Position numbers and translations under genes: made by a program. The notes below the pieces were generated by a model. It was not told where the DNA came from. It searched no databases and saw only the letters and a program-made list of their open reading frames with translations. 40,593 nt of DNA. It comes from Octopus bimaculoides. Its lineage: Eukaryota. The stretch covers positions 20,654,592 to 20,695,184 of the forward strand of contig NC_069005.1 in NCBI RefSeq assembly GCF_001194135.2. The letters are read 5' to 3'. Within the stretch, counting starts at the first letter, position 1. Each line of letters begins with the position of its first letter. Of the stretch, positions 1 to 40,593 are shown piece by piece.

Positions 1-425
1 ATATATATATATATATAGGTAAGTGATAGGCTTGCCTCGATCCTTCAGGGGTATGGAACAATGAGCTTAAATAGCACCCATCCTACATCCCCTTACAGGA
101 AGACCAACACAACTCCAACTAAAATGCAAGGCTTTCTTCACCTATCGCTACTATTACACCACCACATACATTAATATACCCACTAATCACTTCTACATTT
201 CGCACACCACAAACTCTGAACATACTCCTCAACATTCTGATGAGATCTGCCAAACCACTGGCTTGATTGAAACGTATGTAAATGACTATTGCCTAACATA
301 CACAATGACTCACTACATAACTTCAACCTCCACAATGACTCATTGCATAACCTCCACGTAATAAAGCAGCAGCTAACTAGTCCAACAGTAATGCTTTTTC
401 TTGTATTTGTTGCTCCATTCTCCAC

Positions 426-427
<2 letters not shown>

Positions 428-461
<34 letters not shown>
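428..461. repeat. (AT)n microsatellite
   Basis: Uninterrupted AT run; others at 1-17, 8245-8283 (AG)n, 11237-11266 (TATG)n, 20234-20268 (GT)n, 29974-30007 (AT)n. Confidence 0.95.
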
Positions 462-464
<3 letters not shown>

Positions 465-501
465 GGACTTTTTGTTGTTGAACATTTGAACTTTTTTTTG
501 C

Positions 502-960
502 AAGCATGGCAACACTGTGTTGGAGTGGGAGGTTGTTCTGCCCAAGCAGTGGGTGGATGGACTTGAGAAGAGGACAGTGGTCCTGCGAACCTTTTCTAGG
601 TTGCGAAACGCCATCACTCTCTTCGAAAAGGAATAAATAGAAAAAGAACTGGCGAACTGTTTTGTCTCTAGGGGTGTCAAATTTGCAACGGTATGGCAGC
701 AGTTTGACTCCCTGGAAGAAGCCTGCATTGTGGTTAGTCAGCCCATGTAGGGTGAAAAAATTCTGTTTCTCCCCACTTATTGTGGGAAGAGAATTATTAG
801 AGCCTGGGTTGGTGGTCAGCCCCAAGCATGGAGGCTGGATGGATCGAGGATACCGTCCAGCACGGTTTGAGGGATAGCGGATCCAGGTTGTTAAATGTGA
901 CAGTGGCTCCTGCGGTGAACTGGGAAGGGTCAAAGGCAACCATGACCCTATGGACCCCAG
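502..960 (+). pseudogene. Decayed coding fragment, possibly ORF1 of an L1/Tx1-like non-LTR element
   Basis: Frame reading EKRTVVLRTFSRLRNAITLFEKE*IEKEL...FLPTYCGKRIIRAWVGGQ, frameshift, PSMEAGWIEDTV; two stops; resemblance recalled, not searched. Confidence 0.35.
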
Positions 961-964
961 TAGT

Positions 965-1770
965 CACAAAAAAAACCCACCATAAGTTGGACAAGTTTGA
1001 AGAGGAACTTTAGACAGTTGTTAAGAACATTAAAATAAATAAACACCTTAGGAGGAACTTGCATTTGGAGTACCTTAGCAGAATTACCAGGGAAATTAAC
1101 AGAACAAACGGGATTTTAGTTAAATCGGATAAAACAGGAAACATATATAAACTACATAAACAATATTATCTTGACCTTCTTAAAAAAGAAATAGAAAAAA
1201 ACTACAAAATAACAAATAAGAACATGCTCAGAAAAGCGAATCTTGAAGCTAAGAAGTTAATGAATAACTTCAACCTTTTAAATAGAACTGAACCTCTTAG
1301 TGCCTCAAGAACCACATTTTATCCTGAAAGATCAGAAGAGTAATTTTTGGACTGATCCTTCCTTAAGACTCATTCGCCTGACTAAGTCAGATATAGGGAT
1401 ACTTAATAAGAATATATTAGATAAATATATCCCTACAACAGTTAGGAAATTGAAGCTTCATCTATGATCTAATTCTACACAAATAGTAGAATGGTTTAAA
1501 TTGATCAACGATAAGGAAAATGTGAAATTTATCCAATTCGATATTGCGAATTCTTATCCTTCAATTATACTTAATAAAGCATTGTGGTTTGCACACAATA
1601 AGGCAGGGCTTACAAGGGATGAGATTAATGATATATTAGCTGCTAGAAGATCTTTCATTAAATTCAATAACAAAATTTGGATTCGTAAGGATACCCCAGA
1701 TGCATTTGATGTCCCTATGAGTAGTTCTGATTCAGCACAAATTAGTGATTATATATGTGTGTATAGTTCA
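965..1770 (+). mobile_element. Penelope-like element reverse transcriptase fragment (pseudogenised)
   Basis: KSDKTGNIYK; after frameshift LKDQKSNF...LRLIRLTKSDIG; VEWFK...KFIQFDIANSYPSI; FDVPMSSSDSAQISD (PLE 'FDVTMGSxDGAEVCE'); stops and a frameshift. Confidence 0.85.
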
Positions 1771-2170
1771 GTGGAATCAACCTGCAGCTGTGGTAGCATT
1801 ACTAAAAAAACCGACCATTCAGGTTAGTCACTATATATATGTGTGTGTATAGTTCAGTGGATCAACCTGAAGCTGTGGTAGCATTATTGCAAAGACCGAC
1901 CATTCAGGTTAGAGACTATATATATGTGTGTATAGTTCAGCAGAATCAACCTGAAGCTGTGGTAATATTATTGCAAAGACCGACCATTCAGGTTAGTGAC
2001 TATATATATGTGTGTATAGTTCAGCAGAATCAACCTGAAGCTATGGTAATATTATTGCAAAGACCGACCATTCAGGTTAGTGACTATATATAAGTGTGTA
2101 TAGTTCAGCAGAATCAACCAGAAGCTGTGGTAATATTATTGCAAAGACTGACCATTCAGGTTAGTGACTA
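1742..2170. repeat. 84-bp tandem repeat, 5 units plus start of a 6th, running into an N-gap
   Basis: Units start at 1742, 1824, 1909, 1993, 2077, 2161 (TTAGTGACTATATATATGTGTGTATAGTTCAG...CCGACCATTCAGG). Confidence 0.95.
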
Positions 2171-2892
2171 NNNNNNNNNNNNNNNNNNNNNNNNNNNNNN
2201 NNNNNNNNNNNNNNNNNNNNNNNNNNNNNNNNNNNNNNNNNNNNNNNNNNNNNNNNNNNNNNNNNNNNNNTAGTGGCGCGAAATTATAGCCGCCATTGAG
2301 GAAGTACTATTCTGTGCATGTGCAGGGGACTTCACCACCGGAAGCCCCTCGAGTTGCGCATTCGTAGTAAAACTCGTACTTAAACAGTGGTTTCACTTTG
2401 TTAGGCGAGTTGAGCTCAGACCTTCTACATGGCAACACCTCGCTCCTCCACGAAGCACTTTTCACCATGATGCTATCGATGTGATAGCTACTTGCTTCTC
2501 TGGCAGGCACCAAGGAAGACCTTAACCTTCCATTACCAAAATACAATTCAATCAGTGGCTGCTAAGCTGAATGACAGGAATTTGTATAACCAAGTATCAT
2601 CATAAATAAAACCTTTTTACTATATTGTTAATTGTTCTATTGTCTCTTCATTTATAATGCTGTTGAAAGGTGATAGAGAGACTGAAGTCTCTATGACAAC
2701 TATCAAACCTTTATAGTATATGTGTGTGATTTGATTTTATAAATACTTTCAAATTTACTTCGTTTCCATTTTTCCTTATGTGTAATTTTAATTTATCTGT
2801 AAGGTGAGTGACGAATTTTGATTAATTTATTTTGTAAATCATTATTGTATATTTCTGTGTGTATTTTGTTTTCTAGTTTTCTTCACAGACAA

Positions 2893-3307
2893 TTTTCAGT
2901 CTTTTGTTTTATTTATACCTTTATGGTACACCTGTCTTTTGGGTGTTAAATTCACCTGATGAATCCAGTAATGTGCACAACTCTTCTATAGTAAAATTTT
3001 GTTGTATACCCAATTGAATATTAGCCAATAACCCATTTTCTATAGCGATATTTCAACAAAAATTTTTATAATTCTATATTTTGTTGAATTTACCTATATT
3101 TACCTGTAATTAGAGTCACTTTGTGACAAAAATTTTGGTATAGAATTGGTTGAGAACCTTTCGTTAAATTATCTTCCAAAAATCACAATATGTTGATAAA
3201 TAAAAAAGGAGTTGTTTAATGAAACCAGACTAAATTTATGATTATGTTAGAAATTAATTGAAACACATAAGGGGTGTATTTTGGTTAGAAATATGGTAAC
3301 GAAAGGG
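2893..3307 (+). mobile_element. Right end of a piggyBac-family element
   Basis: Ends GGTAACGAAAGGG|TTAA; closely similar to 29285-29628. Confidence 0.85.
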
Positions 3308-3335
3308 TTAATATTGTATTTATAATTCCACTACT

Positions 3336-3490
3336 CTCTGAGTGGTTGGCGTTAGGAAGGGCATCCAGCTGTAGAAACTCTGCCAAATCAGACTGGAGCC
3401 TGGTGTTGCCATCCGGTTTCACCAGTCCTCAGTCAAATCGTCCAACCCATGCTAGCATGGAAAGCGGACGTTAAACGATGATGATGATGA
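3336..3490 (+). mobile_element. RTE-type LINE/SINE 3' tail ending in (GAT)n
   Basis: GGTTGGCGTTAGGAAGGGCATCCAGC...GGACGTTAAACGATGATGATGA; reverse-complement copy at 23259-23440. Confidence 0.8.
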
Positions 3491-4294
3491 CTACTAAGTT
3501 AATGTAATGTATATTTAAATTTTGTATGGTTTCAATCTGAATGTTACCTACTTTATTTTATTTTATAATTTATTATTTATCTTGATTACATATCCTTAAA
3601 TTATTTCTCAAAATCATTTAAAACATAAAAAAAAATATTACTTGATAGGGTTAATCACAATGATGTAAATTATGTAGATCAAAAACCTTATTTTGACCAT
3701 TAATTTGTATTTCTGCAAGATCTATAATAGGTAATTTTCTTTACATTTCTTTTCTTCTCAAACCCCTAACGGTTTTCTTATTTGATGAAACAGCGCCGTA
3801 AACATGTCATCACTTAATATCCTAGGTTAACAATTGTACTTAGTTACTCTACTATATAACGGTTTTCTTAACCAATATTGCAAGCAGTTTCAATATGTTC
3901 ATGTCAAAACAACCCGATTTGAACTTCTCTACATACATGTAATTTATATACAAATAATAATGTTGTCTGTTGTGAATTAATGTAACTTGGCTCTGAAGAG
4001 ATGGAAGGCCCTAATTTCTAATCTCAGACAAGAGTAAGTCGGGATCTTGCATCAAAATGCACATAGGATAATAAACAAGTTTTATTAATATATAGGATTG
4101 CGTCATGGCTCTTATTTCAATTGATACGCACCCAAAATTGTATCACCTATACGAAAGTTATATTTAAACAAAGTATAAACAAGTTTTCAAGTGTGAATTT
4201 TGCTACTTTGGTAACAGTTACAATACTTAACTTACCAAAATATTTGGTAGATATTTAAATACGCAAATATATATGTGTGTGTATATATATATAT

Positions 4295-4835
4295 CGATTT
4301 GGAGCCCTACAGACAGGAGGCAGAGGCAACTGTGGAACAATCCTGGACAAATTTGAAGGAAGCTACAGTTGGAGTGTACAAAGAGGTTCTGGGAAGACGA
4401 CCAGTGAACAGGAAGCCTTGGATAAGTGACGAGACTTGGCAGAAAGTGGAGGAGAGGAAGATGCTGAAGCAGGAGTTGAACCAAGCCAGAACCCATCAGC
4501 AGAAGCAGGCTGTTGCTAGTAAGTATAGTGAGGCGCTGAGAGAAGTCAAGAAGAAACTAAGGAGAGACAGAAGAACATACTTCAATGAAGTGGCCGACGA
4601 AGTGGAAACAGCAGCGAGGAAAAGAGACTTGATGTCAATATATGCAACAATAAGGTTACTTCCGTCAGACCAGTAAAGGACAAGGCTGGATGGTTGCTAA
4701 CTTCCATTGAGGACCAACTGGCGAGATGGAAGGAACACTCTCAAGAAACATTTTATCGCCCTCCACCTCAATATCTGCAAGAATTGGGGCCAGGGATCCC
4801 GCTCAATATCCACATTGGAGAAATCACCAAAGCCG
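4295..4835 (+). mobile_element. RTE-clade LINE ORF2 fragment (linker between endonuclease and RT)
   Basis: EVLGRRPVNRKPWISDETWQKVEERK...KKKLRRDRRTYF..AARKRD; after a frameshift PVKDKAGWLLTSIEDQLARWKEH. Confidence 0.85.
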
Positions 4836-4847
4836 TGAAGAGCTTAC

Positions 4848-6720
4848 ACCTTTAGTGTTCAAATCGACCGTAACCAGCTAAAATTAATTAATTAAGCTCT
4901 ACAAAATTGCTAAAAAAAACAAACAAATCACATTATTGAATTCTCGTAGCTTTGAGATAATGCCTTTCCCGCCTTTATTCAAGTATAAATACCGTGAAAT
5001 TGTTTAGACCACATGGTTTTTTTAACGTTTGAAGAGAAGTGCTTTCCTTGGTTGTGAAAGAAATGGCATCAGCAAGTAGTGATTCCGACTTTGAAGGATT
5101 TACAATTAATGATACAGAAAATATAAACGAAAACAAAAGTATTTTGTCTTCAGATGAATCTGATATCGATATCAGTGATTTTTCGTCGGACGAGGAAGAG
5201 TTTAATAATGAAAGTGATGAAAATCATAGCGTAAACATGGCAACATGGTCAAAAATCACAACACCAAACACTATCTCGGATTTTACAGAAAACACTGGTC
5301 CACAACATAATTTACCTCCTGATGCTCAACCATTAGACTATCTTTTTATTTTTACCAGAAAGTTTTTATGAAACTGTTGCTGAAGAAAGGGACAAATATG
5401 CACAACGTTTAATTTCTGTTTGTGGAAGAAACGATCCACTGTGGCAGCCAACTAATACTGCAGAAATGAGTGTTTTTTACAATTAATATGTTTGGTGTTA
5501 AACAGCTTCCTTGACTGTGAAACTATTGGAGTCCCGATGTGAGGTATGGTGATCCATATAGCTCAAGCATAATGTCGAAAGCGAGGTATTCGAAAATATC
5601 TCAGTATTTACATTTAACTGATTCTGAAAATGCCCCCAACAAAAACCACCCAAACTACAATCCCCTGTACAAAGTATGCCCTGTACTTAATTTACTTGCA
5701 AATAATTATAGAACTGTATATCTTCCTGGGAAAAATCTCAGTGTAGATGAAACCATGATAGGCTATAAGGGCAGAGTACATTTTCGGCAGTACATGCCTG
5801 CCAAACCTACTAAATGGGGGATCAAGGTATGGGAAGTTTGTGAATTGGAGACGGGATATTGTGTAAACTTCGATGTTTTCACAGGGAAAAAATATAATGG
5901 AAACAGACAGCATGGATTGGGACATGATGTAGTATGGTCTCTCACTGAACCACTGAACCATCAGCACCGACACCTATTTCAACCATTTTCTTTCGTCAGT
6001 GACTTTGGTGGAAAATTTTGCCCGCGTAAGTACTTACATGTGCAGTACTGTTATGAGCAACCGTAAAGGTTTACCCCACGAATGGAAAATAAAATTAAAA
6101 AATAGAGGGGACATTTTACAGATGCAAAAAGAAAATCTATTAATTACTGCTTATAAAGACAAAAGACAGATTTTATTTCTGTCTTCTAATGATCGGGCAT
6201 ATTACCCAGTTGGTCGACCCGGGAAGAAATGGTGGAGGTATATTTTGTGGTTTCTAGTTAATTTAACTATCGTAAATTCATATATTGTATATGTAAAAAG
6301 CCACAAAGTACCTCCACCACCAAAAGACTACGACCACTTGAAATTTTGGGTTGACATCGCATCTCAGTTACTTGAGGGCCTTTCTTCTAGAAAGCACAGA
6401 ACTGAGAGAAAAGCAAAATTAACTGAGGTGGATGTCAGAGAAAATATTGACTTTCATCAAGTCAGAAAGATAAATGGAAGGAAAAAGTTTGCAGACTGTG
6501 TTCGCTGCAAAAGGATATCAAGTCAAGACCTCACATGTGTTCGTTTTCGAAAGCGCCCTTGTATAAAGGATGCTTTGGACAGTTTCACGACAGAAACATA
6601 GCATAAGTGTATAATTTTGTATATTCATTTTCATTTTATTATATAATATGTGAAAGTGAGAACTACATATTAATTTTTAGTATGTTACATATCTGTATTC
6701 ACCTTTGTCTCACCTGTTAA
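4848..6720 (+). mobile_element. piggyBac-family element with disrupted PGBD4-like transposase (5063-6601)
   Basis: Acidic N-terminus SSDSDFEGF; LSVDETMIGYKGR...YMPAKPTKWGIKVW; NRKGLP; AYKDKRQILFLSS; KKWWRYILWFL; Cys-rich tail; several frameshifts and deletions; left end TTAC|ACCTTTAGTGTTCAAA; right TIR not seen. Confidence 0.9.
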
Positions 6721-6746
6721 TGAGATGCATCCTGTTACGTAAATAA

Positions 6747-7840
6747 ATTCCACACTTTCACATCATTTCCTGGCATGTCAACCATCCAAGTAACATACAT
6801 GCTTTCTACTCGCTTAAAAACATTAAGAACATTCCCAAACCTTATGATATAAACGCTACCAAAGTATTCAACCCAAAGGGACTTTGCCATTATCTCATCA
6901 GCGATAAAGAGGAAAGACAAACAATAGCCGCATCGAACATTCAAAAGGAAGGACAATTAGCCTTTCTTAAGCAACTCACAGACAAACCATACAAACAAGA
7001 AGCACACAAGAATTACAAAAACAATGATCAAGTCTCATATACAAACGAAATGATAGTACGTGGCCAAAAACACGATTTCATAAAAAAACTTATGAACCAT
7101 GCTAATTCAACAGAGTCAGGAGATGTAATTACATTCGCGAAAAATACCAACAACATACAAATCAGAAACGAATGAAACGACATATACAAAAACACGCCCA
7201 AGCTTCTCAACCTAATACAATCTGCAGCTACAGAAATAAACATAAAAACAATTACAGTCCCAATATGGCAACAAATTTAACAAAAGAACGAACTATTTGG
7301 AACCACAAACTGCCGATATCACGATGTTCAAACTTCTCTCGATATATATTCGACATGGCTACACCACTATAATTTCAATAAAGGCAAACATTCGAAGTGT
7401 GCCACAAAGTCGACCCCAAAAGTAATGGATTACACATCACAGAAGTATCAAACTCTGTTAAGTCATACATACTAAGATCGATTAAAAACGGACTCATCAC
7501 AACAGGGAGGATGAGATGCCAAGCAAGCGATAATTTTACATTCGGTAGTTGCGTTGACAAGCCTCTTATTTATATGGACGAAATGTGGTTTACCATTAAT
7601 AACATGGAAGAGGCTAAATGTATGCTCGAGGGAACAAACACATTCATAAACGTAAAACATCAAGCAGAAAGAGTCCTCAAGAGAACTCCTAGTATATCCA
7701 CTAGCAATACAGAACCGTGGAGAGTTGTTCAGCAAGAAGAACAAGCCATTAGAAACAGGCTATACTACTACTACTACGAAACATAGAAATCAATGCCTCA
7801 ACTTAAACAATGGGGACAAATCGAATTGAACCCACTCATG
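6747..7840 (+). pseudogene. Endogenous parvoviral element: NS1 (HUH nuclease + SF3 helicase), disrupted
   Basis: PHFHII (HUH, 6753-6761), YLISDK (6891-6908), decayed Walker A EVSNSVKS (7442-7465), Walker B IYMDE (7568-7582), KCMLEG..INVKH, motif C TSN (7700-7708), PWR...IRNRL; stops at 7173, 7278, 7784; frameshift near 7390. Confidence 0.85.
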
Positions 7841-7899
7841 TGTGTGTGTATGTTTGAGCCCACAAAATATGTGTGTGTGTGTGTGTGTATGCGTGTGCA

Positions 7900-8116
7900 C
7901 ACACGTTGTGCATATGTTTATCCCCACCATTTGACAACTGGTGTTGGTGTGTTTAGATCTCCATAACTTGGCAGTTCAGCAAAAGTGACCAAAAGAATAA
8001 GTACCAGGCTTAAAAAAATAAAAGTTCTAGGGTCAATTCATTCGGCTAAATATTCTTCAAAGTGGTGCCCCAGCATAGCCACAGTCTAATGACAAAAACA
8101 AGAAACAAATAAAAGA
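7900..8116 (+). mobile_element. tRNA-derived SINE, 3' half
   Basis: CTTGACAAC..GGTGTGTT..AGAATAAGTACCAGGCT..GGTGCCCCAGCATAGCCACAG tail shared with full copies at 8342, 20060, 36376. Confidence 0.75.
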
Positions 8117-8242
8117 TAATTTAAATACCTTTGGTCATACGCCTACTTGATCAAGCCAGGTAACAACCTTGGTTACTTTTGATAGCAATGGAATGCTTTA
8201 AAGAAGGCATACATAGATACAGATAGATAGTGCAAAATGCAT

Positions 8243-8283
<41 letters not shown>

Positions 8284-8341
8284 AGATGAGTTGAGCAGGC
8301 TAGATATTTATAAAGTAAAACAGGAAGGAAATTTAAACATG

Positions 8342-8715
8342 TAGGCACAGGCATGGCTGTGTGATAAGAAGCTTGCTTCCCAACCACATGGTTGCAGGTT
8401 CAATTACAGTGTGTGACAGCCACAGGCTGACCAAAGCCTTGTGAATGCATCTGGTAAATGGAAGCTAAAAGAAGCCAGTTGTGAGTGTGTATTTATGTGT
8501 GCATGTCTGTGTTTGTCCCTCCCCCCGTCATTGCTTGACAACTGATGCTGGTGTGATGTCCCTGTAACTTAGCAATTTGGCAAAAGAAACTCGAAAGAAT
8601 AAGTACTAGGCTTACAAAGAATAAGTCCTAGGGTCAATTCCATCAACTAAAAGCCTTTAAGGTGGTGCTCCAGCATGGCTGCAGTCAAATGACTGAAATA
8701 AGTAATATAATAAAA
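8342..8715 (+). mobile_element. tRNA-derived SINE
   Basis: Head GGCATGGCTGTGTG (A box), GGTTCAATT (B box), GT-repeat middle, GGTGCTCCAGCATGGC tail. Confidence 0.8.
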
Positions 8716-9159
8716 GAGTACGCAAATTCGGTTGATATTGGAACTGAATATCAGCAGACTAAAGGGGTAAGATTGACAGGGCCAGTGAGTGGACCCATTT
8801 CATTCTTCAGGAACCAATATAAAGGATGAAGCTAGTATTAAGAGTCAAGTTTTCTTCTTTCAGAATCAGCTATGTTGTGTCATTAGAGGGTTGTGGAGAA
8901 CTACTTGATGAGATAGAGGAGGGTCAGGTAAAGGATTAGCACGCTCTAGCATGCTACAAAAGTTTACAAATCATCGAAATATAAAGTATGTCGTTGAACA
9001 GATGTAATGTGGAGTACTAAATGGTAAAAAAAGAAAAAAAAAAGGGTGGGGGGACAGTAAAATATTTTCTGGAATGGTGAAGCAAAATGAGAAAAGGAGT
9101 AAAAAAAAAAAAAAAAAAAAGGGATGGGCAATAGGGTTAGCGTGATGTACAGAAAAATA

Positions 9160-9735
9160 TTGGGTTGGCAAGAAAGTAATTTCTGTTTTTTTTTAGTGTG
9201 AAATAAAAGTCATTTTTTTCAAGCTTCTTAAAGGGTCCAAGACATTTTAAGTGATTTTCGATTGTTGTGTGTGATACATTTAAACTCTCTGCAATCTCTC
9301 GCACAACTATATGACAATAAGATTCAATTATGGTTTTGATTTGGTCATAAAATTCAGTAGGTCGACCAGAACATTGGTCATCTTTGAATGAAAAATCTCC
9401 AGAATAGAATTTTCAAAACAATTTCTGACATGTGCATTGTATTAAGCAATCAACACCATAAACTTCATATATCTCTTTGTGAACCTCAGTTGCTTTCTTG
9501 GCTTTATGGAAATTTAAAAAAATCAAAATATGGTGAAAAATGTTCATTTTTGCACTTTATGCTAAAATTGACACCGAACAGCTGTAAACAAAATTACGTG
9601 CAATTTGCTTCTAAAGTAAGCTAAAAGTAACAGCTATCAATTGTCAAAAGGAAAAAATCATAACACTGACATAAGCCATTAAAAAAAAAAAAATCTCTAT
9701 TTGCAAAAAACGAAATTACTTTCTTGCCAACCCAA
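9160..9735 (-). mobile_element. Internally deleted mariner element (576 bp)
   Basis: Perfect 24-bp TIR TTGGGTTGGCAAGAAAGTAATTTC, TA on both sides; minus strand encodes a mariner N-terminus (HFHHIL...SGDFSFKDDQCSGRPTE...REIAESLNVSHTTIENHLK); no catalytic domain. Confidence 0.9.
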
Positions 9736-10497
9736 TAGACTGAACAACAGCAGGGGTGTGCATACAATATCTACACAGAACAACATGGATTTCATCCATT
9801 CATTCAGGCAAACTTTGAAAAGCTAACAGCCACCTGTTTGTCTATATCATATGGAATGATATGACAGGATCAGTACTTTACACCACATACAATCTCCCAC
9901 AGGGTTTAATTAGCAATATATGATGGTGAATTTTTGTTTCTAAAACATGGCAGGTGGGTATGGGCAATTTGTTAAATTGTGGGAGGTATTTTATCAATTA
10001 GATATATGTAGGTGGCAGGAAAAGTTTTTTTTTTTTTTAATCGAATGATAGAAATATGGTTTTAATGGAAAGGGGTGAGAAGAAGTGGAATGGGGATAAT
10101 TATAGGAATATTTTTAGAAGTGGGGGACTTAATTAGATGAAGGAGGGCTGAAGAAGGGCAAGGGGGATTTTATCATTAGAATAGTGGAAAAAATTTCAAA
10201 ATTTAAAATAAGCTGACACACAAGTGTGTTTCTCAACACACAAAATTCAACCATGAATTAAGAATAAAATCTTGCCAGCCTGGCAGACTTTGTGTGTGTC
10301 TTATACAGAAACAGAACATGCAAAATTTGTAGTCATAAAGGTTATAGACCTTATTAGACAACAAACAGCAATTGAAAATTAAAGGGGGGAAAAAAACAAA
10401 AACAAAAACAAATTCACTGGTAAACATAAACAGGATTCTAGAAACTTCCCTGCTGCTGTGACAAATGCTTGTTGACAACTCAGCTGAAGACTTGGTT

Positions 10498-10578
10498 TCA
10501 TTCTATCTTGCTGTTCTCTATTTGTTTCGTACTCGGAATATAAACTTTAAAGGAGAAATTTGACCGTGAAAAGGATCC
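10498..10578 (-). CDS. POLE2: POLE2 exon 15 (last coding), GSFSRSNFSFKVYIPSTKQIENSKIE*
   Basis: attttcag acceptor, TGA at 10500-10498; matches 'GSF.RS.FSFKV'. Exon sum 1569 nt = 522 aa + stop. Confidence 0.95.
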   Translation of the reverse strand, partial: GSFSRSNFSFKVYIPSTKQIENSKIE

Positions 10579-10679
10579 CTGAAAATATAATTAAAAACAA
10601 TCAATAAGTTGAAAATATGAAACATACAATTAATTCTGATTTCAAATTTTGACACAAGCCAACAATTTTAGGGAAGCGG

Positions 10680-10823
10680 GGTACCTAACTGGTACTTTTT
10701 TTTATCGACCCAAAGAAGATGAAAGGCAGACAGGACCTTGGCGGAATTTGAACTCAGAACGTGAAGATGGACAAAATAGTGCTAAACATTTTGCCCAGAG
10801 TGCTAATGACTGTTAGCTCACCA
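10680..10823 (-). mobile_element. tRNA-derived SINE (second family)
   Basis: Reverse complement of the GAGCT..TTAGCAC..GTTCTGAGTTCAAATTCCGCC family also at about 24445-24595 and 24878-25050. Confidence 0.7.
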
Positions 10824-11279
10824 CCATAAACATTAATTTTGACATGCCAAATAGGAACAAGTGTGGTTAAGAAGTTTACTTTTCAACCACATGCTTTCAG
10901 TTTCAGTCCCACTGTGCAACATGTTGGGCAAGTGTCCTTTACCCTTGCCTCAAGCAAAGGTTTCCGAGTGGATATGGTAGATGGAAACTTAAAGAAGCCC
11001 ATTCATAAAGAACATGTCTGACCATAGGAAAATACTACCTTGCTTGAAAACTGGAGATGGTTGCCTCAACAAATTCAGTGGGACCCAAGGAATCATGGAA
11101 AAGTGGATATTAAAAGAATGATGATGATATACAATGGAAATTATGACTAATGAATAAATATTGTCTTAATCATGGGTTTTTTCATTTTTAATTAAGATCT
11201 AAAAATCAGCCATTAACTTTACACCAACCTGATACCTATGTATGTATGTATGTATGTATGTATGTGTATATCAGATACA

Positions 11280-11448
11280 CACACATACAATGGGCTTCTT
11301 TCGGTTCCCATCTACCAAATCAACTCACAAGGCTTTGGTTGGTCTGAGGCTATAAGAAAAGGCACTTGCCCAAGGTGCCATGCAATGGGACTAAACCCAG
11401 GACCACGTGGTTAGGAACGAAGCTTCCAACCACGCAGCCACACCTGCA
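11280..11448 (-). mobile_element. tRNA-derived SINE head, inverted
   Basis: Reverse complement of the 8342/36376 SINE 5' half. Confidence 0.75.
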
Positions 11449-12304
11449 CTATATGCACAAACATTTTCTGTTATGATATGCATGTTTTCCTAAAAAAAAA
11501 CAAAAAAACAAATTTGTCCTCAAATACTTTATGTAACCTCTGTGTGTGTGTGTTTGAGTCATGGACTCTCCCATGATGTACAAGGCTTTGGCAATATCTT
11601 GTCAAACAACCATACAGATGATTTGTTTATAGTGATCAAATGCTTGTGTTCACACAAGCTCACTCCCTCCATCATATGGACATTACCTGTACAGGTGCAC
11701 CATGTGCCACATGACGAAATGATCGCAGAGCAAAATGAAATGAGGTGCTTTGCTCAAGAATACAATGCAACACCTGGTCTGGGAATTGAACCCACAATCT
11801 CGCAATATATATAAGGTATAAATAATGGTCATTACATATTTTTACTGTAGTAAATTTGACTTACAGCCGTTTCCAGTAATCATTATAGTTACGTTATAAA
11901 TAGATTTGTTCAATCAGTCCACTGATTGGTTGGGAGATATTGAACAACCTAAAAAATTAATACTACTTTTGTCCGAGTCATTTCTGGTTATCTGATCAAA
12001 TGATTTTCCTTCATTTTGCTGACATGAATTGACCTCTCCTCATCACATGAGATTTCTACCAGATGTTTTTGTGGACAACCTATCAATAACAAACCTATGG
12101 TGACTACTGGAAACAGCTGTATGTCAAACTTACTGCAATAAAGGAAAATTATGTAATGACCATTATTTCAAACTTGTCTTGTATATCACTGTGTAAAAGA
12201 CCAGTATAACCAGAGCACAACCACAGATTTACAATATAGAATGGTGATGAACTATAACCTCGGACCCTGCCACAAGAATACAGAGTTCTTTACAATATTG
12301 TTAG

Positions 12305-12672
12305 TTGTTGGCACTCCGTCGCTTACGATGTCGAGAGTTCCAGTTGATCCGATCGTGAAATTAACGTACAAGTGGCTGAGCACTCCACAGACACGTGTAC
12401 CCTTAACGTAGTTCTCGGGGATATTCAGCGTGACACAGTGTTACAAGGTTGACCCTTTGAATTACAGGTACAACAGAAACAGGAAGAAAGAGTGAGAGAA
12501 AGTTGGGGTGAAAGAGTACAGCAGGGTTCACCACTGTCCCCTGCCGGAGCCTCGTGGAGCTTTAGGTGTTTTCGCTCAATAAACACTCACAATGCCCGGT
12601 CTAGGAATCGAAACCGCGATCCTATGACTGCAAGTCCGCTGCCTTAACCACTGGGCCATTGCGCCTCCACTC
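12305..12672 (-). mobile_element. Young tRNA-derived SINE (third family) with ~13-bp target-site duplication
   Basis: Head GGCGCAATGGCCCAGTGG (A box), GGTTTCGATTCC (B box); CpGs intact; ACAATATTGTTAG at 12292-12304 and 12673-12685. Confidence 0.85.
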
Positions 12673-12832
12673 ACAATATTGTTAGCTTGGTGTACTAACA
12701 GAGAGCTTATAAAGTATTTTGATAATTCCTCACTAATAACTCACGTGTGTTTGCATGTGTGTGTATGTATAAGGTGGAAAGCCTGTGAGATAACTACACA
12801 ACAAAACAAAAAACTGTTAATGTGTTACTTAC

Positions 12833-13009
12833 AGGATTTGTTATGATGCAGTCAAGAGAATTTACTGTGAAACCATCATATTTGCCAGCGCATACAAGTA
12901 AATCTGGCAAGGGATAGAGCTGCAAGCCACAGTCATAGGCCCAATAAACTGGACATACATGAAGTGGTAGTGGACAGAGGTGACCCTGGGACACTATAGT
13001 TTTAGCAAA
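12833..13009 (-). CDS. POLE2: POLE2 exon 14, [59 protein letters not shown]
   Basis: gattttcag acceptor, GTAAGT donor, 177 nt; signature '[18 protein letters not shown]'. Confidence 0.97.
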
Positions 13010-13299
13010 CTGAAAATCAAGAAAGAAACAATGGTCAGAAATCAGATTATGTATTTACATACGAAGGAAGGAATGTCTCAAGAAATTCTGTCCAACTCAA
13101 ACTTGAAAAAAATGGACATAAAAACTATTATAAAGCTGATTATTATAAAACTATTATAAAGCTGATTATGCAAACACAATAAGACTGAATCAACATCATC
13201 ATCATCATTTTACTTCTACTTTTACATGCTTGTATGAACAGAGTTTACTGCAGCAAATTTTCTATGTCCAGATACCCTGCCTGTTGCCAAGCTATTTCA

Positions 13300-13656
13300 T
13301 TCTGTTTTACTTTTATGGTACACCTATCTTATGTGCATTAAGTTCAACTGATAGATAATTCAGTAATTTGTACAATTCTTCTATATTAAAATTTTGTTGT
13401 AAGCTCATTTTCTATGCTGGTGTTTAAACAAAATTTAAATAATTTTACATTTTGATCAATTTACCTGTAATGAGGTAAAAATTATGAAAAAGACTTGCTT
13501 AAGAGCCTTTTATTAAATTGTGTTTAAAAACAATCACATTTGTATGTTGACAGCTACAAAAGTTAGAGTTGTTTTATTAAACCAGTCTAAATTCACGATT
13601 ATTTAAATGAAACACATAAGGGGTATATTTTGGTTAGAAATATAGTAATGAAAGGG
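13300..13656 (+). mobile_element. Older, degraded right end of the same piggyBac family as 2893-3307 and 27959-29628
   Basis: TTTATGGTACACCT...GGTTAGAAATATAGTAATGAAAGGG|TCAA. Confidence 0.75.
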
Positions 13657-13822
13657 TCAAGAGAACCCTTCACTCCACACAGCCCAAAAAATGGCACATA
13701 GTAAAATTGCATCAACTTAAAGAGTTAGTGCTTTCCTTTATTTTAGATGCCATTTACAAATCAATTCCAATTATAGTCAGCAGAAATGAAGAATAAAAAG
13801 AAGATATGACAGAAATACTTAC

Positions 13823-14006
13823 ATGAGTAGGCACATCGCCAGAGGTAGGAAATCTGATACAACTGCGACAAAGCTTGGTAACAATATCTTCTCGAAAGAC
13901 AACAATCTCTTGTGTACAATATTGGATCCGACAAGGATTGCTGGTGAATATTGCATGAGGGATTTTCTTCCGGAAATATTCTGTGATAGAGTTGGGAATG
14001 GCAGGT
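13823..14006 (-). CDS. POLE2: POLE2 exon 13, PAIPNSITEYFRKKIPHAIFTSNPCRIQYCTQEIVVFREDIVTKLCRSCIRFPTSGDVPTH
   Basis: gatttgcag acceptor, GTAAGT donor, 184 nt; signature 'NPCRIQYCTQEI.VFRED'. Confidence 0.97.
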
Positions 14007-14054
14007 CTGCAAATCAAAGGCAAAGAAATGTAAAAGATTCCATAATGACACAGG

Positions 14055-14395
14055 TTGTGTGGTTAAGAAGCTCACTTTACAAGTATATGGTTGTGGGTTC
14101 AGTCTCACTGTGCAGCATCTTGGGTAAGTGCGTTCTACTAACCCTCAGGTAGGCTAATGCCTTGTGAGTGAATGTGGCAGGCAGAAACTGTATGGAAGCC
14201 TACTGTCACTTGATAACCAGTGTTGGTTTGTTTACATCCCTGTAACATTAGCAGTGTAGCAAGAGGCTAATAGTATGAGTAACAGACTTAGAAATACGTA
14301 TTGTATTCAATTTGCTTGACTAAACACTTCAAGTAGTACCCCAGCATGGTCACAGTCCAATGACCAAAACAAGTAAAAGATAAAAACAAAAAGAA
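14055..14395 (+). mobile_element. tRNA-derived SINE (degenerate)
   Basis: GGTTGTGTGGTTAAGAAG..GGGTTCAGTCTCACTG head and CCCAGCATGGTCACAG..AAGTAAAAGATAAA tail. Confidence 0.7.
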
Positions 14396-14729
14396 AATGA
14401 TAAAAAAAAGAAAGAGAAAAGTTTATTAAACACGGATGTAAGGTATGGTGATACGGCTAAGAAATTCACTTCTCAACCAAGTGGTTCTATGTTTGATCCC
14501 ACTGTGGAGTACCTTGAGTGCTTTCTGCCATAACCTTAGGTGGACTGATATTTTGTGGAATAGAATTTGGTAGAAGGAAGCAATGCAAAAGCCTGTTGCC
14601 TGTGTGTATCAATGTGTTAGAAACATTATGTATTGTTCAGCACCAGGTGGAACATGTGGTCAAACAAAAGCATTGCAGCCACAACCATCACTTCACAGGA
14701 ATACTTCCAACATATATGCCATTATTTAA

Positions 14730-14906
14730 CCCTTTAGCATCTAAACTAGCCATATCCAGTTAAAAAATCTATCCTATGTACAAACTGGCCAGATCCAGCC
14801 TCTCACACCTACCCTACAATGCCATTCCAAAAATAATCACATCACTGAAATTTCAAAGAGACGAGATAAGTATTACATTTGATAAAGTAATCTGAATGCT
14901 AAAATG
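14730..14906 (+). mobile_element. piggyBac-type MITE (~180-210 bp family)
   Basis: TTAA|CCCTTTAGCAT...AATGCTAAAATG|TTAA; same-orientation relatives at 15249-15435, 15907-16120, 16262-16467. Confidence 0.8.
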
Positions 14907-15701
14907 TTAAAACAATACAGGTGTGGTTTGAAAGAAATTTAGCTTCATTTTCTAAAAGGTTGTCCTCATCACCATTTAACGTCCACCTTCCATGCTGGCA
15001 TGGGTTGGACAGTTTGACCGGAACTGACCAGGCAGGAGCCTGCACCAGACTTGTGTGTCTGTTTTTACAGCTGGATGTCCTTCCTTTACAGTGTGGACTG
15101 GATTACTTTATGTAGCATCAACATGCATGCTTGAAAATGAAGAAAATTTATTTAATCAACTGATGTTGGTGTTTTCTAACCTTTTTTTCAAGTAGTACCC
15201 CTGTATGGCTTTGAATATCAAATTATTTTAGTGTTTCTTGTGTTTTAACCATTTAAACCAACCATATCCGGCCCAAATATTCTACTTGTTTTATGTTCAA
15301 ACTGCCAAGATCTGGCCTCTTACACCTACCCTATAATGTCATTGTAAAAATATACAATCACATCATCAAAATCTCAAAACAATGAGATAATGCATAATTA
15401 ATTCAAAATGACGTCAATAAATAAGCATCATATTATGAATATAAGTTACTCATAAACGATGTAAATAAATAAGAAATTGCATTTGATAGCAGCTTATTTC
15501 TTCACATCATTATGTGAATGGTAATAAGAAACTATGCAATTTCTGTCAAATTGCATGACAGAATAATCTGATACTCTATTGTGAATCAATGCTAAGAGTC
15601 AATGATGGGACATTGCTACACAAATTCTATGATGTGTGAAGCTATGTGGCACATTTTTCACAGTATATGGTGTCATTTGATAGAAAGTATGTGATACTTA
15701 C

Positions 15702-15816
15702 CGAGGGAGTATGTTCGTAGGTCCTGGGTCCAATGGACCTGGGACAAATATGAACCTACAACAGTCCTTAAGATTCTGGTATTTACAGATTATATCACAC
15801 AATTCAATAAATGATT
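15702..15816 (-). CDS. POLE2: POLE2 exon 12, (E)SFIELCDIICKYQNLKDCCRFIFVPGPLDPGPTNILP(R)
   Basis: ttttttcag acceptor, GTAAGT donor, 115 nt; signature 'RF.FVPGP.DPG...ILPR'. Confidence 0.95.
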
Positions 15817-15906
15817 CTGAAAAAACAATACAAGATATATTTTTATTATTATTATTGATAATATAATGGAGTGGTGGTAAAAGAGCAAACAGTTGTATTT
15901 CATTAT

Positions 15907-16120
15907 CCTTTTAGCATTCAAACTGACCATATCCAGCCCAAATGTTCTGCTTTATATTCTAACCAACCATATATGGCCTCTCACATCTATCCTACAATAA
16001 TATTCTAAAAATAAAACAATCACATCATTGAAATCTCAAGGCTATGAGATAATGCATGATTAATTCAAAATAATATGAATCTACAAATATATTTGAAAGA
16101 ATCATCTGAATGCTAAAGGG
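15907..16120 (+). mobile_element. piggyBac-type MITE copy
   Basis: CCTTTTAGCATTCAAAC...TGAATGCTAAAGGG termini; body shared with 14730 copy. Confidence 0.8.
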
Positions 16121-17475
16121 TTATATTTATCTTGAGTTCAAATCCTGCTATGATCAAATATACAGCCAAAATATTCTACCAGCTTTGTGTTCATATTAAC
16201 CAGATCCAGACTATCACACCTACCCTTGCCATGATCAAATTTACTTTCATTCATCACCATCAACTTTTTAACATTTAAATAGGCCATTTCTGGCCAAAAT
16301 AATCCGATCAGCCAAATCCAGCCTCTCACACTTATCTGACAATGTGATTCTAAAAATATACAATCACATCACTGAAATCTCAAAGTTACGAGATAAAGCA
16401 TGATTAATTCAAAACAATGTAAGTGAATAAGTATTACATTTGACGAAGTAATCTAAATGCTAAAGGATTAAGTAAGCTTGTTGCCACTTTAAGATTCGCT
16501 GATGAGGTCTAATAAGATAGAAACATGTCAGCAAGTGAATTTCTTAACCACTTGTTGTCCAATTTAGACATGTATTTATCTATTATATGTATATATGTAA
16601 GAAGTAAAAGAGATAAGTCCAGGCAGATATGTATAAAGCACTTAGTGTTAAACCAATTTGGTTAACTATATCAGGCAACTGGACACCGATAAATGCAAGT
16701 AGAATAAACATCCAAGGTAATTCCTCATGAACGACAAGGAAATCCAAACACACAGCTCTCTTTATATATTTCATGTTATGCTTAAAAGTAATGTATGTTA
16801 CCAGAATTGTCTGGCTTGAGTAGAACAAACCACTCCAAATCCTTTTTAGAGTATTCATGTAAATGAAGGACTGATCAGCCCATACTGGCATAGAGTCATA
16901 TAACAATAAAGCCAGGCCAAGTAATGATATTTTGAATGCATTTAATACATAGATATTATACACATTATGCAATAGGTAAAAAGGAATTCCTTATTTACAC
17001 AATATATTTCTGAGTTAAGACATTTCAAAATATAAACAGTACGATAGAATTTGCCTTTTATATATGGTCTTCAACAGTTTAAATCATCTATTAGTTGAGG
17101 GGAGGATGTAGCCAGAAGGGGTGAAATATCTATAGAAAGGGAGTGATATGTAGACATGAGATAAAAAGAAACATGAGGTGAAACTAAATCAGAGAAGAAA
17201 ATAAGAATAAGGATTAACAAAATAAAATAGAAACATTGAAAGCATGGAATTTTTAAAAGAAAAGCCTTAAACTGAAGATATGTAAGAGATGAATTCCCTT
17301 TTTATCTATTGCATAATGATCTGAAACATACATATTAAATGTATTCAAAATATCATTCCTTGATTTGACTATTATTATACATACATAGAAAGATATATAT
17401 TTCAATCAACAATCAGTGTTCATGTATTAGCATATCTGTGCCACAGATGCAAGGCTGAAAAAGACTATATATTAC

Positions 17476-17596
17476 CTCGAAGTATTTTGGTGTGATTGGC
17501 CTGGTGACACAGCGACGTGAAGTTACCACAAAAAACAAATGCAACAGGGGGGTGTTCAGAATAACCACTAAACAACACCTTTAATTTGTCAACCAC
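17476..17596 (-). CDS. POLE2: POLE2 exon 11, VVDKLKVLFSGYSEHPPVAFVFCGNFTSLCHQANHTKILR
   Basis: ttttag acceptor, GTAATA donor, 121 nt; signature 'PP..F..CGNF'. Confidence 0.95.
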
Positions 17597-18089
17597 CTAA
17601 AAGACAAAAATAAATAAATAACAATTTCTAACATAAGTACAAGGATCTAAATTTTGGAGGTACGGATATAAACAATTAGACTAACACCAGAATAGGATTG
17701 CTCTTTTAGTAAATCACAACAGCATTTCACTTCAGAAAGGAAGTGAATGCAACAATTTAGCCCACTACTTTATTAATTTGTCAATACAGTTAATTCTGTC
17801 ATTCTTCCTGTAACATTTTATTTTTTATCTTTTACTTATTTCAGTCATTGGACTGCAGCCTTGTGCAGGCATCATCATCAAAGGTTTAGCAGAAAGAAAC
17901 GGCCACACTACTTATTGTCCTTAAGGTCATTATTAATTTAGTCTCTTTTGCCAATCGGATAAGATACGGGAATATAAACAAACCAACACCAGTTGTCAAG
18001 TGGTGGTACAACAAACACACAAATACCCATGTACATATATACAAATACAATGTGATGCAGATGGATGAGGACAGTTTATAAAAGTACCA

Positions 18090-18440
18090 ATCGCTTAAAG
18101 TGAAAGCAAGTTGTGGAAGATGGAGACCCAAGAAGACATGGAACGAAGTACTGAAGGCCAATTTCTAAATGAACTTTACAAAGGAGATAACAGAGGACCA
18201 AGATACCTGGTGCAATGCTGTACTCAAGAAGACCTGCCAACCACAACAGAATTGAGATCCTAAAACCAAGACGCCACATAGAAAGCACAGGTGCTGGTGT
18301 CACATATTAGGAAGAGCATCCAGCCATAGAAAACAAACTAAAACAGAGTATGGAACCTGGTGTGGCCCCTGGCCATACCAGTTCCTGTCGAGCTGTCCAA
18401 TTCATGCCAGCATGGAAAACAGGTATTAAATGATAATGAT
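18090..18440 (+). mobile_element. RTE LINE 3' end fragment
   Basis: Decayed 'CGR.RPKKTW.EV' coding tail followed by CCAGCATGGAAAAC..TAAATGATAATGATGAT tail. Confidence 0.65.
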
Positions 18441-18544
18441 GATGTATATATTGCATAGAGTCAAAAGTTGTGCAACATTTTGGTAACGTATTTACTTTCT
18501 TTGTTAAGTTACAACAAAAGCAACTTAGCATTCAAAGTAGAGTG

Positions 18545-18650
18545 TTGCACCATCTGAAGCCATCTTTCTGCCAGAACTTTGATCTCATTCTGATGCCAGT
18601 TCTTGTTCAAGGTGAAGAACTCCACCACTGCTGCTTCCACTGAAAAGCAT
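18545..18650 (-). mobile_element. mariner transposase C-terminal fragment
   Basis: Minus strand VEAAVVEFFTLNKNWHQNEIKVLAERWLQMVQH resembles the mariner 'FF.SK...Y..GI..L..RW' tail. Confidence 0.6.
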
Positions 18651-19266
18651 TATTAAAGAGGACAGACTTAAATACCATTGGTTTCCACATCAATTTCACA
18701 ACTTGACTAAAATTTATATATTCCAAAGATCAGCCCTTCACTCTAGCACCTTTAACCAGGTGGCACCATCATCATTTTCACATCCACACAAGGGTTTGAT
18801 AGAATATACTAAGGCAAATTTCATATGGCCAAATGCCATCCTGTTGCCAACCCTGATATGTTTCTGAGGAAAGTAATATTTCCCCATAACCAGACATGTT
18901 TTCATTGAAGATTGGAAACAAAGGACACTGCTTGTATGACAGTGACACTCATTTACAACTATCACGTGAAGTCAAGACAAGGAGACAGTCACACACATAA
19001 TATACACATACACAATGGTATTCTTTCAATTTCCACCTACCAAATCTATTCACAAGGCTTTGAATAGCCCAGGGCTATAACAGACACTTGTCCAAGGTGT
19101 CATGCAGTGGGACTGAACCTAAAACCATGTGGTCGAAAAGCAAACTGTTACCATATAACTACACCTGCAAATTTTAAAAAGTAAACCAAAGAGAGTCTTT
19201 ATGGGATTGCTAACCTTGCAAGAAATAGCATCCAAATTTTCCTTCAAATCACAATCTTATCGTTAA

Positions 19267-19450
19267 CCCTTTAGCACTGAGATTACTCTGTCAAATGTTA
19301 TATCTATTCATTCACATTGTTGTGAATTAATCATGCATTTTGGTGGTGTGATTGTTTCATTTTCAGAATGCTGTGAGAGGCTGGACCATGCAAGTCAGAG
19401 CATAAAACAGAATACACGGGCTGAATTTGGATGATTTGAATGCTGAAGGG
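19267..19450 (-). mobile_element. piggyBac-type MITE, inverted relative to the 14.7-16.5 kb copies
   Basis: TTAA|CCCTTTAGCACTGAGATTACTCTGTCAAATG...AATGCTGAAGGG|TTAA; begins with the reverse complement of the other copies' 3' end. Confidence 0.8.
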
Positions 19451-19633
19451 TTAAAAAGATGACACACTGAAATGCTTTTTATTTCATATATATATATGTA
19501 TATATCTATATATATTTCAGTGAGAATGGTTTTGTTATACAGCACCGTATTTTACAATCCTGTAAATAATAATAAAGATATTTTTATATAAGCTTAGAGT
19601 TTATGGCGTTCACTGTTGGGGTTGTATACTTAC

Positions 19634-19775
19634 TTTGGGCTCATCTAACCAAACGTCAGACAGAAAGACAAACATGGACTCTTGATTTTCAACTTCAAGG
19701 TGACGCAGTTTGTCTGAAGCCTTAGCACAAGTTTTGAGAGGACCTCCAAAGAAGTTAATGTTGCCAAAATAGGAC
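19634..19775 (-). CDS. POLE2: POLE2 exon 10, [47 protein letters not shown]
   Basis: ccttgcag acceptor, GTAAGT donor, 142 nt; signature '[11 protein letters not shown]'. Confidence 0.97.
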
Positions 19776-20059
19776 CTGCAAGGTCAGAAGGTCAGAGTAT
19801 GAAAGAAATGGAAAGGGTGGGGAGGAGAAAAAGAAAAACATTACACAGGTTATAATGCCGCAATAGGTATTTCGTCATACTGCAGCAGTCCTACAAATAA
19901 AGAAAGGCATTTCTTTGAAACACAGAGGTGTGGAAATGTGATTCAGAAACTTGCCACCCAACAATCTGGTCCGAGTTTCAGTCCAACTAGACCCAGGTTG
20001 ACCAAAGCATTGTGAATGAATTTAGTAGACACAAACTTAGAGAAACTTGACACACACAT

Positions 20060-20223
20060 ACATGGCTGTGTGATAAGAAGCTTGCTTCCCAACCACATGA
20101 CACCAGGTTCAGTCCCACTGCATGGCACCTGGAGCAAGTGTCTTCTAATATAACCTTGGGTTGACTAAAGCCTTGTGAGTGGATTTGGTAGACGGAAACT
20201 GAAAGAAGCCCATCGTGTGTGTT

Positions 20224-20269
<46 letters not shown>

Positions 20270-20430
20270 TNNNNNNNNNNGTTTATGTTCCCCTAACATA
20301 GCGGTTCGGCAAAATAAACCGATAGAATAAGTACTAGGCTTACAAAGAATAAGTCCTGGGAGTCGATTCGCTCGACTAAAGGCGGTGCTCCAGCATGGCC
20401 ACAGTCAAATGACTGAAACAAGTAAAAGAT
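20060..20430 (+). mobile_element. tRNA-derived SINE with (GT)n middle
   Basis: CATGGCTGTGTG..GGTTCAGTCCCACTG head; GGCGGTGCTCCAGCATGGCC tail; 10-N gap inside. Confidence 0.85.
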
Positions 20431-21139
20431 ATATATATCTATATATATATATACATATATATGTTAAGAGGGTAAAGACCCCCTTCAGTCATGAATGACC
20501 CTAGGATTGTACCTAGAAATGGCACCCTGTGAAGCACAAGTCCAGGCAAGGTTGTTTATGGAAGACCAGCAGTCGCCCATGCATGCCAGCCTCCCCTCCG
20601 CACACCACCAGTGTTATCCAAGTGAAAAGCAAAGGCTAATACAGCTTTGCACCAGGGGTGACGTCACAACTCATTTCTATAGATACATGAACTGGGACAA
20701 AGTGAAATAAAGTGTCTTGCTCAAGAACACAACATACAGCTCAGTCCAAGAACCAAACTCACTGTGTGTGTCTGTCTGTCTGTCTCCCACCACTACTTGG
20801 CAACCAGTGTTGGTGTGTTTACATCCCTAGAACCTAGCAGACTGGCAAAAGAGAACAATAGAATAAGTACCAGTCTTAAAAAAAGTACCGGGGTTGATTC
20901 ATTCGACTAATAACTCTCCAAGGTGGTGCCCCGGCATGGCCGCAGTCTCACGACTTAAACAAGTAAAAGATAAAGTGATATGCATGTGTGTGTAGCCTAG
21001 TCTTGACATCATGTGATGGTTGTAAACAAACCTCAGTCTTACAAGTGGTATCTTTCAAGAACACCATGTCAGGCCATGGAGAAAGGTCACTTTATTTGGA
21101 AACTGTTAGGTGGGAAGTAGCATGTGGCTGGACACATCA

Positions 21140-21510
21140 TATCTTTTACTTGTTTCAGTCATTAGACTACGGCCATGCTAGAGCACCACTTTGAAGAATT
21201 TTTAGTCAAATGAATCGACCCCAGTATTTTTTTTCTAAAGCCTGGTACTTATTTTATTGGTCTCTTTTACTAAACCAATAAGTTACAGGGATGTAAACAC
21301 ACCAACCTAGGTTGTCAAGTGGTGGTGGGAGGGGACAAACACAGACAGAAAGACACAAAACAGATTTCTTTCAGTTTCCGTCTACCAAATCCACTGACAA
21401 GGTTTTGGTCTGCCCAAAGCTACAGAAGACACTTGCCCAAGGTGCCACACAGGACTGAACTCCAAACCATGTGGTTGGGAAACATGCTTCTTACCACACA
21501 GCCATACCTG
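21140..21510 (-). mobile_element. tRNA-derived SINE, inverted
   Basis: Reverse complement of the 20060/36376 family across head and tail. Confidence 0.8.
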
Positions 21511-21840
21511 TGCCTGCACTTAGGATTACATTCTTTACCTCATTATACATCAATATATCTCATTGTAATGCAGTATATTGTGGAGGCATGGTTTGTCCCT
21601 CAATTACTACAAAAAAAAAAAGAAAAAAAATTGTGCAGGATGCATCAATGCAGTATTGTAATGCACCACAAATTCCCATTGCATCAACACCATAAGACAT
21701 CATTGTACTGGGCACTGTGGCACAATCCAAAAGCATTAAGGAAAACTACCAACACCATGTAGTTTCAGCAACACTTCACACTGCAGTGTGGCATATACCT
21801 GCAATTATTGACCAAACAAAAATGTTATAAAGTGATTTAC

Positions 21841-21962
21841 CTGGTAACAGAGGCAGGTTCAGGTGGTGGGAAGCCAAATGCCGTCACATGGAAGATGCTG
21901 TCTTCATACCAACCTTCAGCTAGTACAAAGCAGTTTTCAGTGAAAAGTCCAGTATGGAAACT
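21841..21962 (-). CDS. POLE2: POLE2 exon 9, [40 protein letters not shown](R)
   Basis: AC acceptor, AG|GTAAAT donor, 122 nt; near-identical to '[17 protein letters not shown]'. Confidence 0.95.
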
Positions 21963-22656
21963 GTAGCACAAGTTAAAGAAACTTACAGAAAGTTTGGATT
22001 CAAACTTGAAAGTCATAATGAGAGGCAAGAGACGAAACAATGAAAGCATGAGCATGTGTGTCACAGGTTCAGTTCTGTAACACACGTAGTTCAAAAACTA
22101 TAAATAATATGAAGAGAAAATTAAAATAAGAAACAAAGTATTAAGTTTATACTCAGGAAATAGAAATTAGAAGGAAAAGTGTGTTTGAAGCACAATCTCT
22201 TCCTCTGAAAGAACAGGCAAGGAGAGAGAAAGAGAGAAAAGAAAAAGAGAACGTGAAACAATCATGGCAATCTGAAGAGGTCGCCCTGGATGTGAGTGAC
22301 ATGAGGTGGGGGCACAACCAAGTAGATGCCCTCTTTCAGTATACATATACATTAGAAAGATATGCAGAAAATCACACTCCACTGGCAAGAGAGGTCATAG
22401 GTGAACACTACAGCGAAGAGCAGATAACCTATTGACATCTTCCTCTCCAAATATATTTGGGTGTTAATTTTACTTTCCTGCCTTTTAATAGGTTTGCTTT
22501 TAACCATGCTGGATCCCACACATTCTTCACACTCAGTACATTGGATAGGAATTAACAACTTATTCAACAACCACAAGATAGGCTGTACCAAGTTAGATGA
22601 CACAAGTAGGTACAACCTCATATTACATTAAAACAAGTCAAAAACAAAAAGGATAT
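21963..22656 (-). other. U12-type (minor spliceosome) AT-AC intron, POLE2 intron 8 (694 nt)
   Basis: 5' end ATATCCTTTTTG at 22656; branch-like TTTCTTTAAC at 21981-21972; intron ends TTGTGCTAC; joining gives in-frame IDLTGA|SFHTG. Confidence 0.9.
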
Positions 22657-22713
22657 TGCTCCGGTGAGATCAATAAGGACTGAGCCACTTGGGTCTTCAA
22701 GGTACCATTTCCC
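22657..22713 (-). CDS. POLE2: POLE2 exon 8, GKWYLEDPSGSVLIDLTGA
   Basis: atttcag acceptor, 57 nt; followed by ATATCCTTT (U12-type donor); conserved 'GK..LEDP.G.V..DL'. Confidence 0.93.
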
Positions 22714-23258
22714 CTGAAATATTACAAAGAAATAAATTTGATTCACTAGTGTATCCAATATCAATTGACAGCAAATGTTTATATTTGCTTCATAGTATAT
22801 AAAAAAGAACTAGTTTTCAGTGCATACAGATATTTTTAAAAATCTGGAATTTAAGGCATCAGAAATCCATATTAATACTCATGTGTCAGAAACATGTTCA
22901 ACCACAACTGAACTGAGATCTTAAAACCAAGGTACCATGTAAAAAGCATTGGTGTGGGTGCTGGTGCCACATAAAAACGCACCCAGTACACTCTGTAAAG
23001 TGGTTGTCATTAAGAAGGGAATCCAACCGTAGAAAACAAGGCAAAACAATGAAACTTGCTGTGGCCCCGGCCAGGTCCTGCCAAGTTAACCCATACCAGC
23101 ATGGAAAACGGATGTTTAATATTGATGATGAAAGGTATGATTAGTAAAACAAAAACATAATAGTTTACAATACACATTTAAAATTTTTAACTTTAGCAGT
23201 TTAGTTTCACTGTCAAAGTGAAGCACGTTGATAATCTATTTCCAATGTGCCACAAAAA

Positions 23259-23620
23259 TCATCATCATCATTCATCATCGTTTAACGTCCGCTTTCTATG
23301 CTAGCATGGGTTGGACGATTTGACTGAGGACTGGTGAAACCAGATGGCTACACCAGGCTCCAATCTGATCTGGCAGAGTTTCTACAGCTGGACGCCCTTC
23401 CTAACACCAACCACTCAGAGTGTAATGGGTGTGTTTACGTGCCACCGGCACGAAGGCCAGTCAGGTGGTACTGGCAACGGCCATGCTCAAAATGGTATAT
23501 TTTATGTGCCACCTGCACAGGAGCCAGTTTGGCGGCACTGGCAACAATCTCGCTCGAATGTCTTTACACATGCCATCCAGCACAAGTGCCAGGGAGGCGA
23601 TGCTGGGCACAGGTGCCGAC
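23259..23620 (-). mobile_element. RTE-type 3' tail with GGCACTGGCAAC-like internal repeats
   Basis: Reverse complement of 3336-3490 plus extension. Confidence 0.75.
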
Positions 23621-24074
23621 CAAGATTGAAATATAGCAAACAAGGCACAAACACATCAATAGTAATCTCCCTTAGAATAACGTGAAATGTTTCCAAATTG
23701 GATTGGATTGCCCAAGTTCAGTCAACTACAGAACAAGGACTTCATCATGTTTTCTCCACCAGCGATAATGACTTGAGATCATATGGATTTGATGAGCCTA
23801 CTTTGCCACAGCAGTTTGTTTACTAATACCCAGGAGTAGTTAAGTTGATTATACTGACCTCAGTGCACAACTAGTATTTATTTTATCGGTGAACTGGCAG
23901 AATCATTTGCACACCAGGCAAAGTGCTTAGTGGTATTTTGTCTGTCTTTATGTTCTGAGATCAAATTCTGCCATGGTCAACTTAGCCTTTCATATTTTTG
24001 GGGCCAATAAAAAAAGTATTACTGTATATAAATAATATATATTCCATGGATTGTACATTGATATATAAAGGATA

Positions 24075-24397
24075 AAAAAAACCCTCCAGCCATGAATGAC
24101 AATGGGACTGCACCTAGAAAGTTCCCTTCCAAGGAACAAGTCCGGGCAAGGTTGACTATGGAAAACCAGCAGTCACCCATGCATACCAGCCTCCCCTCTC
24201 CAAGCCACTGATGTTATCCAAGGGAAAGGCAAAGGCCAATACAGCTCGGCACCAGTGATGTTGCAGCTCATTTCTACAGATGAGTGAACTGGGGCAACAG
24301 GAAATAAACTGTCTTGCTCAAGAACTCAACACACAGCCCAATCAGGGAATCAAACTACATCATGATTTTGATCCTGATGCTCTAACCACTGAGCCAA
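24075..24397 (-). mobile_element. tRNA-derived SINE (fourth family); related copy at about 20465-20765
   Basis: tRNA-like head at right end (rc GGCTCAGTGGTTAGAGCA..GTTTGATTCC); shared body CACCTAGAAA..GAAGACCAGCAGTC. Confidence 0.7.
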
Positions 24398-25433
24398 TAA
24401 ACAAATAAATATATATATATACATATATATATAACTACTAAGACTGTGAGTTGGCAGAATGCCTAGCGGTATTTCAACCGTCTTTATGTCCTGAGTTCAA
24501 ATTCCACCAAGGAAAACTGCCTTTCATCCTTTCAGGGGTTGATAAAATAAGTGCTAGTTGAACACTGGGGTCAATGTAATTGACTTAACCCCTCCCCATA
24601 TGAATACTAATTTTCAAAACAAAATCTTATTACCTTAAAATCAAACAAATTTCTCACTTTTATAACTCCTCTCATGACTAACCATTCACTCTCTTGCCTC
24701 TTCTTCCTCTGTGTGTAGCATTGCTTTTCTCCTTGCCTAGCACCAAGCCTAGTATATGCACTCATCCTGCCCCTCTTATGTTTAACTCTCCCTTCTTTCT
24801 ATACGATACAAAGCATAACTGGAGAAACCAGCCAACCAACAAAAATTAATATCAGCTAATATACAGAGATTCTAAAAGCACTGAGCTGGCAGAATCGTTA
24901 GCTTGCCGAGCAAAATGCTTAGCGGCATTTCATTTATTTTTACATTCTGAGCTCAAATTCTGCCAAGATTGACTTTGCCTTTTATCCTTTTTGGGTTGAT
25001 AAAACACGTAACAGCTGAGCACTGGGATTGACGTAATCGACTTAACCCCTTCACACTCAAGTGATCAGCATTAAGAAGGGCATCCAGCTGTAAGAACCAT
25101 GCCAAAACAACTGGAGTCTGGACAGCTCCCCAACTGGCCAACTCCTGTCAAACCGTCCAACCCATGCCAACATGGAAAATGGATGATAAACGATGAAGAT
25201 ATGTAAAAGATAGCCAACACACGCAAGTAAATTTGTAAACAAAGATTTGTGTGAGTAGGTTAGCTTTGTTCCCCACCCACTTGACAACTGGTGTTATTTT
25301 GTCTATGCCCCTGTGACTAAGTGGTTTGATATCAATTTGTTTGACTAAACCCTTCAAGGGTGTCCAAGTGTGGCTGCAGCAAAGAAGAGATAAAGGATAA
25401 AATGAAAAATGTTATAAACAAAAAATTACAAAC

Positions 25434-25517
25434 CTCTTTCAGCTGTGTTAGCATCCCAAGAACAATGAGTTCTCCAACTTTAGATGTTGTACCCAGCAGG
25501 TGCTCAATCGGTTTCAG
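25434..25517 (-). CDS. POLE2: POLE2 exon 7, LKPIEHLLGTTSKVGELIVLGMLTQLKE
   Basis: ccttcctag acceptor, GTTTGT donor, 84 nt; conserved 'LK.IE.LLG...IVLGM.TQLKE'. Confidence 0.95.
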
Positions 25518-26412
25518 CTAGGGAAGGGGAAATACAAAAAGATGTTAAATATTCATTAACACATTTGTTACATATTGTTTAATAATTCCAAGAAATAAAA
25601 CCCTAACTTGGTGTTTGGACCTGAATCAACCAAAATCCAACAGAAATATGATGAAAGGCATTTCAGTTATTACTATGCAAAGTTTTTTTTCAGGAAAACA
25701 TCTTTTTTAACCAAGGTGCAACATAAAAAGCATTGGTGTGGGTGGTGGTGCCACATGAAAAGCACTTGGCACTGGTGGCAGTGCCACGAGAGAGGCACCA
25801 GTGGCAGTGTTGTGCTTAATACACTAGGCACTGGTGGTGATGTCACGTGAAAAGCACTACAAGCAGTGCCACATGAAAAGCACTCAGTACACTCTGAAAA
25901 GTGGTTGGCATTGGGAAGGGTATCCAGCTGTAGAAATCAAGCCAAGATAGACTATGGAACCTAGTGCAGTCCCTTGTCTTACCAATTCCTTTCAAGCTGG
26001 CCAAACCATACTAGCATGGAAAACAGACATTAAATGTTGTCGGGGACGATCCTTCGAAGACATTTGAGTGACCACTTATAGATTCCCTAATTAGATTGAT
26101 GGCTCCTTAATTTTCTTACAAAACAGGAAATTTTTCAAATATAAATGATGTGGCCCAATGGACAGGGACCCTTTGTAGATTTAAAGACCACCAATGAATT
26201 AAATCAAGCTTCGTGAAACCTTTTAATATCAACCCAGCCAAAACTCCCTGTTTGAAGTGATCAAAAGCTTCCATTAGAATTCTATGCTAATTTATGTTCC
26301 AAACATCAGTTTAATAACGACAAAGTTATTTTACTAAATTCTTTATAACATATCTAGGTCTGCTGAACCAAGTCTGACTTGTAGCTAACAAGAATTCAAA
26401 CAACAAACGTAC

Positions 26413-26484
26413 CTGAAATTTTTGAGAATTTTCATCCATGTTTCTAATGGCTGGTGGTGTAAATAGATGGTGGCGCATAGTTCT
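26413..26484 (-). CDS. POLE2: POLE2 exon 6, RTMRHHLFTPPAIRNMDENSQKFQ
   Basis: cttcag acceptor, GTACGT donor, 72 nt; conserved 'RT.RH.LFTPP'. Confidence 0.95.
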
Positions 26485-27050
26485 CTGAAGAATATTAGAA
26501 AGAAAGAAGGGGTTAAGCATATGAGCAGAAAGTAGTGACGAGGAACCTTGGTGAAAAAATAGGGGTTAACACTGCTTTGTCTACTTCACACAAAATCTGG
26601 TGAACATGTGGTAACTTCCTCAATCAATCTATTAGCTCGCCTGATACCAAATATGTAGTGAGTGCAAAGCAAACAGATAAGAGAAGCAGTGAGGTGGACA
26701 GGGGTGGTTTGTGTTACTTATGGGATTGGTGGTTTAATATATAGTAGCTTTGTAAAGGTACAAACACATGGAAAGATATAAGACCCAGAAGGCATAGGAA
26801 CCCCAACAATATATATATATATATATATATACAGAGAGAGAGAATGGCAATACTTGATATGCAACAGACTTCATCAAACCCTTGCCTTAGCAGATAACCT
26901 ATTGACACCTTCCTCTCCAAATATATTTGGGCGTTAATTTACAGTGTATATGAGCTCATAATGTCCCACATTATATTTATACACCTGTCCATTTCTCCTG
27001 TGTAGCAGTTTCTAACAAGGAAATGATGAAATCTAAAGTTAAGGACTCAC

Positions 27051-27144
27051 CTGATAGAGTAACATATAACGATCCTTAAACAATTTCCAGAGGTCAGCTG
27101 GTTGTCCATGAAGTAGAGGTGGTGACAAGCCAAGTTCTTCGTTT
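27051..27144 (-). CDS. POLE2: POLE2 exon 5, NEELGLSPPLLHGQPADLWKLFKDRYMLLYQ
   Basis: aaacag acceptor, GTGAGT donor, 94 nt; aligns to 'LFGTPRDKAEMFRERYTILHQ'. Confidence 0.92.
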
Positions 27145-27958
27145 CTGTTTATGAAATATAAAAACATCACTTAACACCAACTTTTCCATGCTTGTATGCG
27201 TCAGATAGATCACAAAGCGAATTTCCTATGGCCGGACGCCCATCTTGTCACCAACCCTCACCCGTTTCCAAGCAAGGTGATATATCACATGGCCACACGT
27301 TTTTCAGAAACGAATAATGCTTGTAAACAGTGATACAACTATCAGGTGTCAAGACAGGAGAAGGCGCACACACAGATCTACCTATCATTCCGACCCCAAC
27401 CAAACCCCTTCTATCCCCTCATTCTCCTTAAATCATTTTTTCACACCATTTTCACTGATTACCTCCTTTCTGTGCCTTTGGTTATCTTCCCCACTCCTCT
27501 GCCATATTTCAACACCTCACATTCTCAACACCCTCTCAAAGCTACCATCACATCCCACTTGCTCTAGCCACTTATGTATTACTACATCTCCCTCCCCACC
27601 ACTCCTACACCTTGCACATCATCACCCCACTTCCTGATTTGGTATTTGCCATCAACTGCACCTGCATTTTTGTTCATCACTCACTAGATTGATCTCTCCC
27701 TCACACACCTAAACATGTCACATCTTGTACCTTAGGGATTTGCTCTGACACTCCATCACTTCCATCTTATTTTTCCCAGCTACTCCTAACATTATATAAT
27801 GCAGGGTGGCCATGTTATCTCTCCTGTAGGAAGATACTTGTGCTTGTCCATCCATTACACTTTAGCTTCTCAACACCTGACATAAAACCACTGCCCCTCA
27901 ATTACTTCCCCTACTACCACAATTAATTGGGGGAGGGGGATTTCCTTTCCTGATTTAA

Positions 27959-29628
27959 CCCTTTCGTTACCAAACCGCCCAAAGCCGCCCGAAAAAATTT
28001 TTTGTTCATGTGACCAAGCCGCCCAAAACCGCCCGTAATCACCTATTCATATTTAAATGAGAATATCTGAGCAAATCTCTTTAGTACATTCGTGAAAACA
28101 CGTGATTATTTGTGTAAACAGTTCAGCTATAGTTTTGTACGACGATCAACGTGTTTTTTTAATTTTGTGAATTTTGGGAGATTTTTTTCCAAATTTGTTC
28201 CTGTTGTGTTTTCAAAATTTGTAATCCTGACAAAAAAATGGATACGAATTTTATTCTGTCAAGCAGCGAGTCAGAATTCGAAGGATTTTCCGTTGAAGAC
28301 CTTGATAANNNNNNNNNNNNNNNNNNNNNNNNNNNNNNNNNNNNNNNNNNNNNNNNNNNNNNNNNNNNNNNNNNNNNNNNNNNNNNNNNNNNNNNNNNNN
28401 NNNNNNNNNNNNNNNNNNNNNNNNNNNNNNNNNNNNNNNNNNNNNNNNNNNNNNNNNNNNNNNNNNNNNNNNNNNNNNNNNNNNNNNNNNNNNNNNNNNN
28501 NNNNNNNNNNNNNNNNNNNNNNNNNNNNNNNNNNNNNNNNNNNNNNNNNNNNNNNNNNNNNNNNNNNNNNNNNNNNNNNNNNNNNNNNNNNNNNNNNNNN
28601 NNNNNNNNNNNNNNNNNNNNNNNNNNNNNNNNNNNNNNNNNNNNNNNNNNNNNNNNNNNNNNNNNNNNNNNNNNNNNNNNNNNNNNNNNNNNNNNNNNNN
28701 NNNNNNNNNNNNNNNNNNNNNNNNNNNNNNNNNNNNNNNNNNNNNNNNNNNNNNNNNNNNNNNNNNNNNNNNNNNNNNNNNNNNNNNNNNNNNNNNNNNN
28801 NNNNNNNNNNNNNNNNNNNNNNNNNNNNNNNNNNNNNNNNNNNNNNNNNNNNNNNNNNNNNNNNNNNNNNNNNNNNNNNNNNNNNNNNNNNNNNNNNNNN
28901 NNNNNNNNNNNNNNNNNNNNNNNNNNNNNNNNNNNNNNNNNNNNNNNNNNNNNNNNNNNNNNNNNNNNNNNNNNNNNNNNNNNNNNNNNNNNNNNNNNNN
29001 NNNNNNNNNNNNNNNNNNNNNNNNNNNNNNNNNNNNNNNNNNNNNNNNNNNNNNNNNNNNNNNNNNNNNNNNNNNNNNNNNNNNNNNNNNNNNNNNNNNN
29101 NNNNNNNNNNNNNNNNNNNNNNNNNNNNNNNNNNNNNNNNNNNNNNNNNNNNNNNNNNNNNNNNNNNNNNNNNNNNNNNNNNNNNNNNNNNNNNNNNNNN
29201 NNNNNNNNNNNNNNNNNNNNNNNNNNNNNNNNNNACTGGGTACTGCTCTGGATTTTAATGTTATACTGACAAAAGAGACAGTAATAAATCCAGTAATGTG
29301 CACGACTCTTCTATAATAATATTTTGTTGTATACCCAATTGAATATTAGCTAATAACCCATTTTCTATAGCGATGTTTGAACAAAAATTTTAATAATTTT
29401 ATATTTTGTTGAATTTACCTGTAATTAAAGTCACTTTGTGACAAAAATTTTGGTATAGAATTGGTTGAGAACCTTTCGTGAATTTATCTTCCAAAAATCA
29501 CATTAATATGTTGATAAATAAAAAAGTTAGAGTTGTTTAACGAAACCAGCCTAAATTTATGATTATGTTAGAAATTAATTGAAACACATAAGGGGTGTAA
29601 TTTGGTTAGAAATATGGTAACGAAAGGG
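27959..29628 (+). mobile_element. piggyBac element with both termini intact, interior mostly in an N-gap
   Basis: TTAA|CCCTTTCGTTACCA...TGGTAACGAAAGGG|TTAA (14-bp TIR); four (A/G)CCGCCC subterminal repeats; ORF start MDTNFILSSSESEFEGF at 28238. Confidence 0.9.
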
Positions 29629-29973
29629 TTAAAGTTAGTTGGTGACCTCACTAGTACCAGTGGCATGAGAAAAGCACCCAGTATGCATTGTAAAATGGTT
29701 GGCATAAGAAAAGGCATCCAGCTATGGAAACAATGCCCAAGCCGATATTGGAGCTTGACACAGCCTTATGGCTCATGGGATTCCAATAAACTATCCAAAC
29801 CATGCCAGTATAGAAAATGGATGTTAACTGATGCTATAGGCTTCTTTCAGTTTCCATCTATCAAATCCACTAACAAGGCTTTGGTTGGCCTGAGGCTATA
29901 GAAGACATTTGCCCAGGATGCCCCACAGTGGGACCGAACCTGATTGGGAAGCAAACTTCTTAATCTAGCTAAA

Positions 29974-30010
<37 letters not shown>

Positions 30011-30480
30011 CAATTAACATATGAGTATATATTATATATACGTACATACCTACATCAACATGTATATATAGATGCATATCTAGGTACAGGACATAGCAAA
30101 AAAACGTGGACAAAATGATAAACTGAGTACAGAAAACACACAGGCCACATAGAGAACATTTCCTTCATCAAACAATCATTAAACTTCCATGTTCCACTGC
30201 CATGTAGCATAGCTGTACATATACAGGCATCTGACTTACACCCTCCCCACAAAAATTGCAGGCCAAAATGTGAAATCATTAAATTAATGTCTGAAACATA
30301 AATTATCATGAAGTCTTAATAGAAAGCTTTTATTTAAATCATTTTAAAAGAGGAAGTTTGTATCATAGAACCAAGGGTGTTTTGAGAGGGTTGATACTGA
30401 AGGCTTTAAAGGTGAACAAGATCAATCCAGGAAAAAAAAAAAAAAAAAAAAAAAAGCAGCAAACTTTAAGGATAACTTAC

Positions 30481-30558
30481 AAAATGAATTTTTTCCGTTC
30501 TTCAGCATAAGTGTATCTTGGCACTGAAAACGCATCAATCACACTAAAGGCATTTTCT
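30481..30558 (-). CDS. POLE2: POLE2 exon 4, ENAFSVIDAFSVPRYTYAEERKKFI(L)
   Basis: gatttcag acceptor, GTAAGT donor, 78 nt; conserved 'AF.IPRF.Y..ERKKF'. Confidence 0.95.
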
Positions 30559-30794
30559 CTGAAATCAAACAACAAATATTTTAAATAACAAAGATGGTCA
30601 GGACTAAAGAGCTATGTTCTATTTCAAATCTCAAAGTTGGTAACGAGATTAAGTTTCCAAGTAATAACAAATGTGTCGTTACATCAAGATTTACCTTGCC
30701 AGGTACAGCTGTCAACTCTCATTTAGTCCTCTTTTCAGTAGATTTCTAATGACTCGACTGTTGAAAATGTTTCCATTAATTTGAGGAATTTTCA

Positions 30795-30960
30795 GCACAG
30801 ACATGGCTGTGTGGTTAACAAGCTTACTTCCCAACCGCATGATTTTGAGTTCAGTCCCACTGCATGGCACCTTGGGCAAGTATCTTCTACTATAGCCTCA
30901 AGTCAACCAACTTGTGAGTGGATTTGGTAGACAGAAATTGAAAGAAGCCTGTAGTAGATG
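30795..30960 (+). mobile_element. tRNA-derived SINE head
   Basis: CATGGCTGTGTGG..GAGTTCAGTCCCACTG..GTGAGTGGATTTGGTAGAC. Confidence 0.75.
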
Positions 30961-32892
30961 TGTGAGCATGTTTGTGTGAGTGTGTATCTCCTTTCACTTC
31001 TTTGTGTTTACTGGTTGTTAACAAAGGCTTCACTATTCATGTGAATAGCATTGTTTGCTTGCAGTTTACCAGATACATCCCTGGGTTTCTTGACATGTTG
31101 CAGAGTTCTTGTAAACCAAAGGCTCATTCATTTGATGTCCTTGTTTCCAGTTCTCTAAATAAGTATGTCTGGATAATTGTCTAGTTTGGAAACAGCTGAG
31201 GGTTGGTTGTTGTCAAGAAGAGCATCTAGCATACAAAACTCTGCATCAACATATTTTTATCTGTCTTTGGTCAGTAAGTGTTATTTCCTATTTGCTTCTA
31301 TCTAGAAATCAAAGGAAATGACTACTATTCCCTTCAAACTTTGCTTCTGTCACCTGGACATCAATGTTTTGAAACTGACCTATTTTCCATTACATTTCAG
31401 ATTGATTCTGTGCAGAGTTGCTGAAGCAGAAATATCATTATAGCAAATATTCTGCTCAATTTGCTTCTCAGTTGCTTGACCTTAACCACTTGAGCATGTC
31501 CCTTAGTGGCTGATAATATTTGTATCTCTCTGATCATGAGCAGGAGTAGTGGGGCAGCATCACAGCCATGCACTGAGAAGGATTCTTTGGGGTTTGAATA
31601 AATATAACAAAAGCAAAGTTTGAAGGAAATATTAACTATTTTTCACACTTTCTAGGGAAAAGCAAACAGAGAGAAAATATAAGAGAAAAATAAAGAAAAA
31701 CAAGAAATAAAAGAGAGAAAAATAAAGAAAAACAAAAACACCAGTGCAAGAAATACTGAAAGACATCTTAACGAGAAGTCATGTATCCTGTTTGTAACAA
31801 GTATCTATATGTATTTTTGACAAGGCTACAAATTTTGGAGAGTACAGAAAATTACACCAAGTACTTGACTGGTACTTTATTTTACTGACCCAATCACATG
31901 GTTCTGGGTTCAGTCCCATTGCATGTCTTCTACTGCCTCGGGCCAACTAAGTATTCATAGTGGATTTGATAGACAGAAACTGAAAGAAGCCTGTCATGTG
32001 TGTTAGTTTTTTTTTTGACTATGTTTGTCCCCCACCACTACTTGACAACCTATCATGGTGTGTTTACATCCTTGTAACTTATTAGGTGGACAAAGGGATG
32101 ATAGAATAAGAACAGATAAAACAAAATAAGTACTAAGATCAATTTGGTCAACTGAAATTCAAGATGGTGCCCCCAACATGGCCAAAGTCTAATGACCAAA
32201 ACAAGGTAGAAGGGCACCTAAATATGGCAAAGAATTTTGTCCAACTCATTAAAAATCCCGTCAATCCAAATATTTGACAAAAACCATTCCACTTGACACT
32301 GGCAGCACATGTTCTCCTCACCAACCAAGTTTTGGTATCAAATACAGGATGGCAATGCATTTAGGTAGTCACAGTTCTGAGTAGCTATGACCACACATTT
32401 ACTGTCTTGTGCTGCACTGTACATAGGTCCTTAATTCAAGACCTACTTACATCAATTCAGTGTGCTGGGGGGAGAGAATTGAATAGTTATACTGGAAGAT
32501 GGTCATCTTTTGCCAATTAAACACACCTTATTTATTTGATCTTCATTTTAGTTTTATTAGTATATATTTTTATTTATTTTATTTGTCTGGTAAGAGGAGA
32601 CCATGTGGGACAGAAGAGCTGCAGAAGTCACAGAATGTGTGACAAAAGAAATTTGGTGGAAAATAAACTAAAAAGTGAAAAAAATAATAAAGCTATAGTG
32701 AAGATCAAATAAATAGTGCTTGTTTTAATTAGTAAAAGATGACCATCTCCAACTATGTATAACAATATCCATTTCCAAATCAACGGTCTTGTGAAACAAA
32801 TACATAATCCTAAATTAAACTGAATGCTCACTGTAAAAGTTGAGGGAGAGAAAAAAAAAAAGACAGGGTCCATCAATTAACAAGAAACTTAC

Positions 32893-32968
32893 CCATCGTT
32901 TTCATTACCAGCAACACATTCCTGCAGTGCAGTCATGCAGGTAAATCGATCTATCAAAGATGATGTCA
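32893..32968 (-). CDS. POLE2: POLE2 exon 3, (L)TSSLIDRFTCMTALQECVAGNEND(G)
   Basis: ccttgttag acceptor, GTAAGT donor, 76 nt; aligns to 'LSSNMIERSVVEAAVQEC'. Confidence 0.92.
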
Positions 32969-33639
32969 CTAACAAGGAAAAAAAAAAAACTATAAACTTC
33001 ATTGAAATAGTTCTTACTGAGATAGAAGGCCACAAATTGGCTAGGGAGGAGGTTAGTAAAATTGACTACTTTACTGCCAACTCTGGAAAGATGAAAGGCA
33101 AAGCTGACTTAGGGAAAATATGAACTTAAAATGTATAATAATAACACAAAGTGATGTGGAGGAGGTACGAATAAGTATTGATGAATTTCTGTGCTAAAAT
33201 TACAGATTCAATGAAGCCTTCTTGTCAAGAGCTCCACAATGATTAAAGTACAAATAAAAAATGGCAAAAGCCAGACTCCACTTCTTAGACATTGATGTTA
33301 CTTCAATGAAGGAAGCAGCTCTGAAGAGAATGAGTTACTTCCACTTATGCCCATTGCTTCTGAACAAAGTGGTTCAGTATCACTGTGCAGCACCTTCTGC
33401 ATTATTGTATTTATTGCATGTTCATTTCCTTTATTCAATGTCCATTCTTCATACTCACATCTTTAATTATCCTCTCACTTATTCCTTATGTATTATAACA
33501 ACGCTTATTTTATATTCTTATTCATTTTAATTTAATCATGTTTTAAGCTAGAATTGATTTTTTTTTTTATTTTGCTTTCTTCATTATACATATATATAGA
33601 TATCATTTAATATCCATTGTCCATGCTGCACCAGACTTC

Positions 33640-34360
33640 AGTTTGATTTGGCATGGTTTTCTACAGTTCGATGCCCTTCATAATGCCAACCACTCCAAGA
33701 GTGCAATGGGTGCTTTTACGTGCCATTTTCAAGACACCGGTATCTGCCATGACTGCGATTTTGCTCAGCTTGATAGGTCTTCTCAAGCATGACATAATGC
33801 TGAAGGTCTCGGTCATTGCCTTCGTTAGGCCCAATGCTCAAAAGGAAGTCAGCCACTTTGCCACTGTGAGGCCCAACATTCGAAAGGTGTTCTTTAAGTG
33901 TCACCAGCACGGGTGCCAGTTAGCACAACTGATTTCACTTGGCTTGATGGGTCATCTCAACCATAACACATTGCCAAATATCACGGTCACCAGTCACTGC
34001 CTCTGGGAGGCTCAAAGTTTGAAGATCATTCTTCACCACCACATCCCACGTCCTCCTGGGTCTACCTCTACCACCGTTTAGAGATCAGCACTTCTTAACA
34101 CAGCTGTTCTCATCCGTATGCATCACATGACCATACCAGCACAGTCCTCTCTCTTGCATACCACATCTGGTGCCTCTTAAGCCCAACTTTTCTCTCAAGA
34201 TGCTTACACTCTGTTGAACATGCACAGACATTGCACATCCAGCAAAGCATACTGGCTTTGTTTCTGTCAAGCCTTTGCATATCCTCAGCTATCACAGCCC
34301 ATGTTTCACTGCCATGCAGCATAGCAGTTTGCACACACAGGATCAAACAATCTGTCTTTC
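33640..34360 (-). mobile_element. RTE LINE 3' end (RT C-terminus + tail)
   Basis: CVQTAMLHGSETWAV.AEDM.RL.RN.ASML.WMC; LREKLG.RG.RCG.QER.L.WYGHVM; followed by RTE tail. Confidence 0.85.
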
Positions 34361-34707
34361 ACTCTGAGAGAGGGGCCCTTTGTTACCAGCAGGGGTAGGA
34401 GCTCTCTGAACTTTGTCCTTCCACTTCCGAGATGGTAAAGAATGTAATTTATGAGTGATCTGGTTAATGTTTCTAGCAGACCCATGTAGAGGCTTCCTAA
34501 TATGTTTACCAGTGCTGAGTCATGTCCTATAGTCAAAATGAGTGTGGAGATAGGTTCTAGACATGGATAGTCCCATGGTTGAAAAGAATAGAAAAACAAA
34601 GGAAAGACCACAAAACTGGGGAATGGAACATAAATTCAATCAAACCTCAATAATACAGAACTCCTAGTAGAGGGAAAAAAAAAGAAAAAGAAAAATGTCT
34701 TACTCAC

Positions 34708-34808
34708 AAGGTTGCTTCATTACATTCTCCAAAATTTTGTCAATCATCTGCATTCTTTTACTTGATTTCATAGTCTCCAAATGTTCCAAAAGAAATTTAC
34801 TGGCTTCA
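34708..34808 (-). CDS. POLE2: POLE2 exon 2, EASKFLLEHLETMKSSKRMQMIDKILENVMKQP
   Basis: tttttcag acceptor, GTGAGT donor, 101 nt; aligns to 'EAIKYLTEAL...KIINAVEKQP'. Confidence 0.92.
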
Positions 34809-35386
34809 CTGAAAAACAGGAAACAATCAGGTTGAAAACCTCCATCATTCTGCGGTAACAGTTCACACCTCCAACTTGTAATTTTTTCATATTCCAACAA
34901 AGGGAAACTTTTGCTCTATGATCATTTAATTTTGTAAAGCAACTTTCTAATTGTATGAAATTGAAGATTCACTGGTTTTTATCAATTTCTCACAGTGTGC
35001 ATTGTGGCTGTTCTTGTGATAAGAAAAGTACTAACATACGCAATTTTTTGAAAAATTTTATTTTCATCTCAGCATGCAGGGCCAGCACTAGGAGGTGTAG
35101 GGTCCAACTAGAGACCTGTCAGTAGGGCCCTCTACTCTACAAAAGCTGAAGATAGGTGTTTTATATTGTGTAGTATGCCAGTCCTAGCTAAAAAGCATTG
35201 AAACCACAATGATATACTGAAAATTCATCATAGTGTCCTCCACTCTAGTGTGTGCGCAGAGCCCTCTCTTGACACGGCCTAATTTGAACAAACTTGTCTA
35301 ATTGGCTTAATGACATACATGAATAACAGTTGGCATACAATATGCCAACTGACATCCTGGGTGTGAACAATGTCATTTGACACTTG

Positions 35387-36375
35387 TAACCATTGGAACA
35401 CTCAAAGAGTTAATTCTCTGATGCTCATCGTGCGGATGATCCTATGACAAGCACAATGCCTGGCTGGGTTAGCCAGGTGATTTCAGCAACAGAGTTCTTA
35501 TTGCTCAAGAAGGATGTTTTGGAGAACACTGATTCCTTGATACATGAAACAACAAAAAATATTTTGTTTAACCCCAGGCTAGTGACCACCCAGTAGGTCT
35601 AGGATGAAAAAAGTTCCAGCCATGAATACTTTGTCTTTAATTCAGGCATAGTCTAGGAGGACTATATAACTGCAGTGTGATGAATACATTCTTGCTTATT
35701 GCAATGTCAACCCTCATCCAACAGACCTATCATTAAATAAACGTTCCAACCATGACCATCCCATCAACACAATGTCTCCTTACCATAAGACAATAGAGTG
35801 TTATTTTAAGGAGATTTGACTGCTATTTCTAGCACACTGAATAACATCATTCAGGCTAGAACGCTTTAGTTTGACCCAAAACATGTATGAGGGTTTTTTC
35901 TAAACAAAGTAAGCAATTTTATTTTTACACAAAGTAAATAATTTATGTAAAGTAAATAAATTATACACTACCTGTTTTTGATAGAGTCCATTAAAAAGTC
36001 GGTCTTTCAAAATCTACTGTAGTTCAAATGGTATCAGTACAATTATCTTTTGTGTAACCCCTACCAAATTGGTGGACTTGGGCACATTGTAGAAATAGAT
36101 GACTCTGATGTGCAAGCGCAAATACAACGGAGGATGGGATAGAGAGGATAAAAATAGGTTTTTTAGTCTTTGTACCTGACCGTTCTTCTGAAACTTTTCT
36201 ACCACTTATTAAAAAAAGTTATCAAGGAATCAGTGTTCTCCAAAACATCCTTCTTGAGCAATAGGAACTCTGTTGCTGAAATCACCTGGTTAACCCAGCC
36301 AGGCATTGTGCTTGTCATAGGATCATCCGCACGATGGGCATCACAGAATTAACTCTTTGAGTGTTCCAATAGTTA
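35387..36375. repeat. 156-bp near-perfect inverted repeat (35387-35542 / 36220-36375), 677-bp spacer
   Basis: Direct comparison shows about 5 mismatches in 156 bp. Confidence 0.95.
35990..36219 (+). mobile_element. Merlin (ISXO2/IS1595-like) transposase fragment
   Basis: With frameshifts: KVGLSKSTVVQWYQY...IGGLGHIVEIDDS / KRKYNGG / GFLVFVPDRSSETFLPLIKK, matching Merlin 'IGG.G.IVEIDES...KRKYNRG...V.DRS..TL.PII'. Confidence 0.75.
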
Positions 36376-36731
36376 GGAGTGGCTGTGTGGTAAGTAGCTA
36401 GCTTACCAACCACATGGTCCCGGGTTCAGTCCCACTGCGCGGCATCTTGGGCACGTGTCTTCTACTATAGCCTCGGGCCGACCAAAGCCTTGTGAGTGGA
36501 TTTGGTAGACGGAAGCTGAAAGAAGCCCGTCGTATATATGTATATATATATGTATGTGCGTGTGTATGTTTGTATGTGTGTGTTTGTCCCCGTAACTTAG
36601 CGGTTCGGCAAAAGAGATCGATTGAATAAGTACTAGGCTTCTAAAGAATAAGTCCTGGGGTCGATTTGCTCGACTAAAAGGCGGTGCTCCAGCATGGCCA
36701 CAGTCAAAAGACTAAAACAAGTAAAAGAGTA
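36376..36731 (+). mobile_element. Young tRNA-derived SINE, CpGs intact
   Basis: GGAGTGGCTGTGTGG (A box), GGGTTCAGTCCC (B box), (TATG/GT)n middle, GGCGGTGCTCCAGCATGGCC..AAGTAAAAGAG tail. Confidence 0.9.
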
Positions 36732-36874
36732 AAACCAGGAATGACTATATATTCTGATTGTTAGAGTGCGTACAATGGGTTTACTGAAATAGATGCGACA
36801 CCAAAATACACCGTGGAAGAACGTAAAACGACGTTTTTAGAGTGAGATAGGGAAGTGTCAACAGAAAAAAAAAA

Positions 36875-37113
36875 GGTAATCTTCAAGTTTACGGGGATCA
36901 AAAAAAAAATATTCAAGGGAAGTAACTGAATGTCTTACCAGTATTCTCAGTACATCTCTGTTTATAAATAAATCACACGTCATTTGATTGACGTTAGGGT
37001 GTGATTTATTTATAAACAGCTAGAAGAAAACGGATAATACTGGTAAGTCGTTCAGTTATTTCCCTTGAATATTCTTATTTATTTTTTTTATCGCCCTAAA
37101 CTTGAAGATTACC
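36875..37113. repeat. Foldback palindrome (arms 36875-36978 and 36999-37113); third arm at 38023-38137
   Basis: GGTAATCTTCAAGTTT..AATATTCAAGGGAA..CTGTTTATAAATAAATCACAC and its reverse complement around a 20-nt loop. Confidence 0.9.
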
Positions 37114-39581
37114 AAAAAAAAAAAAAATTTACCTTGCAACTTTTGCGCATTCGAGCTAGATAGTCGTTGTAGGATCGACTAGTCACGACTAGCTAGCGCG
37201 GATGCGCGCACCGGAACCACTCTTCTCGAATAGTACCCAAAATAGTAAATTGGGGATCCATAATAGTATTTTTACGGCTCTTGAAAAAATGCTGGGTCCA
37301 GATGGACTATATGTAATCTGAACCTTTCCCCCCTTGTTTTATTATTGTTTTTTTTACGGAATCCCACGTTTTAGGCTATGGAGATTCCGATTCTGAAATT
37401 TTTTTTCAAGAATCTCTATTTCAAACAGGTTTCTTTCTCTAACATTTTGCATAGTTCAGCCTACATGAGTGAATGGGTGATAAACAAAATAGGAATTTTA
37501 GTCAAACTAAAGCGTTTGACCGGAGCTCAACGATAAAAGAAATTAGTCTAACAGGTGTAAAACAACTTGCTCTGAACGAAAATGAAGAAAAAAAAATGCG
37601 CGCTCGCGAACGGCTGAGGTGGGGAGAGGACTTGGAACATTCGCATCGTCACACATTGATGGCCTCTAAACTAGTGTTTGACCCGGTGTCAAAAACAAAA
37701 AATAATTAGTGTAACAGGTGTAAAACAACTTGCTGTGAATATATGTGTGTGTGTGTGTAATAAAAGTAGTTTTTAAAATGGTGAAGAACCCCTGGGCTAG
37801 AATAGAACTGAAAAAGAAAAAAAAATAGGCTGAAATACTTCGATTGGCATACTCAATGAGAAGCAGTCTTAGAGACTGAACACAAAGAATTTCCAACTAT
37901 TAGCCATACACATGGTTGGTACAACTCTGTAGTTATGCCCACATGGTCACACATTTTTCAAGGAATAATCGATTTTATCGGAAATTTTATACAAATATCT
38001 CTAAGATGGCGTAGATTAGAATGGTAATCTTCAAGTTTAGGGGGGGTAAAAAGGTAAATAAAAATATTCAAGGGAAATAACTGAACGACTTACCATTATT
38101 ATCCGTTTTCTTTTAGCTGTTTATAAATAAATCACACACGTGCTTTTTTTTTGCTTCTTTCTAAAACAGCATGCGACGGAATTTCTTATAAAAGTTTAAA
38201 ATGATTAAGGGAGTACCCGACGGAACGGAGTCAAAAACAACTGGCAGAAAAGAAACAATTGTGCATGGAGAGAACTTTGTCGATGGAAATGATAATGAAA
38301 TTCAACAGATAAATTTCTAGGACTGCATGCTGATCTCAATGAGATCGTGTTCATTAAAAATAGATATTTATTAATGAAATTTTCTACAGTTATGCTCCAG
38401 ATGTTTGAATATATTGCACTGTGGAAAATTTCATTAAAATATATCTATTTTCGCCGAGTGAGGGTCACCATGCAGTTCTAGAAATTCACCTACTCAACAT
38501 TAATACACTTCAGAAATGGCAGCCAAAAAATAAACAAATGTTTTTTCTTTTGGAATTGAATTCCGCCATAGAAATTCATATAGATAAGATGAGATTGAGC
38601 ATTTCGTTTTCAGCAACAATAAGATGTTGTGCAGCNNNNNNNNNNNNNNNNNNNNNNNNNNNNNNNNNNNNNNNNNNNNNNNNNNNNNNNNNNNNNNNNN
38701 NNNNNNNNNNNNNNNNNNNNNNNNNNNNNNNNNNNNNNNNNNNNNNNNNNNNNNNNNNNNNNNNNNNNNNNNNNNNNNNNNNNNNNNNNNNNNNNNNNNN
38801 NNNNNNNNNNNNNNNNNNNNNNNNNNNNNNNNNNNNNNNNNNNNNNNNNNNNNNNNNNNNNNNNNNNNNNNNNNNNNNNNNNNNNNNNNNNNNNNNNNNN
38901 NNNNNNNNNNNNNNNNNNNNNNNNNNNNNNNNNNNNNNNNNNNNNNNNNNNNNNNNNNNNNNNNNNNNNNNNNNNNNNNNNNNNNNNNNNNNNNNNNNNN
39001 NNNNNNNNNNNNNNNNNNNNNNNNNNNNNNNNNNNNNNNNNNNNNNNNNNNNNNNNNNNNNNNNNNNNNNNNNNNNNNNNNNNNNNNNNNNNNNNNNNNN
39101 NNTAGATTCGGGATCTCCGCAGTCGAAAAAGTGGGTTTCTGTAGAAAGATAAACAAAACCGAAAGAGGGGGGTGCAGTCCATGTCCTTTACCTCTGTTCA
39201 TATTTCTGGATTTTATGAGAAAACAAAGTCGTGGAACACATGCGTAGTTGTGCCAAATTATACTCGTTCATTCTTTTTTGGGGGAAAAAAAATACAATTT
39301 TGATATTTTAAAAATGCATCTAAAATAATTCCGTAAAAAAGTTATTTTAGTATGCTTCAATAACAAATTATTGAAATAAAGAAACAAATTTAAGAAAAAG
39401 ATAGGACAATAATCCTGGATAATATTTGATCAAAGTAAAACAGTTACGAACCGACGAAATTCATAATCATTAGCGTCGGTAAATACTAAGAGTTCCGTGC
39501 AAAACTAGACATGTAGTTTAGTTTTGCAGGAAATCTATTTGACCTGGAGATTAAATAACCAAATATAAAACAGTAAATTAC

Positions 39582-39646
39582 CCGCGAAGTGTCAAGCCAT
39601 GCATCTTGAAAGTATTCTTTAACTCGACTTTGAGCTTTGACGCCAT
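39582..39646 (-). CDS. POLE2: POLE2 exon 1 (start codon), MASKLKVELKNTFKMHGLTLR-G
   Basis: ATG at 39646, GG|GTAATT donor; matches the 'AFKLRGLLLRG' N-terminus of the B subunit; phase 2 fits exon 2. Confidence 0.9.
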
Positions 39647-39647
39647 G

Positions 39648-39667
39648 TTCAAATGTTTCCCGCCAAA
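39648..39667 (-). promoter_or_regulatory. E2F site with adjacent CHR-type hexamer immediately upstream of the POLE2 ATG
   Basis: Gene-sense TTTGGCGGGAAA (plus TTTCCCGCCAAA 39656-39667), then CA, then TTTGAA (39653-39648), C, ATG; second E2F-like TTGGCGAAA at 39796-39804. Confidence 0.7.
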
Positions 39668-40593
39668 ATATCAAACGGTGTCACTTAACTTTTTGCCCCG
39701 TTTATTAGTTCCAGCCGAGCAGTTTCGTATTTGGCCTGTAAGTATTTAAGTCAATTCGTGAGTTGATACAAATTTTGTCTGTGTCAAGGGAAATATTGGC
39801 GAAACGACTCACTCTAGATTCAACAAAGTTATACAAACATATTAGCGACAGAGTCAATATTTATTCCCACCTTTAAGTGGGAATATATACTATCTCTCAC
39901 AACAAAGTTTGTTTCTTAAATTAACTGTTATGACAAGCAGCTTTTGTAATGAATATTAATGAACAGATCCAACCTAACGTGGATGTGTTGTTTGAGTGTA
40001 GGACAAAAGCCCACGGTTATGTTTTGAGATTGTTTTCTTTCACCTTTTTACTTGTTCGTCATAAGACTGCGGCCATGCTGGGGCATCGCCTTGAAGAATT
40101 TTTAGTTGAACGTATCCAGCCCCCGATTTTTTTTTTCCTTTTTACTTGTTACAGTTATTAGACTGCGGCCATGCTGAAGCACCACCTTGAAGAATTTTTA
40201 GTCGAATGTATCGACGCTAGTTAAGCCCAGAAGGTATCTCCACATGCTAGAAACAACAGCCAAATCTCTTGAAATGTTTTTATAAACCCCTCGGTTGTTT
40301 TTATTTTCTAAAAATCTTTTTACTTGTTTCAGTCATTGGACTGCGGCCATGTTGGGGCACTAGCTTGAAGAACTTTTGGTCGCAGAAAAACCAGCATTTT
40401 AAAATATATATTTAGTCTTTTGTTTTCTTCCCCGCGGCGCTTACAGATTAATGAGAATAAGTTGACCTTTTGAACTTTCTCCGGCCGTTGAAGGTTTCAC
40501 AGAAGGCTTGTCATTCAAACTTCAGAAATGGCAGCCAAAAAATAAACGAATGTTTTTTTTCTTCTGGGTTGAATTCCGCCATAGAAATTCATG

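What the first reader, a model, noticed from the sequence alone, without database searches (positions are those of the whole stretch)
500..8715. Strand-polarised TE and virus graveyard lying antisense to POLE2 read-through: candidate piRNA-type locus
Seen: nine consecutive orientable fragments are all on +. They are the ORF1-like piece, Penelope RT, piggyBac right end, RTE tail, RTE ORF2, piggyBac transposase, parvoviral NS1 and two SINEs, and they span retro-, DNA-transposon and viral classes. POLE2 introns show mixed orientations. POLE2 is transcribed on - toward this block and stops about 1.8 kb away. Established: uni-strand piRNA clusters (Drosophila flamenco, mosquito EVE-rich clusters) accumulate antisense TE and viral fragments. 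Inference: read-through or a long 3' extension of a proliferation-linked gene could supply antisense anti-TE and anti-parvovirus small RNAs. Caveats: the selection is post hoc, 2271-2545 is unoriented, and the mariner at 9160 is on -.
Basis: inference. Interest (0 to 1): 0.72.

Follow-up and report, generated by a model that had tools for sequence, protein, structure and literature searches.

The report
Same-strand repeat debris downstream of POLE2
The 8-kb stretch downstream of the POLE2 gene really is a pile of decayed transposon pieces plus one parvovirus-like gene remnant, all on one strand, but a run this long is expected by chance, so nothing in the sequence marks it as a small-RNA (piRNA) defence locus.

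Summary
Tools confirm these on the + strand of 500-8715: a Penelope-like RT fragment, a LINE 3' tail, a LINE ORF2 linker fragment, a piggyBac transposase remnant, a parvovirus NS1/Rep-like remnant and two tRNA-type SINEs. POLE2 is on the minus strand. Its stop codon is at 10498-10500, 1.78 kb from the block. The count of nine is inflated. The 'ORF1-like piece' is unidentified and at least partly belongs to the Penelope-like element. The 'piggyBac right end' is a complete MITE with no intrinsic polarity. That leaves 7 independent orientable insertions, 6 of them on one contig, because the Penelope-like fragment lies across the assembly gap. The other 24 orientable repeats in the window split 14+/10-. 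A run of 7 or more among about 31 items has a 19% chance under random orientation (30% at the observed + bias). The minus strand of the block carries 14 poly(A) hexamers. The coding remnants are old and broken, whereas mollusc piRNA clusters are reported to favour young elements. No small-RNA or transcript data could be reached. Best reading: ordinary intergenic repeat and viral-remnant debris, co-oriented by chance. The piRNA-source reading is not excluded (about 4%).

The parts
480..908 (.). It has open frames on both strands.
   Evidence: No Pfam hit on either strand. No match to the Penelope-like profile. GC 0.48, CpG o/e 0.37, so not a CpG island.
909..1824 (+). Penelope-like element (PLE) ORF fragment covering the N-terminal third, up to the first RT motifs. 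Broken by 1 frameshift and 2 in-frame stops. The rest of the RT and the GIY-YIG domain are missing.
   Evidence: 686 relatives at E<=0.001. Colinear matches to residues 84-345 of proteins 760-800 aa long. Profile positions 81-330 of 709. tblastn span 909-1803. Relatives carry RVT_1 and GIY-YIG.
1742..2170 (.). Tandem array of 84-bp units, 5.1 copies, running into the assembly gap.
   Evidence: Tandem Repeats Finder score 686, 92% matches. Self-BLAST.
2171..2270 (.). Assembly gap (100 N). The flanks are unrelated and nothing spans it.
2271..2521 (.). Unclassified 250-bp stretch (GC 50%, CpG o/e 0.77) with open frames on both strands.
   Evidence: No Pfam hit. No other copy in the window. Composition.
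2522..3314 (.). Complete non-autonomous piggyBac-type MITE with TTAA and imperfect terminal inverted repeats at both ends. It has no coding content and so no intrinsic polarity.
   Evidence: Three copies end in ...GTAACGAAAGGGTTAA (3311, 13660, 29632). The end motif is over-represented (17 matches vs 5.9 expected). The left end TTAACCTTCCATTACC was read directly.
3328..3492 (+). 3' tail of a LINE family (the 'RTE tail'), 5'-truncated, ending in (GAT)n.
   Evidence: 94% identical to 23265-23428. Eight other copies in the window, 5+/3-. Other copies extend further 5' with shared sequence, and two copies share the (GAT)n end.
4290..4860 (+). Internal fragment of a LINE ORF2, the linker between the endonuclease and the RT. 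It has 1 frameshift and both catalytic domains are missing.
   Evidence: 5 relatives at E 3e-44 to 1e-25. P0001 lies directly after an Exo_endo_phos gene on the same strand in L001. blastn 4328-4830 to L001. tblastn 4314-4729.
5033..6601 (+). piggyBac transposase gene remnant, nearly full length, with at least 3 frameshifts. The element's ends were not found.
   Evidence: DDE_Tnp_1_7 E=5.4e-36 and 7e-6. C-terminal piece E=1.5e-11. No terminal inverted repeats found.
6747..7850 (+). Parvovirus NS1/Rep-like endogenous viral remnant. It is 5'-truncated, has at least 1 frameshift and at least 2 in-frame stops, and has no capsid gene.
   Evidence: Parvo_NS1 E=3.2e-10. AAV Rep40/Rep68 E=6e-7; family profile E about 1e-10. 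19 relatives at 55-79% identity. Colinear with L008 2329-3420. No coat-protein family in any frame.
7913..8119 (+). SINE, 3' part only.
   Evidence: 76-79% identical to the 3' parts of other copies.
8340..8715 (+). SINE, full length, with a tRNA-type head carrying A-box- and B-box-like motifs.
   Evidence: Copies at 20055, 21139 and 36375. Head motifs at the 5' end of four full-length copies.
9163..9737 (-). Internally deleted mariner remnant with inverted ends, in sense orientation to POLE2, between the POLE2 3' end and the block.
   Evidence: HTH_48 E=1.5e-7, above the family cut-off. Inverted ends read directly.
10498..34915 (-). POLE2 (DNA polymerase epsilon subunit 2) gene body as far as it was traced. 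The last coding exon is 10501-10578 and the TGA stop is at 10498-10500.
   Evidence: DNA_pol_E_B E=7e-21 and Dpoe2NT E=1.6e-4. Canonical splice sites and stop. Human POLE2 residues 439-524 of 527, E=3.5e-35.

Best explanation
The block is ordinary intergenic repeat debris in a repeat-rich animal genome. The SINEs look cephalopod-like, but the species was not identified. Seven unrelated insertions accumulated downstream of POLE2 over a long time and then decayed in place. They are a Penelope-like element, a LINE tail, a LINE internal fragment, a piggyBac transposon, a parvovirus-like NS1 gene captured as an endogenous viral element, and two SINEs. A polarity-free MITE sits among them. That all seven lie on the + strand is a coincidence of the kind expected many times per genome. 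No transcript, small RNA or function need be invoked. Shown: the identities, orientations and decay of the fragments, the position of POLE2, and the chance level of the run. Inferred: absence of function.
For: - Each fragment belongs to a different family, and none is linked to its neighbour elsewhere. The NS1 relatives have different flanks and no piggyBac or SINE homology.
- Every coding remnant is truncated and broken by frameshifts or stops.
- The same SINE, LINE-tail and MITE families are scattered through the other 32 kb of the window on both strands: 14+/10- overall and 13+/8- inside POLE2.
- Simulation gives P(run >= 7 among 31 items) = 0.19, or 0.30 at the observed + fraction, and P(run >= 8 among 32) = 0.10. 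With 1e5 to 3e6 orientable fragments per genome, about 800 to 23,000 runs of 7 or more are expected.
- One of the seven lies across an assembly gap.
- The neighbour on the POLE2 side, the mariner, is on the other strand.
Against: - Taken as a pre-specified block, 7 of 7 on one strand has probability 2^-6, about 1.6%.
- The shared strand is the one antisense to POLE2 transcription, which is what a read-through precursor model needs.
- The block's size (8.2 kb) falls within the 2.7-17 kb reported for mollusc piRNA clusters (PMC11067994).
- The window ends at the block's left edge, so the run could be longer than what is visible here.
Confidence: 0.85

Rival explanations
1. Uni-strand piRNA source fed by POLE2 read-through. 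RNA polymerase II fails to stop at the POLE2 poly(A) site in some tissue. It transcribes the minus strand across the block, and the transcript, antisense to all seven elements, is processed into piRNAs against those transposon families and the parvovirus-like sequence.
For: - All 7 orientable fragments are antisense to the POLE2 direction.
- POLE2 ends 1.78 kb away and points at the block.
- There is no canonical AATAAA on the minus strand between the stop and the block, only three ATTAAA.
- The block's size fits reported mollusc clusters (PMC11067994).
- PIWI and piRNAs are expressed throughout molluscs (PMC6128900).
- Read-through transcription feeds piRNA clusters in Drosophila (PMC6471301).
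Against: - The run is not significant once the post hoc choice is allowed for.
- The minus strand of the block holds 10 AATAAA and 4 ATTAAA, against about 5.6 AATAAA expected, so there is no sign of selection for an uninterrupted precursor.
- The mariner between POLE2 and the block is in sense orientation.
- The coding remnants are old and decayed, whereas mollusc clusters are reported to accumulate young elements (PMC6128900).
- Clusters cover only about 0.1-0.3% of mollusc genomes (PMC11067994, PMC6128900).
- No expression data exist for this locus.
Confidence: 0.04
2. Orientation filtering by the host gene. The block lies inside an extended POLE2 transcription unit (a long 3' UTR or termination zone) or inside an unseen minus-strand gene to the left. 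Insertions in sense orientation bring their own poly(A) and splice signals, so they were removed by selection, leaving antisense ones. No small RNAs are involved.
For: - Antisense bias of retroelements within transcription units is established knowledge for vertebrate genes.
- All 7 fragments are antisense to POLE2.
- POLE2 introns show a weak excess of antisense copies, 13 vs 8.
Against: - 13 vs 8 is not significant, and SINEs inside POLE2 split 6+/5-.
- The block starts 1.2-1.3 kb beyond the likeliest poly(A) hexamers.
- The mariner nearest the gene is in sense orientation.
- Nothing shows that transcription reaches the block.
Confidence: 0.07
3. Part of the pattern is an assembly artefact. 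The contig left of the gap, which carries the Penelope-like fragment, is placed or oriented wrongly, or the tandem array is collapsed.
For: A 100-N placeholder gap abuts an 84-bp tandem array, and the right flank is unrelated.
Against: Even without the left contig, six co-oriented fragments remain on one uninterrupted sequence, 2271-8715.
Confidence: 0.04

Closest known systems
Drosophila flamenco-type uni-strand piRNA clusters
   Same: Transposon fragments from several classes lie on one strand, downstream of a gene and antisense to the proposed direction of transcription.
   Different: flamenco is far larger, has its own promoter, is defined by small-RNA output and genetics, and is syntenically conserved. 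Here there are only 7 fragments in 8 kb, no expression evidence and no significance beyond chance.
Mosquito piRNA clusters rich in endogenous viral elements
   Same: A viral gene remnant is embedded among transposon fragments in the same orientation.
   Different: In this window there is one NS1-like remnant, from a DNA virus, and no small-RNA evidence. Related copies elsewhere sit in unrelated contexts.
Mollusc piRNA clusters (Lymnaea, Crassostrea and others)
   Same: The size range of 2.7-17 kb and the transposon richness are compatible (PMC11067994, PMC6128900).
   Different: Those clusters were called from mapped small RNAs and are reported to be enriched in young, low-divergence elements. 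Here the coding remnants are decayed. Only the short LINE tail and the MITE have close copies, at 94% and 91%.
Ordinary nested or adjacent transposon debris with an endogenous parvoviral element
   Same: Truncated, frame-broken remnants of unrelated families are packed together. The NS1/Rep helicase remnant has no capsid gene, and the same families are scattered on both strands nearby.
   Different: Nothing differs except the uniform strand, which is within chance.

Membership tests
Uni-strand piRNA cluster | Abundant 24-32-nt, 1U-biased small RNAs mapping almost only to one strand of the locus | not testable with these tools
   No small-RNA data can be reached. The window's genome is absent from the searchable collections. 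Small-RNA libraries exist for Octopus bimaculoides (PMC12479628), but the species of this window is not established.
Uni-strand piRNA cluster | Transposon fragments predominantly antisense to the precursor transcript, beyond what chance gives | tested here: inconclusive
   7 of 7 orientable fragments are on +. A run of 7 or more among 31 items has P=0.19-0.30. One fragment lies across a gap. About a fifth of the block is unclassified.
Uni-strand piRNA cluster | A long single-stranded precursor transcript from a defined promoter or from read-through | not testable with these tools
   Only indirect evidence is available. POLE2 points at the block. ATTAAA hexamers lie 437-593 nt after the stop, and 14 poly(A) hexamers lie on the minus strand of the block.
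Mollusc piRNA clusters as described | Enrichment in young, low-divergence transposon insertions | tested here: not met
   The Penelope-like, LINE, piggyBac and NS1 remnants are truncated and carry frameshifts or stops. SINE copies are 68-80% identical to others. Only the 165-bp LINE tail (94%) and the MITE (91%) have close copies.
Penelope-like elements | A reverse transcriptase joined to a GIY-YIG endonuclease in one ORF | tested here: met
   This is met for the family. Among 16 long relatives, 4 have RVT_1 and 3 have GIY-YIG, and the Y-R-D-D columns are invariant. The window's copy keeps only profile positions 81-330 of 709.
piggyBac transposons | A DDE_Tnp_1_7 transposase; TTAA-flanked terminal inverted repeats | tested here: met
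   The transposase domain matches at E=5e-36. Ends were not found for the coding copy. TTAA and inverted ends are present in the separate MITE 2522-3314.
Endogenous parvoviral element (Parvoviridae NS1/Rep) | An SF3 helicase of the NS1/Rep type | tested here: met
   Parvo_NS1 matches at E=3e-10, above the cut-off. AAV Rep40/68 matches at E=6e-7, and the family profile at E about 1e-10 over about 145 residues.
Endogenous parvoviral element (Parvoviridae NS1/Rep) | An N-terminal HUH nuclease domain and/or a capsid gene of parvoviral type | tested here: not met
   No nuclease or coat family is found in the window's remnant or in ORFs next to related copies. No relative is found in IMG/VR. The viral assignment therefore rests on the helicase alone.
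RTE clade of LINEs | Clade-specific RT/endonuclease phylogeny | not tested
   Only 'non-LTR retrotransposon' is supported. No clade reference was available. The presumed ORF2 C-terminus at 33938-34358 (-) got no family hit.
POLE2 / Dpb2 | A DNA_pol_E_B domain, the Dpoe2NT domain, and end-to-end colinearity with POLE2 | tested here: met
   DNA_pol_E_B E=7e-21 and Dpoe2NT E=1.6e-4. The C-terminus aligns to human POLE2 residues 439-524 of 527, E=3.5e-35.

The most novel reading that the evidence does not exclude
The block is a real uni-strand small-RNA source in a cephalopod-like genome. Its precursor is an extension of the POLE2 transcript past weak poly(A) signals. It would yield piRNAs antisense to Penelope-like, LINE, piggyBac and SINE families and to a parvovirus-like NS1 gene. 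That would be a gene-coupled defence locus carrying a DNA-virus memory in a mollusc.
Probability: 0.04. Interest if true: 0.7.

Novelty: already known. Interest (0 to 1): 0.15.

Why it matters
If the block were a piRNA source, it would link a housekeeping replication gene's transcription to transposon and virus defence in a cephalopod, a group for which piRNA clusters have hardly been described. On present evidence it is not special. It is a useful reminder that short runs of co-oriented repeats are common in repeat-rich genomes and cannot identify piRNA clusters without small-RNA data. The one item of modest independent value is the decayed NS1/Rep-like remnant. It belongs to a multi-copy family (19 clusters at 55-79% identity in public run assemblies) that has no close free-living viral relative in IMG/VR.

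Tried and rejected
1. The word-indexed protein search with the RT-like piece found nothing. The exhaustive search was needed.
2. The profile of Penelope-like relatives had no hit in the PDB. Pfam alone barely recognises the family.
3. The 'ORF1-like' stretch was tested with Pfam on both strands, the Penelope-like profile and repeat searches. No identity emerged.
4. Recovery of the window's own contig, to extend leftwards, failed. No such protein is on record, and the best hits to window ORFs are only 69-72% identical.
5. ARAGORN and Rfam found no tRNA-like SINE head. Polarity was set from A-box and B-box motifs instead.
6. I considered a piggyBac-NS1 composite element, because a weak DDE hit lies upstream of NS1 in L004. 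I rejected it: there is no similarity to the window's piggyBac, and the flanks differ between copies.
7. The presumed LINE ORF2 C-terminus at about 34 kb (-) could not be confirmed by Pfam or against the fetched loci. The tail's polarity rests on 5' truncation and the (GAT)n end.
8. The run accessions behind the related contigs are not mentioned in any searchable paper, so the source species remain unknown.
9. No literature was found on parvoviral or densoviral endogenous elements in cephalopods.
10. No terminal repeats were found for the coding piggyBac copy.

Full report
**What the window is.** The 40,593-base window is A+T-rich animal DNA (GC 0.36, CpG o/e 0.41) with four assembly gaps. Its SINEs look cephalopod-like to me. 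That is a recollection, not a test, and the species was not established.

**Assembly gap (tested first, as asked).** The gap at 2171-2270 is a 100-N placeholder. An 84-bp tandem array (5.1 copies, 1742-2170) runs straight into it from the left. The sequence that resumes at 2271 is unrelated and unique within the window. No reading frame or element crosses the gap. Homology to Penelope-like proteins ends near 1803. Continuity and relative orientation across the gap therefore depend on the scaffold, and everything left of 2171 has to be counted separately.

**Coding remnants in the block.**
- Six-frame translations of 500-8715, with stops marked X, gave Pfam hits on the + strand only. These were DDE_Tnp_1_7 (piggyBac transposase; E=5.4e-36 and 7e-6) and Parvo_NS1 (E=3.2e-10). 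The three minus frames gave nothing.
- The RT-like ORF piece 1468-1824 found 686 relatives in an exhaustive HMMER search.
- All the + strand pieces between 1014 and 1824 match those proteins colinearly, at residues 84-345 of proteins 760-800 aa long. They match a profile of 16 long relatives at positions 81-330 of 709 (E 4e-35, 6e-19, 5e-14).
- Among the 16 relatives, 4 have weak RVT_1 hits and 3 have weak GIY-YIG hits, and the alignment has invariant Y-R-D-D columns. This is the Penelope-like architecture.
- The window's copy keeps only the N-terminal third. It carries one frameshift and two in-frame stops.
- The LINE-like piece near 4290-4860 has five relatives (E 3e-44 to 1e-25). One of them lies directly downstream of an Exo_endo_phos gene on the same strand (L001). 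The piece is therefore the linker between the endonuclease and the RT of a non-LTR retrotransposon, on +. The 'RTE' clade label was not tested.

**The NS1-like remnant.**
- Its helicase part matches AAV Rep40/Rep68 (E=6e-7). The family profile matches at about 1e-10 over some 145 residues.
- Nineteen relatives at 55-79% identity exist in assemblies of public sequencing runs. All are fragmentary.
- Colinear homology to one of them (L008) extends over window 6747 to about 7850. The remnant is therefore about 1.1 kb long and 5'-truncated compared with that copy.
- It has at least one frameshift and at least two in-frame stops.
- No nuclease or capsid family was found in the window's copy or beside the relatives.
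- No relative was found in IMG/VR. The parvoviral assignment rests on the SF3 helicase alone.
- The related copies have different flanks and no piggyBac or SINE homology. The remnant is thus independent of its neighbours in the window.

**Non-coding repeats.**
- The 'piggyBac right end' is a complete MITE of about 790 bp (2522-3314). It has TTAA and imperfect inverted ends on both sides. Three copies in the window end in the same sequence. It has no intrinsic polarity.
- The 'RTE tail' (3328-3492) has eight other copies, 5+/3-. Other copies extend further 5' with shared sequence, and two copies end in (GAT)n. This is the 5'-truncation signature of LINE-type insertions and fixes its polarity as +.
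- The two SINEs are on +. Four full-length copies carry an A-box-like motif 10-20 nt from one end and a B-box-like motif 35-40 nt further in.
- The 'ORF1-like piece' matches no family on either strand. Penelope-like proteins reach up to 909, so at least its right part belongs to the Penelope-like element.

**POLE2 and what lies between it and the block.**
- POLE2 is on the minus strand (DNA_pol_E_B E=7e-21; Dpoe2NT E=1.6e-4).
- The last coding exon is 10501-10578, with canonical splice sites, and the TGA stop is at 10498-10500.
- The joined last two exons align to human POLE2 residues 439-524 of 527 (E=3.5e-35).
- On the minus strand, ATTAAA hexamers lie 437, 462 and 593 nt after the stop.
- An internally deleted mariner (9163-9737; HTH_48 E=1.5e-7) lies on the minus strand between them and the block.

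**Is the polarity more than chance?**
- After merging and excluding the items above, the block holds 7 independent orientable insertions. Six of them are on one uninterrupted sequence.
- The other 24 orientable repeats in the window are 14+/10-. Inside POLE2 they are 13+/8-. The longest run there is 4.
- Under random orientation, a run of 7 or more among 31 items occurs with probability 0.19, or 0.30 at the observed + fraction. A run of 8 or more among 32 items occurs with probability 0.10.
- A genome with 1e5 to 3e6 orientable fragments should hold about 800 to 23,000 runs of 7 or more.
- As a pre-specified test, 7 of 7 would be 1.6%. The block was chosen because of the pattern, and its right edge was set just before the minus-strand mariner.
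- Roughly a fifth of the block is unclassified and could hide fragments of either polarity.

**The piRNA reading.** It cannot be tested here. No small-RNA or transcript data can be reached, and the window's genome is not in the searchable protein or contig collections. Indirect evidence leans against it.
- The minus strand of the block carries 10 AATAAA and 4 ATTAAA, against about 5.6 AATAAA expected from composition. There is no sign of selection for an unbroken precursor.
- The coding remnants are old and broken. Mollusc piRNA clusters are reported to accumulate young, low-divergence elements (PMC6128900).
- Such clusters cover less than 0.1% to 0.27% of mollusc genomes (PMC11067994, PMC6128900).
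- In favour: the size of 8.2 kb fits the 2.7-17 kb reported (PMC11067994), the strand is the right one, and read-through transcription does feed clusters in Drosophila (PMC6471301).
- I combined a base rate of a few tenths of a percent with a likelihood ratio of perhaps 10-20 for the run, then discounted for the age of the fragments. This gives about 4%. The figure is my estimate, not a computed result.

**Verdict.** The best explanation is ordinary repeat debris with one endogenous parvovirus-like remnant, co-oriented by chance.

Noticed in passing
window 38367-38440 (+): Sub-threshold Rfam match to the mir-3 microRNA precursor family (33.7 bits against a gathering score of 54; E=0.0076). Probably chance.
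   Followed up: no
window 35381-35542 and 36220-36381; 36875-37113; 38022-38137: A 162-nt inverted duplicate at 95.7% identity, about 680 nt apart, lies just upstream of the POLE2 N-terminal exon. A palindromic stretch nearby has a 92% inverted copy 1 kb away. Both look like foldback elements or MITEs.
   Followed up: no
window 6750-7850, 2271-2521, 4870-6750 versus 7900-8715: CpG o/e is 0.85 in the NS1-like remnant, 0.77 in the unclassified 250-bp stretch and 0.66 in the piggyBac remnant. It is 0.16 in the SINEs and 0.41 window-wide. The counts are small. The difference could reflect younger age or different methylation history.
   Followed up: no
L004-L009 (Logan run assemblies): The NS1-like sequence belongs to a multi-copy family: 19 protein clusters at 55-79% identity, all fragmentary. 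Copies of the L004 type and the L008 type share only the NS1 region and have different flanks. The same L004-type contig recurs in several runs. The source organisms are unknown.
   Followed up: partly
whole window; e.g. 14726, 19263, 27955 (-), 3302, 29623 (+): The piggyBac-type end motif AAAGGGTTAA is over-represented: 17 matches at up to 1 mismatch against 5.9 expected, reached in 0 of 100 shuffles. A further repeat family at 14738-16481 and 19251-19339 carries such ends. The POLE2 introns therefore hold many piggyBac-derived MITEs.
   Followed up: partly
window 2959-3490 and 29284-29757: In two of its three copies, the MITE's right end is followed within about 10-60 nt by a + copy of the LINE-tail repeat. 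This may be a shared insertion preference or a composite unit. It remains unexplained.
   Followed up: no
window 186-963 (-): Two long overlapping open frames on the minus strand (184 and 196 aa) lie in the stretch at 480-1010 that is richer in G+C. Neither has a family hit. Probably a compositional effect.
   Followed up: partly
window 33938-34358 (-) with 33625-33725 (-): A presumed LINE ORF2 C-terminal fragment, followed by a copy of the LINE tail, lies in sense orientation inside the POLE2 intron next to the N-terminal exon. No family hit was obtained for the ORF pieces.
   Followed up: partly

What the first reader, a model, noticed from the sequence alone, without database searches (positions are those of the whole stretch)
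6747..7840. Endogenous parvovirus NS1 covering both nuclease and helicase domains
Seen: about 1.1 kb reads, through three stops and one frameshift, as HUH motif PHFHII, catalytic-Tyr motif YLISDK, then an SF3 helicase. The helicase has Walker A EVSNSVKS (both glycines one substitution from GxSNSGKS), Walker B IYMDE, B' KCMLEG..INVKH, motif C TSN, PWR...EEQAIRNRL, and a tail *KSMPQLKQWGQIELNPLM. The ORF track shows only the helicase part. Established: this HUH+SF3 order defines parvoviral NS1/Rep. Inference: the PWR..EE..RNR tail recalls Hamaparvovirinae-like NS1, so it may record an undescribed mollusc-infecting lineage. No capsid gene or terminal hairpin is visible.
Basis: partly seen in the sequence, partly recalled or inferred. 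Interest (0 to 1): 0.85.

Follow-up and report, generated by a model that had tools for sequence, protein, structure and literature searches.

The report
Decayed parvovirus replicase gene fragment
This 1.1-kb stretch is a dead, doubly truncated copy of a parvovirus replication gene (NS1) lying between transposon remains in an animal genome, a known kind of viral fossil that here comes from a parvovirus lineage I found described nowhere.

Summary
Window 6747-7840 (+) reads, in two frames as they stand, as a parvoviral NS1/Rep fragment. The helicase part matches Pfam Parvo_NS1 (E 5e-12, above cut-off), and its best solved relative is AAV2 Rep. The upstream part hits no library. It does align to the N-terminal domains of related elements and of full-length NS1 proteins, with the HUH motif and the Tyr position in register (hhalign 95%).

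The gene is non-functional. It carries three in-frame stops and one frameshift, has a degenerate Walker A, and lacks about 100-115 codons at its 5' end and its C-terminal tail. No capsid gene or hairpin remains. It lies in a gap-free block between a broken piggyBac-like transposase and a dispersed repeat, so it is endogenous rather than a contaminant.

It belongs to an exclusive clade of fragmentary copies that I found only in assemblies of sequencing runs. Differences between copies are saturated at synonymous sites but conservative at the protein level, which points to separate captures from a diversified virus lineage. The nearest full-length relatives are about 33% identical in the helicase. 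They sit on unclassified contigs of about 4 kb whose capsids resemble the IHHNV capsid. This indirectly supports the "Hamaparvovirinae-like" guess. Host taxon and POLE2 adjacency were not verified. It is a new member of a known kind, of moderate interest.

The parts
6747..7840 (+). Fragment of a parvoviral NS1/Rep gene: the nuclease-domain remnant from the HUH motif onward, the linker, the SF3 helicase and the start of the C-terminal tail. It is broken by 3 in-frame stops and 1 frameshift and is truncated at both ends. Walker A departs from the family pattern at two near-invariant positions.
   Evidence: frames; Pfam Parvo_NS1 E 5.2e-12; the match spans about 7397-7738; AAV2 Rep; relatives map collinearly to 6747-7858 in two frames; N-part alignment, hhalign 95.1%; counts.
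5039..6601 (+). Upstream neighbour: remnant of a piggyBac-type transposase gene, split over three ORFs (at least two frame disruptions), on the same strand as the NS1 fragment.
   Evidence: PF13843 DDE_Tnp_1_7, E 1.9e-33 and 1.7e-8; ORFs. No terminal inverted repeats were found that would enclose it alone or together with the NS1 fragment.
6602..6746 (.). AT-rich spacer between the transposase remnant and the first base that is homologous to NS1 relatives. Its origin is unassigned.
   Evidence: no relative aligns upstream of 6747; no N-terminal NS1 remnant anywhere else in the window.
7841..7912 (.). (TG)n-rich tract at which homology to NS1 relatives stops. This is the 3' breakpoint of the fragment.
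   Evidence: relatives continue with a conserved tail that the window lacks.
7913..8116 (+). Downstream neighbour: a short dispersed repeat (SINE-like) with at least 8 copies in the window. It marks the flank as host-type repetitive DNA.
   Evidence: copies at 8535-8717, 17818-18006, 20291-20431, 20790-20974, 21140-21325, 32020-32205 and 40045-40105, at 68-81% identity.

Best explanation
The stretch is an endogenous parvoviral element: a piece of the NS1 (replication initiator) gene of a parvovirus that became part of the host chromosome and has since decayed. In the virus, NS1 nicks the origin of the viral DNA with its N-terminal HUH nuclease and unwinds it with its SF3 helicase. Here nothing of that can work as a protein. 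The gene has lost its first 100-115 or so codons and its C-terminal tail. It has three stops and one frameshift, and its ATP-binding loop is degenerate. The likely history is as follows. A fragment of viral DNA was joined into a chromosome break in a germ-line cell (inferred). The insert was either partial from the start or was later cut back by insertions of mobile elements on both sides (inferred from the piggyBac-like remnant and the dispersed repeat at its ends). It then drifted neutrally, by roughly 5% per site judging from the stop count (rough inference). It is one of several separate captures from a diversified and otherwise unsampled parvovirus lineage.
For: Shown: The helicase piece matches Parvo_NS1 above the Pfam cut-off. 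Its best solved relatives are AAV2 Rep40/68, with papillomavirus E1 weaker. The exhaustive profile search gives 1043 hits, and the named ones are parvoviral non-structural proteins or NS1-like genes in animal genomes. The N-part aligns with the N-terminal domains of family members and with 27 full-length NS1-like proteins (hhalign 95.1%, E 3e-8). The HUH motif is in register, and both its histidines are invariant in 27 of 27. A model of the nearest full-length relative superposes on full-length AAV2 Rep68 over about 535 columns. Decay: 3 stops, 1 frameshift, both ends truncated, no other NS1 or VP remnant in the window and no hairpins. Integration: the fragment and both repeat-bearing flanks lie in one N-free block, 2271-20270. 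Separate captures: between copies pN is 0.19-0.24 while pS is 0.77-0.93, which is saturated, and no DNA homology extends beyond the NS1 region. The family is an exclusive clade. It was found only in assemblies of sequencing runs, not in IMG/VR or JGI metagenomes.
Against: The N-part has no direct hit in Pfam, the PDB or the word-index search. A structure model of a family N-domain was too poor to use (pLDDT 47), so the nuclease fold rests on transitive homology. The Tyr column is not conserved across all relatives. I could not check read-level support for the junctions, the host taxon or orthologous copies. The age estimate rests on three events. It is unknown whether the related contigs come from the same species as the window.
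Confidence: 0.9

Rival explanations
1. Assembly artefact or contamination: reads from an exogenous virus were mis-joined into a host scaffold.
For: The window is a draft scaffold with four N runs. No exact or orthologous copy of this element turned up in the protein collection; the best relative is 72-79% identical.
Against: The coding sequence is broken and truncated at both ends, and there is no capsid gene or terminus. It is flanked without gaps by a transposase remnant and by a repeat that has at least 8 copies elsewhere in the window. A live virus contaminant would be intact.
Confidence: 0.03
2. The helicase belongs to a non-parvoviral element, such as a Helitron, a Polinton or a CRESS-DNA virus Rep.
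For: HUH nuclease plus SF3 helicase is also the architecture of CRESS-DNA Reps (established knowledge). A weak N-terminal profile hit goes to the plasmid RepB HUH domain (E 0.011).
Against: Every significant hit is parvoviral: Pfam Parvo_NS1, AAV2 Rep and B19 NS1 in the PDB, and parvoviral NS proteins in BFVD. No Helitron or CRESS Rep family was returned for any piece. The nearest full-length relatives sit on contigs of about 4 kb next to IHHNV-like capsid genes.
Confidence: 0.01
3. The fragment is dead as a protein but still acts as RNA, for example as a source of antiviral small RNAs or as part of a host transcript. This is not exclusive of the main explanation.
For: Related copies were recovered from many sequencing runs, some of which may be transcriptomes. 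The fragment lies in a transposon-rich region, the usual setting of small-RNA clusters in other invertebrates (established knowledge; cf. PMC6085071).
Against: No expression data were available. Rfam found nothing. The library type of the runs is unknown. Nothing in the sequence calls for a function.
Confidence: 0.12
4. The copy arose by duplication or transposon-mediated movement of an older insert inside the genome, for example as cargo of the adjacent piggyBac-like element, and not by its own capture from a virus.
For: The fragment starts 145 bp after the stop of a piggyBac-type transposase, on the same strand. One related contig also has a piggyBac-like piece upstream (L001, E 4e-4).
Against: No inverted terminal repeats enclose the transposase and the fragment. 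The window holds a single copy. Copies share no flanking DNA. They differ by saturated synonymous change with conserved protein, the signature of divergence while still under selection. In L001 a different part of the transposase adjoins the NS1 piece, so the arrangement is not shared.
Confidence: 0.07

Closest known systems
Adeno-associated virus 2 Rep68/Rep40 (solved structures 1s9h, 1u0j, 7jse, 9bc5, 9rm5)
   Same: It is the best solved relative of the window's helicase piece (E 6e-7) and of the family profile (E 1.5e-11). Walker B, B' and motif C are in register. A model of the nearest full-length relative aligns to full-length Rep68 across both domains.
   Different: Identity is only about 15-22%. 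The window copy is broken, truncated and has a degenerate Walker A. The N-terminal domain gives no sequence-level hit to any solved parvoviral nuclease domain.
Unclassified contigs of about 4 kb that carry a full-length NS1 (P0039/P0175, P0044/P0178, P0041; loci L010, L013, L015), and the bird-faeces 'Parvoviridae sp.' non-structural proteins (QTE03882.1, QTE03754.1, QTE03847.1)
   Same: They are the nearest full-length relatives by helicase profile (E 1e-38 to 1e-31). P0039/P0175 is also nearest by the nuclease-domain profile. They share the HFH-type HUH motif, the Tyr-Leu motif and the conserved tail after the helicase.
   Different: Identity to the window is only about 33% over 160 helicase residues. 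They have intact genes next to a capsid gene, whereas the window has neither intact genes nor a capsid gene.
IHHNV (Penstylhamaparvovirus; Hamaparvovirinae in the 2020 taxonomy, Penbrevirinae since 2025 according to PMC13426907)
   Same: The capsid-like proteins next to the nearest full-length relatives hit Pfam IHHNV_capsid at the same profile region (E 1.8e-5, 6.6e-5 and 4e-3). Genome-sized contigs of about 3.8-4.2 kb fit the 3.9 kb quoted for that genus (PMC11357303). IHHNV NS1 is among the structural matches (rank 22).
   Different: All three capsid hits fall just under the Pfam cut-off. NS1 identity is 17% or less in the structural alignment. The window itself has no capsid sequence to compare. 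The helicase tree shows no specific sister group.
Parvovirus-related sequences in mollusc genomes and transcriptomes, including Octopus bimaculoides KOF81493 (Francois et al. 2016, PMC5013282), and IHHNV-derived EVEs in crustaceans (PMC12287923)
   Same: They are the same kind of object: NS1-derived, often broken viral inserts in invertebrate genomes. The 2016 paper already noted mollusc sequences that branch outside all known genera.
   Different: The published octopus sequence is a different lineage. It has no match in the window, and its best match among my fetched proteins is P0125 at 38%. I found no paper that describes the present family.

Membership tests
Parvoviridae NS1/Rep protein family | SF3 helicase domain that matches the curated Parvo_NS1 model above its gathering score | tested here: met
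   PF01057, E 5.2e-12, 45.8 bits (cut-off 20), profile positions 105-217 of 271. Relatives P0002 and P0039 match at E 3e-14 and 5e-23.
Parvoviridae NS1/Rep protein family | Walker A, B, B' and C motifs in order | tested here: met
   All four positions are in register with AAV2 Rep and with the family. Walker B, B' and C are kept. Walker A in the window departs from the family pattern at two near-invariant positions, so the motif is present but degenerate.
Parvoviridae NS1/Rep protein family | Rolling-circle motif II (HUH) upstream of the helicase at the family's usual distance | tested here: met
   The window has His-Phe-His followed by two hydrophobic residues at its 5' end. This is in register with family members and with 27 full-length relatives in which both histidines are invariant. 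The spacing to Walker A is about 231 codons, against 219-252 in relatives.
Parvoviridae NS1/Rep protein family | Rolling-circle motif III (catalytic Tyr) | tested here: inconclusive
   The window has Tyr in the aligned column, and in the P0039 model that residue lies on a helix. However, the column is Tyr in 13 and His in 14 of 27 full-length relatives, so its catalytic role is not established.
Parvoviridae NS1/Rep protein family | N-terminal domain with the HUH-endonuclease fold | tested here: inconclusive
   The profile of the family N-part finds nothing in the PDB. The AF2 model of P0021 has pLDDT 47. Indirect evidence: the P0039 model aligns with full-length Rep68, and there is a weak profile hit to the RepB HUH domain (E 0.011).
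Endogenous viral element (endogenous parvoviral element) | Virus-derived sequence that is incomplete and disrupted | tested here: met
   There are 3 stops and 1 frameshift, both ends are truncated, and there is no VP, no other NS1 remnant and no hairpin.
Endogenous viral element (endogenous parvoviral element) | Physically continuous with host chromosomal DNA | tested here: met
   In the assembly it lies in one N-free block, 2271-20270. It has a piggyBac-type remnant upstream and, downstream, a dispersed repeat with at least 8 copies in the window. Read-level support could not be checked.
Endogenous viral element (endogenous parvoviral element) | Inherited: an orthologous copy at the same locus in other individuals or species | not testable with these tools
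   No eukaryotic genome collection could be searched by DNA. The closest protein relative is 72-79% identical and sits in unrelated flanks.
Hamaparvovirinae sensu 2020 (now Hamavirinae, Penbrevirinae and Hepanvirinae) | NS1/SF3 helicase clusters with reference members in a phylogeny | tested here: inconclusive
   Reference sequences could not be fetched by name. Among 134 helicases from the profile search the family is an isolated clade, with in-family distances of 0.28-0.54 and all others at 0.67 or more. The named structural matches of the nearest full-length relative lean towards ichthama- and chaphamaparvoviruses, but ambidensoviruses and Parvovirinae follow closely.
Hamaparvovirinae sensu 2020 (now Hamavirinae, Penbrevirinae and Hepanvirinae) | Genus-level criterion: NS1 identity of 35-40% or more over at least 80% coverage to a member (PMC11357303) | tested here: not met
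   Named NS1 matches of the nearest full-length relative are 14-22% identical. The window reaches only about 33% even to unclassified relatives, and only in the helicase core. It also retains only about 60% of an NS1.
Hamaparvovirinae sensu 2020 (now Hamavirinae, Penbrevirinae and Hepanvirinae) | Capsid of the IHHNV/hama type | not testable with these tools
   The window has no capsid sequence. In the nearest full-length relatives, three capsid-like proteins hit PF16530 just below the cut-off.
   No such family was returned for any piece. Every significant hit is parvoviral, with papillomavirus E1 as a weaker second.

The most novel reading that the evidence does not exclude
The fragment is one of several independent germ-line captures from a long-lived parvovirus lineage that has never been sampled as a virus. 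That lineage ranks at least as a new genus and is distantly allied to the viruses of about 4 kb with IHHNV-type capsids. If the window and the related datasets are cephalopod, it would be the first sequence record of a parvovirus clade that infects cephalopods.
Probability: 0.4. Interest if true: 0.5.

Novelty: new member of a known kind. Interest (0 to 1): 0.35.

Why it matters
Parvovirus fossils in animal genomes are the main record of the deep history and host range of this virus family. Mollusc hosts are barely sampled, and I found no paper in the searched library that describes a cephalopod parvovirus. This fragment and its relatives form a self-contained NS1 clade whose copies diverged under purifying selection. 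That implies a diversified virus lineage that met these hosts repeatedly. The fragment gives paleovirologists a dated-in-principle marker, because its age could be set by presence or absence of the locus across species. It also gives virus discovery a probe for an unsampled lineage. It is not surprising in kind: such elements are common in invertebrates, and one in an octopus genome was reported in 2016.

Tried and rejected
- The word-index homology search with the N-part found nothing.
- Pfam and PDB sequence searches with the N-part, or with its family profile, found nothing significant.
- The AlphaFold model of a family N-domain (P0021, 11-sequence alignment) had pLDDT 47. I did not use it for fold search.
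- Scans of IMG/VR and JGI metagenomes with family-specific peptide patterns found no relatives.
- A literature search for the sequencing-run accessions, meant to name the host species, found nothing.
- Searches for cephalopod or octopus parvovirus literature gave only the 2016 survey.
- Rfam found no match in the window.
- Low-stringency searches for further NS1 N-terminal, C-terminal or capsid remnants in the window gave only chance-level hits.
- Searches for hairpins, and for transposon terminal repeats around the element, found none.
- Long ORFs elsewhere in the window had no Pfam family, so I confirmed no host gene.
- The idea that the published octopus sequence KOF81493 is this element was rejected.
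- The idea that the copies are recent duplicates was rejected on saturated synonymous divergence.

Full report
**1. What is in the sequence**

I translated the three + frames of 6700-7900 as they stand. From 6747, one frame reads PHFHII and then, about 45 codons later, YLISDK. A second frame takes over further on. It carries a Walker A-like EVSNSVKS, then IYMDE, KCMLEG..INVKH and TSN, and then a short tail that ends in ELNPLM at 7840.

Relatives map collinearly onto exactly these two frames.

**2. The helicase half**

- The piece hits Pfam PF01057 Parvo_NS1 at E 5.2e-12 (45.8 bits, cut-off 20). Papillomavirus E1 helicase is a weak second.
- The best solved relatives are AAV2 Rep40/Rep68 (E 6e-7), with Walker B, B' and motif C in register.
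- A profile of the piece and 19 relatives again finds only AAV Rep in the PDB (E 1.5e-11).
- The relatives keep the canonical P-loop. The window copy departs from it at two near-invariant positions.

**3. The upstream half**

This half has no hit of its own in Pfam, in the word-index protein search or, as a family profile, in the PDB. It is identified through relatives.

- A related contig (L007) has an ORF (P0020) whose HFH motif aligns to the window from 6747.
- Nine further relatives (P0021-P0029) conserve the same block.
- The window piece aligns with them through the HUH motif, the Tyr-Leu motif and the linker, at 38% identity to P0021 and 44.5% over 191 residues to P0033.
- A profile-profile comparison of this family alignment with 27 full-length NS1-like proteins gives 95.1% probability (E 3e-8, 157 columns), with HUH and the Tyr column in register.
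- In those 27 proteins both HUH histidines are invariant. The Tyr column, however, is Tyr in 13 and His in 14. The 'catalytic Tyr' label is therefore plausible, not proven.
- HUH and Walker A are about 231 codons apart, inside the 219-252 range of full-length relatives.

Evidence on the fold is indirect:

- A model of the nearest full-length relative (P0039, pLDDT 74.8) aligns to full-length AAV2 Rep68 over about 535 columns.
- The N-terminal part of the full-length profile weakly hits the HUH domain of plasmid RepB (E 0.011).
- A model of a family N-domain alone was too poor to use (pLDDT 47).

**4. Extent and state**

- Relatives have about 100-115 residues upstream of HUH that the window lacks, and homology starts at 6747.
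- At the 3' end homology stops at 7840, where a (TG)n tract begins. Relatives continue with a conserved hydrophobic stretch and a Cys/His-rich C-terminus.
- About 60% of an NS1 therefore survives.
- Low-stringency searches found no other NS1 piece and no capsid-like sequence anywhere in the 40.6 kb. There are no hairpin-like inverted repeats.
- The share of single-base changes that would create a stop in this sequence is 0.050. Three stops then suggest about 0.055 substitutions per site since inactivation, with a Poisson range of 0.011-0.16. This is a rough inference only.

**5. Surroundings**

- Upstream (5039-6601, same strand) lies a piggyBac-type transposase remnant split over three ORFs (PF13843, E 1.9e-33 and 1.7e-8). 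A 145-bp AT-rich spacer follows it.
- Downstream (7913-8116) lies a short dispersed repeat with at least eight copies in the window.
- The scaffold has N runs at 2171-2270, 20271-20280, 28309-29234 and 38636-39102. None lies between 2271 and 20270, so the fragment and both flanks are in one gap-free block.
- No terminal inverted repeats enclose the transposase, with or without the NS1 fragment, so I see no support for a cargo model.
- I could confirm no host gene. The POLE2 neighbourhood and the cephalopod origin remain untested.

**6. The family**

- The 19 helicase relatives and 10 N-domain relatives all come from assemblies of public sequencing runs, from at least six run series. All are short ORFs on contigs of 4.3 kb or less. 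Several of these contigs visibly carry frame breaks and non-viral flanks.
- None was found in IMG/VR or JGI metagenomes.
- DNA similarity to the window is confined to about 300 bp of the helicase core, at 67-73%.
- Codon comparison of the window's helicase ORF with six relatives gives pN 0.19-0.24 but pS 0.77-0.93, which is saturated. The relatives compared among themselves give the same picture.
- Such a pattern arises while a gene is under purifying selection. The copies therefore descend from different, long-diverged viral genomes and are not duplicates of one insert.
- In a neighbour-joining tree of 134 helicases (127 columns), the window and 12 family members form an exclusive clade. In-family distances are 0.28-0.54, and every other sequence is at 0.67 or more.

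**7. Which parvoviruses?**

- The exhaustive profile search gave 1043 hits (25 below 1e-30). The best full-length ones are P0039/P0175, P0041, P0043 and P0044/P0178.
- The few named neighbours are unclassified 'Parvoviridae sp.' non-structural proteins from bird faeces, plus NS1-like genes in a bivalve (Mactra antiquata) and a spider genome.
- The family's nuclease-domain profile picks out the same P0039/P0175 cluster.
- These relatives sit on contigs of 3.8-4.2 kb. There, a protein of about 430 residues hits Pfam IHHNV_capsid at the same profile region in three independent cases (E 1.8e-5, 6.6e-5 and 4e-3). All three fall just under the cut-off.
- Structure search of the P0039 model against viral proteins lists unclassified bird-associated NS proteins first, then ichthama- and chaphamaparvovirus NS1, with IHHNV NS1 at rank 22. 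Identities are 14-22%, and ambidensoviruses and Parvovirinae follow closely.
- The 'Hamaparvovirinae-like' guess is thus indirectly supported. No genus-level criterion is met (35-40% NS1 identity over 80% coverage, PMC11357303), and the subfamily has since been split (PMC13426907).

**8. Prior knowledge and verdict**

Francois et al. 2016 (PMC5013282) already reported parvovirus-related sequences in six molluscs, including the Octopus bimaculoides genome and protein KOF81493. They also noted mollusc sequences that branch outside the known genera. That octopus sequence is a different lineage from the present one. I found no description of the present family.

It is a new member of a known kind of object, of moderate interest.

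Noticed in passing
window 5039-6601 (+): Remnant of a piggyBac-type transposase gene split over three ORFs (Pfam DDE_Tnp_1_7). It lies directly upstream of the NS1 fragment on the same strand. No terminal inverted repeats were found.
   Followed up: partly
window 28238-28308 (+), next to the N run 28309-29234: A second ORF start resembles the acidic N-terminus of the 5039 transposase ORF (Ser/Glu-rich, ...FEGF...). It runs straight into an assembly gap and may be another piggyBac-like copy.
   Followed up: no
window 7913-8116, 8535-8717, 17818-18006, 20291-20431, 20790-20974, 21140-21325, 32020-32205, 40045-40105: A short dispersed repeat of about 190 bp (SINE-like), often preceded by a TG-rich tract, with at least eight copies at 68-81% identity. 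Rfam gave no match.
   Followed up: partly
window 1742-2170: A tandem array of an 84-bp unit (5.1 copies, 92% matches) that abuts the 100-base N run at 2171-2270.
   Followed up: no
loci L010 (422-1738, 2231-3853) and L015 (480-1784, 2113-3801): On the contigs of about 4 kb that hold the nearest full-length NS1 relatives, the capsid-like gene lies upstream of NS1 on the same strand. This is the reverse of the usual parvoviral order. It could be a permuted assembly of a repeated or concatemeric form, or a real difference in gene order.
   Followed up: no
alignment A4 (27 full-length NS1-like proteins), column of the motif III Tyr: Fourteen of the 27 full-length relatives have His where the other 13, and the window, have Tyr. 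The flanking pattern, including a nearly invariant Arg a few residues on, is conserved. Either the catalytic Tyr sits elsewhere in those proteins or the alignment is off by a turn.
   Followed up: partly
loci L007 3554-3856, L011 near 1450-1556, L012 1369-1866; proteins P0039 and P0044 C-termini: Relatives share a Cys/His-rich motif near the NS1 C-terminus, possibly a small zinc-binding module. The window copy has lost this part. No Pfam family matched it.
   Followed up: no
protein P0095 (KAL4217968.1, Mactra antiquata, on a 27-Mb scaffold) and P0108 (KAF8789558.1, Argiope bruennichi): Long NS1-like open reading frames (728 and 798 residues) are annotated as host proteins in a bivalve and a spider genome. 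They are further endogenous parvoviral genes and may be intact.
   Followed up: no
locus L001 1143-1433: One related NS1 contig also has a piggyBac-like piece upstream (DDE_Tnp_1_7, E 4e-4, below the cut-off). It is a different part of the transposase from the one in the window, so this is probably coincidence in transposon-rich DNA.
   Followed up: partly

What the first reader, a model, noticed from the sequence alone, without database searches (positions are those of the whole stretch)
21963..22656. AT-AC minor-spliceosome intron in POLE2, with a decoy AG two bases downstream
Seen: no GT donor follows exon 8 at the homologous position. Instead there is ATATCCTTT, a TTTCTTTAAC branch-like motif 9 nt before the end, and a terminal AC. 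Only AT-AC splicing gives the colinear IDLTGA|SFHTG (human LDLSKA|QFHSG, recalled). The next two bases are AG, so GT-AG-only predictors would shift the frame or split the gene. The other 13 introns are GT-AG. Established: U12 introns are rare and can be rate-limiting. I recall vertebrate POLE2 being listed as a minor-intron gene, which would make this intron ancient; that is unverified.
Basis: partly seen in the sequence, partly recalled or inferred. Interest (0 to 1): 0.7.

Follow-up and report, generated by a model that had tools for sequence, protein, structure and literature searches.

The report
Conserved AT-AC minor intron in octopus POLE2
The stretch is a genuine AT-AC intron of the rare "minor spliceosome" kind in the octopus gene for the second subunit of DNA polymerase epsilon. 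It sits at exactly the same codon as in mouse and sea cucumber, is already used in the RefSeq gene model, and is therefore correct but ordinary.

Summary
The window is Octopus bimaculoides. Its minus strand carries a complete 15-exon, 522-aa POLE2 gene (39646-10498). Intron 8 (22656-21963, 694 nt) begins ATATCCTTT, has TTTCTTTAAC ending 9 nt before the end, and ends AC. The other 13 introns are GT-AG.

Only the AT-AC junction gives a product that aligns without a gap to human POLE2 (PDB 5vbn_A, E=5e-204). That product is identical to RefSeq XP_052832716.1.

Introns at the same codon and phase have U12-type signals in Argonauta, mouse, sea cucumber and five unidentified invertebrate contigs. 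Two of these have switched to the GT-AG U12 subtype. A sponge has a U2-type intron there, and a jellyfish gene has no introns. The MIDB paper lists human and mouse POLE2 as minor-intron genes.

The warning about GT-AG-only predictors is borne out. An older O. bimaculoides model, an O. vulgaris model that uses the decoy AG, and a split sea cucumber gene all fail at this intron.

Verdict: a real U12-type AT-AC intron of bilaterian age, already annotated and of a well-known kind. It has low novelty but is useful as an annotation check. No octopus RNA evidence was available.

The parts
10498..39646 (-). POLE2 (DNA polymerase epsilon subunit 2) coding region: 15 exons, 522 aa, ATG at 39646, stop codon at 10500-10498
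   Evidence: Gene model. Pfam Dpoe2NT and DNA_pol_E_B. Aligns end to end with human POLE2, PDB 5vbn_A, E=5e-204. Exact identity to RefSeq XP_052832716.1 / XP_014778687.1 of Octopus bimaculoides.
22657..22713 (-). Exon 8 (57 nt, GKWYLEDPSGSVLIDLTGA), phase 0 at both ends
21963..22656 (-). Intron 8, 694 nt, U12-type of the AT-AC subtype
22648..22656 (-). U12-type 5' splice site ATATCCTTT, a perfect match to RTATCCTTT. The first 11 nt, ATATCCTTTTT, are identical in Argonauta.
21972..21981 (-). Branch-site motif TTTCTTTAAC. Its core TCTTTAAC has one mismatch to TCCTTAAC. The candidate branch adenosines at 21974 and 21973 lie 11 and 10 nt from the last intron base.
   Evidence: The spacing optimum of 11-13 nt is from PMC3584512.
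21963..21964 (-). Terminal AC of the intron (3' splice site)
21961..21962 (-). 'Decoy' AG, the first two bases of exon 9 (Ser codon AGT). Using it as the acceptor with the AT donor shifts the frame (FPYWTFH*).
   Evidence: The O. vulgaris model CAI9740654.1 uses it. Argonauta also has AC|AGC.
21841..21962 (-). Exon 9 (122 nt, [40 protein letters not shown]+R)
22618..22620 (-). In-frame TGA reached if intron 8 is retained (…TGA-ISFLFLTCFNVI*). A retained transcript therefore encodes a truncated protein.
22704..22705 (-). Cryptic GT inside exon 8 (TG|GTACCT). Paired with the decoy AG it gives an in-frame product lacking 17 conserved residues (GK-C-FHTG). This is an annotation trap.
   Evidence: It matches the O. 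vulgaris model.
22005..22006 (-). Cryptic AG inside the intron (CTTTCAAG|TTTGAA). The older O. bimaculoides model uses it, skips exon 8 and reads [14 protein letters not shown] from intron sequence.

Best explanation
Window 22656-21963 (minus strand) is intron 8 of Octopus bimaculoides POLE2. It is a U12-type intron of the AT-AC subtype, removed by the minor spliceosome.

Inferred mechanism, from established knowledge of U12 splicing:
- U11 snRNA, and later U6atac, pairs with the rigid 5' splice site ATATCCTTT.
- U12 snRNA pairs with TCTTTAAC. The single departure from the consensus (C to U) would turn a C-G pair into a U-G wobble. One of the two adenosines (21974 or 21973) bulges out as the branch point.
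- The 3' splice site is then chosen by its short distance from the branch (10-11 nt), at the AC. This joins GCA (Ala209) to AGT (Ser210) in phase 0.

The intron is orthologous to the annotated minor intron of mouse and human POLE2 and dates at least to the bilaterian ancestor. If it is retained, translation stops after 12 intronic codons. Slow minor splicing could therefore limit POLE2 output, as proposed for U12 introns in general.

Shown here: the signals, the colinearity, the orthology and the annotation failures. Inferred: dependence on the minor spliceosome and any rate-limiting role in octopus.
For: Sequence signals:
- The 5' splice site matches the U12 consensus at 8/8 positions and GTAAGT at 2/6. 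All 13 other introns score 4-6/6 for U2 and at most 4/8 for U12.
- The branch-site motif has one mismatch and lies 10 nt (11 for the other A) from the end. The reported optimum is 11-13 nt, and the 5' splice site plus branch site are the defining features of the class (PMC3584512).
- The joint chance of both signals at fixed boundaries is about 1e-7.

Colinearity:
- Among all in-frame, stop-free AT-AC, GT-AG and GC-AG combinations near the two exons, only 22657|21962 gives a gap-free match to orthologues.
- The product equals RefSeq XP_052832716.1 exactly and is 98% identical to the O. sinensis protein.

Same codon and same phase in other loci:
- Argonauta hians: ATATCCTTT...CCCTTGAC...CAC.
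- Mus musculus: ATATCCTTT...TCCTTGAG...TAC, 715 nt.
- Apostichopus japonicus: ATATCCTTT...TCCTTGAC...TAC.
- Five metagenome-derived invertebrate loci, including two of the GT-AG U12 subtype (GTATCCTTT, GTATCTTTT).

Conservation and literature:
- Between octopus and Argonauta only the exons and the first ~15 intron bases are conserved.
- Human and mouse POLE2 are listed as minor-intron genes with these very sequences (PMC6717393 supplement).
- Mouse Pole2 is named among genes with affected U12 introns in Zrsr1/2 mutants (PMC7312986).
- Most orthologues of human minor introns in molluscs are also minor (PMC11347168).
Against: - No octopus RNA data could be examined, so the junction rests on colinearity, orthology and a RefSeq prediction.
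- The branch motif has one mismatch. The 10-nt spacing is at the short edge of the reported optimum.
- The AG two bases further on lies 12-13 nt from the branch, so some AT-AG mis-splicing cannot be excluded. Selection of U12 3' splice sites is described as error-prone (PMC3584512).
- Absence of a polypyrimidine tract could not be judged in this AT-rich genome.
- Presence of U11, U12, U4atac and U6atac in this species was not tested here.
Confidence: 0.95

Rival explanations
1. It is a U2-dependent AT-AC intron, the rare class removed by the major spliceosome despite AT-AC ends, as in some sodium-channel genes.
For: The AT-AC ends alone do not define the U12 type (PMC3584512). U2-type AT-AC introns exist (PMC2831892).
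Against: Described U2-type AT-AC introns carry G at +5 (PMC2831892), whereas this one has C at +5 within a perfect ATATCCTTT. A U12-type branch motif sits 10-11 nt from the 3' end. The orthologous mouse and human intron is catalogued as minor.
Confidence: 0.02
2. The real mRNA uses GT-AG sites as in other public models. Either the cryptic GT in exon 8 joins to the decoy AG (O. vulgaris CAI9740654.1), or exon 8 is skipped and an AG inside the intron is used (UniRef A0A0L8GRI8).
For: Both solutions are in frame and free of stops. Both exist as deposited protein models.
Against: They delete 17-19 residues that are conserved from sponge to human (WYLEDPSGxVxxDL), or replace them with intron-derived sequence that has no homologue. 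The donors are weak (GTACCT). The U12 signals are conserved at the colinear boundary in nine other loci. RefSeq models of O. bimaculoides, O. sinensis and Argonauta are colinear.
Confidence: 0.02
3. The AT and AC ends are an assembly or sequencing artefact of a draft scaffold (the window has four runs of N), and the true intron is GT-AG.
For: The window is a gapped draft, with N runs at 2171-2270, 20271-20280, 28309-29234 and 38636-39102.
Against: Two independent errors would be needed at both ends, together with a perfect 9-nt U12 donor. The same AT...AC ends occur in Argonauta, mouse, sea cucumber and three metagenome loci. No gap lies within 1.6 kb of the intron.
Confidence: 0.01

Closest known systems
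Minor (U12-type) intron of mouse Pole2 / human POLE2, as listed in the Minor Intron Database paper (Olthof et al. 2019, PMC6717393)
   Same: Same gene, same codon boundary (…A|Q/S-FH…), same phase 0 and same AT-AC subtype. The same 5' splice site is preceded by an Ala codon. The length class is similar: 694 nt in octopus, 715 nt in mouse, 432 nt in human.
   Different: The branch motif differs in sequence and spacing: octopus TCTTTAAC at 10 nt, mouse TCCTTGAG at 23 nt. The first exon codon is Ser AGT in octopus, which creates an AG right after the AC. Mouse has Gln CAG, whose AG lies in frame 3 nt downstream.
Classical AT-AC U12-type introns in general (5' ATATCCTTT, branch site TCCTTAAC, 3' YAC), reviewed by Turunen et al. 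2013 (PMC3584512)
   Same: All sequence hallmarks are present. The host gene belongs to the 'information processing' class (DNA replication) in which U12 introns are enriched.
   Different: Nothing essential: one C-to-T change in the branch motif, and spacing at the short edge of the optimum.
GT-AG subtype U12 introns and U2-type introns at orthologous positions (subtype switch and type conversion; Burge et al. 1998, as summarised in PMC2831892)
   Same: The POLE2 position shows several of these states. AT-AC occurs in octopods, mouse, sea cucumber and loci L001, L003 and L008. GT-AG U12 occurs in L005 and L006. A U2-type GTAAGT...CAG intron occurs in the sponge Oscarella. No intron is present at this site in L010/L011, and the jellyfish Rhopilema gene is entirely intronless.
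   Different: The octopus intron itself is the AT-AC state. The direction of change in the sponge (U12 to U2, or an ancestral U2) is not resolved here.
U2-dependent AT-AC introns
   Same: AT-AC ends.
   Different: Those introns have G at +5 (PMC2831892). This one has the U12 donor and branch motif.

Membership tests
U12-type (minor spliceosome) intron | Highly conserved 5' splice site /RTATCCTTT | tested here: met
   ATATCCTTT at 22656-22648, 8/8 to the consensus after the first base. The other 13 introns score at most 4/8.
U12-type (minor spliceosome) intron | Branch-point sequence resembling TCCTTAAC close to the 3' end (optimum 11-13 nt; PMC3584512) | tested here: met
   TCTTTAAC at 21979-21972 has one mismatch, and its branch A lies 10-11 nt from the last intron base. 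Only 0.3-0.4% of background 40-mers from this window do as well.
U12-type (minor spliceosome) intron | Terminal dinucleotides AT-AC or GT-AG | tested here: met
   AT at 22656-22655 and AC at 21964-21963.
U12-type (minor spliceosome) intron | No distinct polypyrimidine tract upstream of the 3' splice site | tested here: inconclusive
   The pyrimidine fraction at -25..-4 is 0.64, compared with 0.59-0.91 for the 13 U2-type introns. The longest pyrimidine run is the branch motif itself. The genome is AT-rich, so the measure does not discriminate.
U12-type (minor spliceosome) intron | Orthologous introns at the same position are U12-type in other species | tested here: met
   Argonauta, mouse, sea cucumber and five further loci carry U12 signals at the same codon and phase. 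Mouse and human are catalogued as minor.
U12-type (minor spliceosome) intron | Removal depends on U11, U12, U4atac and U6atac snRNPs | not testable with these tools
   This needs RNA or biochemical experiments. For mouse, Pole2 is named among genes with affected U12 introns in Zrsr1/2 mutants (PMC7312986).
U12-type (minor spliceosome) intron | The organism has a minor spliceosome | not tested
   The snRNA genes are not in this window; Rfam found nothing in it. The literature reports minor introns in Octopus sinensis and enrichment in molluscs (PMC10639083).
POLE2 / Dpb2 (DNA polymerase epsilon subunit 2) | Dpoe2NT N-terminal domain plus DNA_pol_E_B domain, colinear with solved POLE2 | tested here: met
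   PF12213 at E=5.5e-20 and PF04042 at E=4e-46. Residues 5-521 of 522 align with 5vbn_A (E=5e-204), and the yeast Dpb2 chains match at about 2e-46.
U2-dependent AT-AC intron | AT-AC ends with a U2-like donor (G at +5) and no U12 branch motif | tested here: not met
   Position +5 is C, the donor is the U12 consensus, and a U12 branch motif is present. The criterion is from PMC2831892.

The most novel reading that the evidence does not exclude
In octopods the first codon of exon 9 is Ser AGY (AGT in Octopus, AGC in Argonauta). An AG therefore sits 12-13 nt from the branch point, inside the optimal window for a U12 3' splice site. The minor spliceosome might use this AG part of the time (AT-AG), giving a -2 frameshift and an early stop. 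Together with intron retention (a stop after 12 codons), this would form a built-in unproductive-splicing valve on POLE2 output in proliferating tissue.
Probability: 0.07. Interest if true: 0.4.

Novelty: already known. Interest (0 to 1): 0.2.

Why it matters
The biology is expected. DNA-replication genes are a classic home of U12 introns, and molluscs keep most of the minor introns that humans have. This intron adds a clean and well-placed example but no new principle.

Its practical value is in annotation. At this one intron, three public gene models are wrong in three different ways:
- exon 8 is skipped and intron sequence is translated (O. bimaculoides, UniRef A0A0L8GRI8);
- 17 conserved residues are deleted through a cryptic GT and the decoy AG (O. 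vulgaris, CAI9740654.1);
- the gene is split (Apostichopus japonicus, GCA_002754855.1).

A scan for RTATCCTTT at places where colinearity with orthologues breaks down would catch such errors. The POLE2 position also shows, within one gene, the AT-AC U12, GT-AG U12, U2-type and intron-absent states of the evolutionary series proposed for U12 introns.

Tried and rejected
The resulting model was then validated independently by Pfam, PDB and exact RefSeq identity.
Its identity was obtained through the listing of cluster members instead.
- Second ATATCCTTT at 6510-6518 (minus strand): it lies antisense inside a degraded piggyBac transposase remnant, with no exon homology around it, so I treat it as chance.
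- Bare motif: it is not enriched in the window. The significance comes from its position.
- Rfam at gathering threshold found nothing in the window, so no snRNA, snoRNA or miRNA lies in or near the intron.
- The polypyrimidine-tract criterion was uninformative.
- Locus L009 has a diverged exon 9 (NFDRG, EGPYED), no detectable exon 8 and a poor branch motif. It may be a pseudogene or too diverged, so I left it out of the comparison.
- The taxa of the metagenome loci could only be approximated. L006 is nearest oysters, L008 nearest a gastropod, L001 and L003 look lophotrochozoan-like, and L005 is unclear.
- Supplements of PMC11347168 and PMC10639083 held no per-gene octopus table. Zhu & Brendel 2003 is not in the library. 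Conservation beyond animals therefore could not be checked.
- Cluster member P0147 ('Pelagibacter' protein, 54 aa) shows no obvious similarity to POLE2 by eye (not aligned). I treat it as a clustering artefact.

Full report
**Observation**

Read on the minus strand, the region shows an exon ending ...ATT GAT CTC ACC GGA GCA at 22657. It is followed at once by ATATCCTTTTTG. There is no GT at or next to the boundary.

Near the other end the sequence is ...TTTCTGTAAGTTTCTTTAACTTGTGCTAC|AGTTTCCATACTGGA. TTTCTTTAAC occupies 21981-21972. Nine bases follow it, the intron ends AC at 21964-21963, and the next two bases are AG.

Translation from 21962 gives [40 protein letters not shown]. Translation from 21960, that is after the AG, gives FPYWTFH*.

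**Gene model**

I located the exons with a human POLE2 sequence recalled from memory, used only as a tblastn probe. I then fixed each boundary by reading the splice sites. Exon 3, which the probe missed, came from an enumeration of AG...GT intervals in the right phase.

The result is 15 exons, a 1569-nt reading frame and 522 aa, with the ATG at 39646 and the stop codon ending at 10498. Thirteen introns are GT-AG, and intron 8 (22656-21963, 694 nt) is AT-AC.

The model was validated without reference to the probe:
- Pfam finds Dpoe2NT and DNA_pol_E_B.
- The protein aligns over residues 5-521 with human POLE2 of PDB 5vbn_A (E=5e-204). There is no gap at ...dltga|sfhtg... against ...dlska|qfhsg....
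- The exact 522-aa sequence is RefSeq XP_052832716.1 / XP_014778687.1, DNA polymerase epsilon subunit 2 isoform X1 of Octopus bimaculoides.

The window is therefore O. bimaculoides, and RefSeq already uses this junction. The O. sinensis protein is 98% identical and the Argonauta hians protein 81% identical. Both are colinear across the junction.

**Is it more than chance?**

RTATCCTTT is not enriched in the window as a bare motif (2 found, 1.04 expected). The second copy (6510-6518, minus strand) lies antisense in a transposon remnant.

Position is what counts:
- With the window's base composition, the chance of RTATCCTTT at one fixed base is about 2e-5.
- Only 0.3-0.4% of background 40-mers carry a branch motif with at most one mismatch to TCCTTAAC at 8-20 nt from their end.
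- Intron 8 scores 8/8 for the U12 donor and 2/6 for GTAAGT. The other 13 introns score 4-6/6 for GTAAGT and at most 4/8 for the U12 donor.

**Alternatives at the junction**

I enumerated every AT-AC, GT-AG and GC-AG pair around the two exons that stays in frame without a stop. In-frame GT-AG solutions do exist:
- TG|GTACCT in exon 8 joined to the decoy AG gives GK-C-FHTG and loses 17 residues.
- A very poor GTTTTT donor joined to the decoy AG adds ISFF.
- A GTAATA donor joined to an internal AG adds 24 residues.

None is colinear with orthologues. Only 22657|21962 is.

**Orthologous loci**

ORF fragments from public assemblies read from the intron into the exon 9 homologue, and several end ...Y|NFHTG, that is TAC before the exon. 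I fetched the DNA and placed the exon 8 and exon 9 homologues. At the same codon and in phase 0 I found:

| Locus | 5' end | Branch motif and 3' end | Length |
|---|---|---|---|
| Argonauta hians | ATATCCTTTTTA | CCCTTGAC...CTCAC | 871 nt |
| Mus musculus | ATATCCTTT | TCCTTGAG...GTAC | 715 nt |
| Apostichopus japonicus | ATATCCTTT | TCCTTGAC...CTAC | 840 nt |
| L001/L002 | ATATCCTTT | TCCTTGAC...ATAC | 340 nt |
| L003/L004 | ATATCCTTT | TCCTTAAG...GTAC | 261 nt |
| L008 | ATATCCTTT | GCCTTGAC...GGAC | 4879 nt |
| L006 | GTATCCTTT | ATCTTAAC...TCAG | 131 nt |
| L005 | GTATCTTTT | TCTTTAAC...GCAG | 1196 nt |

L005 and L006 are the GT-AG subtype of U12 introns. Other states also occur:
- The sponge Oscarella lobularis has a 52-nt U2-type intron (GTAAGT...TTCAG) at the same position.
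- The jellyfish Rhopilema esculentum gene has no introns at all.
- Loci L010/L011 read straight through this position.

Between Octopus and Argonauta only the exons and the first ~15 intron bases align. The branch motif has moved.

**Literature**

- Supplement file 3 of Olthof et al. 2019 lists Pole2/POLE2 as a minor-intron gene in both species. Mouse has 5' splice site GCT|ATATCCTTT and branch site ATATCCTTGAGT; human has GCT|ATATCCTTC and TTTTCCTCAACT. The lengths are 715 and 432 nt (PMC6717393). The mouse strings and length equal what I read in locus L013.
- Pole2 is named among genes with affected U12 introns in Zrsr1/2 mutant mouse embryos (PMC7312986).
- The review by Turunen et al. gives the defining features (5' splice site and branch site) and the 11-13 nt spacing optimum. 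It also reports that AT-AG combinations are disfavoured, that 3' splice site choice is error-prone, and that U12 introns are enriched in DNA replication and repair genes (PMC3584512).
- Subtype switching and U12-to-U2 conversion are described in PMC2831892.
- Most orthologues of human minor introns in molluscs are also minor (PMC11347168).
- Molluscs are relatively rich in minor introns, and Octopus sinensis was among the species compared (PMC10639083).

**Mechanism**

Shown here: a perfect U12 donor, a near-consensus branch motif at U12 spacing, AT-AC ends, colinearity only with this junction, and orthology to catalogued minor introns.

Inferred from established knowledge of the minor spliceosome:
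- U11, and then U6atac, pairs with ATATCCTTT.
- U12 pairs with TCTTTAAC. The C-to-U change would replace a C-G pair by a U-G wobble, and one adenosine (21974 or 21973) bulges out.
- The AC 10-11 nt downstream is taken as the 3' splice site.

Retention of the intron would end translation at the TGA at 22620-22618, after 12 intronic codons. Slow splicing could therefore lower POLE2 output. That this happens in octopus is not shown.

**The decoy AG**

The AG is the start of the Ser codon AGT; Argonauta has AGC. As a trap for software it is real:
- The O. vulgaris protein CAI9740654.1 reads ...LKEGK-C-FHTG..., exactly the cryptic-GT plus decoy-AG solution.
- The older O. bimaculoides model, UniRef A0A0L8GRI8, skips exon 8 and reads [14 protein letters not shown] from the last 42 intron bases.
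- The GenBank annotation of Apostichopus japonicus GCA_002754855.1 breaks POLE2 into separate genes, with a boundary at this intron (genes 659-7388 and 8001-9395 in L007, intron 7374-8213).

Whether the minor spliceosome itself ever uses the AG, which lies 12-13 nt from the branch, cannot be told without RNA data.

**Verdict**

The observation and the interpretation are both correct. The intron is a member of a well-known class. It is orthologous to a catalogued vertebrate minor intron, it is at least bilaterian in age, and it is already incorporated in RefSeq. Novelty is low. The practical point is that this intron is a reproducible cause of wrong gene models.

Noticed in passing
window 7397-7786 (+): A 129-aa ORF matches Pfam Parvo_NS1 (PF01057, E=4e-12, profile positions 108-217 of 271). 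This looks like a short endogenous parvovirus/densovirus-like NS1 helicase fragment about 2.7 kb beyond the POLE2 stop codon. Neighbouring ORFs gave no viral hits, so it appears to be an isolated, degraded fragment.
   Followed up: partly
window 5039-6601 (+): A degraded, frameshifted piggyBac-like transposase. Pfam DDE_Tnp_1_7 matches two overlapping ORFs (E=2e-33 and 2e-8). The window's second ATATCCTTT (6510-6518, minus strand) lies antisense inside it and appears to be a chance match.
   Followed up: yes
window 28238-28308 (+), next to the N gap 28309-29234 in POLE2 intron 4: An ORF start, MDTNFILSSSESEFEGFSVEDLD, resembles the N-terminus of the ORF at 5039 upstream of the piggyBac-like transposase remnant (…SDSDFEGFTINDTE…). 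It runs into an assembly gap, so a second copy of that element may be hidden there.
   Followed up: no
window ~33940-34290 (-), in POLE2 intron 2; also 4275-4676 (+): Translations such as ...CWYGHVMHTDENSCVKK...GRPRRTWDVVVKNDLQTL... and ...NRKPWISDETWQKVEERK... look like fragments of non-LTR retrotransposon ORF2. This is a resemblance from memory; Pfam gave no hit for the 4275 ORF.
   Followed up: partly
window 35974-35991 (-), in POLE2 intron 1: ATGGACTCTATCAAAAACAG|GTAGTG encodes MDSIKN. This is the alternative first coding exon of RefSeq isoform X2 (XP_052832717.1, 507 aa).
   Followed up: partly
window 22419-22470 (intron 8) and 26889-26940 (intron 5), minus strand: A 52-nt segment of intron 8 is 96% identical to a segment of intron 5, probably a short interspersed repeat.
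   Followed up: no
window 2171-2270, 20271-20280, 28309-29234, 38636-39102: Four runs of N (assembly gaps) explain the very low GC values in the composition profile. None is near intron 8.
   Followed up: yes
L014 2475-2526 (Oscarella lobularis); L015 501-2069 (Rhopilema esculentum): The sponge has a 52-nt U2-type intron (GTAAGT...TTCAG) at exactly the POLE2 minor-intron position. The jellyfish POLE2 gene is a single uninterrupted 522-codon ORF, so it is either a retrogene replacement or has lost all its introns.
   Followed up: partly
L007 659-9395 (Apostichopus japonicus MRZV01000059.1): The GenBank annotation splits POLE2 into several genes, with one break at the AT-AC intron. The 95-aa 'partial' protein begins with a spurious MLKYMSPWATVR in place of the start of exon 9. 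A later RefSeq model of the same species (521 aa) aligns with the octopus protein over the octopus protein's full length.
   Followed up: yes
L009 4479-6087: This POLE2-like locus from a metagenome assembly has a diverged exon 9 (NFDRG, EGPYED, ACGFPPP) and no detectable exon 8. It may be a pseudogene or a fast-evolving copy.
   Followed up: no
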